Positions 1 through 53,605 of a stretch of DNA of 53,605 bases are shown here, one piece after another. Made by a program: the position numbers and the translations under genes. Position 1 is the stretch's first letter; each line of letters opens with the position of its first letter. The notes beneath the pieces are model-generated. The model saw only the letters and a list, made by a program, of their open reading frames with translations, did not search any database and had not been told where the DNA came from. The DNA is from a virus (Duplodnaviria; Caudoviricetes), in the IMG/VR virus record IMGVR_UViG_3300009418_000023, positions 1 through 53,605 of that record. One strand, given 5' to 3'.

Positions 1-1184
1 CCAGCGGCAGACTGATTCAAGCTATGGATGTCGCCGTTAATAACAACTTCTCCGTAGTTACCATCATCCCAGTTAGCCATTCGATTAGCCAACAACCTAG
101 CTTCTAGACCAGCAGCATCGATACCTACCATAACCCATCCTTCTCTAGGAGTAAACAAGGCTCTGGTTCTAGAGTCTCCTGATACCTGTTGTAGGTTGGG
201 TTGTGATGCAGTCATTCTTCCGGTTACAGTTCCTTGAGTATTAACACTACCATGAATTCTATTATCTCTAGAGTTAACAGCTCTAAGTATCCAGTCAGAT
301 AACTGACTAAGCATCTTTATAGTATCAAAGTATCGTGCTAATGTTTTTGCTTCCGGGTAATTAAGATTCTTAAGTACCGCTGAATCAACCTTTGGATTAC
401 CCTTATCTGTTTTAGGGGCAACCCATCCATATTTCTTACCCAGTCTCTCAGCTATTTGTTTTCGTGAGGCAGGGTTAAAGTGTGTTGTCTTATCTTTAAG
501 TCTCTTACCTGTCTTATCTGACCATCTCTCCTCCACAATAGGTGGAAAGATCTCACTCATGTCATCTTCAATCAAAACCTTTTCCATAAGCAGGTCATGC
601 TCAAGTAAACTAGCAGCCTCGATATCAAAACCAATACCATTATTAATCTGCCCAGCTATGATAGAAGCTACATCATGCTCAAGTTTAATAGACCTCTTAT
701 TATCTATAGCAAAGCTTACTTGGTTATCGTATATAAGTTTTGTTACGTTAACATCCTGAAGACAGTACTTCAGCATATCTTCGTTGTACTTATCAAAGCC
801 AAGGATATACTCTATCTTTTCTTCTCCCAGATGAATACCCCAAGCCTTGAGAGAGTTACCTCCGAAGGGGTGGTTCTGTCTATCTGGGTACATAAGACGG
901 GAGACTGTGAGTGTATCATATTTCTTAGTATGAATTGGTCCATACAATCTTTCCAGCAAAGGAACATCGTATAATATTATATTATGACCAATAATAAGAT
1001 CAGCCGATCTTAACATCTCAACTCCCTCTTCCATTGTACTCTCATAAAAGAACCATACTTGGTCAGTATCTAGATCGCTTACAACCATACACCATACTCT
1101 ATCTGCTTCCGGTATAGCTTCGTCACCTTTAACAGTAAGCTCAGTTAAACCATTAGCTTCAACATCAAACACTAATCTTTTCAT
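1..1184 (-). CDS. DNA polymerase family A (T7 gp5-like), 3' end beyond window
   Basis: Manual translation from ATG at 1184 gives MKRLVFDVEANGL (ExoI), HNIILYDVP (ExoII), GTVTGRMTASQPNLQQV and motif A DAAGLEARLLANRM. The frame is open to the window edge and is not in the ORF track. Confidence 0.95.
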   Translation of the reverse strand, partial: MKRLVFDVEANGLTELTVKGDEAIPEADRVWCMVVSDLDTDQVWFFYESTMEEGVEMLRSADLIIGHNIILYDVPLLERLYGPIHTKKYDTLTVSRLMYPDRQNHPFGGNSLKAWGIHLGEEKIEYILGFDKYNEDMLKYCLQDVNVTKLIYDNQVSFAIDNKRSIKLEHDVASIIAGQINNGIGFDIEAASLLEHDLLMEKVLIEDDMSEIFPPIVEERWSDKTGKRLKDKTTHFNPASRKQIAERLGKKYGWVAPKTDKGNPKVDSAVLKNLNYPEAKTLARYFDTIKMLSQLSDWILRAVNSRDNRIHGSVNTQGTVTGRMTASQPNLQQVSGDSRTRALFTPREGWVMVGIDAAGLEARLLANRMANWDDGNYGEVVINGDIHSLNQSAA

Positions 1185-1861
1185 CGTTTATCCACATTAT
1201 TAATAGCCTCAGAAATATCCACATCTCCTAACTCAAGGAATTGGACTAGTTCCTTAATCTCTTTCTCTGGGTTCTTCAACATATCCTCAAAGTAAACAGG
1301 GATTGAGGGTATATCATAGTTCATAGCTAAGCTATCAAGCATGATACCTTGTGTTGTTTGCATAGTCATTACATCTAAGTATGTTTTATCCTTATACCAC
1401 TCGGTAAAGTTTGGACTCTTTAGGTTATTCTCTTCTGCTATTTGAATATCAATCTTAGCTAGGTCCATCATACTCTCTGCTTGTTTAACTGTATCTTTTC
1501 TCTTACATATAATCATCTTCTCGATATCATTTGTTTGGAGTTCAGTAACCAATGCTCCAGTAATCTTTATAACATGACCAATATTCTGCTCTCCGAAACC
1601 CTTCCTACAATGATCGATTATTGTTAGCATATCTAACTCCCAATAACCTTTAGGATTAAAGCTCCTCGCCTTCTTATCTAGCTCAGGACTAGCCTTAACC
1701 TTAACATCTGTGTTCTCTCTATTAACAATATTATATGCACCCCAGAATAAGTGCTCATCGTTATCTACCTTGGGATCCCCAACTAAGGGAACCCCAAGGT
1801 AATAAAGAGTCTGCATCATGAGACTAGAACCGCAACGACCTGTTCCGGTAACTAGAATCAT
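1181..1861 (-). CDS. Sulfotransferase-family / P-loop protein
   Basis: N-terminal ILVTGTGRCGSSLM (PAPS-binding-loop-like), NPKGYWE and C-terminal YFEDMLKNPEKEIKELVQFL, all typical of sulfotransferase-like proteins. Overlaps both neighbours by ATGA. Confidence 0.7.
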   Translation of the reverse strand: MILVTGTGRCGSSLMMQTLYYLGVPLVGDPKVDNDEHLFWGAYNIVNRENTDVKVKASPELDKKARSFNPKGYWELDMLTIIDHCRKGFGEQNIGHVIKITGALVTELQTNDIEKMIICKRKDTVKQAESMMDLAKIDIQIAEENNLKSPNFTEWYKDKTYLDVMTMQTTQGIMLDSLAMNYDIPSIPVYFEDMLKNPEKEIKELVQFLELGDVDISEAINNVDKR

Positions 1862-3567
1862 ATGTTATCCCAATCGTTAACGACATTACCATCACCATCA
1901 AAGGCGAAGTCTAATTCACTTAGCCTTCCGCTTTCGTGGTCATAGTATAGACACGCAGCAACACCTGATCTACCTGTTAGTCTGTTCTTTAGAACCCTAA
2001 CAATAGTAGTGTTGCTTACCCTGTCATCAGGATTCTGTCTGTCTCTTTCCAAAGCAATAACAGTATTAGGTACGGAAGATAACGAACCCGAGCCACGTAG
2101 ATCTTGTAGTGTGATTCGTACTCCCTCTTCATATGCTTTAGTAGTTTTCTTTAGTTGAGAGACAACATCAATATGAACACCCGTTCTTGAGACCAGTGCT
2201 CTTAGCTCTTTCATAATATTATCTATTAACAATCTTTCAGAGCCTCCTCCATCGAAGTCACTACTATCATTTAATAGTCCAGCAGCAGCAGCAGTGATAT
2301 GATCAAGAACAATTACATCAACATCAAGAGACACGGCCATGAACTCAATACGAGCACATAGATTCTTGAGTCCACTGTTGCCAAGATGATCATAGATATA
2401 TAGGTTAGATCCTTCTAGTTTCTTTCTAGCATCTGCATACTCTTCATCAGTTAGATCACTGATGATATCAATACTAATCGGATCCTTACCAAGCTTAGCT
2501 CGAAGTTCATTCATAACTTTCTTCGCTCGGATAGCTCGTACAGGTTTATTAATTAGTAATGATATCATGTCATCAACAGTTTCTTGAGGAGATTCCTCAA
2601 GCATAATAGCACCAACACTACGACCTTCTTCAAGGTGGTGGTGGATGATCTCTCTTAGGATAGTTGACTTACCGGAACCAGTTCCAGAAGCCCATAGTGT
2701 AACCTCTCCGCTTCTCTGTCCCAATAAGTAGTCGGATAAAGAATCAAACGGGAATGGGTAGACTTTAGTATCCTCAAGAGAGTTGATTGTATTAATTTGA
2801 GAAACATGTACAATCTCATCTGGTGAGTATTGTTGTGCTTCCCACATGGCCTGAATAATTTTTCGGCCCTGATTTTGAAGTAGGCATTCATTCGGATCCT
2901 TATATGGAAGCGAAGCTACCTTACATTTACCGGGAGGTAATAACTCAGCTACTTCTTTAGTTGCGTCTTGACCAGCATCATCCATGTCGAACATGAGAAT
3001 GACTTCTTCATAGCTGGTAACGAACTCAAGGTTATCCTTAATAGCTCTAGCAGCTCCTGCTGCACCATTAGGTAGACTAACTACTGGCCACTTAGTTTCC
3101 ATTAGTTGTCCTACTGTCATGCAGTCAATTTCTCCTTCGGTAATTACAAGCCTCTTACCTTTGGTGCTCTTCCAAAGGTGTTGTCCCCACAAGGGAACCT
3201 TAACTGTGTCGCCTCTCCACTGGAAGGCTTTGTTTGGGCCTCTTAATTTCTGAGCAACAACCTTACCATCACGAAAGAAGGAGGCAATCTCTACCTTCTT
3301 ACCTTCCTTGGTAATAGTTTGATACCCATAGAAACGAGCAGTCTTCTCTGTTATCTTTCTGTCCCCTACACCAATAACTTCTCCAGCGAGAAACTTAGTT
3401 GGGGACTTCTGTACTGTAGTAGACATATTTGAATATGCTCCTTCATGATGGCCACAGGCAAAACAATGTTTGCCGCCATCTTCATACACACATAAATTAT
3501 CTCGGGAGGTGTCCCGCCCACTGTTAGCGCAGGCGGGACACTGAACCCGGTCTTTAATCTTTGACAT
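1858..3567 (-). CDS. Primase-helicase (T7 gp4-like)
   Basis: Zn finger CPAC...CFAC, TOPRIM ITEGEIDC and FDMDDAG, Walker A SGTGSGKST, VLDH, DLRGSGSL, VLKNRLTG. Confidence 0.97.
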   Translation of the reverse strand: MSKIKDRVQCPACANSGRDTSRDNLCVYEDGGKHCFACGHHEGAYSNMSTTVQKSPTKFLAGEVIGVGDRKITEKTARFYGYQTITKEGKKVEIASFFRDGKVVAQKLRGPNKAFQWRGDTVKVPLWGQHLWKSTKGKRLVITEGEIDCMTVGQLMETKWPVVSLPNGAAGAARAIKDNLEFVTSYEEVILMFDMDDAGQDATKEVAELLPPGKCKVASLPYKDPNECLLQNQGRKIIQAMWEAQQYSPDEIVHVSQINTINSLEDTKVYPFPFDSLSDYLLGQRSGEVTLWASGTGSGKSTILREIIHHHLEEGRSVGAIMLEESPQETVDDMISLLINKPVRAIRAKKVMNELRAKLGKDPISIDIISDLTDEEYADARKKLEGSNLYIYDHLGNSGLKNLCARIEFMAVSLDVDVIVLDHITAAAAGLLNDSSDFDGGGSERLLIDNIMKELRALVSRTGVHIDVVSQLKKTTKAYEEGVRITLQDLRGSGSLSSVPNTVIALERDRQNPDDRVSNTTIVRVLKNRLTGRSGVAACLYYDHESGRLSELDFAFDGDGNVVNDWDNI

Positions 3568-3575
3568 TTCAACTC

Positions 3576-3710
3576 CTATTTAGAACAAGTTGACCATGGC
3601 ATCTTCTTACAAAGCCAGCACCACATCTGCTTACCGACAAGAGCACCGACACCAAACAACGTAACTGAATAAAATACGGTTCCTAATGTAGAATCCATCC
3701 AACTCATCAT
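3576..3710 (-). CDS. Small membrane protein (44 aa)
   Basis: Manual translation MMSWMDSTLGTVFYSVTLFGVGALVGKQMWCWLCKKMPWSTCSK. It fills the gap exactly, has an AAGGAG RBS and one hydrophobic helix. Confidence 0.6.
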   Translation of the reverse strand: MMSWMDSTLGTVFYSVTLFGVGALVGKQMWCWLCKKMPWSTCSK

Positions 3711-4090
3711 AGTTTAATCTCCTTAATTTTATCGTTTGTAACTATCCTCCAAACGATTCTTCCTGCCCACACAAGACTGATTGCTCCTGTTGCAATCGCA
3801 ACTGGAATGAAGAACCAGTCTGCGTATAATGCTAATGCATAATTAATTAAGATAAAAATCACACCACCAATTAGCGGTCTCCAACCTAGTGTTCCTCTAG
3901 ATATTACTAACAAAGCAATACCAGCTAAACAACACAGGCCACCTAGCCAGCCAAGCATGGGGCTGCAAGCATTGTTAACCCCTTGTTGTACTGACGCAGT
4001 AATACCATCTAATGGTCCCGTTACTGTCCGTGATAAGCTACATCCAAATAACATAGCACACGTAACACATAACGTTAAAACTTTCCACAT
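3707..4090 (-). CDS. Membrane lipoprotein-like protein
   Basis: Probable start MWKVLTL after AGGAGG, lipobox-like LFGC, three hydrophobic segments. Confidence 0.65.
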   Translation of the reverse strand: MWKVLTLCVTCAMLFGCSLSRTVTGPLDGITASVQQGVNNACSPMLGWLGGLCCLAGIALLVISRGTLGWRPLIGGVIFILINYALALYADWFFIPVAIATGAISLVWAGRIVWRIVTNDKIKEIKL

Positions 4091-4101
4091 ATAACCCCCT
4101 C

Positions 4102-4482
4102 CTATTGTAATTGGTCTACACCTAATATAAAGTATCCATCCTCCGTAGGCTTGGTCCATTGTTTAACAGCGTATACTTCAAGAATCTGTGTATCATCTTC
4201 CCATAGTTTACCATTTAAACAATCAAACACAGCTTTAATATAGTTATCTATATCAGCTTTCGGAGACATAAGTTTTGTTTTCTTCGGTCTCCTAACAAAC
4301 AGTTCCAGATCAACTTTAAGCGGTCCAGTATATAAGTCAAAGTCGTTACCAAGAATCATAGGTACCAACTCTATCATCTCCTTCCGGAAATATTTATAAG
4401 GTCCAGCAAAGTAGGCCCCACGTTTACATAAGCGAGGCCTACTCGCTGCGACCGGACTAATCGGGAACAACCACTCAGGCAT
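4102..4482 (-). CDS. rusA: RusA-family Holliday junction resolvase
   Basis: Signature KADIDNYIKAVFDCLNGKLWEDDTQI. Confidence 0.92.
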   Translation of the reverse strand: MPEWLFPISPVAASRPRLCKRGAYFAGPYKYFRKEMIELVPMILGNDFDLYTGPLKVDLELFVRRPKKTKLMSPKADIDNYIKAVFDCLNGKLWEDDTQILEVYAVKQWTKPTEDGYFILGVDQLQ

Positions 4483-4994
4483 TAGATTGGCAGGTCTTCA
4501 TCTTCCTTGTCTTCGACAGGGGGGATGAAGTTTGAACCATCAAAACCATCAGTGGCATCGAATCCACCAGTATCCATAATGTTCTTCTCGATAATCTGGC
4601 ATCCGTTAAGATACAGACTAAGAGAATCATCTCTTGTTAAGATAGCCGGAGCAAGACGAAGCCGAACCTTATCACCACCGAACGGAACAGCATCTGTTCT
4701 GTTAGCATGGGCATCCCTACAAGGGAACGTTCGAACATTCTTCTTAACAAAAGCCTTGGACTTAACCTTCAGAGTTGTACGACCTTCATCGTCAACCTTG
4801 AGGCCGTTAATCCTGCTTGCGTTATTTTCTGAAACCATTTCGTCTAGCTTCTTCTGAAGCTCATCATCAACAATAATTGTGATGTTATGGTTAGACGAGT
4901 CTTCACCAAACTTATCGTCTGGGGCGTGAAGGTGAGCCCAGATAACATCCAGCGTCTCAGTAGTAAAAGCATTAATCTTCATCATCATGTTCAT
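4482..4994 (-). CDS. Single-stranded DNA-binding protein (gp2.5-like)
   Basis: WAHLHAPDDKF, SLYLNGCQII, acidic C-terminal tail EDKEDEDLPI; lies just upstream of the resolvase. Confidence 0.8.
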   Translation of the reverse strand: MNMMMKINAFTTETLDVIWAHLHAPDDKFGEDSSNHNITIIVDDELQKKLDEMVSENNASRINGLKVDDEGRTTLKVKSKAFVKKNVRTFPCRDAHANRTDAVPFGGDKVRLRLAPAILTRDDSLSLYLNGCQIIEKNIMDTGGFDATDGFDGSNFIPPVEDKEDEDLPI

Positions 4995-5217
4995 CCTCTA
5001 TTTCTCCTTTGGTAATATTTTCTTCCATAGATTTAATTGAATTTTCAATGTGATTTACTAACCCCAACAACGAGGTAGCCACATGAGTTAAGTAATTCTT
5101 TACCTCTGCATAAGTAATCCATACTTGTTCCTTCTCTTCAGCTTCTGCAAGGCTTCCCTTTTCATCAACAACCTCAGCCTTCCAACCTTCATCGGTTTTA
5201 ATTTCTGCTTCCGACAT
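4972..5217 (-). CDS. Hypothetical acidic protein
   Basis: ORF packed tightly between its neighbours. Confidence 0.7.
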   Translation of the reverse strand: MSEAEIKTDEGWKAEVVDEKGSLAEAEEKEQVWITYAEVKNYLTHVATSLLGLVNHIENSIKSMEENITKGEIEDEHDDED

Positions 5218-5879
5218 TAATCCATTACCTCCATATAGGGGTGTCCATCAATTATTACTCCAGCCCCATTGACTGGCTTCTTTAGAAAGTTCTTACCATA
5301 ATACATTAAGATGTGGTGTTTGTCAACCCCACAAGGTACATTAAAACCAAATATTTTATTATCATTAGAACCAAGTAGCCAACACAAGCTTCCTGTTGAG
5401 TGAACGTGTCCACTAACAGTACTCTGTGCTCTAGTCTTAGCTGCGTTGAAAGCAGGTGAAACACCAGAGTTAGCACCAGTCCCATGAAGATATCCTACAC
5501 CATCAATTACCCACTCGTACTCCCATTCCCAGTTGGGTGTATTAAAGATTGTTTTATAATCCTTTAGATACATAGCTGGGATGCCAGCATTAGCTGATAA
5601 TCTATAAACTCTTTCATCGTGGTTTCCTATACATACTTTAGCACTAGGAAAGGCTTTCTTCCATTCCTTTAGTTTTTCCATACTTCTGTGATACTCAGCC
5701 ACAGCTGCGTCAGCATCTGGGTGTTTCTGGTGAAAGGAAATAGCATGGTGATCTAATACATCACCTATGAAAACAACCTCGTTGGTTCTATATTTTTTGC
5801 GAAGTCCCTTACAGAAATCCAAATAGTCTGATCGTTCAGCTGGAAGATGAAGATCACCTATAACCAATACTTTAGTCAC
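5217..5879 (-). CDS. Calcineurin-like metallophosphoesterase
   Basis: GDLH, GDVLD, GNHD, HG and GHVH motifs. Probable GTG start at 5879 after GAGGAG. Confidence 0.9.
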   Translation of the reverse strand: MTKVLVIGDLHLPAERSDYLDFCKGLRKKYRTNEVVFIGDVLDHHAISFHQKHPDADAAVAEYHRSMEKLKEWKKAFPSAKVCIGNHDERVYRLSANAGIPAMYLKDYKTIFNTPNWEWEYEWVIDGVGYLHGTGANSGVSPAFNAAKTRAQSTVSGHVHSTGSLCWLLGSNDNKIFGFNVPCGVDKHHILMYYGKNFLKKPVNGAGVIIDGHPYMEVMD

Positions 5880-6009
5880 AAATAATATCCTCCTCGTAAT
5901 CGATATAGTCATCATCATCTTCCAAATCTAAATTAGTATCGATGATAAGACCGTCCCAATCCTCAACAAAATGAACGTAATACTCAAAGTCATTAGTATC
6001 TATCGGCAT
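5872..6009 (-). CDS. Small highly acidic protein
   Basis: Manual translation MPIDTNDFEYYVHFVEDWDGLIIDTNLDLEDDDYIDYEEDIICD; fills the intergenic gap. Confidence 0.55.
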   Translation of the reverse strand: MPIDTNDFEYYVHFVEDWDGLIIDTNLDLEDDDDYIDYEEDIICD

Positions 6010-6012
6010 AAT

Positions 6013-6237
6013 CTACTCTGGTTCTGGAATTATTAAGGTTAAATTTAGGCCAGTATCTGTTGGAACTCTTTGAACAACAAACTCTTTAAATAAATTAGCC
6101 ATAAAAATAGACATTAGTGCCTCACTTGGGAACGAAAGATTCAAAACCTTTTCATCCTTACCCTGAAGGGCTAGTTTAACAGTGTACTTCAGGCCGTGTT
6201 CCATGTCAGCCTCACTTCCTATTAGCAAATGAGTCAT
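6013..6237 (-). CDS. Hypothetical protein
   Basis: Probable start MTHLL after an AAGGAG RBS. Confidence 0.7.
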   Translation of the reverse strand: MTHLLIGSEADMEHGLKYTVKLALQGKDEKVLNLSFPSEALMSIFMANLFKEFVVQRVPTDTGLNLTLIIPEPE

Positions 6238-6247
6238 GCTTTCTCCT

Positions 6248-8689
6248 TTACGCAAAGAAATAATCTGATTGTAAAACTTCCTCAAGCATAAGCTTGCCCC
6301 GTGTTGGAACGTCGGGAAGTTTAATTCCTAATTGGTTTTCAACCTCCTTCTTGAAGTTTTCTAGTTGGTTTGTCTTATGAATCTTAACAAACTCTTCTCT
6401 TAGTAGGTTTCTCATATCATCTATATAATTAGCATGGCACCCGAAGGAATCATGAATCATACAGAGGTCTATTATACCACAGTCTATCAGTCTGTCAATA
6501 GTTAAAAACATATGAGCAGCATCTAAACTGTGTATAAAGTTAGGGGAGATAGCTTGTAAAGAATCACGCGGAGCCACATCATTTGTCTTAACATAGAATA
6601 TAAGTTCCTTCTTGTTAAACAGATGAGCAAGAGATCTCCTCTTCTGTTGTTTATTATACTGGTGAACTACTTTAAACCCACTGGGGGTTGTCCACTCAAC
6701 GTGTTTGTTAAGCTTGTTAGCTTCTTCAATAATAGATTTTAAATATTGTTTGCCTTTGTTTGGTCCACTTAATGAGCGGTCAAGGCTAGCTTTAATAGCT
6801 CGGGCCAGCTCAACAATAGCTGCACCCTTCTTCTCACGAGACACCCAGTCGAGGTGTCCCTCTTCTTTTAGGTATCTCTGTATTCCATAGAAAGTAAGAC
6901 CATACGGTTCACACATTGTGCTGCGCTTTGTTACCTTCCTATCAATTTTATTATCCCAAAACTCTAGAAACTCACGATACCAATCGTTGTCGCTACTAAA
7001 GTTAGTGCAATAATCAGTAGTAACATCAGCTACATACTGGTATAGATCGTGCGGTTCGTCTGAAGGAGTTACCCCAGTCAGCTTAGCAATATCAGTGTCG
7101 CCCATGATAGAAGACCAGTGTTGGTTGCCGTTACATTTACCATCGATCTGTACAGGTACATAACTCATACCATCTTTCCTAGTAATGTCAAAGATCATTG
7201 CCAATCTTTGGAAAGACTTGTTCTTCTTCTTGGAATCATCAATCCATTCTTTATTTCCATATGGATCTTGAGATATACGTTCAATCATGTCCCAGTTATC
7301 GTCAACCCATTGTATTCTTTTATCAAAGGATACTTTATCTTGGTCAAACAGGTTAGCTAGATATATTTTCTGCCAATACCTACCCCTCTCGGTTATCTTA
7401 ACACCATTAGCAAACCTAATCATCCCCCTATCTAGGTCAGATGATTGGGGGGACAGCAACTCACAGGTTGTGTATGCCCTGCCCCTGAAATCTAGGGTGT
7501 AGACATGATAGAAAAACCCCCAAGGAATAAGATTCTCAGCCAGCTGAAGACGTATTAACATCCTTCCGCGAGCTTGTTCTTGCTTATACCAATCACTCCA
7601 AGCTTCCTCTTGGCGTTGACACCAGATAGCCTGTTGTTCTTTTGACCCATCTTTAGGGTACTCCTCATTATACATGAATTCTTCGAACGAAAAGTAGGGT
7701 AGATTAGCTAGCCCAGTATTGTTCTTAAACAGGGATTCCATCACCTCTACTACTGGTTCATTGATAGACCACTCTGTTTTCATCATGTGATTCAAACCCT
7801 TAACAACCTTTAAAGAAGGGCTCGAAAATTTTTGGTCCCTTTTTTGGTCTCCAAAGAAATTAGATCTAAACTTCTGGACCATAGGTTTCCTTAGGTTGGT
7901 ATGTATATACCCACCTGTAGATATTGTAGTATGGTCTTCGGGGATAGACAACATAGGTCTATATATTAGTGTAGAGTTCTGAAGAACATCGTGTCTTTTG
8001 TGTAGCTCTCTAAGAACATCGGGATGAAACTCAACCGATAGAAATTTCTTATAAGAATTACCTCGTTTTATCATATGAGAAGTTAAGATAATTATATTAG
8101 AAGAGGCAGCTATCCTAAGCATGTTATGTCCGAAGTCATGCCTTTGTTTAATTGATAGCTTAACATTTTTGTCCATCTTATCGGCAAATGCACGGCATCT
8201 CTTAGGTGTCCAGTTCTTTATAAACTTAGATTGTCTTAACCAATCATCTCTGTTATCTTCCTTAGCTCTTTGGAACGCAATAATATCACAAGCGTCATGA
8301 GATATCTGTGTAGCTAAGGTTTGTGCTAGAGGGGGGATAACTTTATCCTTTTCCCACCTGTATCCCCAGAAGGTACTAGAGAACCAGCTTCTAATCACAG
8401 CTCTTATAGTTATGTCAGCCATCTTCTGCGGACCCAGCTCAAGTAAGGGGTACAACCATTGAGGTGACTTACTTGATTGACACACCCTATCAATCCACTC
8501 CTGAAACACTTCTCTTAGTTCTACAACAGAAGAATCAATAAGTTCTTGTTCAGGTATGCCCTCATCGGGAGCGCGCTCATAGTCTGACCAATATCTAGAC
8601 TTACCATACTCAAGCATCTCTTGTTCATACAAGATCTGCGAGTTCTTTCTCTCTAACTTAGCGTCATCAGTTAAGGTATCCCATTTCAT
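6248..8689 (-). CDS. Single-subunit T7-type DNA-directed RNA polymerase (RNAP1)
   Basis: DFRGRAY, motif A IDGKCNGNQH, DLY, motif B RKVTKRSTMCEPYG, PNFIHSLDA, motif C IHDSFG, C-terminal YFFA. Confidence 0.98.
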   Translation of the reverse strand: MKWDTLTDDAKLERKNSQILYEQEMLEYGKSRYWSDYERAPDEGIPEQELIDSSVVELREVFQEWIDRVCQSSKSPQWLYPLLELGPQKMADITIRAVIRSWFSSTFWGYRWEKDKVIPPLAQTLATQISHDACDIIAFQRAKEDNRDDWLRQSKFIKNWTPKRCRAFADKMDKNVKLSIKQRHDFGHNMLRIAASSNIIILTSHMIKRGNSYKKFLSVEFHPDVLRELHKRHDVLQNSTLIYRPMLSIPEDHTTISTGGYIHTNLRKPMVQKFRSNFFGDQKRDQKFSSPSLKVVKGLNHMMKTEWSINEPVVEVMESLFKNNTGLANLPYFSFEEFMYNEEYPKDGSKEQQAIWCQRQEEAWSDWYKQEQARGRMLIRLQLAENLIPWGFFYHVYTLDFRGRAYTTCELLSPQSSDLDRGMIRFANGVKITERGRYWQKIYLANLFDQDKVSFDKRIQWVDDNWDMIERISQDPYGNKEWIDDSKKKNKSFQRLAMIFDITRKDGMSYVPVQIDGKCNGNQHWSSIMGDTDIAKLTGVTPSDEPHDLYQYVADVTTDYCTNFSSDNDWYREFLEFWDNKIDRKVTKRSTMCEPYGLTFYGIQRYLKEEGHLDWVSREKKGAAIVELARAIKASLDRSLSGPNKGKQYLKSIIEEANKLNKHVEWTTPSGFKVVHQYNKQQKRRSLAHLFNKKELIFYVKTNDVAPRDSLQAISPNFIHSLDAAHMFLTIDRLIDCGIIDLCMIHDSFGCHANYIDDMRNLLREEFVKIHKTNQLENFKKEVENQLGIKLPDVPTRGKLMLEEVLQSDYFFA

Positions 8690-9003
8690 ATAGAATTGTT
8701 CTCCCAGAATTCATCCACCTTCTTATTATATTCTTCCTTGGTAATCTTCTTAAAAGCAAGCTCCCAATTAAGATCATATATTTCCTTCGGAATGTTTGAG
8801 TCTCGCTGAGAATCCCCCTTACCTGCGCTAGAGTTTGGTGTATATAGTTCTGGTTTCCAGATTCTACTACCACCTCTAGCTTGATGTAGTTCATCTTTTC
8901 TATGCTTCTCCCGTAATTTCCTCCAGTTTTTATGCGCATTAAAAGAACCACCAAAGTTTTGATCGTTGGTTTCAATCGATAAACTTTTCTTTTTCCTTGC
9001 CAT
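8686..9003 (-). CDS. Hypothetical protein
   Basis: GAGGAGG RBS; contains SAGKGDSQR; ATGA overlap with RNAP1. Confidence 0.75.
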   Translation of the reverse strand: MARKKKSLSIETNDQNFGGSFNAHKNWRKLREKHRKDELHQARGGSRIWKPELYTPNSSAGKGDSQRDSNIPKEIYDLNWELAFKKITKEEYNKKVDEFWENNSI

Positions 9004-9115
9004 AATACCTCCTCTTTAAACTTACTAAGGAGAAGCGTGGGAGCAGAGCACTTCGGATACAGTAATGTATCGCCCGCAGCAGCAGACCACGCTCCCCCCG
9101 TTCAGTTACGTGGGA

Positions 9116-10108
9116 TTAACCCACAAGTTGAAGAGCAGAGCGGAACACTTTAGTAGAATCTTTAGCATTCGTACCAATCAAGTTGCTATAGGCAGCAGAA
9201 GCGGGGGTCTTCTTACGTCCTCTAGTAGCAACGCGGTGCTGAATGTGATTCGTAACAGAGTTCGCTGCAATCCAAAGATTTATACCAAAGTCTTTGGCTT
9301 CTTCCTCAAACGTATTAGTCCATGAAGAAATCTCAACAGCAGCCTTAACCTTTTCTGCTTCCTCTTCTTCATTGGTGGGGTTGTTAACAATAGTTACATC
9401 GTTAAGCATCTGATATACAGACACGAAGAACTTCTTAACATCCTCTACCGTGGGCTCAGTACGGCCAAGAACTTTGACAGTATTCTCAAAGAATGTACCT
9501 ACCTCATTGTAACGCATGACAGCATCACGGGCAGCATCCATCTTTTCTTCCATATTACCAGCATGTTTAATACTGATCTTGTTAGTAGCTTTGTCAGCCT
9601 GACCAATAACCATATCTAGTGTGTTCTTACATACAACACGTACAGATGTGGGTAGTGCGGTCATAGACATACTACCATCATGACTCCAGAATAAAGCCAT
9701 GTACTTATTAACTGCATCATTATAAACAGCATCAAACGTTTCTCCCTTAAGGAGTAAGTAAACCTTTGAACCGTTCTGGACTGAGCCTGCCGACTCAACC
9801 TTTACATCCTTACCGAAACACTCAGCAAGTCTGAACACTTCCTCATTCTGAAGTACTTTGTAGTTTGATCCTACAATACCCAGAATATCAGAAGTATCTT
9901 GTCGTATAATAGCATGATGATCATCACTATAAGACATAAGTGGAGTGTTGGTAAGGATACCATTACTCTTGCTTACTTTCCAACCAAGGTCGGCTTGCTC
10001 AAGTGCATCACTAATACTAAACGGATTCTCAATTACCTTACCAAGGCCGTGCCATGCAGGCTTAGCAAAGTATACTGCAGAATCATTCTCCGTCATCTCG
10101 TGTGACAT
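9116..10108 (-). CDS. DUF932 / TIGR03299-like phage-plasmid protein
   Basis: PAWHGLG, YKVLQNEE, ESAGS, SHDGS, SVRVVCKNTL. Confidence 0.88.
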   Translation of the reverse strand: MSHEMTENDSAVYFAKPAWHGLGKVIENPFSISDALEQADLGWKVSKSNGILTNTPLMSYSDDHHAIIRQDTSDILGIVGSNYKVLQNEEVFRLAECFGKDVKVESAGSVQNGSKVYLLLKGETFDAVYNDAVNKYMALFWSHDGSMSMTALPTSVRVVCKNTLDMVIGQADKATNKISIKHAGNMEEKMDAARDAVMRYNEVGTFFENTVKVLGRTEPTVEDVKKFFVSVYQMLNDVTIVNNPTNEEEEAEKVKAAVEISSWTNTFEEEAKDFGINLWIAANSVTNHIQHRVATRGRKKTPASAAYSNLIGTNAKDSTKVFRSALQLVG

Positions 10109-10268
10109 TAGTATCTCCTTCTATATTGTCACTCAATAAACTTTCCCAATCTTTATTTTCCCACTGTTGAAGAATACCTTTAGTTTCTCGGCGGGACTTA
10201 TAACTCTTAGTCTTTCCTTTTGGTTTATCGTCTTTCTTTGGCTTCCTTCTCTTCTCTTCTCGTCGCAC
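10083..10268 (-). CDS. Small basic hypothetical protein
   Basis: GTG start after AGGAGG; packed operon. Confidence 0.55.
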   Translation of the reverse strand: MRREEKRRKPKKDDKPKGKTKSYKSRRETKGILQQWENKDWESLLSDNIEGDTNVTRDDGE

Positions 10269-10431
10269 GATCTCCCTCCTCGGTTGATAGAATATATTCT
10301 AATACATCACCCACTGGTATCCAACCAGCAGTTTCATGTAAGACGAAACCATCGTCTGTGTAATCACAAATATATCCAGTCCGAAGTAAGGAATCAAAAA
10401 GAGTAGAAGTTATAGTAACTTGTATTTCCAT
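10225..10431 (-). CDS. Hypothetical protein
   Basis: GAGG RBS; packed operon. Confidence 0.65.
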   Translation of the reverse strand: MEIQVTITSTLFDSLLRTGYICDYTDDGFVLHETAGWIPVGDVLEYILSTEEGDRATRREEKEAKERR

Positions 10432-10746
10432 TTATACCTCATAAACCTTATACTTAGCTACGTAGTGTGGGTGATCATACTCAGCTGACTCTAGTTCAGC
10501 CACCCAATCGAGTTCTTGATCGGTTTCAATGTCTCGTAGATAGCCTGTAATATTTACATATATCATCTCGTCCTTGTCAGTAGTGTATTCTACCATAGCC
10601 ACATCATCTGTCAAGCGCATTCTCATACATACATCATTTTCTTTTGATCCATGCCATTCGTAGGTACCAATCCCCTCATCTTCATAAGCATACTCTAGCT
10701 GTTCATTAATCTGATCTCTTACATCATCCTCAAGTAATATCGTCAT
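10432..10746 (-). CDS. Hypothetical acidic protein
   Basis: Packed early operon; D/E-rich. Confidence 0.7.
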   Translation of the reverse strand: MTILLEDDVRDQINEQLEYAYEDEGIGTYEWHGSKENDVCMRMRLTDDVAMVEYTTDKDEMIYVNITGYLRDIETDQELDWVAELESAEYDHPHYVAKYKVYEV

Positions 10747-10936
10747 CGAATCTCCTAGCTTTATAAGTAGCCTTGCTATCTTTATTCAACCATTGAACAT
10801 CTGCAGTAGTGGATTGTCTGGTAGGATATATAGCGGGTAAGTCTACCCAGTCTACATTATCATCCCAGTAACCACCATCAGTTAGCCATCCTTCTGAAGC
10901 ACCTGATACCCAGATACCCCATTCTTGCTTAGCCAT
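10730..10936 (-). CDS. Hypothetical protein
   Basis: GGAG RBS; packed operon. Confidence 0.7.
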   Translation of the reverse strand: MAKQEWGIWVSGASEGWLTDGGYWDDNVDWVDLPAIYPTRQSTTADVQWLNKDSKATYKARRFDDDIT

Positions 10937-11028
10937 TATGGTTCTCCATTACAAACACAATACACTGCATATAGAATCGCACATGCAGGTAGTAATAACA
11001 TTATAATTAATACAGGTATAGGTATCAT
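10936..11028 (-). CDS. Tiny hydrophobic peptide (30 aa)
   Basis: MIPIPVLIIMLLLPACAILYAVYCVCNGEP overlaps both neighbours (ATGA and TAATG). Confidence 0.4.
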   Translation of the reverse strand: MIPIPVLIIMLLLPACAILYAVYCVCNGEP

Positions 11029-11267
11029 AGCTGTGCCACCCATAGAATCCCAAAGATACCACAAGCAACTACAATAGCAATAATAACACCACCAACAATC
11101 CAAAAGTTCCTTTCTTTCCTACGTTCACGGGCTCTTTCTTGCCACGATGTAGTAGTTGTACGAGGAACCATATCATAAGAAGGGTAGGGACTGTTGTCTT
11201 TCTTTATTACCTTCTTAAGCATTTCCTTTTGCTTTCTCTTAGTATACATCTCATTCCAATAAGCCAT
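11025..11267 (-). CDS. Membrane-anchored hypothetical protein
   Basis: Start MAYWNE after AAGGAG (the longer track ORF overlaps the tRNA); C-terminal TM helix. Confidence 0.7.
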   Translation of the reverse strand: MAYWNEMYTKRKQKEMLKKVIKKDNSPYPSYDMVPRTTTTSWQERARERRKERNFWIVGGVIIAIVVACGIFGILWVAQL

Positions 11268-11282
11268 TGTTGTTCTCCTTAA

Positions 11283-11356
11283 TAGCTCCGGTGGGACTCG
11301 AACCCACACTGTATGGATTTTAAGTCCACTGCCTCTGCCAATTGGGCTACGGAGCC
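11283..11356 (-). tRNA. tRNA-Leu(TAA), short variable arm
   Basis: GGCTCCG TAGCCCAATTGGCAGAGGC A GTGGA CTTAAAA TCCAT ACAGT GTGGG TTCGAGT CCCAC CGGAGCT A folds as a full cloverleaf. Confidence 0.9.
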
Positions 11357-11359
11357 AAA

Positions 11360-11432
11360 CACTCCGGGCAGGATTCGAACCTGCGACCCACGGTTTAGAA
11401 GACCGTTGCTCTGTCCCCTGAGCTACCGGAGC
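11360..11432 (-). tRNA. tRNA-Arg(TCT)
   Basis: GCTCCGG TAGCTCAGGGGACAGAGC A ACGGT CTTCTAA ACCGT GGGTC GCAGG TTCGAAT CCTGC CCGGAGT G folds as a full cloverleaf. Confidence 0.93.
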
Positions 11433-11436
11433 AGCA

Positions 11437-11730
11437 TCAGTAGGATCTCCAGTGTTCTTCGTCTTCGGTTTCTATAAATGTAATAGTTACCTTCGATGGC
11501 CTACCTTCATCGTTGAACTCAATCTCAACAGGGTAAGCTCCATCACCGTATCCACTAGAGACAGCGACACCAACGCCGTGTCCCAAGGGTGTCGATACAC
11601 CCTCATGGGTATGCAGTTTATCACAGAAGTCCATCCAATCAGTGACTCTGTTAGTTGCATTATCACCCATGACATAGCACGGGTCGCCAATCCAGATAAG
11701 ACCAGCATCAACATATACTTCTTTAGTCAT
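11437..11730 (-). CDS. Hypothetical protein (DUF4241-like motifs)
   Basis: Start MTKEVYV after AAGGAG; VDAGLIWIGDPCY and SGYGDGAYPV. Confidence 0.7.
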   Translation of the reverse strand: MTKEVYVDAGLIWIGDPCYVMGDNATNRVTDWMDFCDKLHTHEGVSTPLGHGVGVAVSSGYGDGAYPVEIEFNDEGRPSKVTITFIETEDEEHWRSY

Positions 11731-12037
11731 CTGATTTCTCCTTCTCTTCTTCTGCAATTCGTTCAACCATATCAAGTGCTTCGTCGAATGCAGATGCTTT
11801 CTGTTCTTTATCTTGTAGTTTCTTGGTTGCCCAAGGACATTCATCTATACTATCCACTTCCCAGTCACGCATCTCACTATCATCGGCTTCCCAGCCTTCC
11901 CAGTCATACTCCCAAGGGTCATTCATAAACAAATCCTCTGCTTCATCCTTGGTTTCTGCCTCGACTATAGCGTAACACTTTCCCCATGATGTTTCCGAAT
12001 AATGAATTGTGATTTCAAATGCTTTCTTCATCTTCAT
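11723..12037 (-). CDS. Hypothetical acidic protein
   Basis: Probable start MKMKKAF after GAGGAG; VEAETKDEA motif common in small phage proteins. Confidence 0.7.
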   Translation of the reverse strand: MKMKKAFEITIHYSETSWGKCYAIVEAETKDEAEDLFMNDPWEYDWEGWEADDSEMRDWEVDSIDECPWATKKLQDKEQKASAFDEALDMVERIAEEEKEKSDD

Positions 12038-12308
12038 CCTCCTCAACTTCAAACCATTGAGCATAGTATTCAACTAAGTTATCAATACCATCAAGACTAC
12101 CGCAGCCATCACGGCCACCGCATTGCCAATAGAAAGTTTCGGCTACTTCCATCCAATGCTTAGCCTCACGTTCTGCCCAGTATACTTCCTCGTTGAAGTC
12201 AGACTGCTTACGCCTTTCGTAGTATTCATCACCATCAGGTGGTACACCCCACATAGCAGAGCTGGGGCATGTACCCCACATGTCAGGCTTATCATTCAGA
12301 TTCATCAT
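12015..12308 (-). CDS. Hypothetical protein
   Basis: Packed operon. Confidence 0.65.
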   Translation of the reverse strand: MMNLNDKPDMWGTCPSSAMWGVPPDGDEYYERRKQSDFNEEVYWAEREAKHWMEVAETFYWQCGGRDGCGSLDGIDNLVEYYAQWFEVEEDEDEESI

Positions 12309-12567
12309 CTTCTAACCTTTCAGCTACAAGTTTCTCAACAGCACTACGGAAGTCATCTTCATAGGCACAGCCATGTCGATCCATCCAGTCTTCCGCCATT
12401 ACCTCGACATCAGACTCAAGATCTCCTGCTATGTTCTCACCGATCTCTTCAAATGCCTCTTCCATTTCATGGTCAGTTGCTTCCAGTTCATACTGGATCT
12501 CCCGCCAGATATGGGTGCTGGGCATGTAGTGGTTCACGATATATTGTAAATCATAAATCATACTCAT
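12292..12567 (-). CDS. Hypothetical acidic protein
   Basis: Packed operon; strongly D/E-rich. Confidence 0.7.
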   Translation of the reverse strand: MSMIYDLQYIVNHYMPSTHIWREIQYELEATDHEMEEAFEEIGENIAGDLESDVEVMAEDWMDRHGCAYEDDFRSAVEKLVAERLEDDESE

Positions 12568-12683
12568 TAGTTTTTCCGTCCTTTTCTACGGAGTCCATAC
12601 TTATTCTTCTTAGAACGACGGGGCTTACCCTTCTTTCTAATGTTAGCAATGTGTGACATATCAGCAATTGTTTGCTTAGCCAT
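12567..12683 (-). CDS. Small basic peptide (38 aa)
   Basis: MAKQTIADMSHIANIRKKGKPRRSKKNKYGLRRKGRKN; GAGG RBS; fills the gap with overlaps at both ends. Confidence 0.55.
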   Translation of the reverse strand: MAKQTIADMSHIANIRKKGKPRRSKKNKYGLRRKGRKN

Positions 12684-12945
12684 TGTCAATATCCTCTAAA
12701 TAAAGCATACTTCGAATCATACATAAAGGTATCTTAGTTAAGTGCCCACATTCTTTGTCACCAATAGAATCCGTGACAGATATATGAGTTGAGTACTCTC
12801 CTATAAGAAAGCCTACGGTTTGCATAATAGGGGGAGGAGATTCAATAGAAGACTTAAGATCCTCTAACTCCTGCCATCCATTATCACCTATAGTTTCAGC
12901 ATCAATCCACAATATCTTTACTATAGGGTTTATTATTGCGTTCAT
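12676..12945 (-). CDS. Hypothetical phage protein
   Basis: Start MNAII after AGGAG; V.I.W.DA...GW...TVGFLI...IP pattern. Confidence 0.7.
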   Translation of the reverse strand: MNAIINPIVKILWIDAETIGDNGWQELEDLKSSIESPPPIMQTVGFLIGEYSTHISVTDSIGDKECGHLTKIPLCMIRSMLYLEDIDNG

Positions 12946-13192
12946 ATTGAAGCTCCTGAAACTTTCTAACACTTTCGTGTATAGGTTCATAACCTATATA
13001 GCCATATTCTTCCAACCAATTAAGAACATTACCGTCCTTGTTTGATTTAAACACTAAGGTTTCCCATCCTCCATGATCTCGGGCAAGTATACGCGAAACC
13101 ACATAATATTTACCCTTGATCATATGAAGTTCCTGTCTCTCTTTATCGACAAGATCTTCCTTCATACTTAACTCTTTTACAAAAGTTTCCAT
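12902..13192 (-). CDS. Hypothetical protein
   Basis: Packed operon; WETLVF; start uncertain. Confidence 0.6.
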   Translation of the reverse strand: METFVKELSMKEDLVDKERQELHMIKGKYYVVSRILARDHGGWETLVFKSNKDGNVLNWLEEYGYIGYEPIHESVRKFQELQYERNNKPYSKDIVD

Positions 13193-13193
13193 A

Positions 13194-13643
13194 TTACCAT
13201 ACTTCAAACCCATCTCCACAGTTGCGGAGGAAAGTTATCCATTCCTTTATATGTTCCCATCGAGTACCGTATGCAGACATTACATCTACCTCAGGTTCAT
13301 CAACAGGATTAACGAAGCGATGTCCGCCATGTTCATTAGGCTCTCGTTCAATCCACATATCGAGATCATCGAGTTCCTCTGGTGCGTATATCTCTTCTGT
13401 TGTTGCCATCTCATTCCAATCAAGCCATTCTTCCATAAGGTCTGCCATCTTCTGGCATACCTCTTCAGAGCGAGGACCGCCGCCACTATTCTCTGCCATA
13501 AGATCCCATTCTTGATGGGTCAAATGATCAGCAGCACCACTGTTAGCCATAGCTACACATAAGGGTCGCCATGACCAGCAGTTAGCACGAAAGTACTCAC
13601 CCTCTTTAGTCTTAGGATTAACTCCTACTACGTCCATGCCCAT
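13194..13643 (-). CDS. Hypothetical phage protein
   Basis: Start MGMDV after AAGGAG; GEYFRANCWSWRPL and C-terminal FLRNCGDGFEVW. Confidence 0.8.
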   Translation of the reverse strand: MGMDVVGVNPKTKEGEYFRANCWSWRPLCVAMANSGAADHLTHQEWDLMAENSGGGPRSEEVCQKMADLMEEWLDWNEMATTEEIYAPEELDDLDMWIEREPNEHGGHRFVNPVDEPEVDVMSAYGTRWEHIKEWITFLRNCGDGFEVW

Positions 13644-13644
13644 T

Positions 13645-13959
13645 TCAGGCTCCTTTGTTAAACTCTTTTTTCCATTGCATATAAACAGGAGGTAAGTCGT
13701 TACGTCTACGAGTCCCCACCTTAGGGGTTGCAGAAACAAACTTACCTTCCTTATCGGTTACATGATCCCAATCCTCAGCATATGCCTCAATAGGAAGATA
13801 CAAATCTATCTCACCATTAAGATGCATATATTGTAGGGAGTTGAGATCATTACAATCTTTACAATTAAACCTATTACCGTTGATCTTGATAGCCTTACCC
13901 TTATAGGTAAACTCAGAACCAACAGGCTTAAGGTTATCCTGAAGCCATTTCTTCAGCAT
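13645..13959 (-). CDS. Hypothetical protein
   Basis: AAGGAG RBS. Confidence 0.75.
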   Translation of the reverse strand: MLKKWLQDNLKPVGSEFTYKGKAIKINGNRFNCKDCNDLNSLQYMHLNGEIDLYLPIEAYAEDWDHVTDKEGKFVSATPKVGTRRRNDLPPVYMQWKKEFNKGA

Positions 13960-13969
13960 TACTTACTCC

Positions 13970-14326
13970 TTACAGGTTGATTGCAGTGAAGGATACAGTC
14001 GATCCTTCGGTGGCGTTCTCGTATACCTTCCTATTATAGAAAGGATTCTTCACGCTGTCAACCCCTCGAAAGAACTTCTTTACATTATTATCTGTACGAA
14101 TCTGGAACACATAGCCCTTGATTGGGACATGTGTATCTTCAATATACAGATCATAATCTGGGTACTGATTCAACAGGTTGTTGATTGCAGCTACCCCTAG
14201 TTCTACCTCGGTTCCGTTGAACCAAGTCTCCCAGTCACCTTCATTGTCATGGCACGCTTCAACAGAGAAGCTAGGCACATCAAATCCAGAAACTCGGGAA
14301 CGTACTGTAATGTTTGGATACATCAT
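13970..14326 (-). CDS. Hypothetical protein
   Basis: GGAG RBS. Confidence 0.75.
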   Translation of the reverse strand: MMYPNITVRSRVSGFDVPSFSVEACHDNEGDWETWFNGTEVELGVAAINNLLNQYPDYDLYIEDTHVPIKGYVFQIRTDNNVKKFFRGVDSVKNPFYNRKVYENATEGSTVSFTAINL

Positions 14327-14328
14327 TA

Positions 14329-14541
14329 TTATTCTCCAAAGTTTGAATTCATCTCCACACCTACGTTAGCGTGAAGTTTCTCAAGTTCGTTCAATCGACT
14401 GAAAGCCAAGGATCGTACCTCAGTCTCAGTCTTATCAGTGTCAGTTACATTAGGGAAACTCTCTCGAATTTCCACAGGGTTACCAAAGCCGTCTACGGTA
14501 TTATACACGAAGACACAATAGGTGTTATCATTCATCATCAT
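14329..14541 (-). CDS. Hypothetical protein
   Basis: AGGAG RBS; ATGA overlap. Confidence 0.7.
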   Translation of the reverse strand: MMMNDNTYCVFVYNTVDGFGNPVEIRESFPNVTDTDKTETEVRSLAFSRLNELEKLHANVGVEMNSNFGE

Positions 14542-14849
14542 TTATCTCCTAGATACCAGTCAAGAAACTCAAGCTCTATCCAATGCTTATGATCCTCTAT
14601 TGAGTATACCATGGAATCTTCGTAAGTATGAAGCATAGCATGGAGATCCCATTGTTCGGAATCGAATCTTTCTTTGTATTCCTCATATGGAATCTCAGTC
14701 CACGTACCCTCAGTGAATTGGGTAGGTAGATTGCTGGCAAAGAAATACTCATCAGAAATTGCATCAGAGATCAATTCCTTGGCATTATCGGGGGCTTGCC
14801 ATACCCAATTCCGATACCCGTATTCTTCGTCTACTAAAACTGTAAGCAT
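14538..14849 (-). CDS. Hypothetical protein
   Basis: Start MLTVLV after AAGGAG. Confidence 0.75.
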   Translation of the reverse strand: MLTVLVDEEYGYRNWVWQAPDNAKELISDAISDEYFFASNLPTQFTEGTWTEIPYEEYKERFDSEQWDLHAMLHTYEDSMVYSIEDHKHWIELEFLDWYLGDK

Positions 14850-14870
14850 AACTGCTCCTTTGAAATAAAC

Positions 14871-14968
14871 TAGCCCCGTGGGAATCGAACCCACTAGTCT
14901 TTAGTTTTTAGGCTCTACGTCACCCTACTTACCCTAGACACGTAGAATGTAGTCACCTCGACAGGGCA
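14871..14968 (-). ncRNA. tRNA-like structured RNA (T-arm, non-canonical body)
   Basis: GTGGG-TTCGATT-CCCAC T-arm; terminal GCCCTG/CGGGGC pairing possible; internal TCTACGT...ACGTAGA stem; no normal D or anticodon arm. Confidence 0.45.
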
Positions 14969-15072
14969 TTAGATTGTTCCAGTGTATTACCAGTTATACT
15001 ACATACGCGACGCGCGTAGTACATTACATACTATATTTCGCCATATGAACGGGAGTCGAACCCGTATCTCTG

Positions 15073-15144
15073 GAATGTTAGAGTAGTTTAGTGTCATGAG
15101 GCTTATATTGCCTTCCCATAGAGTTACCGCTCTTACTCAGGACA
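15073..15144 (-). repeat. ~72-bp direct repeat copy 1, putative pseudoknotted ncRNA
   Basis: Near-identical to 15837-15909. Confidence 0.85.
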
Positions 15145-15445
15145 AGTATATCGACCCATCCCGAAGGTTCCCGCCAAGGGTAGTGGCGCTATCATTCCTT
15201 ATAAAGATGACACATTTGCTACTCTTGGCTGCATCTAAACCTCAACCTAGCCCCTTCAACCGTCCAACATTACTAGGCATGTCTATATAGTTCATAGTGC
15301 AGAGGATTAGGCTACACAACCGTCAGGGGTGGCTCAATTAGTCTCACTTGGCTAGCACAATGCAAGCCCTAATGATACATCACATGAAGCGGTCTATGGC
15401 AGGGTCATGACTCCCTACATCCCTTTGTTCTCACACGTGTAAAAA

Positions 15446-15524
15446 TGGAGGCGGGCGGAGTCGAACCGCCGTCTTCGAGAGTCCGACATGCGGAGTTCTC
15501 TCGAATCTAAACCAAATCACCCCC
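15446..15524 (-). ncRNA. Mini tmRNA-like RNA (tRNA-like domain only, G3-U70 Ala acceptor)
   Basis: GGGGGTG ATTTGGTTTAGA TTCGAGAG..CTCTCGAA GAC GGCGG TTCGACT CCGCC CGCCTCC A. Confidence 0.75.
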
Positions 15525-15588
15525 CATAACGCGGAAGCCAGCGTGCTACCAGTCATAACACTACTAGGCCCAAGGTGCGACCTTGGCG

Positions 15589-15785
15589 TAACCTAGACAG
15601 GATTCGAACCTGTTCTACTGGACTCTCCTTGTTGATTGTTGACCGGCAGGATTCTCTATACCTGCAACCGAGAGATATCGTAAAGATATGGTCACCTCAG
15701 TACCAGCGTGATCCCAGTCAAGGGAATGCCCTAAACCACTTGGTCGTTGGGCAGACTACCACAGTCTACGCTTGTGCCTTAGGCT
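15589..15785 (-). ncRNA. ~197-nt multi-hairpin RNA closed by an acceptor-like stem and T-arm
   Basis: ACAGG-TTCGAAT-CCTGT then CTAGGTT-A; 5' AGCCTA pairs with TAGGTT; internal hairpins GTAGACT/AGTCTGC, TCCC/GGGA, GCAGG/CCTGC. Confidence 0.45.
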
Positions 15786-15836
15786 CCGATGTCAGAAGCC
15801 TTATTCAGCCACGGTCTACCCCCGTCGGGGTGTGTT

Positions 15837-15909
15837 GAATGTTGGAGTAGTTTCAAGTCATGAGGCTTATATTGCCTTACCATAGAGTTACACACTCTTA
15901 CTCAGGACA
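15837..15909 (-). repeat. ~72-bp direct repeat copy 2, putative pseudoknotted ncRNA
   Basis: Near-identical to 15073-15144. Confidence 0.85.
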
Positions 15910-16107
15910 GTGGTGATGCATCCCTCCCAATATTTATACAGGTAGGGAGAATCCCCTGTGATAGTTGTCTCCCCGCATCCTATAGATGCTACGAGGAATT
16001 CACAAGGCTCTCCGAAGATAGCCTATACCTCTCTAAAGGGAGAAAAGGTGTACCCCCGTTATCGAGGGGTACACCGAAGTTTGTCGAAAAAAGCAGATGC
16101 CCGTAGA

Positions 16108-16386
16108 TCAAGCCTTCTTGTCGGATTTCTCTTCCAACAGGGTAATCTTGATCCCACACGCTTCTAATTCCTTCTGAAACGCGGGTCTCTTCTCGCATGC
16201 CTTCACAGCACGGGATATCCAACGGTTCATTGCCAGCTTACCCCACTCTTTATCCTTCACGCCCATGACATTCCTAGCAGAGCACAGGTTATCCTTGATC
16301 GCCTTCTCGCTATACTCACGAGTAGGAGACTTCTTGGACCGCTCCGCAGGTGTCAGGGGTGTGATTTCGTATTCGTATGTCATCAC
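16108..16386 (-). CDS. Hypothetical protein
   Basis: GGAGG RBS before GTG/ATG. Confidence 0.7.
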   Translation of the reverse strand: MMTYEYEITPLTPAERSKKSPTREYSEKAIKDNLCSARNVMGVKDKEWGKLAMNRWISRAVKACEKRPAFQKELEACGIKITLLEEKSDKKA

Positions 16387-16593
16387 AGACCTCCGTTAAC
16401 CTTAAGTCTAACCTCAGGGTACATACACATAGTATGTAAACCCAATAACAATAACAATACAGACAAACTAAGCTTCAAACTTAGCTCATACTATACTATT
16501 ATACCCATGTATACCGCCCACGCACACAAGTGCTGCTCACACAGCAACTTACCACGTGCCCCGGCGGGCATAACAGAGTAAGGGATACTGAGA

Positions 16594-16697
16594 CAGGCGG
16601 AGCCTGAGCTAGTGTCCCACGGATTACAAGGCGGAGCCTAATCTATACTCCACAGTTGCACATACACGTTCCATATTATATATGCAGGGCGGAGCCC
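16594..16697 (-). promoter_or_regulatory. Three N4-type hairpin promoter candidates (GC-GGA-GC on the + template strand)
   Basis: CAGGC-GGA-GCCTG (16594-16606), AGGC-GGA-GCCT (16629-16639), GGGC-GGA-GCCC (16687-16697). Confidence 0.55.
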
Positions 16698-16704
16698 CTG
16701 TAAA
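16675..16704 (-). promoter_or_regulatory. Putative sigma70-type promoter
   Basis: Minus strand TTTACA-18 nt-TATAAT in an intergenic region, pointing into the early genes. Confidence 0.45.
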
Positions 16705-16740
16705 GACAGGCCACACTTGACTAATAAATAGTCGGTTCAG

Positions 16741-16775
16741 AAAAGCCCCCCTGAGGAATCTCACCTCAGAGGGGT
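16741..16775 (-). terminator. Rho-independent terminator
   Basis: Minus strand CCCCTCTGAGG-TGAGATT-CCTCAGGGGGG followed by CTTTT, downstream of 16808-17371. Confidence 0.75.
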
Positions 16776-16807
16776 GGAGTTTATTCAGTCTTTACTTAAG
16801 ACTTAAC

Positions 16808-17371
16808 CTACCACTTTACGCTGGCAACTGCCTTCTTTACCTCTTTGTCGGTTTCATACAAAACCGCACACTTAGCAAACTCATTATCAAACCGTGATTC
16901 ACAGGCCTTGATTGACAATTCCTTTGTCAGGCAGGGAATGGATTCGATAGTTATCGGATAACTCTGTATCAGTGTTTTCCCTCCTAAGGAGAGTCCGCAT
17001 TTCTCACAGAGCCAAGTCGTAACAAACTTGCCATCAGAAGTCTTCGTTGTCTTGGGAGTTTCCAGTCTTCGCAGCAATCGAATGTACCGAAGGTTATTCG
17101 TGTCAAAGGATTCAATCATAAGATTGTCACCCTCAACTGTGAAACCAAGTTCGTCACACTCTTTCTTTACGGAGACTGAATCAAGGGGGCGATAGCCGAT
17201 GTAGGTGTGAAGCTTATCCACATCCACATTACCATCCAAAGAGATGATCCTAAGGGCTATGGTGCCTTCCTTGTTATTCACAATAGCATCCACAAGAAAC
17301 GGGTTTCCGTCGGCATCCACTGCTTCACGCATGACATGCCTAGACGAGTGGTAGGTTTGTGAACCAGCCAT
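16808..17371 (-). CDS. Hypothetical protein downstream of RNAP2
   Basis: AAAGGAG RBS; 187 aa; contains CEKC. Confidence 0.8.
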   Translation of the reverse strand: MAGSQTYHSSRHVMREAVDADGNPFLVDAIVNNKEGTIALRIISLDGNVDVDKLHTYIGYRPLDSVSVKKECDELGFTVEGDNLMIESFDTNNLRYIRLLRRLETPKTTKTSDGKFVTTWLCEKCGLSLGGKTLIQSYPITIESIPCLTKELSIKACESRFDNEFAKCAVLYETDKEVKKAVASVKW

Positions 17372-17430
17372 GATTCACTCCTTTCAATGAAGTATAGCCT
17401 ACTCCGGGCCATTGACGAAGGCCAATGATG

Positions 17431-17471
17431 ACGGGCTCTCGTCAGAGGGTCGAGGACTAACGAGAGCCCGT
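17431..17471 (-). other. 15-bp intergenic stem-loop (possible RNase III site)
   Basis: ACGGGCTCTCGTTAG / CTGACGAGAGCCCGT, with one G-U pair on the minus strand. Confidence 0.6.
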
Positions 17472-17491
17472 GGATCTTTGGTCTTCAGTAC

Positions 17492-19324
17492 TCAGTCAAT
17501 CGTGTCGAGATGGTGCATACGAATCACTGGTGGGATCATCTCAGCAATCTCAGCGTATGATGGTCCACTCGGTGGCTCGACATCATTCGCTTCCCACAGA
17601 GGAGCCAACGTAGCCTCCATTGTGGGAATAATTCGCACCATGACATTACGAGCATTCTCAAAGAACCGCCCAACTCGACTTGGTTGAAGTAAGAAACCAT
17701 CATGGTTGTCAAGTTGATGCCAATCTTGACTTTTGTTTTCAAGATTGAGCTCACTGTTGAAGTACGAATCATATATCGCGGCGAGGTGACAGCTAATCGA
17801 TCCGAACATCTCAACCTCAAACGGTGTGTACGTTGCCTTGCCTTTCCTACCATTAACAGAACCCCTAACTGTACGCTCTGGTTCTGTTGTCAGGCGGCTA
17901 TAAGGCATGAAGGGAATTACTTGCCCATCACCACGAATCAACTCAATCATCTTGCCAGTGGTCTCGACGCAGTGCTCATTGGCATTACGTGAACGTTGTC
18001 CGAGAGATCTGATCTCCGGAATAACCTCATGCATAGCCGGAGCACCAACATTACGAACCCACTTCTTGGCCACATCATACAGCTCTTCATACGTAACTGC
18101 GGCACGGAGTGTGCCCTTCTTGGTGAAGAGATGTACGAAATCGGGGTGTGTGGGCACCCAACTCGGGTACTCAACATGGTCTAACAGGTAAACCCTGTCC
18201 TCTTGGTACAGCCGTTCCATCTTGTCTGGATCGAGACCCAAGAGGTGGGTTGCCATGACAGCAACACCAGCCTCATACTGTCCGCCTCGTGCCAACCGTT
18301 TGGCGGTAGTACGTAGCGAATCATCCAACTCAATATCATTATCCATGGAGTTGATCCACCGACACATCTCGATATATGCGTCTCGCCGTTTGCCTCCGAA
18401 GAGATTACCCAGCCGCATACCAGACATACTTTTCTCAATCAACGCCTGAAACAGCTGCCCCGAACAACCCTGATCAAACTCTGCCGCAAGGGTTGTCTTC
18501 CCAGTTTGGGCATACTCTTTGCACTTCAACGCCACGCGAACGAGGCCGTATCCGTACTTATCGATACACTGACTCACTGAGCCACAACTGAGAATTGCTT
18601 CCCAGTTGTTAGCGTGAAGACCTGCCATGCCATTCGTAATTGACCAGAACACATCTGGTGTACATTCTTCGGCATTAGCGAAATCAATAAGTCCCTTTGT
18701 ATGGCTCTCTGTTTGCCATCCACAGTTACTCATATGATTGTATCGCCTTCCACGCTTATCGATACGCCTTACTGTTGGGTAGAACACTGAGTCGCCTACT
18801 CGCTTCAGTTCTTCAGCTACAGTTTCGAAACGTTCTGCATAGGCTCCACCATCCTTCGAATGGAATGCATCTGATCCCATCCATCCTTCAAGAAGCTCCA
18901 TGCTGTAACGAAGCTGAGTATCAGAGGTCCACTGCATTGACTCTGTCATACGATCGCAGATCGGCATTACATTACTCGAACACCGAGTAACCTCAGGAGC
19001 CCAAAGGCCCGTCAGCTCTCGCCGTTCCGTCTGGATAATATGCTCTCGGTGTGGGTACTCTGTCTGTTGCTGCCCAATGTAGAACTTACAGCAACTCTTA
19101 GCAATCTCGTGTTGCTGATCGTCTTCATCAGGGAACTGACGCTGTAACTCTTTGAACTCCTGCGTTCCTTGCAGTTCCAGTTCTTGATGTGCAGGAATTA
19201 CTAAGCGATCCACAGCATCTGACCCATCCCAACTGGAGGGCTTAGCGTGATATAGCACACGCTTTACTAATTCCGAATCCCCCTCGACCAAAGGATTCAC
19301 TAGGGTTGTGTTATCATATTTCAT
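17492..19324 (-). CDS. Second, compact single-subunit RNA polymerase (RNAP2, ~610 aa)
   Basis: IDKRGRRY, motif A EFDQGCSGQ, RDAY, motif B RTTAKRLARGGQY (Rx3Kx7Y), motif C NHDGF. Start MKYDN after AGGAG (alternative start 19375). Confidence 0.85.
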   Translation of the reverse strand: MKYDNTTLVNPLVEGDSELVKRVLYHAKPSSWDGSDAVDRLVIPAHQELELQGTQEFKELQRQFPDEDDQQHEIAKSCCKFYIGQQQTEYPHREHIIQTERRELTGLWAPEVTRCSSNVMPICDRMTESMQWTSDTQLRYSMELLEGWMGSDAFHSKDGGAYAERFETVAEELKRVGDSVFYPTVRRIDKRGRRYNHMSNCGWQTESHTKGLIDFANAEECTPDVFWSITNGMAGLHANNWEAILSCGSVSQCIDKYGYGLVRVALKCKEYAQTGKTTLAAEFDQGCSGQLFQALIEKSMSGMRLGNLFGGKRRDAYIEMCRWINSMDNDIELDDSLRTTAKRLARGGQYEAGVAVMATHLLGLDPDKMERLYQEDRVYLLDHVEYPSWVPTHPDFVHLFTKKGTLRAAVTYEELYDVAKKWVRNVGAPAMHEVIPEIRSLGQRSRNANEHCVETTGKMIELIRGDGQVIPFMPYSRLTTEPERTVRGSVNGRKGKATYTPFEVEMFGSISCHLAAIYDSYFNSELNLENKSQDWHQLDNHDGFLLQPSRVGRFFENARNVMVRIIPTMEATLAPLWEANDVEPPSGPSYAEIAEMIPPVIRMHHLDTID

Positions 19325-19394
19325 GATAAACACTCCTGTGTGAGGGATTCTAAGGATGACAGTACAAACACTCATCCTATAAAAGTGTCAAAGG

Positions 19395-19422
19395 CCTCCT
19401 CCGACCCGAAAGCCAGAGGAGG
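19395..19422 (-). terminator. GC-rich hairpin upstream of RNAP2 (terminator or processing site)
   Basis: CCTCCTCTGGC-TTTCG-GGTCGGAGGAGG followed by CCTTTGACACTTTT. Confidence 0.45.
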
Positions 19423-19447
19423 TATACTTCTCTTCTTCCAGCATTAC

Positions 19448-19963
19448 TCACTTGGAACGCCTGTTGTACCACATTCCAAAGTGTGAGTTAGCATCTTCCA
19501 GATCCTTCCACATCCAGTAGTCACCCTTCGCCTTGAGTACCAGATCTTCGAGGATCTTGATATGGATCTCTTTGGGTGACCTCTTATCCTTGAGACGGCA
19601 TACATCTAGCAAATTCTGGATGTGCCGGGGCGCATCGTTGGCCGGATCACCCTTAAGGTGCTCCATCAGTCGCCAAGCAAACTGGTCTGCAACATCTTCT
19701 GCCGTCTTGTACGTGAAGTGACCAAAGTGAAGTTGCTGCAAGTTGTCACGAGTACCTGTAGCTATCCACACCCATAGCCTGAAGAAGGCCTCCAGAACCT
19801 CTTCGAGGGTTGTATCTTCCTCGAAGATAGAATCATGAAGTAACCGAATCTTCATAAGATAAGCGTCAGAGTCTACAGTTCCATCGGTGCCAGCGATAGC
19901 TTCCTTGACCCTCGCAAGGTCATCGGGACTATGCCAACAATCGAGTAACATATCGCCACTCAT
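19448..19963 (-). CDS. Hypothetical protein
   Basis: AAGGAG RBS; 171 aa. Confidence 0.8.
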   Translation of the reverse strand: MSGDMLLDCWHSPDDLARVKEAIAGTDGTVDSDAYLMKIRLLHDSIFEEDTTLEEVLEAFFRLWVWIATGTRDNLQQLHFGHFTYKTAEDVADQFAWRLMEHLKGDPANDAPRHIQNLLDVCRLKDKRSPKEIHIKILEDLVLKAKGDYWMWKDLEDANSHFGMWYNRRSK

Positions 19964-20011
19964 AACTAACTCTCCTTGTGTTAGAGGTATGATTTACATC
20001 ATCTCTGAATA

Positions 20012-20040
20012 GGACACACGGGATTTCTCGCCGTGTGTCC
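20012..20040. other. Perfect 10-bp inverted repeat
   Basis: GGACACACGG-9 nt-CCGTGTGTCC, intergenic. Confidence 0.6.
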
Positions 20041-20070
20041 GTTTGGTTGTTAAGTCCAGTTAAGGACTGA

Positions 20071-20280
20071 CTAGCTCACACGGATCACGGTGACATGATC
20101 CAGATGAGTAGCGAGTTCGCCTTCCCAGCTTGTGAGAAGCCGACGGTTACGAGGATAAGGATTGCCGAGCACGGTGTCAATCGCACGTGCCGTGAGCTGC
20201 TTGTCATCCTCAGTGATACCTTCAGCGTTCTTATCTTCTGGGGAAGGTGGAACCCAGAACCTTCGGGGGGGGGCGGTCAT
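20071..20280 (-). CDS. Hypothetical protein
   Basis: GAGGAGG RBS. Confidence 0.7.
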   Translation of the reverse strand: MTAPPRRFWVPPSPEDKNAEGITEDDKQLTARAIDTVLGNPYPRNRRLLTSWEGELATHLDHVTVIRVS

Positions 20281-20479
20281 AATGACCTCCTCGTGTTAGA
20301 GTTATGACCTACGCAGGTCATCTCAAAAGTCAGCACCACACCTTACGGCGAGGGCTGGTACACTGAGACAATACTAAAACCACTCTTCCCGACTTCCCCT
20401 CCATGAGAAGCATGGTAGTACTCTCTTAAGTCTCTCCGGATACCAGCGGTACCCGGAGAGGTGACTCGGCGTGATCACC

Positions 20480-20815
20480 TCATCGTTGATGGGTGATCAA
20501 TCCCGACTGATCGGGAAGCACAATCGCATCCCTACGCTTCTTCATCTGGACTTGATCCAGAGTGTCCGAAGTTTGAGGACCAACGATTAGCGTAACTGGA
20601 CTGCGCTTTCTATAGAAACGCTCAGCCACTTCGTCACTGACCCACTGATCCTGATGCCACCTAAGTGGAACCAGAGTTACAGTCTGTTCAGAACCTTTCG
20701 GTTCGTCCCTGACTAAGGAAGCACAGATGTGTCCCCAGTGATGCCAGATCACAAGTGTCAGCCCAGCTAGTGCAAGCACTAACGCCGATATGTTGTACCA
20801 TTGAGCATCGCTCAT
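20480..20815 (-). CDS. Membrane-anchored hypothetical protein
   Basis: AAGGAG RBS; N-terminal TM helix. Confidence 0.75.
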   Translation of the reverse strand: MSDAQWYNISALVLALAGLTLVIWHHWGHICASLVRDEPKGSEQTVTLVPLRWHQDQWVSDEVAERFYRKRSPVTLIVGPQTSDTLDQVQMKKRRDAIVLPDQSGLITHQR

Positions 20816-20857
20816 TATAGTACTCCTTTGGGTTGTGACCCCGAAGGGTCAGACCAT

Positions 20858-20947
20858 TGGCCTGTCTCATCAGTGCTGGGCGGCCAGTCCCAACAAACAC
20901 CATACTCCTCAACCATCGGCGGTTGAGGACGTAGGGGGTGTTTCGAC
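20858..20947 (-). ncRNA. Type II hammerhead ribozyme
   Basis: GUC-GAAA-[stem III CACC...GGUG]-UU-[stem I UGUUGGG/CCCAGCA]-CUGAUGA-GAC; loop I UGGCC can pair with the 3' GGCCA. Confidence 0.85.
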
Positions 20948-20987
20948 TATTCATCCGCAGTCGAAGCGGTGTCGAGTGCGTCAGGGT

Positions 20988-21173
20988 TTACTTACCCTGT
21001 GCAATTGCAACGCACTTCGGACACAGTGGGATCTCGATGCGGTTTCCATCCGCATCACAGACAGCCACTGTGATGCACGCGCAGAGGTGACTCTGCTCGT
21101 GCGATATGAAGCGCCCGCAATCGGAACACTGCTCTTGCGAGCTAGTGTTACGCCGGACATCGGATGATACCAT
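20988..21173 (-). CDS. Small Zn-finger-like protein
   Basis: AGGAGG RBS; CSDC...HLC...CPKC. Confidence 0.65.
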   Translation of the reverse strand: MVSSDVRRNTSSQEQCSDCGRFISHEQSHLCACITVAVCDADGNRIEIPLCPKCVAIAQGK

Positions 21174-21282
21174 AGTATCACCTCCTGTGGGTTGTGACCC
21201 TACAAGGGTCAGGCCTTAAGGGGATAGGGGGGGAGGGCATACCCTCCACCTCATCCATACCCACGGAGAAATTCTCGACCCC

Positions 21283-24200
21283 CTAGTCGATTATTCCCGC
21301 ATCTCTATCGTACCTTCTTTGTTGTGCCTTACGTTCTCTATCCTCCCATTCGGGACTCCCCACAGGAGCTCCTACAAGGCTCTCAGGAGCTCGCTCAGGC
21401 CGCGTCTCTCGGATAGCCCCCACTATATCTCGTCTCATAGGACGCGGTGTGGGGGCAGCAGGAGCCTGTGAGGGGACGCTAGGAGCGGTTGTCTTAGGAG
21501 CCGGTGCAGGGGTTGCTGCAGGATTGGGATATTGCATCTTAGGAGTACCTGTAGCACCGGAGGGATTATACCCCTGAAGGAGTTGTTGTTGGATTGCTGG
21601 TGGGAGGTTTTCAAACTTAGGTTCCCACCCTAGTTCTCTAAGGATTTCTCGTAAGTCTGCGGCATATTGGGGTAAATTAGATGTCTCAGAAAAAGAACCA
21701 TAGGTTGCCCATTTTTTGTTTGATGATTTAGCACCCCTGCTCATTGAGTTGTTTTGCCTTTGCCACTCTTCGCCCATAGCGGAGAAGAATATAATCCTAG
21801 TTAAGGCATCGCCTATAACCGGAAGTGTTCTCGTTAGCATTATCATTGATGCCCAATCTGTATCTTTTTCATCATCTGTCCAGCCATCTATCAGCTTCTT
21901 AACATTATACAAGAAGGAGTTCATTGCACCCACTGGTACAAATCCAAAAGCTTCTCGGTGTGTGTTTGCGTAGATACCTACTACGGTTTCCATAAGCAAG
22001 CCTATATATCTACCAAAGTGTGGTAATCTAGCCATCATAAACAATGATTGTTTAACCGGGTCTTCTTCCCATCCCTCGATGATGTCTTCTACAGGATATC
22101 CTGCAGCTACAAGCAACAGTGACATATACAATGAATCAACCATAGCATATGAAACCCAATGAAGGGCGTTTCGTCTAAGGCTGAATCTTTGGTTTCTTCG
22201 TCCAATTTGCTGAGAAGCAAATAATACAGGATACCGCCTAAAGGTTTCAAAGATAAGATCCCAGCTACTATTGCCCGTAGCTGTATCAAAGGGATTAGGG
22301 TCGACTAAGATTTCATGGATATATCTTTTTTCTGCTCTTCTTAATCCTGAAATTATATCAAGGTATTGTTTGTATTCTGGATCTGTAGTAGCCCACTGAG
22401 GACCGCCTTCCCATGCCTCACCTTTATTCAAATTAGTTAATAATCCTCCTAAGCTGTAATACTCATCTCCCTTAGGACTGTTAACCATCTTAGCAAGGAT
22501 ATCTACATTATCGTTTGTCAGAACACCCTCATTCATTAAATACATAATGTTTGCTGCGTCTGTTCCGGGCAGGCCTACTCTTGACATTAACTTAGAAATA
22601 ATCTTACGCCCATCTACAGTATCCCATTCTTTAGGATCAACCTGCTTATGTAAACGCAAGAACTCTTTTAGCTTACTGCCATCTCCACCAACCGTAGCTT
22701 GCTGTAACCATCCTCTAAAGATCGTAGCTCGTGAGGTAGCAATCATTTGATGCAGTATTCCTGCAAGGTGCATATTACGCTCACCTAACCACTGAGGTAA
22801 CCTTTGATACCACTCCGACCTTACATCAATATCTGGCCGAGCATAGTCTGGTATCCGACCTTGGTTAAATATTCGGATAATCTCTGCCATATCTCTTGCA
22901 ACATTCTTTCTAATGTTAGGATCAAGTCCCATAAGAGGGGCAACGGCAGCCTTAATAAAACCACCCATACTACCTCGACCAAGTAGTTGATCAATCATAT
23001 TCATAGTATTCTCTACTACAAGCGTAGCCATAGTAAGGTTTGTGCCAAAGACAATTCTAACAACATCTGGAGCATATCTTGTAATAAAGTTTAGAGTTTC
23101 ATCGGCTGAGTCTCTATTACTTTCCTGTTTACCTAAAATAGTATTATACTTGATCTCTAATACACCCATTGCTTTAGTAAGTATATCACTGTCTTTAGCA
23201 CTTATACGACTACCGTCACTATTAAAAAGATTACCCATACCCAGTACATTCCTAAAGATACCTAACACATCGCCAGTAGTAGCCTTAATCCCATACTTAT
23301 CCATATACATAGATTGCTCTGCAATCCTCTGCCCAAGATGTTTCATGATACCATCTGAAATTGTTTCTGGCCCCCAGACAAGCATATCTGCAATCGCAGG
23401 ATTATTCATAACTTCGTGGACCGGAGGAATAGCCCAATCATTAGAGAAGTATATCTTTCGTCCAGCACCATTCATAATGTTTGCCACATGAACACTTACA
23501 GGACTGCTGATAGTAGGAGACTGCTGTCTTGCGGATTTTCCTTCAACGACCCCAAGAGTCGCAAGTCTGGAATCTATAGACTGACCTCTAAGTATATCTA
23601 GACGAGCTTGATTAGGTTTCTTTGCCTCAGCCCTATACTTACTCCACCAACCAGCGGTAATTCGTGTGTTTTCACTATTAAACCCCAAGTAGTCAGCACT
23701 AAACTTATTCTTTTTGTATCGCATATACCTCATAATTTGAGCTATAGCTGGTATAACATAGTTAACATAAGTATTGTGTTGTTCAATAGTAGAAGTTTTA
23801 TTTGTAAGTAAGCTACGGTATTCTTCATTTGTTTTAATACTTGCAAGTCTAGTTAGTGTGCTATCATAAGATGTGCTTCTTTCGCTCTGGCGTTGCCTCA
23901 TTAATTCGGCCATTGCCATAATTTCTTTCCAGAGTTGTGGGTTCTTAGTTTCTAACTCAGCTAACTCTTTTAGCCCTACTTCGGGATCAGCCAAATGAGG
24001 AAGCTCGCCCATTGCGTATAAAGTATAAGGACACATTCTTCTTGTTTTAAGATCTATATTCTGAGATTCCGTAACAATACGATCTCCAATAACCTTACCC
24101 ATTTCTTCTCTAAAGTTATTATAAACCGGCTGATCTTGTACCTTAGCATTCGCAAACATAAAAGGAATAGCTTCATCAAAAGCTCTATCCATAACACCTA

Positions 24201-27200
24201 CTTCGACCCCCATATGGTTTACAATACCTAGTAATGCAGCATAGTTAGTTACAATATTATCTGCTTCCTTTCTTAGCTCTGTGCTGTTTACAAGCAATGC
24301 ATCCGTGTACTCATACGCTTCTCCTGCCATTTGTTTTACTAACTTAGTCCACACTTCTTTAGCAAAGGTATCTCTTGTTTTCTCGTTTCCGGCAGTATTC
24401 CCTAATACCTGAGTTCTAAATCGAACGGTTGATTCAATAGGCCCAATAATATCATCGTAGACTCTTTCCATAGAGTTTCTAATCTCAGTAGATATTTGGT
24501 CAATCTGCTGAACAGAACCTAAGACATGGGGTATGCCATCCATATTACCCCAATGTCCTGCCATAGTACTCATTGAGTTGTCAATCATTGTTGATAACAT
24601 AACAAGTAAAGTAAAGGGAGAATTCCAAGTAGCACCGGATTCAGTACTACCAGTAGCAAGCATAGTCATAAACTGTTTTACTTTAGAACCAATACCACCC
24701 GGCCTGTTAAAGTAAGGAAGCTGCTGTATTGCCTTAGTAGCTTCAGCCATAAAGCGTCCGTCATTCCCCCGCATCATTTTAGTCATATCCATCAGTATCT
24801 GTGTAGCAAGAATCTGTTGATCATGAGGAGTACCTTCAACGAATATTCTCTTAACATCAAGAAGATCTGGACCATATGTTTCAACTGAGAAGTCCCCGCT
24901 TCTAACACTATATTGATTCTTAAGGTTTTCCCGACCTATAAGGAATTCACCTGTAGTAATACCAAGCGGTGTTATTTTATTACCGCCAAGAGTATCACGC
25001 CTATTCTCTAGCTGACCACGCTCCTTACTCAACTCCTCCCACTCCTTTTCAAACTTTCCGGATTCACTTTCAGGTGCCTCGGGAGTATAGAAGTTATGGT
25101 GTATAGCGTCCTCTAATTCACCCATTCTTCTCTTAACTTCATCAAGAGATTGTAGGGTAGCTAGTAATTCGTTCTCTGTATTCTCCACCGTAGATTGTTG
25201 TTGTGTTCCTTCTGTAGACATATACAGCGGTCCCATATCAGGGTTACCTACATCAGCTATCGTATTTCTACTTGTCTTGGTTGCATCCTGTCCTAGAGTT
25301 CTTCTGATTAAGTTAATGGCTCTTTCGTATTCAGCTGGCTCGGTTGATTTAAAATCTGAGAATACAGAAGATACTCTATCTAATATCTTACCAATAAAGG
25401 CAAAGATTTTATCAATTATGGTTTGTGTCTTTGCAAAGAATCCCGCTTCTTCGGAAGTTAGAGGAGTATTGGCTTCAACCTGCCTTAGTAATTCTAAGGA
25501 ATCGTGTACTAAATGATACCCTGTCAGGGCCGCAATAAACTCTTCGCCCGTAGTATCGTTCATAATTCTAGCATACTCATCTTGAGCAGCCTTATTCCAC
25601 TGGCCGTTATGGAAAGCCATAACAAGTTTCTTCAGTGTTCCGCCACCCTGTTTACTCCGCTCGCGTAAGAATAACGTTCTCCACTCTCTATAGTGGTATG
25701 AATCATTCTCGATAAACATCATTCTACCAATATGGCCAATCTCCTCAGCCACTAAATACGCCACACTTAATGCATCTCTTCGCCCAACTAATTGATTACC
25801 AATTCTAATTGTATACCTACCACCTGATTTTTCTGCGGATCCTCTTCGCTGTTTCCCAGAATTATCAACCCACTCACTATCTAAGAATTCAAAATTAACC
25901 TCAAGAACCATATCAGGAGCATACTTAAACCACTTACCAAGAATTGCTCTTATCATTCTAGCTTGAGCCTCAGAAAGGCGACCACCGTCAACAGCCTCTT
26001 TTATCTTAAGGGATAGTTTACCCAACTCAGGAACAGCAGATGAGAAGTTATCGTGATTTCGAAGATCTCTGCTTTTAAGATGCAGCTCATTAAATAAATC
26101 CGGATCTCTATCAAACACATGAGTATCTAATACAGAAGCTAATGCCGCCTCTGCTGAAGAATGCATCTCGGTAGACATATCTTCAATATCATATATCTCC
26201 TGCAGATAAGCAAGGAAGTCAATAGTAATATCGGAATCACCAGAAACAGTACGTTCTCCCTCGCTAATCTGATCTACGTATGATCTAGCATCCCAATAAA
26301 AATCATTAAACTGTTGACTATCGGTTGCATTTAGGATTGACATAAGCTGATTAAACTCACCCTTAACTCTAAGGTAAGCACTAGAAACATCAGCATCAAA
26401 CTTTTCTTTTTCTGCCGCTGTTTCTCGTGACATCAGGGGGAAGAATACTCTAACCTCGCCCATCTCAATATCGGGTTGCCGTAACATAAGCCCAAGTATA
26501 ATAGCTCGTATGGTTGCTGGGTTTTTAATATTCCCATCAGTTAGTTGTAGTGTAGTTACAAGGAGTTCTTGAATAGTTCTATGCTCAAGATCAACCCCAT
26601 CTGTATACACATCCATATAAGATTCTCTAACCCCAGTTAGATCATGAATAAGACTCAACCCTCTTGAGTTAGCTTGTGAGTGAGGGCTACTATGTTCCAT
26701 TTCTATATTCCAAGTTGGAACAATAGTTTTAAAGGTTGTCTTTGCTTTTCCTTTTACCGTCCCTCGGAACGGTCCTTCAGAGGCAGCCTCAATATCAACC
26801 GGCGTTGTTCGTCTAACTAATTCCTTTAGAATTTTTTCGTTAAACTCTGCATCTTCTGAAATATATTTGTTATATAGATCCATAGATGCTTCCGGCGATC
26901 TTTCATTTATCTCCGCAATTTTTCTTCTAATTGCGTCTGCCTGTATAGGAGATCCAGAACGCTCAAAAGCTAAACTCAAATCTTTCTCGGTAACCACTAC
27001 TGGTTCACCATTAACTCGCGTGCCTCTCTTTTTTAAGGCAGCAGCAAACATACCCTCTTCACTCTTCTCACCGAGTTTTAATCCTTTAAGCAAACTATTT
27101 AAAGTCCAGTTTAGACTTTGTGTAATGTCACCACCTAAAAACTTAGAATCAGCGAGCATGTTGTTTTGCATTAAGTCAATACTAAGTTCAGCAACTATCT

Positions 27201-30200
27201 GCGCAGTATTAAGATCATTAGCAAGGATACCTAACTTTCTAAGGTCAAAACTATTTCCATTATAAGTAACTACCTTGCCTCCCGCTAACAAATGCTGCTT
27301 CAACATCTTTAATAAAGCTCTAGCTTCACTTCCGCTTACTGAACGAGTAGGCGAGAAATGCTTACCCTTTTTAAACCCCACTCTTCCTGCTGCTTCAAGT
27401 GTTCTTTCAACACCACCAATACCTACAATACGTTGTTCCAAGTCCATCGTAGTTTCAATATCAATAGATATAACATTATCTGTATCGTATATCCAATTAG
27501 GGTTGCTTTGGATTTCAATAATATTAGCTGCTTCAGCTTCATCTAAACCTAGCGATGTTAAGATTTCTACTGCTTTGGTAGGATTATGTTGAGACCACAT
27601 AGTTCTTTCTGGTGCAGCCCTAGCCATAATATTCATCTCAAGCAAACCTAAACTAGATAGTCTCTTCATAGCTGTAGTAATTGGAGAGATTAAAGACTCA
27701 ATAAAGAAGGGTAATGCATTAGGTCTAAGTCCAGCATCTGGTCTATAATAATTAATCCAGTCTACAACTCTAGGTTTAATATTACCAGATGAACGAGAAC
27801 CATCAACAAGCATATGAGCAACGGTGTGTCCTGATTCAACACGATCTACTATAATCTCCATTGCTTCACTTAAGACTCTTTCTCTGTTCATCTTTTCAGT
27901 TTCACTGTAGCCGAAGTAATCAGCCATCTCTTCAGCATCAGATCGAACTAACTCAGGCTTACCTTCGGCATTAGATCGATAGCGACCTGTTGGCTTGTTG
28001 GTACGCATCGCGGTTTCTATTCTTTCGATAAAAGGATAGTTCTTATGTGACGAAAGCATCAGTAAAGCACCCATTGGTGTAATACCGAGTTTCATGTTTG
28101 TTCCGATTACCGTTCTTGGAACTCTCATAAGCATAGTAAAGGGGCCACCCATAGGATTACGTAAAATCATTTTATCAGTACGTTCATCCTTCGTTGGCTG
28201 CTGCTGTATTAACTTAACAAGGTCATTTCTACCCTCAACACTCTCTACAATAAAATCAAAGGAGAATACAGGATCATTTGCTAGTACAGCTTTCTCTCTA
28301 GCTACATTAATAATAGCTTCTCTGTGATCTGGAGGAATAGCGTTAAAGGATTGTATATCTCTTTGATTAGCAATAACTCTTAATTGTTTCTTTAGTGCGG
28401 GCTCCTTAACAATACCTATATATGTTTCTATAGCTTCAGATATATACCCATCCCACAGTACTCCTACAAGAAACTCCAACTCATCCACAGACTGAACAAG
28501 TAAGGGATGTATGGCCGTCTCTTCTAGTTTAATTGTTTCGCCCGGATTAACCCCCTCTTCAATTATAAAGTGCTCTGTAGGAACTAAGCTTTTTTTCAAA
28601 GCTTTGTGAATAAGGGTTGGTCCGGATAAGACAGAGAATGGATTATTCTCCGAATATGGACTTGTCAGGATATCATATAGCGTTCTATCTGCTAAGTCTG
28701 GATTTAAAATACCAATTTCATGTCCCTTAGTTTCCATAAGTAAGGAAGACATCTCTTTGTATCTAATATCCCGAGATAATTGGAACAGCGCGTGGAATCC
28801 TTCGAGGTATGTATTACGGGCTTGTAGTAGTTTCTCTTCGTTAGTTAGTCCTTTATCTCCATAGCGTACAGCAGAAATGATCTGGTCCATTTCATGTTCA
28901 AGTTTTTGATCAAACCTATATACTAAATACAAGTACGGTACCATTTCTGGATCAAGCATCTCTGCCTCAAAGCCACGTTCTATTGCCCACTTACTCATCT
29001 TCATCTCAACAACATTAGCTACCATCTCAGGTGCATTAGCATCTAATCCCATAAGATAGTCTAGATAATCAGACTTAACATCTGGACCCATTGGAAGAGT
29101 TTCTCTATTCCAAGGTTTCTCGAATCCTCTACTAGTTACTGGAATTAAGTGATCAGGGTTTTCTAAGGGTTGGTCTAACATAGCCGATACTTCTTCAATA
29201 GGACTCATCATCTCTCGTTCAGCGGCATGATAAGCTTTATTCTGAAGGTATAGGTTGCCCTTATTGTGATAAGGCATTCTCCTAGTTTCAGGAGCCCAAG
29301 ACATGTATCCCCTTGGTTTGTCTGTAGACTCGAATACCATATCTTCTGTATCGTGTCGTAGTTCTGTCATTGTATGTTCTGCGGACCCTCTGAAGGTCAT
29401 AGGATGTCCTGCGACTGGGACCAGTAAACCTATACCCTTAGAGAAATAATCTATGCTTGCTTGGTTTCGAGAACCATCAGCATTCCTAACACTATCTTGT
29501 TGTAGTCTTTGCGCATTAGTATGATCTATAGCAGCTTCTTGAGAATGCTCCCACCACTGACTCAATACTTCGGCTTCGAGTTCATCCATATTATCTTCAG
29601 CTTTATATTTTGACAGAGGCGGCTTCTCGGGTTCTGTAACTCTAAGAAGCATTTCATTTCTCATCATAAGAACAGCAATAGTATGATCCATTCTCTTGTG
29701 CCACTCCGCTACTTCAGCGTCATTATCAAAATCAACCATTCTCATTATGGGGTTGCCATATTTATCTAACCTTACCTTCCCATTTTTATCCCTAACCGGA
29801 ATCTTTTGATGAGGATTATCTTCCATTCTCCACTGACCCAACGGAGATTCGCCTTCTACGTCTACAAATACTTGCTTACCGTTTACATATTCGTAGGGAT
29901 TTTCAGACCACTCCATGATCTTTCTACCAATCTTAGCAGGGTTATCCCAATCTTCATCTCTAATCTCTTCTGCTACGAAACTTTTAAACGCATCTTGATT
30001 AGTTTGGATTCTAGCAAACATCGTGTTGTGATGGTGTCTATTCATATTAGAACTTGCAGAATAGGTTCTATAACTCTCAAGACCGGGTAAGAAGATTTGA
30101 TACAGAATAAAGTTCTGAATTCCAAGAAGATCTTCTTCATTAAATCTCTGGTGATTAGTTGCTGCTTGTGCCTTTAATACATCTACAGCAACTCTGAACC

Positions 30201-33200
30201 CCGTAGAGTTTACTGTATTTAATGCTCTGAATAATTGATTATGTTTCCAGTGCATACCCTTTGGTTGCAGTAATTGGCCAACCTCTTCCCTTTCAGCTAA
30301 AGTTAGCTTTCCTCCTTCTCCCGGCTTTGCCCTAGCATCTGCTTTCCTAATGATTGCGTCAGCTTTCATCAACCTACTATTCTTATACTTCTCCTTAAAT
30401 GCTTCTACAGTCATCTGAACTCTTTCGCCATCCGGTCCTATCATCATCTCACGCTTAGCTAACATAGCAATATTTAGATCCAGTTGTCGGCGTAAATAAT
30501 CTCTTTTCATAGCGGGGTTATTTTGATCTGTTTTCTTAATCTCCTTGTTCCGCATACTCTTTACAGTTGAAATCCAATCTGTTATATGCCTATCTGTCAT
30601 GTTTTCGTGCATTGACAGAATTTTTCTTGCTTCTTCCCGAAGACCCTCAATACCCAAAGCTACATCAATAACAGCAGCGTTCTCACCCGCTATATGGTCA
30701 AATATAGAATGTCCAAACAAAGCCATAACATGTGATATACCTTCAGATTGATCCTTAAAATTAAAACCAAACTCTTGCCTCAGCCTAGTCAGGATACCTA
30801 CAAACATTGGATCGGTTTGTAGTTCTACCCAGCCTTTCCATCCCATAGTATATAGCCTACGCATAACTTCTGGTTTCCAGAATTCACGCATCAGCTTCAT
30901 CTTCCTAACCATATCAGGATCAGAGCCTTCATTACTAACGTAATCAGTATACTTAGTATGATCATCGATTCCCAACGTAGCTAACTGATCATAAAACGTA
31001 ACCATTGGAGAGAGAAGTTCGCCATATTCTGGGTGTGCTAAAGCCTTTCTTCTAACGGTTTCAGCAAAACCTAAACCAGCTCTGATATAATAATCTTCAG
31101 CCTCAATAGACATATTCATTTTATTCCTTAACTCACCCATAGCGGTAATAGCTGCTTCGCTACCGAGACTTAGAATCTTAGTTACAAATAAACCATTAAA
31201 CTTCTTATCCAAGTAAGTCTTTGGTGAAAGGATCCTTTTATAGAACTCTGGGTTTTCCCAATACTTTGGCCCAAACTCTTTATAATGTTCTTTTGCATAG
31301 GCTTGTTCTGCTTCGGTAGCCTGTTGAATAACATCATTGGCTAATCCTTCTAAGTGCATGTTCATGCTTTCTAAAGCAAGTATAGAAGAAATACCACTCA
31401 TTGGAACAATAGTAGGTAAGCCTGTAGTAAGCTCAGGGTGTATCATTTTAAAAGCTGCATCACCCTCTGAAGTATAGACTAACCCCGGACCAGCCGCCCA
31501 ACGAGCATCATGGAGGAAAGCATAAGCAATATTTGCTGTATCTAATAGAACCTCAGAAAGAATATTCTTAAGTTCTTCTCTAGTAGTAATTCTATCGTTT
31601 AGTCTTACATTAATAATAGGAGGCAATAACCTAGCATCTGGTTGAAGACTTCTAGAAACAGGTCTACCCGGCACAGCACCATCTTTATCTTCTAGATAAG
31701 CGTTGTATTCTATAATATCGTTCTCATCAATCTCTTCTGTAAAGATAAACTCTAATCGTTTCCTTACAATAGCATCTTCAATCACAAGAGCAACAGCCTC
31801 AGGTCGTTCTGGAGCAAAGGAAGTCATGTGTCCCCGTAACATCGGGTGTGTCCGGACTGTCTCTCCTTCTTGCGGCTCATCAAAACGATTCTCTTCTTTT
31901 CTTTCTGATCTATATTCTGGGGATTTTCGTCTCTTGGTAACTATTTCTTTAGTTTTTAGTCTGGTTACTAAAGCAAAGTCAACCAGTTCCCAACCAAGCC
32001 GTCTTGCTGGTTGCCAGCCCCGAGTACCGTCCCCCATACTAATGATCTCGTCTCTAGTAATTAGGGTGTGTTCATTATCACCCTCTGCAAGCCTATCAAG
32101 AATTATACTAGCTATTCTATCTAGGTCTTTTAAGTCTTCTGGAATCTTAAAGTAAGCATATATATCTTTCTTCTGTCTTTGAGATTGCATAAAGAGTACT
32201 TCTAATTGCTCAACTATACCCTTTCTAACCTCCTCAAGATATTTCATCTCTGCTTCTGCTCTTGATTCCGGATCATCTAGATCAAAGGTAATTGTTTGGT
32301 CAAGATCGGGAGAAAGATTATCTGTTAAATCAATTAGGAAACCATACTGATTAAACAAATCATCATCGACTGCTCTCGACGCTTTCATAAGTCTATCGGT
32401 AAACGCAATGGCAGTATATAACCCAATCTTAGATTTAGGATCTCTATCATAAACCATAACATCTTCTTCTGTAGCCCTAGTTTCAGCATTCTTTGCTATT
32501 ACTGCCTGATGTGCCGTGTCTCGTTTTTTGATAAAGGTTACTAATCCTTCATCCCCCTTGAAGTCATGCAACAGACTTTTTAAAAGGTTCTTAGGAAATC
32601 CACCTTCCCCTGCTAAAGTAAGGGCTCGAACATCCTGTACAAACCCCCAATCTGTTAGATCTGGGCTAACGAGAGTCTTCCCTTCAGCTTCAAGGCGGTT
32701 ATTGATGCCCGAGATATATCTAAATAATCCTAACTGACCTTCTTCTGACTCGAAAGCCTTAAAGAGTTTGTGTATAATTTGCCTTGCTTCTAGTTCGTTA
32801 ATACGGCCATCCTGAAGTGCCGTCCTAATTTCTGCAACCCATGAATTAGCTTCGTGGATTCTCCACTTCTCCCCCTTTTCCTCAATCCTCTGAAGAACCT
32901 TTTGAACCTTTGCATCACCTTCTTTCGCTACAAGTCTCCGTCCTCTAATGCGGCGAACTAAGTCTGTGAGAGACTCTTTTGAGATTGCTTTAAGATCACC
33001 ATTAGCTCTCATTATTCTACGAGTAACTAAGGCAATAAGTTTATCTAATCTAACAAACAAAGTATCATACTCAAGACTCAAATCTTCCATCGTTCTGTTA
33101 CTAGGAAACTCCTCGCCTTCTGCATTAACAATAACTTCTCTAAAGACTGCATCATAGATACCATCTGGGAGACAACTATCAACAACGAAGATTGGAACCA

Positions 33201-36200
33201 ATCCTACTTCAGGATCTAAGGCTCTACCCCACGGTCCTTCAAGTACAGATATTAATTGCGAATGAAACTCTTGAAGTGCCATCAACTCTTCTGCTAATGT
33301 AAATGCATACTCTTCAGGAACTATTCCTCTATCTATACTTTCTTTGTTTATCGCGGTTTTGTTTGCAGCTTCAGTATTAGTTCGATCAATAGCTGGAGCT
33401 TCTGTAGCTTGGTTAATCCCCCACTGAGAAGCAGTAATTGGCCTGTTACTTACACGACTCCAATTAACATCTTTGAAGTAGTTCCTCTTAATAGACTTTA
33501 TATATGTCTCTCGTTCTTTAGCAGCCTCTTCAAATATAGCTAATGCTTCTTCCTTACTATAAACAATTGGATCCTCATCGCTATCTGCTCTCTCATCTAT
33601 TTCTTTCTTAACCCTGTCTTTGGTAGCACTTTCAGGTAAGAACGCTCCTAATAAGTCTTCAGCAGAAATAGTCTCTGTGGTTTCGAGTTTCTTTGTTAAT
33701 ACATGTCTTCGTATTGTTAAAGTCTTTAGTTCTTTATTACGATAATCTAATACTGCCCTGATTGTTTTCAGCTGATAAGACGCAAAACCATATTTCCTAG
33801 CCATATCTAGTTTGTATCTTAAGGATATCTTTTCACGCTTTCTATCTAACCTCTTCATATCCTCTTCTAATTTCTCCAATTGTCTATATTCATCTGAAGG
33901 TTGAATTACCTTAGTAAATATTTCATTCTGCATTCCAATAAGACCCAAAGCTAATGCTCTTAAGTCATCAAGCTTAACCCGCCCACTCTTTATACCTTCT
34001 AGGAGACTAGCTTTATTTTTTTCATTACTCTTTATAGTTTCCCATGTCTGTACAGCCTCTTCAAGATCGGCCCATTCTTCAGGAGAAACATCATTCTTAT
34101 CCATTTCCCCCTTTTGTCTCCACTTTGGGTGTTTCCCTGCTTCTGCTTCTGCCGCAATCGTATCAACAAAGGTTTTACTTAAGGTGCCAACTACTAGAGA
34201 AAGTTTAGATATCCTTTTACCCTTTTCACCTACATACTTTGTATCAATAGCATCTCGTATCTCTTTAACCTTTTCAGTTAACTCACCGATCTCCTTCTTT
34301 ACGTCTCTTAAAGCTTCACTATCGGATTCAACATCCTGCCACGCAGCAATACTTTCATCAAACTCGGAGATTAACTCGTCCATTTCAGCAATAAGTTCGT
34401 CAAGTTTATTCCTTATTTTTGGATCGGTAGTTCCTTCTCGTTCTTCTTCAAGAGCTGCCTTAAGGCTTTCAGCTTCCTCTTTCTCTTTTGTTGTTTGGAC
34501 AACTGCGGATTGTTGCTCTCCTTCTTGTGCTCTAAGACTATCTATCCTAGCGTTTACAAGACCCTCCCCCTCAAGATCTTTCTTTCGCCATGCTTCCTCT
34601 TCTTCAGTTAGTTTTTTGTCGGCAATAATCTTCTTAGCAATACGATCAGAAATCTCCCAGTCAGTCTCTGGAACCTTATCAGTTACCTCCTTGATCTCAG
34701 CATCAATCTTTTTAATAGCTACAGTAAGTTGCCTAACTGTTTCCTTCTTACTTGCAAAATCTTCAAGTTCAAACAACTCTTCTACCGTAGTAACTTTTTC
34801 TCTGTCTATCTCAACTTTTTCCATACCCTTTTTTCTCTTGTGAGATATTTTACCAGTCTTAGAGTGCTTCCAATAAAAACCCATACGAAATATTTCACCA
34901 GCAAAGGATTCTACTATACCGGTAATTTGTGCTTGTATCTTACCCTTCCTCTCAACTTTATCTTGTATCCCCGCCATTGCCTTTTCTCGTTCAGCTTGAG
35001 CTACTCCAGCCTCCTTTAGTCTCTTGGCTCTTTTTCTCGCCGCCCTCATTAGGCTAACCTTACGTCTAAGTGTAGACGGTTTTTTTGGAGCTAGCTGTGG
35101 TGACTCCTTTATCTGTTTTTTAATAATACGGTCTACTGCTTCTTTATGCTCATTATATATCTTCTCTTCTTCCTTAGTTAATGTCACATCACCTCTTTTT
35201 TTAATAGCAATATCAACTAAGACAGAATCTTCCTCCTCCTCCTTCGCTTGAATTAAAGAGTCAACATCTTCAGCCTTTTGTTTAAGTCTTTCTAACTCTG
35301 TTGTATTAGCCTCTAAAGAAAGTTTAAGTTTCTCTTCCTTTTCTCTAAATTTTTCCTCAACCTCAACCTCAATATCATGAACTACTTTAAGCTTTTCTGC
35401 AGCTGTGGCTGTATCAAAATTAAGTCCTTCTTTATCCATCCTCACACGAACCATACTCTCTACATTATCATCAACATATATTTCCCAAAGATCTTCATCA
35501 GAAATTTCATCTGTTTGATTAAGCCACTCCTCTGGGGTAAAGTTAGTTCCGTTTTCCTCATTCAACTTACGTACATATCTTGCCACCCGAAGCCTAGTTT
35601 TTGCTATAGCTGTACGTTCTCCTAGTTGTTTAGCTAAAGTCTGGGCTTCTGGTCCTCCTAATCTTTGAATTAGTCTATTAGCAATCTCATCTAGAAGTAC
35701 ATCATCAGATATCTTCTCCCCATCCAAATCATTTTTAATTTCTTCTAACAGACTAAGAATACTGGTTACATCATCATATGTATTAACCCCGTCTCTGATC
35801 TGCCAAGGATCAAGAACAAAACCAAGAGGTCCATCCATTAAATCATTTAAGTCAATATCTCCACCTTCTTGTCGAATAGAGTTTAAGGAATCAACGACTG
35901 AATCACCTAACTCATAATGCTCTATAGCTGCTAAGATAGGATTATCACTACCCCTTGCGGCTGCCTTCCAAGCTTCTGTAATACTAGACCTAAGTCTAGC
36001 ACCAAGTGGAAGACTCATAATACCTTGACCAATTATACCACCAGCTGCTGAAAGAGGAGCGTTTACTGTATACTTCATAGCTGTTCCAAGGATTGGGTTT
36101 GCTACGACAGAGAACACAGCCTCCATCTTTGCTTCAGCCCAGATACCACCTAAATCATACTCATCAATAAACCCTCTTTTAATTTTCAAAGTTTGGTTTA

Positions 36201-37362
36201 TACCTTCAGCTAAAGCACCCTCAACGAAACCCTCTCCTGCATTAAGAGGAGAACTATATAACATTCCCCTTAAGCCTTTTGTTTTAGCTAGCCTTTTACC
36301 AAGATCTGGGGCAATCTTACTAAAGATAGTTGTGCCTATGTTTTCTGGAAGCCAGTCAACAATCTTAGCTATCTTTGTTGCATGTGTAGAAAGCTTAGTA
36401 ATATTAGTAATCCCTTTAGCAATAGTAGCAGCTCCGTGTACTTTTTTAAGTACCCGACCCGCAAAGAAGCCAGCCGCTATTGGCGCACCAACTCCAAGTG
36501 TTGCTGCTGTAATACCTAAACTAATAACAATAGAGGCAGGCATGTCTGGATCATTTATTAGACCGTCTCTAATAAAAGGCCACGCCGTAAGATTCCAAAA
36601 CTCTTCCATCCCTTCCATCTCTTTTTGGTGGAAGGAGATAGATTGCGCCACTGCCTTATGATCAATAGCCTCATTAATAAAATACATAAAGGCATCTGAG
36701 TTAGTAGCATCTTCTGTTATTTTCTTTAGTCCTTCTCTACCACCAAAATTAAGTTCAAGATAAGCAAGATGACCGGGGCTAGTATCAGCCATAATATCCA
36801 ACATCTTATCAGCACTATAGTTTTCTTGTACATACTCAAATAAATCTTCCGGCTGCTGAAACATTTGGGCAGCAAAACCAGAACCAACATCAACATATCT
36901 ACCAATATCTTTCCAATCACCACCAAACTTAAGCCAGTTACTTTTGGTTGATAAGAATGGCTCAAGAAAGCCTTTAGATGTATCAGATAATCCGGCTTCG
37001 CCCTTTGGATCTTCTATTAGTTCTTGACCCCGTAAAATTCTTTTTGCTGTTAGGTTCGATCTCGCTTGATTATATGTAAAGATACCTCTATGATAATCAT
37101 CTGCAAACGCCATTGATGTTGCAATATTAGCTGGTAGTGTTCCAAACGCATAACCATCCTCATAAGGTATTAGACCCGCACCATACTGTGATTCCCTACC
37201 TTGTTCATAAGGATCAAAAGGAAGTTCTTTTGCTAATCCCCATGCCTCATTTAGTCTCTTACTAAAAGGCGATACCCCTTCTTCATCCACCGCGTACTGT
37301 GACATATAAAACTCAGATAGCCGTGGCAGTTTTGTTGGAATATCAAACTCTGATCGTGGCAT
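21283..37362 (-). CDS. Giant internal virion (ejection) protein, 5359 aa, with putative virion RNA polymerase domain, DEDD exonuclease domain and degenerate zincin motif
   Basis: Last gene of the internal-virion block; AAGGAG RBS; coiled-coil region; YLDKKFNG, EDYY, REFWKPEVMRRLY, NQDAF; DIET/YNGNSFD/YISED; EEIGH...EEF. The ORF is certain, the domain calls are motif-based. Confidence 0.8.
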   Translation of the reverse strand: MPRSEFDIPTKLPRLSEFYMSQYAVDEEGVSPFSKRLNEAWGLAKELPFDPYEQGRESQYGAGLIPYEDGYAFGTLPANIATSMAFADDYHRGIFTYNQARSNLTAKRILRGQELIEDPKGEAGLSDTSKGFLEPFLSTKSNWLKFGGDWKDIGRYVDVGSGFAAQMFQQPEDLFEYVQENYSADKMLDIMADTSPGHLAYLELNFGGREGLKKITEDATNSDAFMYFINEAIDHKAVAQSISFHQKEMEGMEEFWNLTAWPFIRDGLINDPDMPASIVISLGITAATLGVGAPIAAGFFAGRVLKKVHGAATIAKGITNITKLSTHATKIAKIVDWLPENIGTTIFSKIAPDLGKRLAKTKGLRGMLYSSPLNAGEGFVEGALAEGINQTLKIKRGFIDEYDLGGIWAEAKMEAVFSVVANPILGTAMKYTVNAPLSAAGGIIGQGIMSLPLGARLRSSITEAWKAAARGSDNPILAAIEHYELGDSVVDSLNSIRQEGGDIDLNDLMDGPLGFVLDPWQIRDGVNTYDDVTSILSLLEEIKNDLDGEKISDDVLLDEIANRLIQRLGGPEAQTLAKQLGERTAIAKTRLRVARYVRKLNEENGTNFTPEEWLNQTDEISDEDLWEIYVDDNVESMVRVRMDKEGLNFDTATAAEKLKVVHDIEVEVEEKFREKEEKLKLSLEANTTELERLKQKAEDVDSLIQAKEEEEDSVLVDIAIKKRGDVTLTKEEEKIYNEHKEAVDRIIKKQIKESPQLAPKKPSTLRRKVSLMRAARKRAKRLKEAGVAQAEREKAMAGIQDKVERKGKIQAQITGIVESFAGEIFRMGFYWKHSKTGKISHKRKKGMEKVEIDREKVTTVEELFELEDFASKKETVRQLTVAIKKIDAEIKEVTDKVPETDWEISDRIAKKIIADKKLTEEEEAWRKKDLEGEGLVNARIDSLRAQEGEQQSAVVQTTKEKEEAESLKAALEEEREGTTDPKIRNKLDELIAEMDELISEFDESIAAWQDVESDSEALRDVKKEIGELTEKVKEIRDAIDTKYVGEKGKRISKLSLVVGTLSKTFVDTIAAEAEAGKHPKWRQKGEMDKNDVSPEEWADLEEAVQTWETIKSNEKNKASLLEGIKSGRVKLDDLRALALGLIGMQNEIFTKVIQPSDEYRQLEKLEEDMKRLDRKREKISLRYKLDMARKYGFASYQLKTIRAVLDYRNKELKTLTIRRHVLTKKLETTETISAEDLLGAFLPESATKDRVKKEIDERADSDEDPIVYSKEEALAIFEEAAKERETYIKSIKRNYFKDVNWSRVSNRPITASQWGINQATEAPAIDRTNTEAANKTAINKESIDRGIVPEEYAFTLAEELMALQEFHSQLISVLEGPWGRALDPEVGLVPIFVVDSCLPDGIYDAVFREVIVNAEGEEFPSNRTMEDLSLEYDTLFVRLDKLIALVTRRIMRANGDLKAISKESLTDLVRRIRGRRLVAKEGDAKVQKVLQRIEEKGEKWRIHEANSWVAEIRTALQDGRINELEARQIIHKLFKAFESEEGQLGLFRYISGINNRLEAEGKTLVSPDLTDWGFVQDVRALTLAGEGGFPKNLLKSLLHDFKGDEGLVTFIKKRDTAHQAVIAKNAETRATEEDVMVYDRDPKSKIGLYTAIAFTDRLMKASRAVDDDLFNQYGFLIDLTDNLSPDLDQTITFDLDDPESRAEAEMKYLEEVRKGIVEQLEVLFMQSQRQKKDIYAYFKIPEDLKDLDRIASIILDRLAEGDNEHTLITRDEIISMGDGTRGWQPARRLGWELVDFALVTRLKTKEIVTKRRKSPEYRSERKEENRFDEPQEGETVRTHPMLRGHMTSFAPERPEAVALVIEDAIVRKRLEFIFTEEIDENDIIEYNAYLEDKDGAVPGRPVSRSLQPDARLLPPIINVRLNDRITTREELKNILSEVLLDTANIAYAFLHDARWAAGPGLVYTSEGDAAFKMIHPELTTGLPTIVPMSGISSILALESMNMHLEGLANDVIQQATEAEQAYAKEHYKEFGPKYWENPEFYKRILSPKTYLDKKFNGLFVTKILSLGSEAAITAMGELRNKMNMSIEAEDYYIRAGLGFAETVRRKALAHPEYGELLSPMVTFYDQLATLGIDDHTKYTDYVSNEGSDPDMVRKMKLMREFWKPEVMRRLYTMGWKGWVELQTDPMFVGILTRLRQEFGFNFKDQSEGISHVMALFGHSIFDHIAGENAAVIDVALGIEGLREEARKILSMHENMTDRHITDWISTVKSMRNKEIKKTDQNNPAMKRDYLRRQLDLNIAMLAKREMMIGPDGERVQMTVEAFKEKYKNSRLMKADAIIRKADARAKPGEGGKLTLAEREEVGQLLQPKGMHWKHNQLFRALNTVNSTGFRVAVDVLKAQAATNHQRFNEEDLLGIQNFILYQIFLPGLESYRTYSASSNMNRHHHNTMFARIQTNQDAFKSFVAEEIRDEDWDNPAKIGRKIMEWSENPYEYVNGKQVFVDVEGESPLGQWRMEDNPHQKIPVRDKNGKVRLDKYGNPIMRMVDFDNDAEVAEWHKRMDHTIAVLMMRNEMLLRVTEPEKPPLSKYKAEDNMDELEAEVLSQWWEHSQEAAIDHTNAQRLQQDSVRNADGSRNQASIDYFSKGIGLLVPVAGHPMTFRGSAEHTMTELRHDTEDMVFESTDKPRGYMSWAPETRRMPYHNKGNLYLQNKAYHAAEREMMSPIEEVSAMLDQPLENPDHLIPVTSRGFEKPWNRETLPMGPDVKSDYLDYLMGLDANAPEMVANVVEMKMSKWAIERGFEAEMLDPEMVPYLYLVYRFDQKLEHEMDQIISAVRYGDKGLTNEEKLLQARNTYLEGFHALFQLSRDIRYKEMSSLLMETKGHEIGILNPDLADRTLYDILTSPYSENNPFSVLSGPTLIHKALKKSLVPTEHFIIEEGVNPGETIKLEETAIHPLLVQSVDELEFLVGVLWDGYISEAIETYIGIVKEPALKKQLRVIANQRDIQSFNAIPPDHREAIINVAREKAVLANDPVFSFDFIVESVEGRNDLVKLIQQQPTKDERTDKMILRNPMGGPFTMLMRVPRTVIGTNMKLGITPMGALLMLSSHKNYPFIERIETAMRTNKPTGRYRSNAEGKPELVRSDAEEMADYFGYSETEKMNRERVLSEAMEIIVDRVESGHTVAHMLVDGSRSSGNIKPRVVDWINYYRPDAGLRPNALPFFIESLISPITTAMKRLSSLGLLEMNIMARAAPERTMWSQHNPTKAVEILTSLGLDEAEAANIIEIQSNPNWIYDTDNVISIDIETTMDLEQRIVGIGGVERTLEAAGRVGFKKGKHFSPTRSVSGSEARALLKMLKQHLLAGGKVVTYNGNSFDLRKLGILANDLNTAQIVAELSIDLMQNNMLADSKFLGGDITQSLNWTLNSLLKGLKLGEKSEEGMFAAALKKRGTRVNGEPVVVTEKDLSLAFERSGSPIQADAIRRKIAEINERSPEASMDLYNKYISEDAEFNEKILKELVRRTTPVDIEAASEGPFRGTVKGKAKTTFKTIVPTWNIEMEHSSPHSQANSRGLSLIHDLTGVRESYMDVYTDGVDLEHRTIQELLVTTLQLTDGNIKNPATIRAIILGLMLRQPDIEMGEVRVFFPLMSRETAAEKEKFDADVSSAYLRVKGEFNQLMSILNATDSQQFNDFYWDARSYVDQISEGERTVSGDSDITIDFLAYLQEIYDIEDMSTEMHSSAEAALASVLDTHVFDRDPDLFNELHLKSRDLRNHDNFSSAVPELGKLSLKIKEAVDGGRLSEAQARMIRAILGKWFKYAPDMVLEVNFEFLDSEWVDNSGKQRRGSAEKSGGRYTIRIGNQLVGRRDALSVAYLVAEEIGHIGRMMFIENDSYHYREWRTLFLRERSKQGGGTLKKLVMAFHNGQWNKAAQDEYARIMNDTTGEEFIAALTGYHLVHDSLELLRQVEANTPLTSEEAGFFAKTQTIIDKIFAFIGKILDRVSSVFSDFKSTEPAEYERAINLIRRTLGQDATKTSRNTIADVGNPDMGPLYMSTEGTQQQSTVENTENELLATLQSLDEVKRRMGELEDAIHHNFYTPEAPESESGKFEKEWEELSKERGQLENRRDTLGGNKITPLGITTGEFLIGRENLKNQYSVRSGDFSVETYGPDLLDVKRIFVEGTPHDQQILATQILMDMTKMMRGNDGRFMAEATKAIQQLPYFNRPGGIGSKVKQFMTMLATGSTESGATWNSPFTLLVMLSTMIDNSMSTMAGHWGNMDGIPHVLGSVQQIDQISTEIRNSMERVYDDIIGPIESTVRFRTQVLGNTAGNEKTRDTFAKEVWTKLVKQMAGEAYEYTDALLVNSTELRKEADNIVTNYAALLGIVNHMGVEVGVMDRAFDEAIPFMFANAKVQDQPVYNNFREEMGKVIGDRIVTESQNIDLKTRRMCPYTLYAMGELPHLADPEVGLKELAELETKNPQLWKEIMAMAELMRQRQSERSTSYDSTLTRLASIKTNEEYRSLLTNKTSTIEQHNTYVNYVIPAIAQIMRYMRYKKNKFSADYLGFNSENTRITAGWWSKYRAEAKKPNQARLDILRGQSIDSRLATLGVVEGKSARQQSPTISSPVSVHVANIMNGAGRKIYFSNDWAIPPVHEVMNNPAIADMLVWGPETISDGIMKHLGQRIAEQSMYMDKYGIKATTGDVLGIFRNVLGMGNLFNSDGSRISAKDSDILTKAMGVLEIKYNTILGKQESNRDSADETLNFITRYAPDVVRIVFGTNLTMATLVVENTMNMIDQLLGRGSMGGFIKAAVAPLMGLDPNIRKNVARDMAEIIRIFNQGRIPDYARPDIDVRSEWYQRLPQWLGERNMHLAGILHQMIATSRATIFRGWLQQATVGGDGSKLKEFLRLHKQVDPKEWDTVDGRKIISKLMSRVGLPGTDAANIMYLMNEGVLTNDNVDILAKMVNSPKGDEYYSLGGLLTNLNKGEAWEGGPQWATTDPEYKQYLDIISGLRRAEKRYIHEILVDPNPFDTATGNSSWDLIFETFRRYPVLFASQQIGRRNQRFSLRRNALHWVSYAMVDSLYMSLLLVAAGYPVEDIIEGWEEDPVKQSLFMMARLPHFGRYIGLLMETVVGIYANTHREAFGFVPVGAMNSFLYNVKKLIDGWTDDEKDTDWASMIMLTRTLPVIGDALTRIIFFSAMGEEWQRQNNSMSRGAKSSNKKWATYGSFSETSNLPQYAADLREILRELGWEPKFENLPPAIQQQLLQGYNPSGATGTPKMQYPNPAATPAPAPKTTAPSVPSQAPAAPTPRPMRRDIVGAIRETRPERAPESLVGAPVGSPEWEDRERKAQQRRYDRDAGIID

Positions 37363-37400
37363 TTAGTTCTCCTTAAAGAATAAGTAGGTTAGTAGAAGGA

Positions 37401-40400
37401 TCATTGGTGTCTATTGCGTATTGTCTCCTGAATATCAGGCAATACCTCCCCGAGTTTTTCGCCAATTTTTTCGCCAATTTTTCCAGCAGCTGTTTCGGGT
37501 ATGGCCTCTTTTAGAATGTCGACAAAGACTTTCATATGTGGGGGTAAGACTGCATAAGCAGCCTCCCAAGTAGCTGGATCATTCCTAATTGGTTGCAGGG
37601 TTTCAATCAGATTATTCCACCAATGAGGATACTCCCCATTATTATAGTATCTGTATTGTTCAACGCTATCCTTTATGTTTGTTTTCATCTCTTCTATTAA
37701 TGCGTCTCTCTCCGTCTTATCTCCTGTTGCACCAGCAATAGTACTCAATGCTTGATTAATAATCATGTTTGTACGGCCTACCGGTCCATGTTTGGGTGCT
37801 CCTGCAGCGACATCTATAGCAAACCCAACAAGCATAAGAATTTTTCTTACTTTTCCACCTGTAACTTTATCAAGATTTTCCTCCAAACCCTCCAGATCAA
37901 GACCACCTTCGTCGATGATCCCCCAATCCTCTAAGAGCTGTACTGTGTTTGCTAGAGCCAGAGTATTCATAAATACACCCTCAGCAATAGCCCCACCTAA
38001 CGTGCTGTTTAGTTGATCATCTGCAAGAAGTTGATCTACCCTTTCTTGCTGTGCTACTCTTCGATCTATCATATCATTACTCAACTCCCAACCAAGACCC
38101 CGTATAATTCTTTCTCTGCCCCCAATACCTTGTACAACAATATCAAATTTTGGATTAGCTCCCCGTTTTCCTCTTCTTCCAGCAGGATCTGGGGCTCTTA
38201 CTTCTGTAATAAGCCTAGAGCTAGTTCTTATCATTAATCTACCATAATCGTCTGTTCCATACCCGGATTGAAACAGCCCCATCTCTTCAGCGTAAGCTTC
38301 TATCTTTTCCCCGCCCACTCTATCATCTAGTATAAACTTACGCATAGCACCTATGGACCAGTCTAGCATAGTTCTAGCTGTCCACTTATTGTCTTGACTT
38401 CCCCACGATGCTCTTTCTTGTTCCCACATAGGTTCCAGTATTTCTTCTTTAAATACTTCAAAACCTTTAGGATCATCGGGATCCATCCCAATAGCGGGCA
38501 AATACACGCCAAAAGTATTTACCATGTTTTGCCACGTTATCAGGTTTATATGCTCTTCTGCTCCCTCTACTAAAGATAGGTTCTCTCTAGTTCGTTCTCT
38601 TGCAGGAATCCATACAACATGAGATGAATTATCTCCTGTTACATAGTGAGATACGGTTCTAGCATCTTTTTCATCCTTATCTAAAGAAGGCAGAATTTTA
38701 TGAATACCGATTCCCTTACCCGGCATAAAACCCATTTCAATAGTCTGACCGTTATCGTCTCTTCTTACAGGCACCATGGTAACTTCCAGTAGTCCTAACG
38801 AACCCTCAATTTGGTTAATTATTTGGGACATACGTAATTTAGTACCAGAGGTACTACGAATACTGTGTGAAAGTATCATAGATTCCATCATATCTCTGGT
38901 TGTCGGATTATTCGTGTACATGTTAAAAATAGAAAGAACTTTGCCTCGGGATGTTGGGTGCTCTACGCCAAGAAGAATTTCTTTTGAGTTTTCACTTAAC
39001 GCGTCATACTCAGTCTTCCACTGTTCCCCGTCATCGTCTCCATGATATATTATACGCAGATCCTCTAAATCATTCTGCGCTCTTGGTTTTAAGTTCCACG
39101 ACTGATCTCCGGGCATCCATGACCAGTCCCTTGTTGCTAGTGGTCCAGTTAGTCTATTTAAAGAATGTTTCATAGCCTGATACGAGGTTTCTGTTGTTCC
39201 TTGAATCACCTCTGGGCTTACTAAATACATTAGTGTATTTATCTGATGAAGATTGTGATCACTCATACTATCGAATAAAAGTTTCATAGCATACTCAGGA
39301 CTAACGGAAACAGTTTTACCATCCTGAGAGATTTCCATTGTCTCCAGTTCTGGTGTCATAGTATATCGTACAGCTTCATCTAAAAACTCCCACATAGACT
39401 TTCCCATCGCAGCAGAAGAGTCGTTCAAAGCAACACCAAGGTTTGCAGATACACCCCTAAGATATTCTGCAAAGAATGAGTCATCGCCCAAACCCTCAAA
39501 TATTCTATTAATTAGATTCAGACCATCGCCTCTAGTAGCTCCCGCTATTCTTCTTAGGTCTCCTAATACAGCTAAAGACACCAGCATTTTAGAAGCAGCT
39601 TCTGGGTTCGTTAGAAGCTCTTCTGTATCCATTAATGCTCCTGTTCCATATTCAGATTTTAAAAGCTGCATAGACTCTATCATAGCGTCTCCATATGCTC
39701 TATAAAATGAAGGAGTCTCTTTATATTTGTGTATGGAGTTGTCATGCATAATCCAAGCTCCAATACCGTACATCCTTAGGGGATCCATATCCACACGTTG
39801 TCCGTCCTCTCCTACATCAAAGAACTTAATACCTAAGTCTCCATTTTCCATAATATCTTCTATATGAAGGATATTAATATCTACATCCTCAGGTAGTCCC
39901 ATGCCTGCACGCAGCATAGCATTAGCATCAGCATTTATTTGCTTAACTGCAGCTATAATACTTTCCTGAACCTGTGGAGCTAAAGCATTCCAGCCGTTAT
40001 CTTTAATAAATCTACTAAGATGAGCACCATCATCACTACTGGCAGGGTCTATAAGGTACGACTCCATAGTACTGCCCCATGAAACTTTAGTACTCCGCGC
40101 TGCTTCTGACATAGATTGCTTATCTCTTACATTATCCCATATCCTATCGGTTTCTTCACTAACCTTAAACGCCTTAAAACTATCACTGTAGGTTCGCAGG
40201 ATAAGCATATTTGTATCATGAGAGAACTCACCCTGACTTGCTCGTAGTACATAGTTTTCAATAGCCGTATTCCACTCACTTATAGGAGTATCAAGATCTC
40301 TTACATTTGGTATATCCTTTAGGTTTATAATTTCGCTAAATATTCTAGCAGTATTCCAAATCCTCCTTTCATCTAAGGTTCTAGGCCTATTGATCCTTTG

Positions 40401-41693
40401 TTTCTCTGCTAACAATTCTAGCATCTCTTCGTTGTTTAAACTATACTCTACTAATGATGCATCCATATCCATGAGAATACTATCATAATACGCAGTCATT
40501 GGATCATCTGGATCCATCTTATCAATAGCCAACGCTAACGCTTGTCGTTTTATTTTCCAAGTGTTTGCTTCCATATCCTGTATACCTAAGTCTAAGAACA
40601 TATCTATAATATGTTTAGCTTCTGTTGTTTTAGCTGGTGTCTCTTCCCTTCGTCTTACTTGATTATCTAGCATAGCTTGCGCATTATCACCAATATCTTT
40701 AGTTAAGAATATTGGCTCAGTTAGATCTGGCTTTTGGAACGTTATATATGATGCAATAGCATCTTTAAGTTTCCCTATATTGCCAAGTAACTCTTCAGAC
40801 TCTATGAGGCTAGTACGCTCTTCTTCACTCATAGCCTGAATCCGCTCACCTAAAAATCCATCTTCTCCAAAGAAGTCTCCAACCTCCGTTAGATTATTTA
40901 CTTGAAACTGGACAAACTCATCCCACTCTTCTTCCCCCCATATTTGTGCAAAGTAATCTGTAAGCGGGGAATATTCACCCTCTACAAATAATTCTTCTAC
41001 CAACAACCAAGTGTCACACTCTTCTACAATCTGAAGATCAAAATCATGATCTTGCTCAACCATACGGACTTCATTATTAGCTTTTTGGTGTTCTTGTCTT
41101 CTGATTTGACTAGACATACTATCTACCCACTTAACAACACTCTCTGCATCAATCGGCCCAGTTCCTCTCATTAAAGCTTCTGCGGGGCCGAGAGGTATGG
41201 TTTTACCTGTTTCATCAAACTGGTGAGGCCCTGCGATCCCCAGCTTGTGCAGTCCATAAGGATCTCTAACATTAGGAGCAACGCCACCAGTGTCCTGATA
41301 AAAAATATCTAGACCGGTTTCAACAAAAACTTCTCTTCTTAACCTTTCCTCTTCGGGCTTCAGATGACCCGTCCATCCATACGCACTGGGCCGCTGATGT
41401 TCCCACTCCCCACTCTCCAAAAGCCTTGCTCCAGTGTCCGTACTTCCTCTTGTATAACGCCAATTTTGTCTCGTAGAAGAAAGAGTTTCAGTAGGTACTG
41501 TTAACATCTCATCTAATTTTTGCTGTCCTTTAGCTTCTCTAAGTCTTGTATTCCACGGAGGCTCGGGAGACCTCATCATCAGACTCCTTCGCGACATAGG
41601 TGTTGATTGCTCTAGATTATTTTTTCTGTTATTCCCTAGCATATTATCTATGAGTGTGTCATATTTCTTATCATTAATTGGTAAACTAGGCAT
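37401..41693 (-). CDS. Large internal virion protein (gp15-position), 1430 aa
   Basis: Large ORF directly upstream of the giant protein; GGAGG RBS. Function inferred from position only. Confidence 0.6.
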   Translation of the reverse strand: MPSLPINDKKYDTLIDNMLGNNRKNNLEQSTPMSRRSLMMRSPEPPWNTRLREAKGQQKLDEMLTVPTETLSSTRQNWRYTRGSTDTGARLLESGEWEHQRPSAYGWTGHLKPEEERLRREVFVETGLDIFYQDTGGVAPNVRDPYGLHKLGIAGPHQFDETGKTIPLGPAEALMRGTGPIDAESVVKWVDSMSSQIRRQEHQKANNEVRMVEQDHDFDLQIVEECDTWLLVEELFVEGEYSPLTDYFAQIWGEEEWDEFVQFQVNNLTEVGDFFGEDGFLGERIQAMSEEERTSLIESEELLGNIGKLKDAIASYITFQKPDLTEPIFLTKDIGDNAQAMLDNQVRRREETPAKTTEAKHIIDMFLDLGIQDMEANTWKIKRQALALAIDKMDPDDPMTAYYDSILMDMDASLVEYSLNNEEMLELLAEKQRINRPRTLDERRIWNTARIFSEIINLKDIPNVRDLDTPISEWNTAIENYVLRASQGEFSHDTNMLILRTYSDSFKAFKVSEETDRIWDNVRDKQSMSEAARSTKVSWGSTMESYLIDPASSDDGAHLSRFIKDNGWNALAPQVQESIIAAVKQINADANAMLRAGMGLPEDVDINILHIEDIMENGDLGIKFFDVGEDGQRVDMDPLRMYGIGAWIMHDNSIHKYKETPSFYRAYGDAMIESMQLLKSEYGTGALMDTEELLTNPEAASKMLVSLAVLGDLRRIAGATRGDGLNLINRIFEGLGDDSFFAEYLRGVSANLGVALNDSSAAMGKSMWEFLDEAVRYTMTPELETMEISQDGKTVSVSPEYAMKLLFDSMSDHNLHQINTLMYLVSPEVIQGTTETSYQAMKHSLNRLTGPLATRDWSWMPGDQSWNLKPRAQNDLEDLRIIYHGDDDGEQWKTEYDALSENSKEILLGVEHPTSRGKVLSIFNMYTNNPTTRDMMESMILSHSIRSTSGTKLRMSQIINQIEGSLGLLEVTMVPVRRDDNGQTIEMGFMPGKGIGIHKILPSLDKDEKDARTVSHYVTGDNSSHVVWIPARERTRENLSLVEGAEEHINLITWQNMVNTFGVYLPAIGMDPDDPKGFEVFKEEILEPMWEQERASWGSQDNKWTARTMLDWSIGAMRKFILDDRVGGEKIEAYAEEMGLFQSGYGTDDYGRLMIRTSSRLITEVRAPDPAGRRGKRGANPKFDIVVQGIGGRERIIRGLGWELSNDMIDRRVAQQERVDQLLADDQLNSTLGGAIAEGVFMNTLALANTVQLLEDWGIIDEGGLDLEGLEENLDKVTGGKVRKILMLVGFAIDVAAGAPKHGPVGRTNMIINQALSTIAGATGDKTERDALIEEMKTNIKDSVEQYRYYNNGEYPHWWNNLIETLQPIRNDPATWEAAYAVLPPHMKVFVDILKEAIPETAAGKIGEKIGEKLGEVLPDIQETIRNRHQ

Positions 41694-42682
41694 CAGCTAC
41701 CTCCCTTCAGCTTACGTAGGCGTGCAAAAAGTAATTCCTTTTGTTCCTTGAGTCGTTTCTCTGCCAAGCTACCCTCAAGAACAACCTTCTGATATTGAGA
41801 AAGATCTTCAAGTCTAGCTATAGCTTGATCTCTATCCAGCTTACTAATTTCTTCATTTGTTATCCATTTATATTTTCGCTTAGGATCTTCATAAATGTTT
41901 TCTATACCAACTACCCCAAAACCAGTACGTTTTTCTACGGGAAGGATACGTTCTGTATTAAGAATCTCAGTTAATTCTTCTTCATATGCATCTCGTTCCG
42001 CTTTTTGTGCAGCTATATCAGGGGCCGAAAGATCTACTTGTTTTATAATCTCATCAACGCTTCTCATCAAACCGATTCTCTCCTGCTCTTTCTGAGCTAA
42101 AGACTCTTGTAGAGCTATACTTTGTCTCTTATTAAAAGCATCTCTACGAGCCTGTATCTTAGCATCCTCATCAGCTTCCTTAGCGTCTTCCTCATACAGT
42201 TGCCGTTTTGCTTCTCTGTCCTCATCTTCCCCTCTAGCTACCCCTATTGCGGCTATTAAATCTAATTGCTCTTGAGCTAAGTCCTTTGCTTCTTGCATAT
42301 TATTTGTATGCCCAACGAAATCTCCTGCTATAGCTTCCTTTCCCTCCGCAACAGTCATGATTCTGCCATTGATTCTAGCATCATTCTCCCCAAGAGTATG
42401 GCTATACTCCTGTGCTTCTACCCCTGCGTCATTGCCCGCCGCCACTCTATCCTTTTTGTTTTGTTCATTCTGCTTTCTCCAGTAATCAAAAAGCTTAGTA
42501 GCCTGACTTAGGAAAGCAGCTCCGTTTTGCCATGCTTCCATCATTTTCGTATGATAGAATATAGCAGCTCCGTTAGCGTTTTGTGTACGCTGTACCTGAC
42601 TAACTGGAGTCAGTCCCATTACCTTTAAGGATCTATCTACTTCCGGAGTACCCGGAGGATTAATCTGCATAACACTAGACAT
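41693..42682 (-). CDS. Coiled-coil protein, putative virion component
   Basis: Charged, helical composition; packed within the internal-virion block. Confidence 0.55.
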   Translation of the reverse strand: MSSVMQINPPGTPEVDRSLKVMGLTPVSQVQRTQNANGAAIFYHTKMMEAWQNGAAFLSQATKLFDYWRKQNEQNKKDRVAAGNDAGVEAQEYSHTLGENDARINGRIMTVAEGKEAIAGDFVGHTNNMQEAKDLAQEQLDLIAAIGVARGEDEDREAKRQLYEEDAKEADEDAKIQARRDAFNKRQSIALQESLAQKEQERIGLMRSVDEIIKQVDLSAPDIAAQKAERDAYEEELTEILNTERILPVEKRTGFGVVGIENIYEDPKRKYKWITNEEISKLDRDQAIARLEDLSQYQKVVLEGSLAEKRLKEQKELLFARLRKLKGGS

Positions 42683-43718
42683 TTTTTACCCCCCTTTTTT
42701 CTGAGGTTTGAAGTAGACCTTCCCATTTTTTAATAAAGTCAAATATAAGATCGTGTTCATTAGTATATATGTTTTGATCAATAGCTTTAGTTACAACCTT
42801 TTCAAGTCCTTGATTAACGGCTGCTACTGGATCAAACTGTAACTGGGCATAGTCTAAGATAATATTATTATGGTGCTCAGTAAAGTTATTACCTAGTGTA
42901 TCTAGCTTATCAAACAACACTCTTTTGTTTTCCCTATCTAATAATTGATACTCTTGTTCAGCTTCTTTGTATTTAGGAGCTAGCATCTTATCAATCATAT
43001 TATAGTTATCAGAGTATAGTATGTATTCTTCTTGGGGATCTATAGGATTATAGTCTTCTTGTACAAGAGAATATATAGGAACCAGAGCACCTTGAACAGA
43101 TACAGCAATCCTACCTGCCTCATCCGTATGTATCTCATCTGGAGTATATCCATACTGTATCGCAGAGTATAAGTCTTCAGAGTGTATCCTTCGGCCTACA
43201 GCATGAGATAGTTTAAAATCATCTCTTGTAGTAATGTGATTAACTGCGTCTTCTGTATTTAGTTTATTATTAATTCTACTAAGCTCTAAAGCCCTACCTT
43301 CTCCCATTATACGACTACGCTCAATATCCATTTCATATTCTTTTTGTAGCCACGAAGGCCACGAAGAAGCGTTATTCTTAAAGTAATCTCCCCGTTCAGA
43401 ATCTGATGGAAGCTGGTCAAGCTCTCTATTTATACGGTTAGTTGTATCACTTTTAAAAGATGAGCCCGGATATGCCTGCTCTTCTAGTTCCCACATTTTA
43501 TCATTAATATCTGGATGAGAGATAACGTCTCTGGTTTCTCGTTTGAATACTCTATAACGATCCTTTGGACTTAGGTTTGCAGGTATGCTGTTTAATGCAG
43601 TCTTACTAGCATCTAGCTGGGCTTTAGCAAGAAGCTGCTTAGGTGTAACAGTTTCTCGCGGAGTACCTTTAGCTATCATTTGAAGTGTATTATAATCAGC
43701 CACTGCTACCTCCTCCAA
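42675..43718 (-). CDS. Hypothetical protein, putative virion component
   Basis: Packed operon; start uncertain. Confidence 0.55.
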   Translation of the reverse strand: MEEVAVADYNTLQMIAKGTPRETVTPKQLLAKAQLDASKTALNSIPANLSPKDRYRVFKRETRDVISHPDINDKMWELEEQAYPGSSFKSDTTNRINRELDQLPSDSERGDYFKNNASSWPSWLQKEYEMDIERSRIMGEGRALELSRINNKLNTEDAVNHITTRDDFKLSHAVGRRIHSEDLYSAIQYGYTPDEIHTDEAGRIAVSVQGALVPIYSLVQEDYNPIDPQEEYILYSDNYNMIDKMLAPKYKEAEQEYQLLDRENKRVLFDKLDTLGNNFTEHHNNIILDYAQLQFDPVAAVNQGLEKVVTKAIDQNIYTNEHDLIFDFIKKWEGLLQTSEKRGVKNV

Positions 43719-44391
43719 TTAAACTATAATAATTATTAGTAGTATCACCACCTGCTTGGGACGCGCCAAGTGCACTGACAGCGTAGCCCATAGTATTAGC
43801 AGCACCACCAATTATTCCAGCATAGAGAGATTGCTCAAATGCAGCGGCTGGATCTGGTCCACCATATCGTGCAGGTATAAACGGCACATGTTCGTTATAT
43901 CCAAAGTCTCGTCCTGCTAAAGCTTGGGCTTGTTTTCGCTCAGATCCAATAAGCTGGTTCGATACATTAATCCTTAGTCCACTCATAGCTTCTTGTGAAG
44001 CTTCGTTTTGTTGACGCAGCAAAGCCCTAGCAGTACCAGAGTTTGGATCAATACCCTGACCCGACAACCTAGAGTACAACTCATCCTGAGCAGCCTTATG
44101 TTGTTTGCCATAGGCTCCAGCTTGGTTATCCCAATTATACCTAATATAGAAATCCTCTTCAGCTCTTCTTTTGTTGGCAGTCTCAGCAATCATCTTATTA
44201 TTAAACCATCTCATAGCGTTTTGCTTAGCTACGTTTCGGTTTTCTATTTGATTCTGCCATCTCCTCTGGAACTCAGCTTCCTCAAAGTTAGCCCTTTGGG
44301 CTGCAGCTTCGGCTGCTGATGCGTTTGCTCCGGCCTCTGCCTGCATGAACTGCAGTCCAGCCATAACTGGGATTCCCCATATCAGTGGCAT
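43696..44391 (-). CDS. Internal virion protein (T7 gp14-like)
   Basis: Start MPLIWG after GAGGAGG; A/Q-rich; GIDPNSGTARALLRQ; Gly/Ala-rich hydrophobic C-terminus. Confidence 0.65.
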   Translation of the reverse strand: MPLIWGIPVMAGLQFMQAEAGANASAAEAAAQRANFEEAEFQRRWQNQIENRNVAKQNAMRWFNNKMIAETANKRRAEEDFYIRYNWDNQAGAYGKQHKAAQDELYSRLSGQGIDPNSGTARALLRQQNEASQEAMSGLRINVSNQLIGSERKQAQALAGRDFGYNEHVPFIPARYGGPDPAAAFEQSLYAGIIGGAANTMGYAVSALGASQAGGDTTNNYYSLIGGGSSG

Positions 44392-44489
44392 TATAAGCCT
44401 CCTCACAGCCTGTCTAAGGCATTCTAAAATAAGATGTGCTACCTCCAAGGGTACAGCCGAAACGCCCACACAGGCGATCCTACGGCTTC

Positions 44490-46187
44490 TCAGGACCAGC
44501 TACGACCCTTGTTCCTTCGACCCTGCCACTTTGCGTGGTTGGGGTCTATAATCTGCTCTTTTTCTTTATGGAAATGTACCGCCCCCGACAACTTTTCAGA
44601 CCACATTCCCATACGTCTATCATCATTCAACCATGTCTTGACGATATCTTGACGAATCTTTTCTCGGTTGTGTTCAATTATTACTTCTACATCTGTAGAA
44701 AGAAGATCCTCCCAGTATCCTACCGTTGCTGCAAGGCAGTCTATACGGTCATCCTTAGGTAAGGCTCCTCTCTTATCAAAGATTCTAGTTATCTGTTTCT
44801 GTGTTTCTTCTTGAGAGATAGCTCTCTTGTCTATGACTAATCTGTGCTGAGTCATGACAGGTTCTAAAAGGGATATTATCCTAGCTTCCTTGCGACCTAC
44901 TGCTCTAAAGTCTTCGATGGCAATAGAACCACATACCTCGGTTAGGATTGGTGCGAGTAACTGACAGAACATAGCATCTCCGAAGTTACTCTCAACACGA
45001 ACTAGCTTAACACCATACTCATAAGCAAGCCGGGCAATTTTCTTAAGAACACCCTTCTCATATCCACCGGGATATCCTACTAACTCATGAATATAGACAT
45101 AACCATTCGCGAAAGAAGCAACACACACCGCTGTCTCATCTTCTCCACGCCCGCTAGGGTCGATATACATAACCCTTTGAACATAAGGAACAAACTTTTC
45201 AGAAATCCACATGGGATCATAAATTAAATCTCCTGTAAGACCAAAGGTAGGAATACCTTTCATCGGTTTAGAATTAGACCAGACAATTTTTTCTGGACAC
45301 ATATCTGGGTGAACATCTATAACAATAAGATCTGATAATCTAAGCGGGAACTTCTCAAAGTCCGCTAAGGATGTGTCTAGTTTATAATGCAACGCAAATA
45401 ACTTAGGCCCAATCTTAGCCATACGCTCCATCAAAACTTCCATAGGAAATCTTTCAGGCTGGGTTGGCTGGCCAGCCTCTAATCCTGATTGCAATACCCA
45501 CTCATTAACATCTTCAACCTCAACCACGCTATCTAGATCAGGCATAACTGCAGGAAACTTTGTTACGGGATAACCAGTCTTAAGTTGGTTATAGATTGAA
45601 TCCTTAATCTGGGGAGTACCTAGAAAGAGAACACGCCCCCCTACATTCCTGATCTGTTCAAACTCAGCCACCTTATTCATAAGCTTTTCTCGGGATGCTG
45701 CGGTTTCGCAGTTACCCTCAATCTCAACATCATCAGCAATTACAAAGTCTGCGTGAGAACCGGTTAGCTGAGAAGAAATTCCACGAGCAAAGCAAGACTT
45801 GTCTTGTCCAATCTTTGTACGACACTCAACATCAAATGCAAAAGCATTGTCTGTAGTGTGGTCACCGGGTCTAAGCGGTTCACAGTAAGGCACCAGATCC
45901 ATAATCTTCCTAGTCATGGAGATAAACTCTGCTGCCTTATTACTGGTAGCCGATACAACCATAATTGTTTTATTAGGATCTTGTAAAAGAAACCAAGAGG
46001 CTAAACAAGAAGTAATAACCGATTTTCCAAAACCACGCCCAGCTTGTAACTGCATATCGACAGGACCATTTTGCAAAGCATCAGCCATAGCATACTGTGC
46101 AGCAGTAGGTTCTCCTATCCCCAGATATTTAAAACAGGCCCAGAGATGATTACGAAAATCGTCTAGCATTTCTTGTGGTATGTTCAT
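44490..46187 (-). CDS. Terminase large subunit (T7 gp19-like)
   Basis: QAGRGFGKS (Walker A), IADDVE (Walker B), LGTPQ, YIDPSGRGEDET, ESNFGDAMF, DDRIDCLA. Confidence 0.96.
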   Translation of the reverse strand: MNIPQEMLDDFRNHLWACFKYLGIGEPTAAQYAMADALQNGPVDMQLQAGRGFGKSVITSCLASWFLLQDPNKTIMVVSATSNKAAEFISMTRKIMDLVPYCEPLRPGDHTTDNAFAFDVECRTKIGQDKSCFARGISSQLTGSHADFVIADDVEIEGNCETAASREKLMNKVAEFEQIRNVGGRVLFLGTPQIKDSIYNQLKTGYPVTKFPAVMPDLDSVVEVEDVNEWVLQSGLEAGQPTQPERFPMEVLMERMAKIGPKLFALHYKLDTSLADFEKFPLRLSDLIVIDVHPDMCPEKIVWSNSKPMKGIPTFGLTGDLIYDPMWISEKFVPYVQRVMYIDPSGRGEDETAVCVASFANGYVYIHELVGYPGGYEKGVLKKIARLAYEYGVKLVRVESNFGDAMFCQLLAPILTEVCGSIAIEDFRAVGRKEARIISLLEPVMTQHRLVIDKRAISQEETQKQITRIFDKRGALPKDDRIDCLAATVGYWEDLLSTDVEVIIEHNREKIRQDIVKTWLNDDRRMGMWSEKLSGAVHFHKEKEQIIDPNHAKWQGRRNKGRSWS

Positions 46188-46206
46188 TACTTTACTTCCT
46201 TAGTTA

Positions 46207-46503
46207 TTATTGTGTAAAGAAATCACGGAATGGCGTACCACCCTTTTTAGTATTGCTTGCAAGCCTATTTACCCAGCGAGCTCTCTTATGCTTCAGCACA
46301 CGGTCCCTCGTTTTGGCAAAGGCCTTGGCAAGCCCCTTCATCGTCTTGATAGGGGTCTCGGACATAGGGGCAATACTTTGATCTTGATAATTTCTCATGA
46401 CATGGCTCAGGAAACTCCTACCACTACCATGCTTTTTTCGGTAATCCTCAGCTCTTTTAACTAATTCTCTCTGCCAGACTCGTGCTTTTTTCTTCTTACC
46501 CAT
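46207..46503 (-). CDS. Small basic protein
   Basis: K/R-rich; GAAAGGA RBS before ATG at 46503. Confidence 0.65.
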   Translation of the reverse strand: MGKKKKARVWQRELVKRAEDYRKKHGSGRSFLSHVMRNYQDQSIAPMSETPIKTMKGLAKAFAKTRDRVLKHKRARWVNRLASNTKKGGTPFRDFFTQ

Positions 46504-46528
46504 GATCAATATCCTTTCTGTTGGTTGT

Positions 46529-46825
46529 TTATGGCCTTCTTAAATAATCGATAAGAGCTGCGCCACCTGATATAAGGTTTGTGGCAGGATTGAACATCGC
46601 AGTCAATCTATATTTGTTCATTCCTCTAGAGGTTGCTTTAACTGCGCCCTTAACCGATTTACTTGGTTTTGCGGCAGTCCCTCCTCTTGTCTCCATGCTT
46701 TTTCCGACCTTCGCGATTTTCTTAGTGGAAGCTTTCTTCTCCGCGGCGGCAGCCTTTCTATCTTTTTTCTTTTTCCACGCTGGTCTAGTGTCTTTTCCCC
46801 GTTTACCTAAAGCATTCTTAGCCAT
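46529..46825 (-). CDS. Small Lys/Ala-rich basic protein
   Basis: Histone-H1-like composition; same 19-nt leader as the previous gene. Confidence 0.65.
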   Translation of the reverse strand: MAKNALGKRGKDTRPAWKKKKDRKAAAAEKKASTKKIAKVGKSMETRGGTAAKPSKSVKGAVKATSRGMNKYRLTAMFNPATNLISGGAALIDYLRRP

Positions 46826-46827
46826 GA

Positions 46828-47010
46828 TCAATATCCTTTCTTGGAATTTGTTGTAGCTTTCTCTGAATTTCCGCTACCACCACGAACAGAATAATCATTC
46901 TTTGGGTTGGAGTACATTTTCTCCATGCGGTGTTTGTTAATCAACTCTATGTAAGTTCCGTATGGGTCCGAGACCCCCGGTGCAAATGTTGTTACTGAAC
47001 TGTTTGGCAT
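46828..47010 (-). CDS. Small hypothetical protein
   Basis: GGGAG RBS. Confidence 0.6.
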   Translation of the reverse strand: MPNSSVTTFAPGVSDPYGTYIELINKHRMEKMYSNPKNDYSVRGGSGNSEKATTNSKKGY

Positions 47011-47024
47011 ATTAAGCTCCCTTC

Positions 47025-47387
47025 TTATTTTTTTGCATATCCTTTACGATATGGTTTTCCACCCTTAGGTGGTTTCTTTCTAGATACTACGGCACCGCCC
47101 CCAGCTTTTTTGGGTTTTGGTTTAGTCTTCTTAGGTTTATACTTACGCCAGCCCCCAAATTTCAAAGCCTTTCTTCCTTGGTCTTCATTCCCGGAATGGA
47201 AGTGGAATAAACCAAATGCCGTTGCGAGCATTCCCCGGAATGCAGCACTACCCGTTGGTCTCTTTTTTTGGGGAACCATACCCGTCATCTCCCCAATTCG
47301 TTGTCTAGTTTTTTTATTCTTATAGATATTTTTTCCGACTACCGCCTTTTGATACTTACCAAGCCAGCCGGGCAATTTTTTAGCCAT
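47025..47387 (-). CDS. Small Lys-rich basic protein
   Basis: AGGAG RBS; K/P/G-rich. Confidence 0.65.
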   Translation of the reverse strand: MAKKLPGWLGKYQKAVVGKNIYKNKKTRQRIGEMTGMVPQKKRPTGSAAFRGMLATAFGLFHFHSGNEDQGRKALKFGGWRKYKPKKTKPKPKKAGGGAVVSRKKPPKGGKPYRKGYAKK

Positions 47388-47388
47388 A

Positions 47389-47607
47389 TTAAGCTCCTAA
47401 CTTTCTAAATGGAATACTGTCGGATAACCTATCTTCTAGGAAGTCTAAGGCTTCCTTAGGAATACCCTCCAACAGTTCTCCGTTGTCATTAAGATACCCC
47501 CGGATAACTTGATATAGACCCGGAGTACATTTCTGAGGATCGTCTAGATCTGCTAATAGAGAACTCAAGAGCAGATCGTTGAGTTTGTTTAGTTTGTTTT
47601 TATTCAT
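47389..47607 (-). CDS. Terminase small subunit (T7 gp18-like)
   Basis: Size, position after the tail fibre, and the TPGLYQVIRGYLNDNG ... IPF pattern. Confidence 0.7.
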   Translation of the reverse strand: MNKNKLNKLNDLLLSSLLADLDDPQKCTPGLYQVIRGYLNDNGELLEGIPKEALDFLEDRLSDSIPFRKLGA

Positions 47608-47619
47608 AGAGACCCTCCG

Positions 47620-50600
47620 TTAAAACGCAGCGATGTTGAAGGCGTAGTTATTATTGTGTCCGTGGAATTTAGAGTAATTATAAACCCAAGCACCACCAGA
47701 GCCAAGAGAGTAGAATACATTATTCCATACCCTAGAGGATGACATTTGGCTTCTAGCAGAGTTATTAGCAGCCGCATAAAAGGAAATACCCCATTTAAAG
47801 TTTATAGTGTAATTATGTTGAAATGACATACGGTTAAGTTTGCCTGTGTTGTGTCCACTTGTCCCGAGTAAATATGCATACCCAATATCAACGCCGGCTT
47901 GCATGTGGTTGCCATGTATTTGCAACCCATATATTCTTCCAGCATAGGGGTAAATAAACATTCCCCTAGCATAAGATGCAGTAAGTAGATTAATACCTTG
48001 ATAAGATAGGTTTGAAATCTTTTTCATAGGGGGAGTTACGTATGATGTATTGTTATTAAGCCGAATATTATATGCATTTATATTTGCAGCATCAGCCGAT
48101 GACATACTCATGTTAAGCAGTCGCATAGTACTGATGTGATTATCTCTCATTGTAAAGTTGCTACTGTTGCCTGTACCCCACCTAGTATTACGGGTAAACT
48201 CAACAGTCACTCCAATCCAGTAAGATATCATGGTATTTCCTATTATTTGAATACCCTTAGACCACCCCCATTGACCTACAGAAGTATCTGCATCATGGTT
48301 TATATCTTCTGAGTCTTGGCAAGTAACAGTACGTATAGAGCCCCAATTGGCAGGTGCCTCACCATAAGTACCACCTCCACCAACCGTATAACCTCTACCC
48401 TGTCCCCAGAAAGCAGTGTGCTCAATAGTATCCGGGGGCTGGGTTCTTACATTACCTATCTTATTATCTCGGATCTCAATATTGTTTCCATAGAATTCAA
48501 CATCATACCTAAGACTATCATTACCCTGATATCCAAAATTAGATCTTTCTTCGTTCCAAGGTAGGGTTTTTATATCACAGCTAGTAATAGAATTGTTTCC
48601 TGTAATCCCCGATCTAAGATAAACAGCAGAAAGGCAATGAAATTTGGAGTTATCTATATGGATTTCCCTAGAAGTATAAGTAGAAGTGGGACATACAACT
48701 CCCCAAGAACAATCATTAAATGAGCAATCCTTTACATGAACACCATCACACTCTTCCACCCTAATACCAGCTCCATGATTTTTCCCACTACCCCAACGGC
48801 ACTTATTAAAGGTGCAGTTCTCAAACCGAATATTCTTACATCGGTATAACTCAAAGACATTACCCCTGAACCCATTAAAGGTACAGTTTCTAAATGTAAA
48901 GTCTCTTGCATGCTCTAGCCTAAAGAGGTTATCATTAAAAGCTACAACACGACCATATGCCCCACCAGAGTTACCATCAGACCCTAACCACTCGCTACCA
49001 GTATCCATCTCACAACTAAGTTCAGTACTAGTAGCGACTGTTACTGTGTGATCTACATCAAGAAAATCGTCAGGGTCCTCTAAGTCTGCCGCAGGAATAT
49101 CATGATCAATCAGTAGCATCGTAGCTCCCACGCCCACACCATGACCAGTCGGGACAGTCACCTTAACAGTGTTGTCTGTAGACTCGGAACCATTTCCGGT
49201 CATATAGATTGCGTTTTCTTCACAAACCATCTCACTAGAAAGTTCGTGATTAAACGTCATGTTATCCCACAGCCAGTTTACAGCTTGGCCTGTATCTGTT
49301 GTGTCCGTATGGGTATACTTCTTTACAGTAGTAGCAGCGGATGTACCAGATGCATATGTATGATTAAGTGGTTCTTCTAGATAAATCATATTATTGGCAG
49401 CATCGACCCGAGAAATAACAACTAGCTGAATCGCATATACTTCGTCATCTACCCCACTACGATCCCATACCTGATGATCTATTGCATTATCCCCAGTAAC
49501 TGGACCTTCAATCTCAATCATATCCCCAGCAACGAAATTAGTTTCGTCTGCTACATGTATACGTGTATCGCCTTTAATAGCAATTGTTGATAGCGTGGTT
49601 GATTGGGTAGTTCCAGCAGCATCCATCCGTATTACTCTATAGTTTGATGACGTATTATCATTAAACTCAAGAGTTCCGTTTCTAACCGTAATATCCCGCT
49701 TACCGGGAAGAGTTATCTGTGTGCCGTTATCAGTACCATCTCCAATTTGGTGGGTTCTTGATCTGAAGTCAAGTATGCTTAGTGTAGCGGTCGTAGCTTT
49801 AGTTACACCAGCAGCTGTTCTATAGTAGCCAAGTGCAGCTTGATTTAGTGCAGTCTGTATATCGGCGGAGTTGTCAGCATCACCATTAGGATCGTCCCCC
49901 CCACATAGAGCTACAAGAGGATCTAAAGCAGACGGAAGTGAGGCAGGAGTCCACTTACTTGTGCTAGCGGTAAAAGATAAATATTGACCCTCAGTAGGAG
50001 AGGTAGTAGCTACATCATCAAGATCTTGAACACTGTCTCCTGTAGATAGAATCTTATCAGTCGACAAGGCATCTGTTATGTTCCGCTCTACCTTCTCCCA
50101 TGAATCACCATCCCAGTAAATCATCTGTCCAGCGGGTGCTGAGGTATCGTCATCTACATTAACATTAACATCACCGAGCTCTGAAAGTTTAGTACCAGAT
50201 AACTCCTGTTGAACAAACTTAGTTGTTGCTAAGATGTATGAGTCATCACCAGCAGAGGGAGTTGCAGCACTTGCTGTAGTTATTTGATAAGCCCCGGCTC
50301 CCCAGTTGGACAATAGAGGAGTGCTGCCATCTTGTTCAAGAGGCGCAGAAGAGCTTACTACTTGCCACGCAGACCCACTATATCTAACCAGATTATACTG
50401 AGCAACAGTAATACCACCCCAAGTACTATGAGCCGCGGTTCCGCTTCCAGAATGGGTAACTGTGTCCCCAGCAGAAGGTGTAGCTCCGACATCGGTATAG
50501 ATAGAATTATAGAACGTCTCTCCAGCACTGCCAACCATATCACCAGCTCCCTTAAATACAACACCTGTACCTAAAGAAGTAATTTGCTGTTGAAGACTTT

Positions 50601-51417
50601 TACCCTGAGTAGCCGACAAGGGTCTATATGAATCAGTTGTAGTGACATTATCTACAGTATCAGCTTTAATACCTGTGGCTTCTACGGCTAAACCTGAGTT
50701 TGCCTGAAGAAGAATACTAAACTTACTGTCGGCACTACCATCACCTTGAACACCATTCTCTGATCCCAGAGACAAATTATCTATATTAACGTAACCAGCC
50801 GCAATAACACCACTAGAATCAAGAGGACAGATACCATCGGGTTGACCAACAGCGGGGTTAAGTGAGTGAATGTTATGCCAAAGAGACATCAACTCTTGAG
50901 ACAAGAACAAAAGTTGGTCATCAGAGAGGTTAAGATTAGTACTTGTAATCTTAGAACCAGCCGTCCAACTCACCAACTTTGTAAGGGCATATGTCTTACG
51001 TAGAACATAGATAGTATCAGCAGCCACAACAGAGGGTAGAATAATATCAGATGCTCGTCCACTCTGAACCGTAGTCCAAGTATAGTCTGCTGCTGTTGTA
51101 GATAGACTTAAGATAGTACCTGTTAAAGTATACATAGTACTTCCACTATCGTTAACACTAGGTAGAGTCCACGCCGACCACGCTTCGTCTGATGTAATAG
51201 GAGATGCCGAGTGATCGTATGTTCCGGGCGTTTCATCAATAGTGCTATGATCAAATTTTCGTACTACTACTAACTCGTCTGGGTCTGTAAGAGTGCTGCT
51301 TAATTGTGTAGTACTATCAATCAAAGTAGAGACATCAATCTCATAACCCGCATTAATAACCTCTGTTCCTGTTTTCTTGATGTATACTACCTTGTCTGAA
51401 TTATTATCATAGGCCAC
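47620..51417 (-). CDS. Tail fibre/tailspike with T7 gp17-like N-terminal anchor and beta-helix (pectin-lyase-like) C-terminus
   Basis: LRKT...WTAGSKITSTNLNLSDDQLLFLSQE anchor; LSELGDV and LDDV repeats; DNSADIQTALN; FRNCTF, FENCTF and VKDCSF beta-helix rungs. Confidence 0.88.
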   Translation of the reverse strand: MAYDNNSDKVVYIKKTGTEVINAGYEIDVSTLIDSTTQLSSTLTDPDELVVVRKFDHSTIDETPGTYDHSASPITSDEAWSAWTLPSVNDSGSTMYTLTGTILSLSTTAADYTWTTVQSGRASDIILPSVVAADTIYVLRKTYALTKLVSWTAGSKITSTNLNLSDDQLLFLSQELMSLWHNIHSLNPAVGQPDGICPLDSSGVIAAGYVNIDNLSLGSENGVQGDGSADSKFSILLQANSGLAVEATGIKADTVDNVTTTDSYRPLSATQGKSLQQQITSLGTGVVFKGAGDMVGSAGETFYNSIYTDVGATPSAGDTVTHSGSGTAAHSTWGGITVAQYNLVRYSGSAWQVVSSSAPLEQDGSTPLLSNWGAGAYQITTASAATPSAGDDSYILATTKFVQQELSGTKLSELGDVNVNVDDDTSAPAGQMIYWDGDSWEKVERNITDALSTDKILSTGDSVQDLDDVATTSPTEGQYLSFTASTSKWTPASLPSALDPLVALCGGDDPNGDADNSADIQTALNQAALGYYRTAAGVTKATTATLSILDFRSRTHQIGDGTDNGTQITLPGKRDITVRNGTLEFNDNTSSNYRVIRMDAAGTTQSTTLSTIAIKGDTRIHVADETNFVAGDMIEIEGPVTGDNAIDHQVWDRSGVDDEVYAIQLVVISRVDAANNMIYLEEPLNHTYASGTSAATTVKKYTHTDTTDTGQAVNWLWDNMTFNHELSSEMVCEENAIYMTGNGSESTDNTVKVTVPTGHGVGVGATMLLIDHDIPAADLEDPDDFLDVDHTVTVATSTELSCEMDTGSEWLGSDGNSGGAYGRVVAFNDNLFRLEHARDFTFRNCTFNGFRGNVFELYRCKNIRFENCTFNKCRWGSGKNHGAGIRVEECDGVHVKDCSFNDCSWGVVCPTSTYTSREIHIDNSKFHCLSAVYLRSGITGNNSITSCDIKTLPWNEERSNFGYQGNDSLRYDVEFYGNNIEIRDNKIGNVRTQPPDTIEHTAFWGQGRGYTVGGGGTYGEAPANWGSIRTVTCQDSEDINHDADTSVGQWGWSKGIQIIGNTMISYWIGVTVEFTRNTRWGTGNSSNFTMRDNHISTMRLLNMSMSSADAANINAYNIRLNNNTSYVTPPMKKISNLSYQGINLLTASYARGMFIYPYAGRIYGLQIHGNHMQAGVDIGYAYLLGTSGHNTGKLNRMSFQHNYTINFKWGISFYAAANNSARSQMSSSRVWNNVFYSLGSGGAWVYNYSKFHGHNNNYAFNIAAF

Positions 51418-51428
51418 GGTTTATTCTC

Positions 51429-53605
51429 CTATGTTGTTAAGAAGTGTGGTATTTGCTTGAACTTACCTGTTAGTTCAATATTAGTTAAGTTCATTGGATT
51501 TGGATAATCTGAGGAAATACTAATTACTAAATCATTAGCAAAACCCATTAAAGGGAACTTAAAAACCCCGTCTTCCTCAAAGAAATCATCACCTAGTAAT
51601 GATTCGGTTGAATCTACCACCTCATGAAAAAATCTGTATGTCTTCGCTGTTCTTTTCTTTCTCGCTATACTTACACTATATGGCCCAGTCTTATGATGCC
51701 TTACAACACCATATCTTAGGTTAAGAGCACCCGGAACAATATTATTTTCAGCGTCTCTAATAAACTGATCCGAAAGGGTTACGGTAGAAGTATATTTAGT
51801 ACCAATATAACCCGTTTCTAGTCCTATAAAATTACCAGAAGCAATTAAATGGGATTCTTCTTCAGAAGACTGGCCGGTATCAACCGATACATCAACTACA
51901 GATCCACTATAATCACCAGTAGTACACACAAACTGATTAAGGTCAACATAAGAAAGCGACACTTTAAAAGAAGTTTCATTAGTAGATCCATCATAAGATA
52001 GATCATATGGTGTTACTATACGTCTATTATCTAATCTAGGAATACTTCCTTCTTCGGGTAGTAATGATAGCCGTTGAACAGAAACACTGATTCCCATTTG
52101 TGAATTCTGTTGTTTAACTACAGCATAAAGAAAATCACCAATAGCTGTCAAAGATAAAACCTCTATACCTTCGGATAAAGTAAAAGTAAAGAATGCATTC
52201 TGGACAATCTGATCACCGACAGTTTGGTTTCTATAACAGAAAATCTTATTAGATGGGCTAGAACCCGCAACAACAAAAACCATATTATGAGAAGTTGATA
52301 CAGCAGCAGACCAGTAGTTGTCTGGAAGATACTCTGGGACATGTCTAGAAAGCTCGAAAGCTTGCTGTCCAGTTGCCTCAAACGATGGGAAATAAATAAA
52401 CAATCTATTCTTAGAGAAGAAGAATAGGTTATTATTCATTACAATTGGTTCAATATCTTCTGTCATAGGGAAGAATGATGTGGGAGAAATCTCAGCAGTT
52501 AAGGGAGAGATCTGATTCTCGGATCCCATTAACTCATATTGAGTATCTCCAGAAGTTCCAAGGAACAAGAAGTCTTTGAATGGCTGTAAGAAAGTAATCG
52601 GAGTATACACATTAGAAGATACCTTTAAATCAAGGGGATCTTTAAAAGTAATATTAGCTGGGTCATCAATAAAGAAATTATCAAAGTTTCCTAATCTAGA
52701 AGAAGCTAACGCATCAGAAGAAGATATAAATAACCTATCTCTATAGAAAGATAAAGCCTTAATCTCTACCTGTTTAGCCTTTTTATCATTATCCTTAAAG
52801 AAAGACGGACCCGGATTACTGTTTGTAGTACCGGAGGTTCTGTGATCCCAATTTACCTTACGAATCGACCATTGATTATTAGCCTCATCCAAATAGATTT
52901 GCATAGGCATACGATTCTGGTCAAGCACAGACATTTCATCTGGAGTTCTAACCTTTTCTATGTAAGGTGTATCGTCATTCTGGATAACACGATACCATCC
53001 GGGCGTACTCGACAGATAATTCTGAGATAGATAATATATCTTTCCATAACCACTAGAGTTTCCTGAATCAGGATACAAAGCAGCAATAGTTTCTCGTGTA
53101 TCCGCATCTCCACTATGTGCATTAACATCACTAGTATCCGGAGGCCATTTAAGATCTGAGAATCTACTAACAGATTGTCCGTTGTATAGCTTGGTTCCGT
53201 CAGGATATATATAATCTTCGACAGGAATATATTTGGATAGGGTTCCAGTATCAGTATAATGTCTGGCATCAGTGTCGTTTGACGGGCGACCGGTATAATC
53301 TTGATTAGTTGGACCGGGAAGCTCGGTATCATCTAAAGTAGACACAACTGTATAAATTGGATACTGTGGCGCATCATCGCTGACACCACCATCTATAACC
53401 CTCTGATTCCAAACATAATCTGTTCCTTTAACCCAATACTCACCCTCTCCCTTCGGATCAACAGTAATAGAAGTCTGGTATGTTATCTTTCGTCCCTTAA
53501 CATCTACTGAATTTTCAGACCCCTCCGCCATCTTAATACCATCTAAACCAAATAGCCGTTCATCAACACCATCTGATGTAAAGCCTGCCTTAACTGTAGT
53601 ATTGA
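51429..53605 (-). CDS. Tail tubular protein B (T7 gp12-like), 5' end beyond window
   Basis: WDHRTSG..SNPGPSF, FYRDRLF, DPLDL, SRHVPEYLP, QIVQNAFFTF. The frame is open upstream of 53531 to the window edge. Confidence 0.92.
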   Translation of the reverse strand, partial: NTTVKAGFTSDGVDERLFGLDGIKMAEGSENSVDVKGRKITYQTSITVDPKGEGEYWVKGTDYVWNQRVIDGGVSDDAPQYPIYTVVSTLDDTELPGPTNQDYTGRPSNDTDARHYTDTGTLSKYIPVEDYIYPDGTKLYNGQSVSRFSDLKWPPDTSDVNAHSGDADTRETIAALYPDSGNSSGYGKIYYLSQNYLSSTPGWYRVIQNDDTPYIEKVRTPDEMSVLDQNRMPMQIYLDEANNQWSIRKVNWDHRTSGTTNSNPGPSFFKDNDKKAKQVEIKALSFYRDRLFISSSDALASSRLGNFDNFFIDDPANITFKDPLDLKVSSNVYTPITFLQPFKDFLFLGTSGDTQYELMGSENQISPLTAEISPTSFFPMTEDIEPIVMNNNLFFFSKNRLFIYFPSFEATGQQAFELSRHVPEYLPDNYWSAAVSTSHNMVFVVAGSSPSNKIFCYRNQTVGDQIVQNAFFTFTLSEGIEVLSLTAIGDFLYAVVKQQNSQMGISVSVQRLSLLPEEGSIPRLDNRRIVTPYDLSYDGSTNETSFKVSLSYVDLNQFVCTTGDYSGSVVDVSVDTGQSSEEESHLIASGNFIGLETGYIGTKYTSTVTLSDQFIRDAENNIVPGALNLRYGVVRHHKTGPYSVSIARKKRTAKTYRFFHEVVDSTESLLGDDFFEEDGVFKFPLMGFANDLVISISSDYPNPMNLTNIELTGKFKQIPHFLTT

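Follow-up and report, generated by a model that had tools for sequence, protein, structure and literature searches.

The question raised by this locus is whether a phage with T7-like replication genes encodes, inside a giant virion protein, an RNA polymerase (RNAP) of the kind that phage N4 packages and injects with its DNA. The window, meaning the whole stretch of 53,605 nucleotides analysed here, corresponds to the IMG/VR record IMGVR_UViG_3300009418_000023 (Caudoviricetes).

The giant reading frame and its genomic setting

The giant frame P0001 is a genuine, uninterrupted reading frame of 5359 aa and stands at the end of a gene series with the following members:

21283..37362, minus strand: giant open reading frame P0001 (5359 aa), which ends the late/structural series; presumed to be an ejection protein at the gp16/IVP-D position
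29773..32445, minus strand: central module of P0001 (residues ~1640-2530), delimited by phmmer domain limits and alignments, common to all homologues, candidate polymerase region
37401..41693, minus strand: reading frame of 1430 aa with 1 Cys, directly upstream of the giant frame, presumed gp15-like ejection protein
41693..43718, minus strand: reading frames of 329 and 347 aa with 0 Cys each, presumed small ejection/internal proteins

The replication and packaging genes of the phage are T7-like, as an earlier note on this DNA had claimed, and this extends to the tail genes. The gp16 position that the same note assigned to the giant protein also holds, with the gene ending a gp14/gp15/gp16-like series. 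This small/large/giant order, with the giant gene last, parallels gp52-gp51-gp50 of N4 and gp14-15-16 of T7, and recurs in the relatives L082, L083 and L084, where frames of 1270-1631 aa stand before the giant gene. Upstream of the large frame, L082 and L083 have frames of 350 and 354 aa, and L084 has no listed frame of at least 300 aa. A family match was not found for the 1430-aa frame, and the N-terminal, central and C-terminal parts of P0001 were all without a match among 50,697 phage records. The homologues of P0001 form a rare family of ~5,000-aa proteins. The central module of the window protein is 24-25% identical to those of the giants of G001 (the genome of L083) and G002 (that of L084), and the T7-like RNAPs of these two genomes are 68% identical to that of the window.

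Cysteine is nearly absent from the giant protein (2 in 5359 aa), and of its homologues six have none and one has a single residue. The same depletion extends to the three upstream frames (0, 0 and 1 Cys for 347, 329 and 1430 aa), while 10 of the 12 other window proteins counted have 0.5-3.2% Cys, the nozzle and a 257-aa frame having 0.3-0.4%. N4 gp50, gp51 and gp52, as well as T7 gp15 and gp16, contain no cysteine, and its absence is named as a trait of the virion RNAP (vRNAP) in the passages of PMC3715699 and PMC3821669 drawn on here. By analogy, the depletion is consistent with an N4-like polymerase that is ejected together with the DNA. The giant protein also resembles IVP-D in standing after gp14-/gp15-like genes, in its large size and in its helical models (of low confidence), in addition to the cysteine depletion, with no likeness to IVP-D found by Pfam, PHROGs or PDB profile searches. 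The source is a deep-branching marine T7-like podophage, and the giant frame would encode a packaged ejection protein.

Conserved blocks and polymerase likeness of the central module

The alignment of the giant family comprises 11 sequences (10 of them covering the motif B columns), whose identity is only 22-29% outside a close group. The blocks relevant to a polymerase are, in the order of the protein:

31507..31521, minus strand: D1952 in AFLHD ([FH]-[IL]-[HSQ]-D), invariant in 11 of 11 sequences
31165..31218, minus strand: motif A-like block TYLDKKFNGLFVTKILSL, D2052 and G2057 invariant, family pattern D-x-x-[FA]-[SN]-G
31087..31095, minus strand: D2090-Y-Y2092 (D-x-Y block, DYY), 38 aa after D2052, in 11 of 11 sequences
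30841..30888, minus strand: motif B-like block R2159-x3-K2163-x-P-V-M2167-x3-Y2171-x2-G2174, with R, K, M and Y kept in all 10 sequences that reach it
30121..30144, minus strand: F2407-x3-D2411-L-L-G2414, whose Asp is better conserved than any other downstream of motif B (240 aa beyond Y2171), alternative motif C candidate
29986..30003, minus strand: TNQDAF with D2457 (29992-29994), proposed motif C, not conserved

The strings reported in the earlier note are correctly read and placed, including YLDKKFNG with the D2052 codon at 31207-31209, DYY, the motif B string REFWKPEVMRRLY with the Y2171 codon at 30850-30852, and D2457. The signature residues of motifs A, D-x-Y and B are the most conserved in the giant-protein family: D2052, G2057, D2090 and Y2092 are kept in all 11 sequences, and R2159, K2163, M2167 and Y2171 in all 10 that cover them. 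At the level of pattern alone, a motif A-like Asp followed by x3-[SN]-G is present in 11 of 11 (T7 has DGSCSG and N4 DGVTNG), and motif B follows R-x3-K-x7-Y-G with the Gly displaced by 1-2 residues. The D-x-Y block has its equivalents in D569-x-Y571, conserved in T7, and D610-x-Y612, invariant in the N4-like proteins.

From the motif A Asp, the D-x-Y block, the Arg and the Tyr of motif B lie at 0/+38/+107/+119 in the family, 0/+51/+107/+119 in N4 mini-vRNAP and 0/+32/+90/+102 in T7 RNAP. The spacing between A and B is N4-like, as had been claimed, and the distances given earlier (119 aa from the A-Asp to the B-Tyr, 286 aa from there to the supposed C-Asp) are right. The reference residues quoted there are confirmed as well: positions 559, 666, 670, 678 and 951 of mini-vRNAP (residues 998-2103 of N4 gp50) are D, R, K, Y and D, and the T7-like RNAP encoded in the window shares D537, Y639 and D812 with T7 RNAP.

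The conservation seen for A, D-x-Y and B does not extend to the motif C that the earlier note had proposed. D2457 was rejected as the motif C Asp, being D in only four of eight lineages (P0001, P0003, P0005 and P0006/L082); P0004 and P0011 have A at this position, P0007/L084 has Q and L083 has E. A collinear motif C was not found in the alignment, D2411 and E2505 having no usual hydrophobic strand before the acidic residue. D2411 is D in its column in 8 of 9 sequences, and in P0005 the Asp is shifted by a single position. Inspection of the alignment by eye revealed no T/DxxGR motif at the expected distance of 110-135 aa before motif A; the family sequence there (1915-1945) is P-x2-V-G-G-x-L. 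If D2052 is catalytic, the candidates for a second catalytic carboxylate would be D2411 or D1952, not D2457. The D1952 block itself resembles motif C but sits 100 aa before motif A.

Database searches gave no family assignment. Pfam had no match for the whole giant protein at E up to 0.1, nor for the motif region and four homologues at E up to 10 (RNA_pol included), and neither PHROGs nor the PDB sequence and profile searches matched the giant protein. With hhalign, the giant family reached E 0.86 against an N4-like profile (45 sequences) and E 0.32 against a T7-like profile, neither significant, whereas the control, T7 against N4, gave an alignment of 322 columns with E 0.0041 that kept T/DxxGR, A, D-x-Y and B in register. 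Since the control matches and the giant family does not, the family is either more distant from T7 and N4 than these are from one another, or unrelated. The giant protein cannot be filed as a member of the single-subunit RNAP family. For the motif B block, the best local match was motif B in register, without significance (E 0.69 against the N4-like profile, 0.073 against a merged T7 and N4 profile of 49 sequences), and at a low alignment threshold D-x-Y also fell in register, these matches being weak.

Two AlphaFold models were poor (pLDDT 53.1 and pTM 0.27; pLDDT 57.7 and pTM 0.37), with confident parts that are almost all helical and a motif A region below pLDDT 50. Foldseek searches of the PDB with these low-confidence models gave none of 55 and none of 26 matches at E <= 0.001; N4 mini-vRNAP entries appeared only at E 2.9-4.8 (TM ~0.05) and T7 gp15/gp16 chains only at E 0.9-8.9.

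Hairpins and candidate promoters of the early region

The early region has the following elements:

16746..16774, minus strand: hairpin resembling an intrinsic terminator, at the end of the preceding (late) genes
16687-16697, 16629-16639 and 16594-16606, minus strand: three tandem hairpins with 4-5-bp stems and a 3-nt loop, candidate N4-type early promoters
16675..16704, minus strand: sigma-70-like promoter TTTACA-18-TATAAT, matching the consensus at 11 of 12 positions; its spacer contains hairpin 1
6248..8689, minus strand: full-length T7-like single-subunit RNAP of 813 aa (Pfam RNA_pol, 3.5e-82), downstream of the hairpin region

The three hairpins lie between the late-gene terminator and the first early frame, and the intergenic region of 421 nt has no other GC-rich hairpin with a loop of 3 nt. 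They read GGC-TCC-GCC on the coding strand and GC-GGA-GC on the template strand. N4 promoter P2 has the identical template heptamer, GCGGAGC, with agreement at -8G, -9C, -10G, -11G and -12A (the P2 oligonucleotide is given in the part of PMC13492108 referred to here). The sequence GGCTCCGCC has three copies in the window, all at 16594..16697, against 0.06 expected, and hairpins with an N4 heptamer averaged 0.128 per shuffled window, with at least three in 1 of 2000 shuffles. The same scan recovers the N4 hairpins upstream of gp1 and gp2. All three copies have the features of N4 hairpins (a 4-7-bp stem, a 3-nt loop, a purine at -11 and template -8G), a promoter function being putative, and the sections of PMC3715699 used here apply such features (three early hairpins, a 4-5-nt stem and a 3-nt loop) to the N4-like phages LUZ7, LIT1 and PEV2. 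By analogy, the presence of P2-type hairpins in this early promoter region fits an N4-like polymerase that enters with the DNA.

The three copies may have arisen by duplication from a single element. In the relatives G001 and G002 the hairpins are mostly CC-TTC-GG, a heptamer also found in a T7 terminal-repeat hairpin, and so the hairpins of the relatives are not specific. The 813-aa RNAP keeps the equivalents of D537, K631, Y639, H811 and D812; with this complete enzyme and a near-consensus sigma-70 promoter at the hairpins, early transcription could fall to the host RNAP, as it does in T7.

Possible roles of the giant protein and comparison with known systems

The reading preferred here, at about an even chance, is that of an ejection protein whose central module would be a single-subunit polymerase, very far diverged but of the same type as N4 vRNAP, its fold being suggested by analogy. 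The conserved RNAP-like blocks and the N4-type hairpins at the early promoter region indicate that the phage may inject its own polymerase. In such a scheme, which follows the example of N4 gp50, the giant protein would pass out of the capsid and through the tail in an unfolded state, which would explain its near-absence of cysteine. The polymerase module would arrive in the cytoplasm and begin transcribing where the three GC-GGA-GC elements (16594-16697) extrude as hairpins; the early genes, including that of the phage's own T7-like RNAP, would thereby be expressed, and this 813-aa enzyme, as the second polymerase of the cascade, would then take over. The packaged, co-ejected N4-like RNAP put forward earlier has the motifs, their spacing, the cysteine depletion and the hairpins in its favor, but no collinear motif C and no significant profile similarity were found.

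A possible but less probable reading is that the protein is an ejection protein (gp16/IVP-D analogue) with another enzyme or a DNA- or membrane-handling domain as its central module, the motif resemblance being convergent or due to chance, the hairpins regulatory, terminator-like or end-related, and host RNAP using the sigma-70 promoter. Here the lack of any significant profile or structural link to a polymerase, together with the missing motif C and T/DxxGR, is set against eight invariant residues that reproduce the RNAP signature in order and spacing, of which the D/D/Y/R/K/Y set points to catalysis on nucleotides. The largely helical models are like internal virion proteins (IVP-C and IVP-D are described as helical in the cited passages of PMC4819975), and IVP-D homologues host varied cargo, such as the methylase-like domain of H66 gp60 (same passages). 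Regarding the hairpins, the sigma-70-like promoter (11 of 12) on hairpin 1 and the CC-TTC-GG hairpin of the T7 terminal repeat favor this reading, whereas the heptamer of the window is that of N4 P2, on the correct strand and in the correct place.

It is unlikely that the module descends from a virion RNAP that lost catalysis, leaving a pseudo-enzyme for binding DNA or pulling it in. This would explain the missing motif C, and the retention of A, D-x-Y and B where motif C and T/DxxGR were not found, the presence of the phage's own T7-like RNAP and the fast evolution of the giant protein (24-25% identity in the module against 68% in the RNAP for G001 and G002) are in line with it; however, the strict invariance of a metal-binding-type Asp and of the motif B R, K and Y in every lineage is the pattern expected of a working active site, and the conserved acids D1952 and D2411 could supply the second carboxylate. 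A match by pure chance in a region that is structural only is similarly improbable. In its favor, 5359 residues give many opportunities, R-x3-K-x7-Y alone occurs in 2324 of 5000 shuffles, and both test patterns were drawn up once the motifs were known. Against it, the combined A, D-x-Y and B pattern has a single occurrence in the giant protein, at position 2052, and only 11 of 5000 shuffles that preserve composition contain it. Reduced to the 36 conserved columns, the pattern continues to match and falls exactly on invariant columns, compared with 0 of 200,000 random placements.

Read as a divergent polymerase within an ejection protein, the giant protein resembles N4 gp50 in being giant, cysteine-depleted and last in a small/large/giant ejection series (with gp51 and gp52 as the partners in N4), and in having the A, D-x-Y and B motifs with equal spacing from A to B (+107, +119). 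N4 (Schitoviridae) and the window also have in common a set of three early hairpins, with their 3-nt loop and GCGGAGC heptamer, and a second, T7-type RNAP among the early genes. It differs from N4 gp50 in its length (5359 against 3500 aa), in the lack of detectable sequence or profile similarity (E 0.86) and in that motif C and T/DxxGR were not found; moreover, the second RNAP is a single 813-aa chain here and a heterodimer in N4, the hairpins lie within 104 nt and those of N4 before separate genes, and the rest of the window genome (nozzle, terminase, primase-helicase and Pol A) is T7-like.

With T7 gp16 the protein shares its position in the gene series (with gp14 and gp15), the large size, the helical prediction, the cysteine depletion and the T7-like genome; however, it is four times longer, has no sequence match (Pfam, PHROGs, PDB profile), shows no lytic transglycosylase domain, and its gene module stands after the terminase gene and not before the fibre gene. 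As for the T7/mitochondrial-type single-subunit RNAPs, the wording of motif B (K-x2-V-M-x3-Y-(x)-G) and, in distant homologues, of motif A (D-x-S-x-S-G) is closer to T7 than to N4, whereas hhalign (E 0.32) gave no in-register alignment and H-D-S (motif C) and D-x-R-G-R are not collinear. Pseudomonas phage H66 gp60, according to the cited passages of PMC4819975, is likewise a gp16-position protein that hosts a cytoplasm-bound domain; its cargo is methylase-like. An RNAP embedded in a gp16-position protein is the known architecture of N4 gp50 in the portions of PMC4819975 and PMC13434306 cited here, and the arrangement proposed for this phage would therefore be an analogy to a known design and not a new principle.

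Gene content of the phage and its giant, probably ejected protein

The virus record is linear, 53,605 nt long and ~79% complete, and its minus strand carries all of its long ORFs. The following genes were identified with Pfam:

51429-53531 (-), T7-type nozzle (1e-69)
47620-51417 (-), fibre with a T7 tail-fibre N-terminus
44490-46187 (-), T7-type large terminase
6248-8689 (-), full-length single-subunit RNA polymerase (RNAP; PF00940, 3.5e-82)
1858-3567 (-), T7-type primase-helicase
3-1184 (-), family A DNA polymerase, truncated by the window end

Past the terminase, the gene series continues with ORFs of 257, 347, 329 and 1430 aa, followed by the 5359-aa ORF at 21283-37362. The earlier note, which spoke of a T7-like phage with a giant ORF, was therefore correct on both counts, as the nozzle, fibre, terminase, RNAP and primase-helicase are all of T7 type and the length and position of the ORF were confirmed. 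The window's own T7-like RNAP has only ~27% identity to the RNAPs of cultured phages and retains the T7 catalytic residues, with D537, D569, Y571, R627, K631, Y639, H811 and D812 of T7 shared by both enzymes. A k-mer search for promoters of this RNAP yielded coding-biased words only. The early region was present in 13 runs labelled marine metagenome (at least half of the sampled words), in DNA contigs only, and no RNA sequencing run was listed as holding it.

The giant protein and the ORFs of 347, 329 and 1430 aa upstream of it are nearly devoid of cysteine:

Cysteine content of the giant protein and of the proteins compared with it
Giant protein: 2 in 5359 aa
Homologues P0003, P0004, P0005, P0006, P0007 and P0011: 0
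Homologue P0012: 1
Upstream ORFs of 347, 329 and 1430 aa: 0, 0 and 1
Window's own T7-like RNAP: 11 in 813 aa
Window's terminase: 11 in 565 aa
627-aa ORF past the giant gene: 14 in 627 aa
N4 gp50, gp51 and gp52: 0
T7 gp15 and gp16: 0

The absence of cysteine is described, in PMC3715699 and PMC3821669, as a trait of virion RNAPs (vRNAPs) tied to passage through the tail and periplasm. Low cysteine content supports an ejected nature for the giant protein and the three upstream proteins, and it is uninformative on polymerase activity. From the gene series, size and cysteine depletion, the giant protein is assigned with good confidence as an ejection protein in the gp16/IVP-D position. Cytoplasmic cargo in such proteins, including the N4 RNAP, is established (PMC4819975 and PMC13434306).

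The word-index search with the single giant sequence returned three proteins, one of them identical, and with the family alignment A4 it returned four. The same protein is also encoded on a contig of 67,650 nt. Among 1.84 billion representatives, 11 proteins reached E <= 0.001 (seven of them <= 1e-10), the IMG/VR scan with the alignment A6 gave three loci of lineages already known, and a metagenome scan gave five loci, all from the same lineages, so that the family comprised ~8-10 lineages after all searches. With tblastn, neither the central part of the giant protein nor its two terminal parts had a match among 50,697 phage records, and none of the 17 pattern matches of an IMG/VR scan with a single region was related. 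Full-length relatives have 4662-5012 aa, and P0003 and P0004 are the closest, at 46-49%. In each of three loci with homologous giants (L082, L083 and L084) an ORF of 1270-1631 aa precedes the giant gene, with a further ~350-aa ORF upstream in L082 and L083. The near-complete genomes G001 (93%) and G002 (96%), which hold the giants of L083 and L084, both encode a T7-like RNAP with 68% identity to that of the window; their giants have only 24-25% identity to the window's in the central module.

Other features were observed around and within the giant gene. The G+C content is 0.45-0.52 at 14000-22000, compared with 0.39-0.42 elsewhere, in a stretch spanning the non-coding RNA region, the ORFs past the giant gene and the Pro/Ala-rich C-terminus of the giant protein. 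Just past the giant gene lies the cysteine-rich 627-aa ORF (17492-19375 (-), 14 Cys), which has a faint PHROG match to 'N4-like RNA polymerase' (phrog_2166, E 0.0012, 36 residues) and no match in the PDB; G002 has a 641-aa ORF at the corresponding position. Two small paralogous ORFs between the fibre and terminase genes share a 48-nt repeat (46493-46540 and 46815-46862) that includes their ribosome-binding site and start. Residues ~3300-3400 of the giant protein (27163-27465 (-)) have a weak match to RNase_H_2 (E 0.0011, 19.4 bits against a cutoff of 22), of the RNase H/DEDD-type exonuclease superfamily. In this stretch, the three close homologues all keep the residues D3301, E3303 and D3373 of a DIET-type string, and the PDB gave no sequence match; a second cargo domain may be present here. 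At residues ~3872-3877 (25732-25749 (-)) the homologues have an HExxH motif (consensus HEIAH in the alignment A1 and HELAH in A6), and the window's protein has AEEIGH, with Glu replacing the first His. The site could be zincin-like and degenerate in the window's protein.

Motif conservation in the candidate polymerase module

The four strings on which the earlier note had based an N4-like virion RNAP domain inside the giant protein are all present, with their codons where it had placed them, and its reference numbers held when checked on N4 gp50 and T7 RNAP. In N4 gp50, positions 559/666/670/678/951 are D/R/K/Y/D in mini-vRNAP numbering, which corresponds to residues 998-2103. In the 11-sequence family alignment A7 (residues 1925-2530), conservation reaches 90% or more in 36 of 606 columns. 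These include D2052, G2057, K2062 and L2064 in the motif A-like block (family pattern D-x-x-[FA]-[SN]-G), D2090 and Y2092, and R2159, K2163, P2165, M2167, R2168, Y2171 and G2174 in the motif B-like block. Among the homologous giants, the A-like, DxY and B-like blocks are conserved and the proposed motif C is not. With Asp in only four of eight lineages, D2457 can be no catalytic residue of this family.

The wording of motifs A and B in the distant homologues is close to that of T7, with D-R-S-F-S-G-L against D-G-S-C-S-G-I and R-E-F-F-K-V-P-V-M-R-R-L-Y-Q-G-G against R-S-V-T-K-R-S-V-M-T-L-A-Y-G. The 'DYY' of the earlier note proves to be the counterpart of a block kept in both reference families, as D569-I-Y571 in T7 and as D610-x-Y612 in N4-like enzymes (invariant in six of six sequences). 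Offsets from the motif-A Asp are 0/+38/+107/+119 in the giant family, 0/+51/+107/+119 in N4 and 0/+32/+90/+102 in T7. The pattern combining the three blocks has a single match in the giant protein and was matched in 11 of 5000 shuffles. The conserved columns alone suffice to match it, which none of 200,000 random placements did; both chance tests used a pattern framed post hoc.

Conserved acids that could take the place of D2457 are D2411 and D1952. The former lies within F-x3-D-[LFW]-L-G, in column in eight of nine sequences and offset by one residue in P0005; the latter is invariant (11/11) and sits 100 aa before motif A in an 'IHD' resembling motif C of T7. E2505 is a further candidate for a carboxylate next to D2052. 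No D/T-x-x-G-R upstream of motif A was seen in the family alignment. The 'DFDND' at 2544-2548, considered as a metal motif like that of two-barrel RNAPs, was discarded because it is not kept in P0003 and P0004 and sits in an insertion missing from the distant group. The local match of F-R-A-L-N-x2-N-S-T (2378-2390) to T7 ~315-343 (hhalign E 0.32) is neither significant nor collinear and would be at most a hint of motif permutation.

Sequence and profile searches gave no significant link to known polymerases. Apart from the subthreshold RNase_H_2 match, Pfam and PHROGs gave nothing for either half of the giant protein, and Pfam at E <= 10 gave nothing for the motif region or for the homologues P0005, P0008, P0010 and P0014. 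In the PDB, phmmer with residues 1500-2800 had no match, and the A4 profile had four (best E 0.35), none relevant. The ESM Atlas, queried by features, gave a best score of 0.87 against a lead level of 0.9 and no polymerase cluster. With N4 mini-vRNAP or the window's own T7-like RNAP as a single-sequence target, hhalign had no signal, and the family profile gave E 0.86 against 45 N4-like mini-vRNAPs from IMG/VR and E 0.32 against eight T7-like RNAPs. In the positive control, T7-like against N4-like, hhalign gave E 0.0041 over 322 columns, in register over T/DxxGR, A, DxY and B; the method thus detects the T7-N4 link, yet none to the giant-protein family. Restricted hhalign brought motif B into register, and DxY as well at a low threshold, with non-significant values (E 0.69 and 0.073).

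AlphaFold2 models from an 11-row alignment were of low confidence for residues 1630-2700 (pLDDT 53.1, pTM 0.27) and 1925-2530 (pLDDT 57.7, pTM 0.37), with the motif-A and 'IHD' regions below 50 in both, probably because the family has only ~8-10 lineages. Foldseek with these models against the PDB had no match at E <= 0.001 among the 55 and 26 matches listed; the five N4 mini-vRNAP and three T7 gp15/gp16 entries of the first search (TM ~0.05) were at noise level and were given no weight.

Hairpins and non-coding RNAs of the early region

The giant gene is followed by a few cysteine-rich ORFs, past which a strong terminator-like hairpin (16746-16774) and then a 421-nt intergenic region precede the first small early ORF (16108-16386). 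The sequence GGCTCCGCC has three copies in the window (expected 0.06), all in this intergenic region and on the coding strand, and each folds as a hairpin with a 4-5-bp stem and a 3-nt loop. The template strand of the three hairpins reads GC-GGA-GC, and that of the N4 promoter P2, located upstream of gp2 in the N4 record, is GAAGC-GGA-GCTTC (given for an oligonucleotide in PMC13492108). All three have -8G, -9C, -10G, -11G and -12A. Shuffled windows held a mean of 0.128 hairpins with an N4 heptamer, and 1 of 2000 held at least three; the three copies of the window may have arisen by duplication of one element. In PMC3715699, the N4 strategy of LUZ7, LIT1 and PEV2 was inferred from a cysteine-free giant virion protein and from three early hairpins with a 4-5-nt stem and a 3-nt loop.

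Hairpin copy 1 sits in the spacer of a near-consensus sigma-70 promoter (TTTACA-18-TATAAT, 16675-16704 (-)), precisely between its two hexamers, so the host RNAP may act there. The review PMC4496689 reports that the rrnB promoter lost its activity when an N4 P1 hairpin was inserted between its -35 and -10. Hairpin 1 could be a natural switch between the host RNAP and a hairpin-reading enzyme.

The early non-coding regions hold two GC-rich T[CT]C-loop hairpins in G001, three in G002 and four in the window (15955-16697), that is, nine of the ten such coding-strand hairpins of the three genomes. Those of G001 and G002 mostly have a CC-TTC-GG heptamer, and only one in G002 (CCGC-TTC-GCGG) has GC-TTC-GC, as in N4 upstream of gp1. 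As independent support these hairpins were downgraded because the same CC-TTC-GG heptamer occurs in the T7 terminal repeat (66-82 and 39843-39859 of the T7 record), in the hairpin GTCAACC-TTC-GGTTGAC with a 7-bp stem and a 3-nt loop.

The early region also has matches to non-coding RNAs. A manA RNA motif (Rfam RF01745; 79 bits against a gathering score of 55.2, E 1.9e-19) lies at 15636-15831 (-), in non-coding sequence past the first early ORF. A tmRNA-family match at 15443-15524 (-) (51 bits, gathering score 47) covers the tRNA-like part only, and several further T-arm-like GGTTCGA(n)TCC strings at 14880-15100 were not called as tRNAs by ARAGORN. A 55-nt direct repeat (15073-15127 and 15837-15891, 91% identical, 764 nt apart) flanks this manA/tRNA-like region and was not linked to the polymerase finding. 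Two adjoining tRNA genes, Leu(TAA) and Arg(TCT), are at 11282-11433 (-). In the relatives, on the 3' side of their own first early ORF, a ~70-nt stretch is nearly identical in G001 (~1080-1150 of the extracted stretch L123) and G002 (~4385-4455 of L124), and could be a conserved non-coding RNA.

The polymerase reading and known virion polymerases

Whether the cargo of the giant protein is a polymerase is about evenly balanced on the sequence evidence. The collinear, invariant three-block signature (A, DxY and B) and the P2-type hairpins at the expected place argue for it, whereas motif C and T/DxxGR are missing, and neither statistical similarity to polymerases nor a confident polymerase fold was obtained. 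Because several defining features were looked for and not found, the giant protein should not be assigned to the N4 vRNAP or the T7 RNAP family. Its way of working may still resemble theirs. If a polymerase, it would be a very divergent, possibly permuted virion enzyme in a T7-like phage with a complete T7-type RNAP.

Here it is tentatively proposed, as a possible joint reading that falls short of probable, that a clade of ~62-67 kb marine T7-like podophages begins infection in the N4 way. An ejected cysteine-free protein of ~5,000 aa would hold an RNAP too divergent for profile methods to tie to T7 or N4. This enzyme would fire from hairpin promoters retaining the N4 P2 heptamer and would transcribe the early genes, including the complete T7-type RNAP that would run the rest of the programme. 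A bolder version places the palm motifs in the permuted order C-A-B, the invariant 'IHD' (D1952) standing 100 aa before A; it is unlikely and carries perhaps a third of the weight of this joint reading. The C-A-B order occurs in birnavirus RNA-dependent RNA polymerases, and we know of no DNA-dependent single-subunit RNAP with it.

Were the polymerase reading wrong, the family would still be a strongly conserved, catalytic-looking module, housed in the largest podophage ejection proteins known as a class. The finding also renders testable why ejection proteins reach 5,000 residues.

The portions of the literature covered, outside subscription journals, tie single-subunit virion RNAPs to N4-like phages only, with none for a T7-like phage. 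To our knowledge, virion RNAPs of the single-subunit type are found in N4-like phages (Schitoviridae) alone. In the textbook account, T7-like phages depend on the host RNAP both to transcribe their early genes and to bring in their DNA. If the polymerase reading is true, a polymerase carried by the gp16-position protein would predate the Schitoviridae or be more mobile than that family, and these phages would have a natural cascade of two polymerases, both single-subunit. The giant proteins would then give the hairpin-reading polymerases a second and very remote branch to compare with N4 mini-vRNAP, and the comparison could ask which contacts to -11G and -8G persist.
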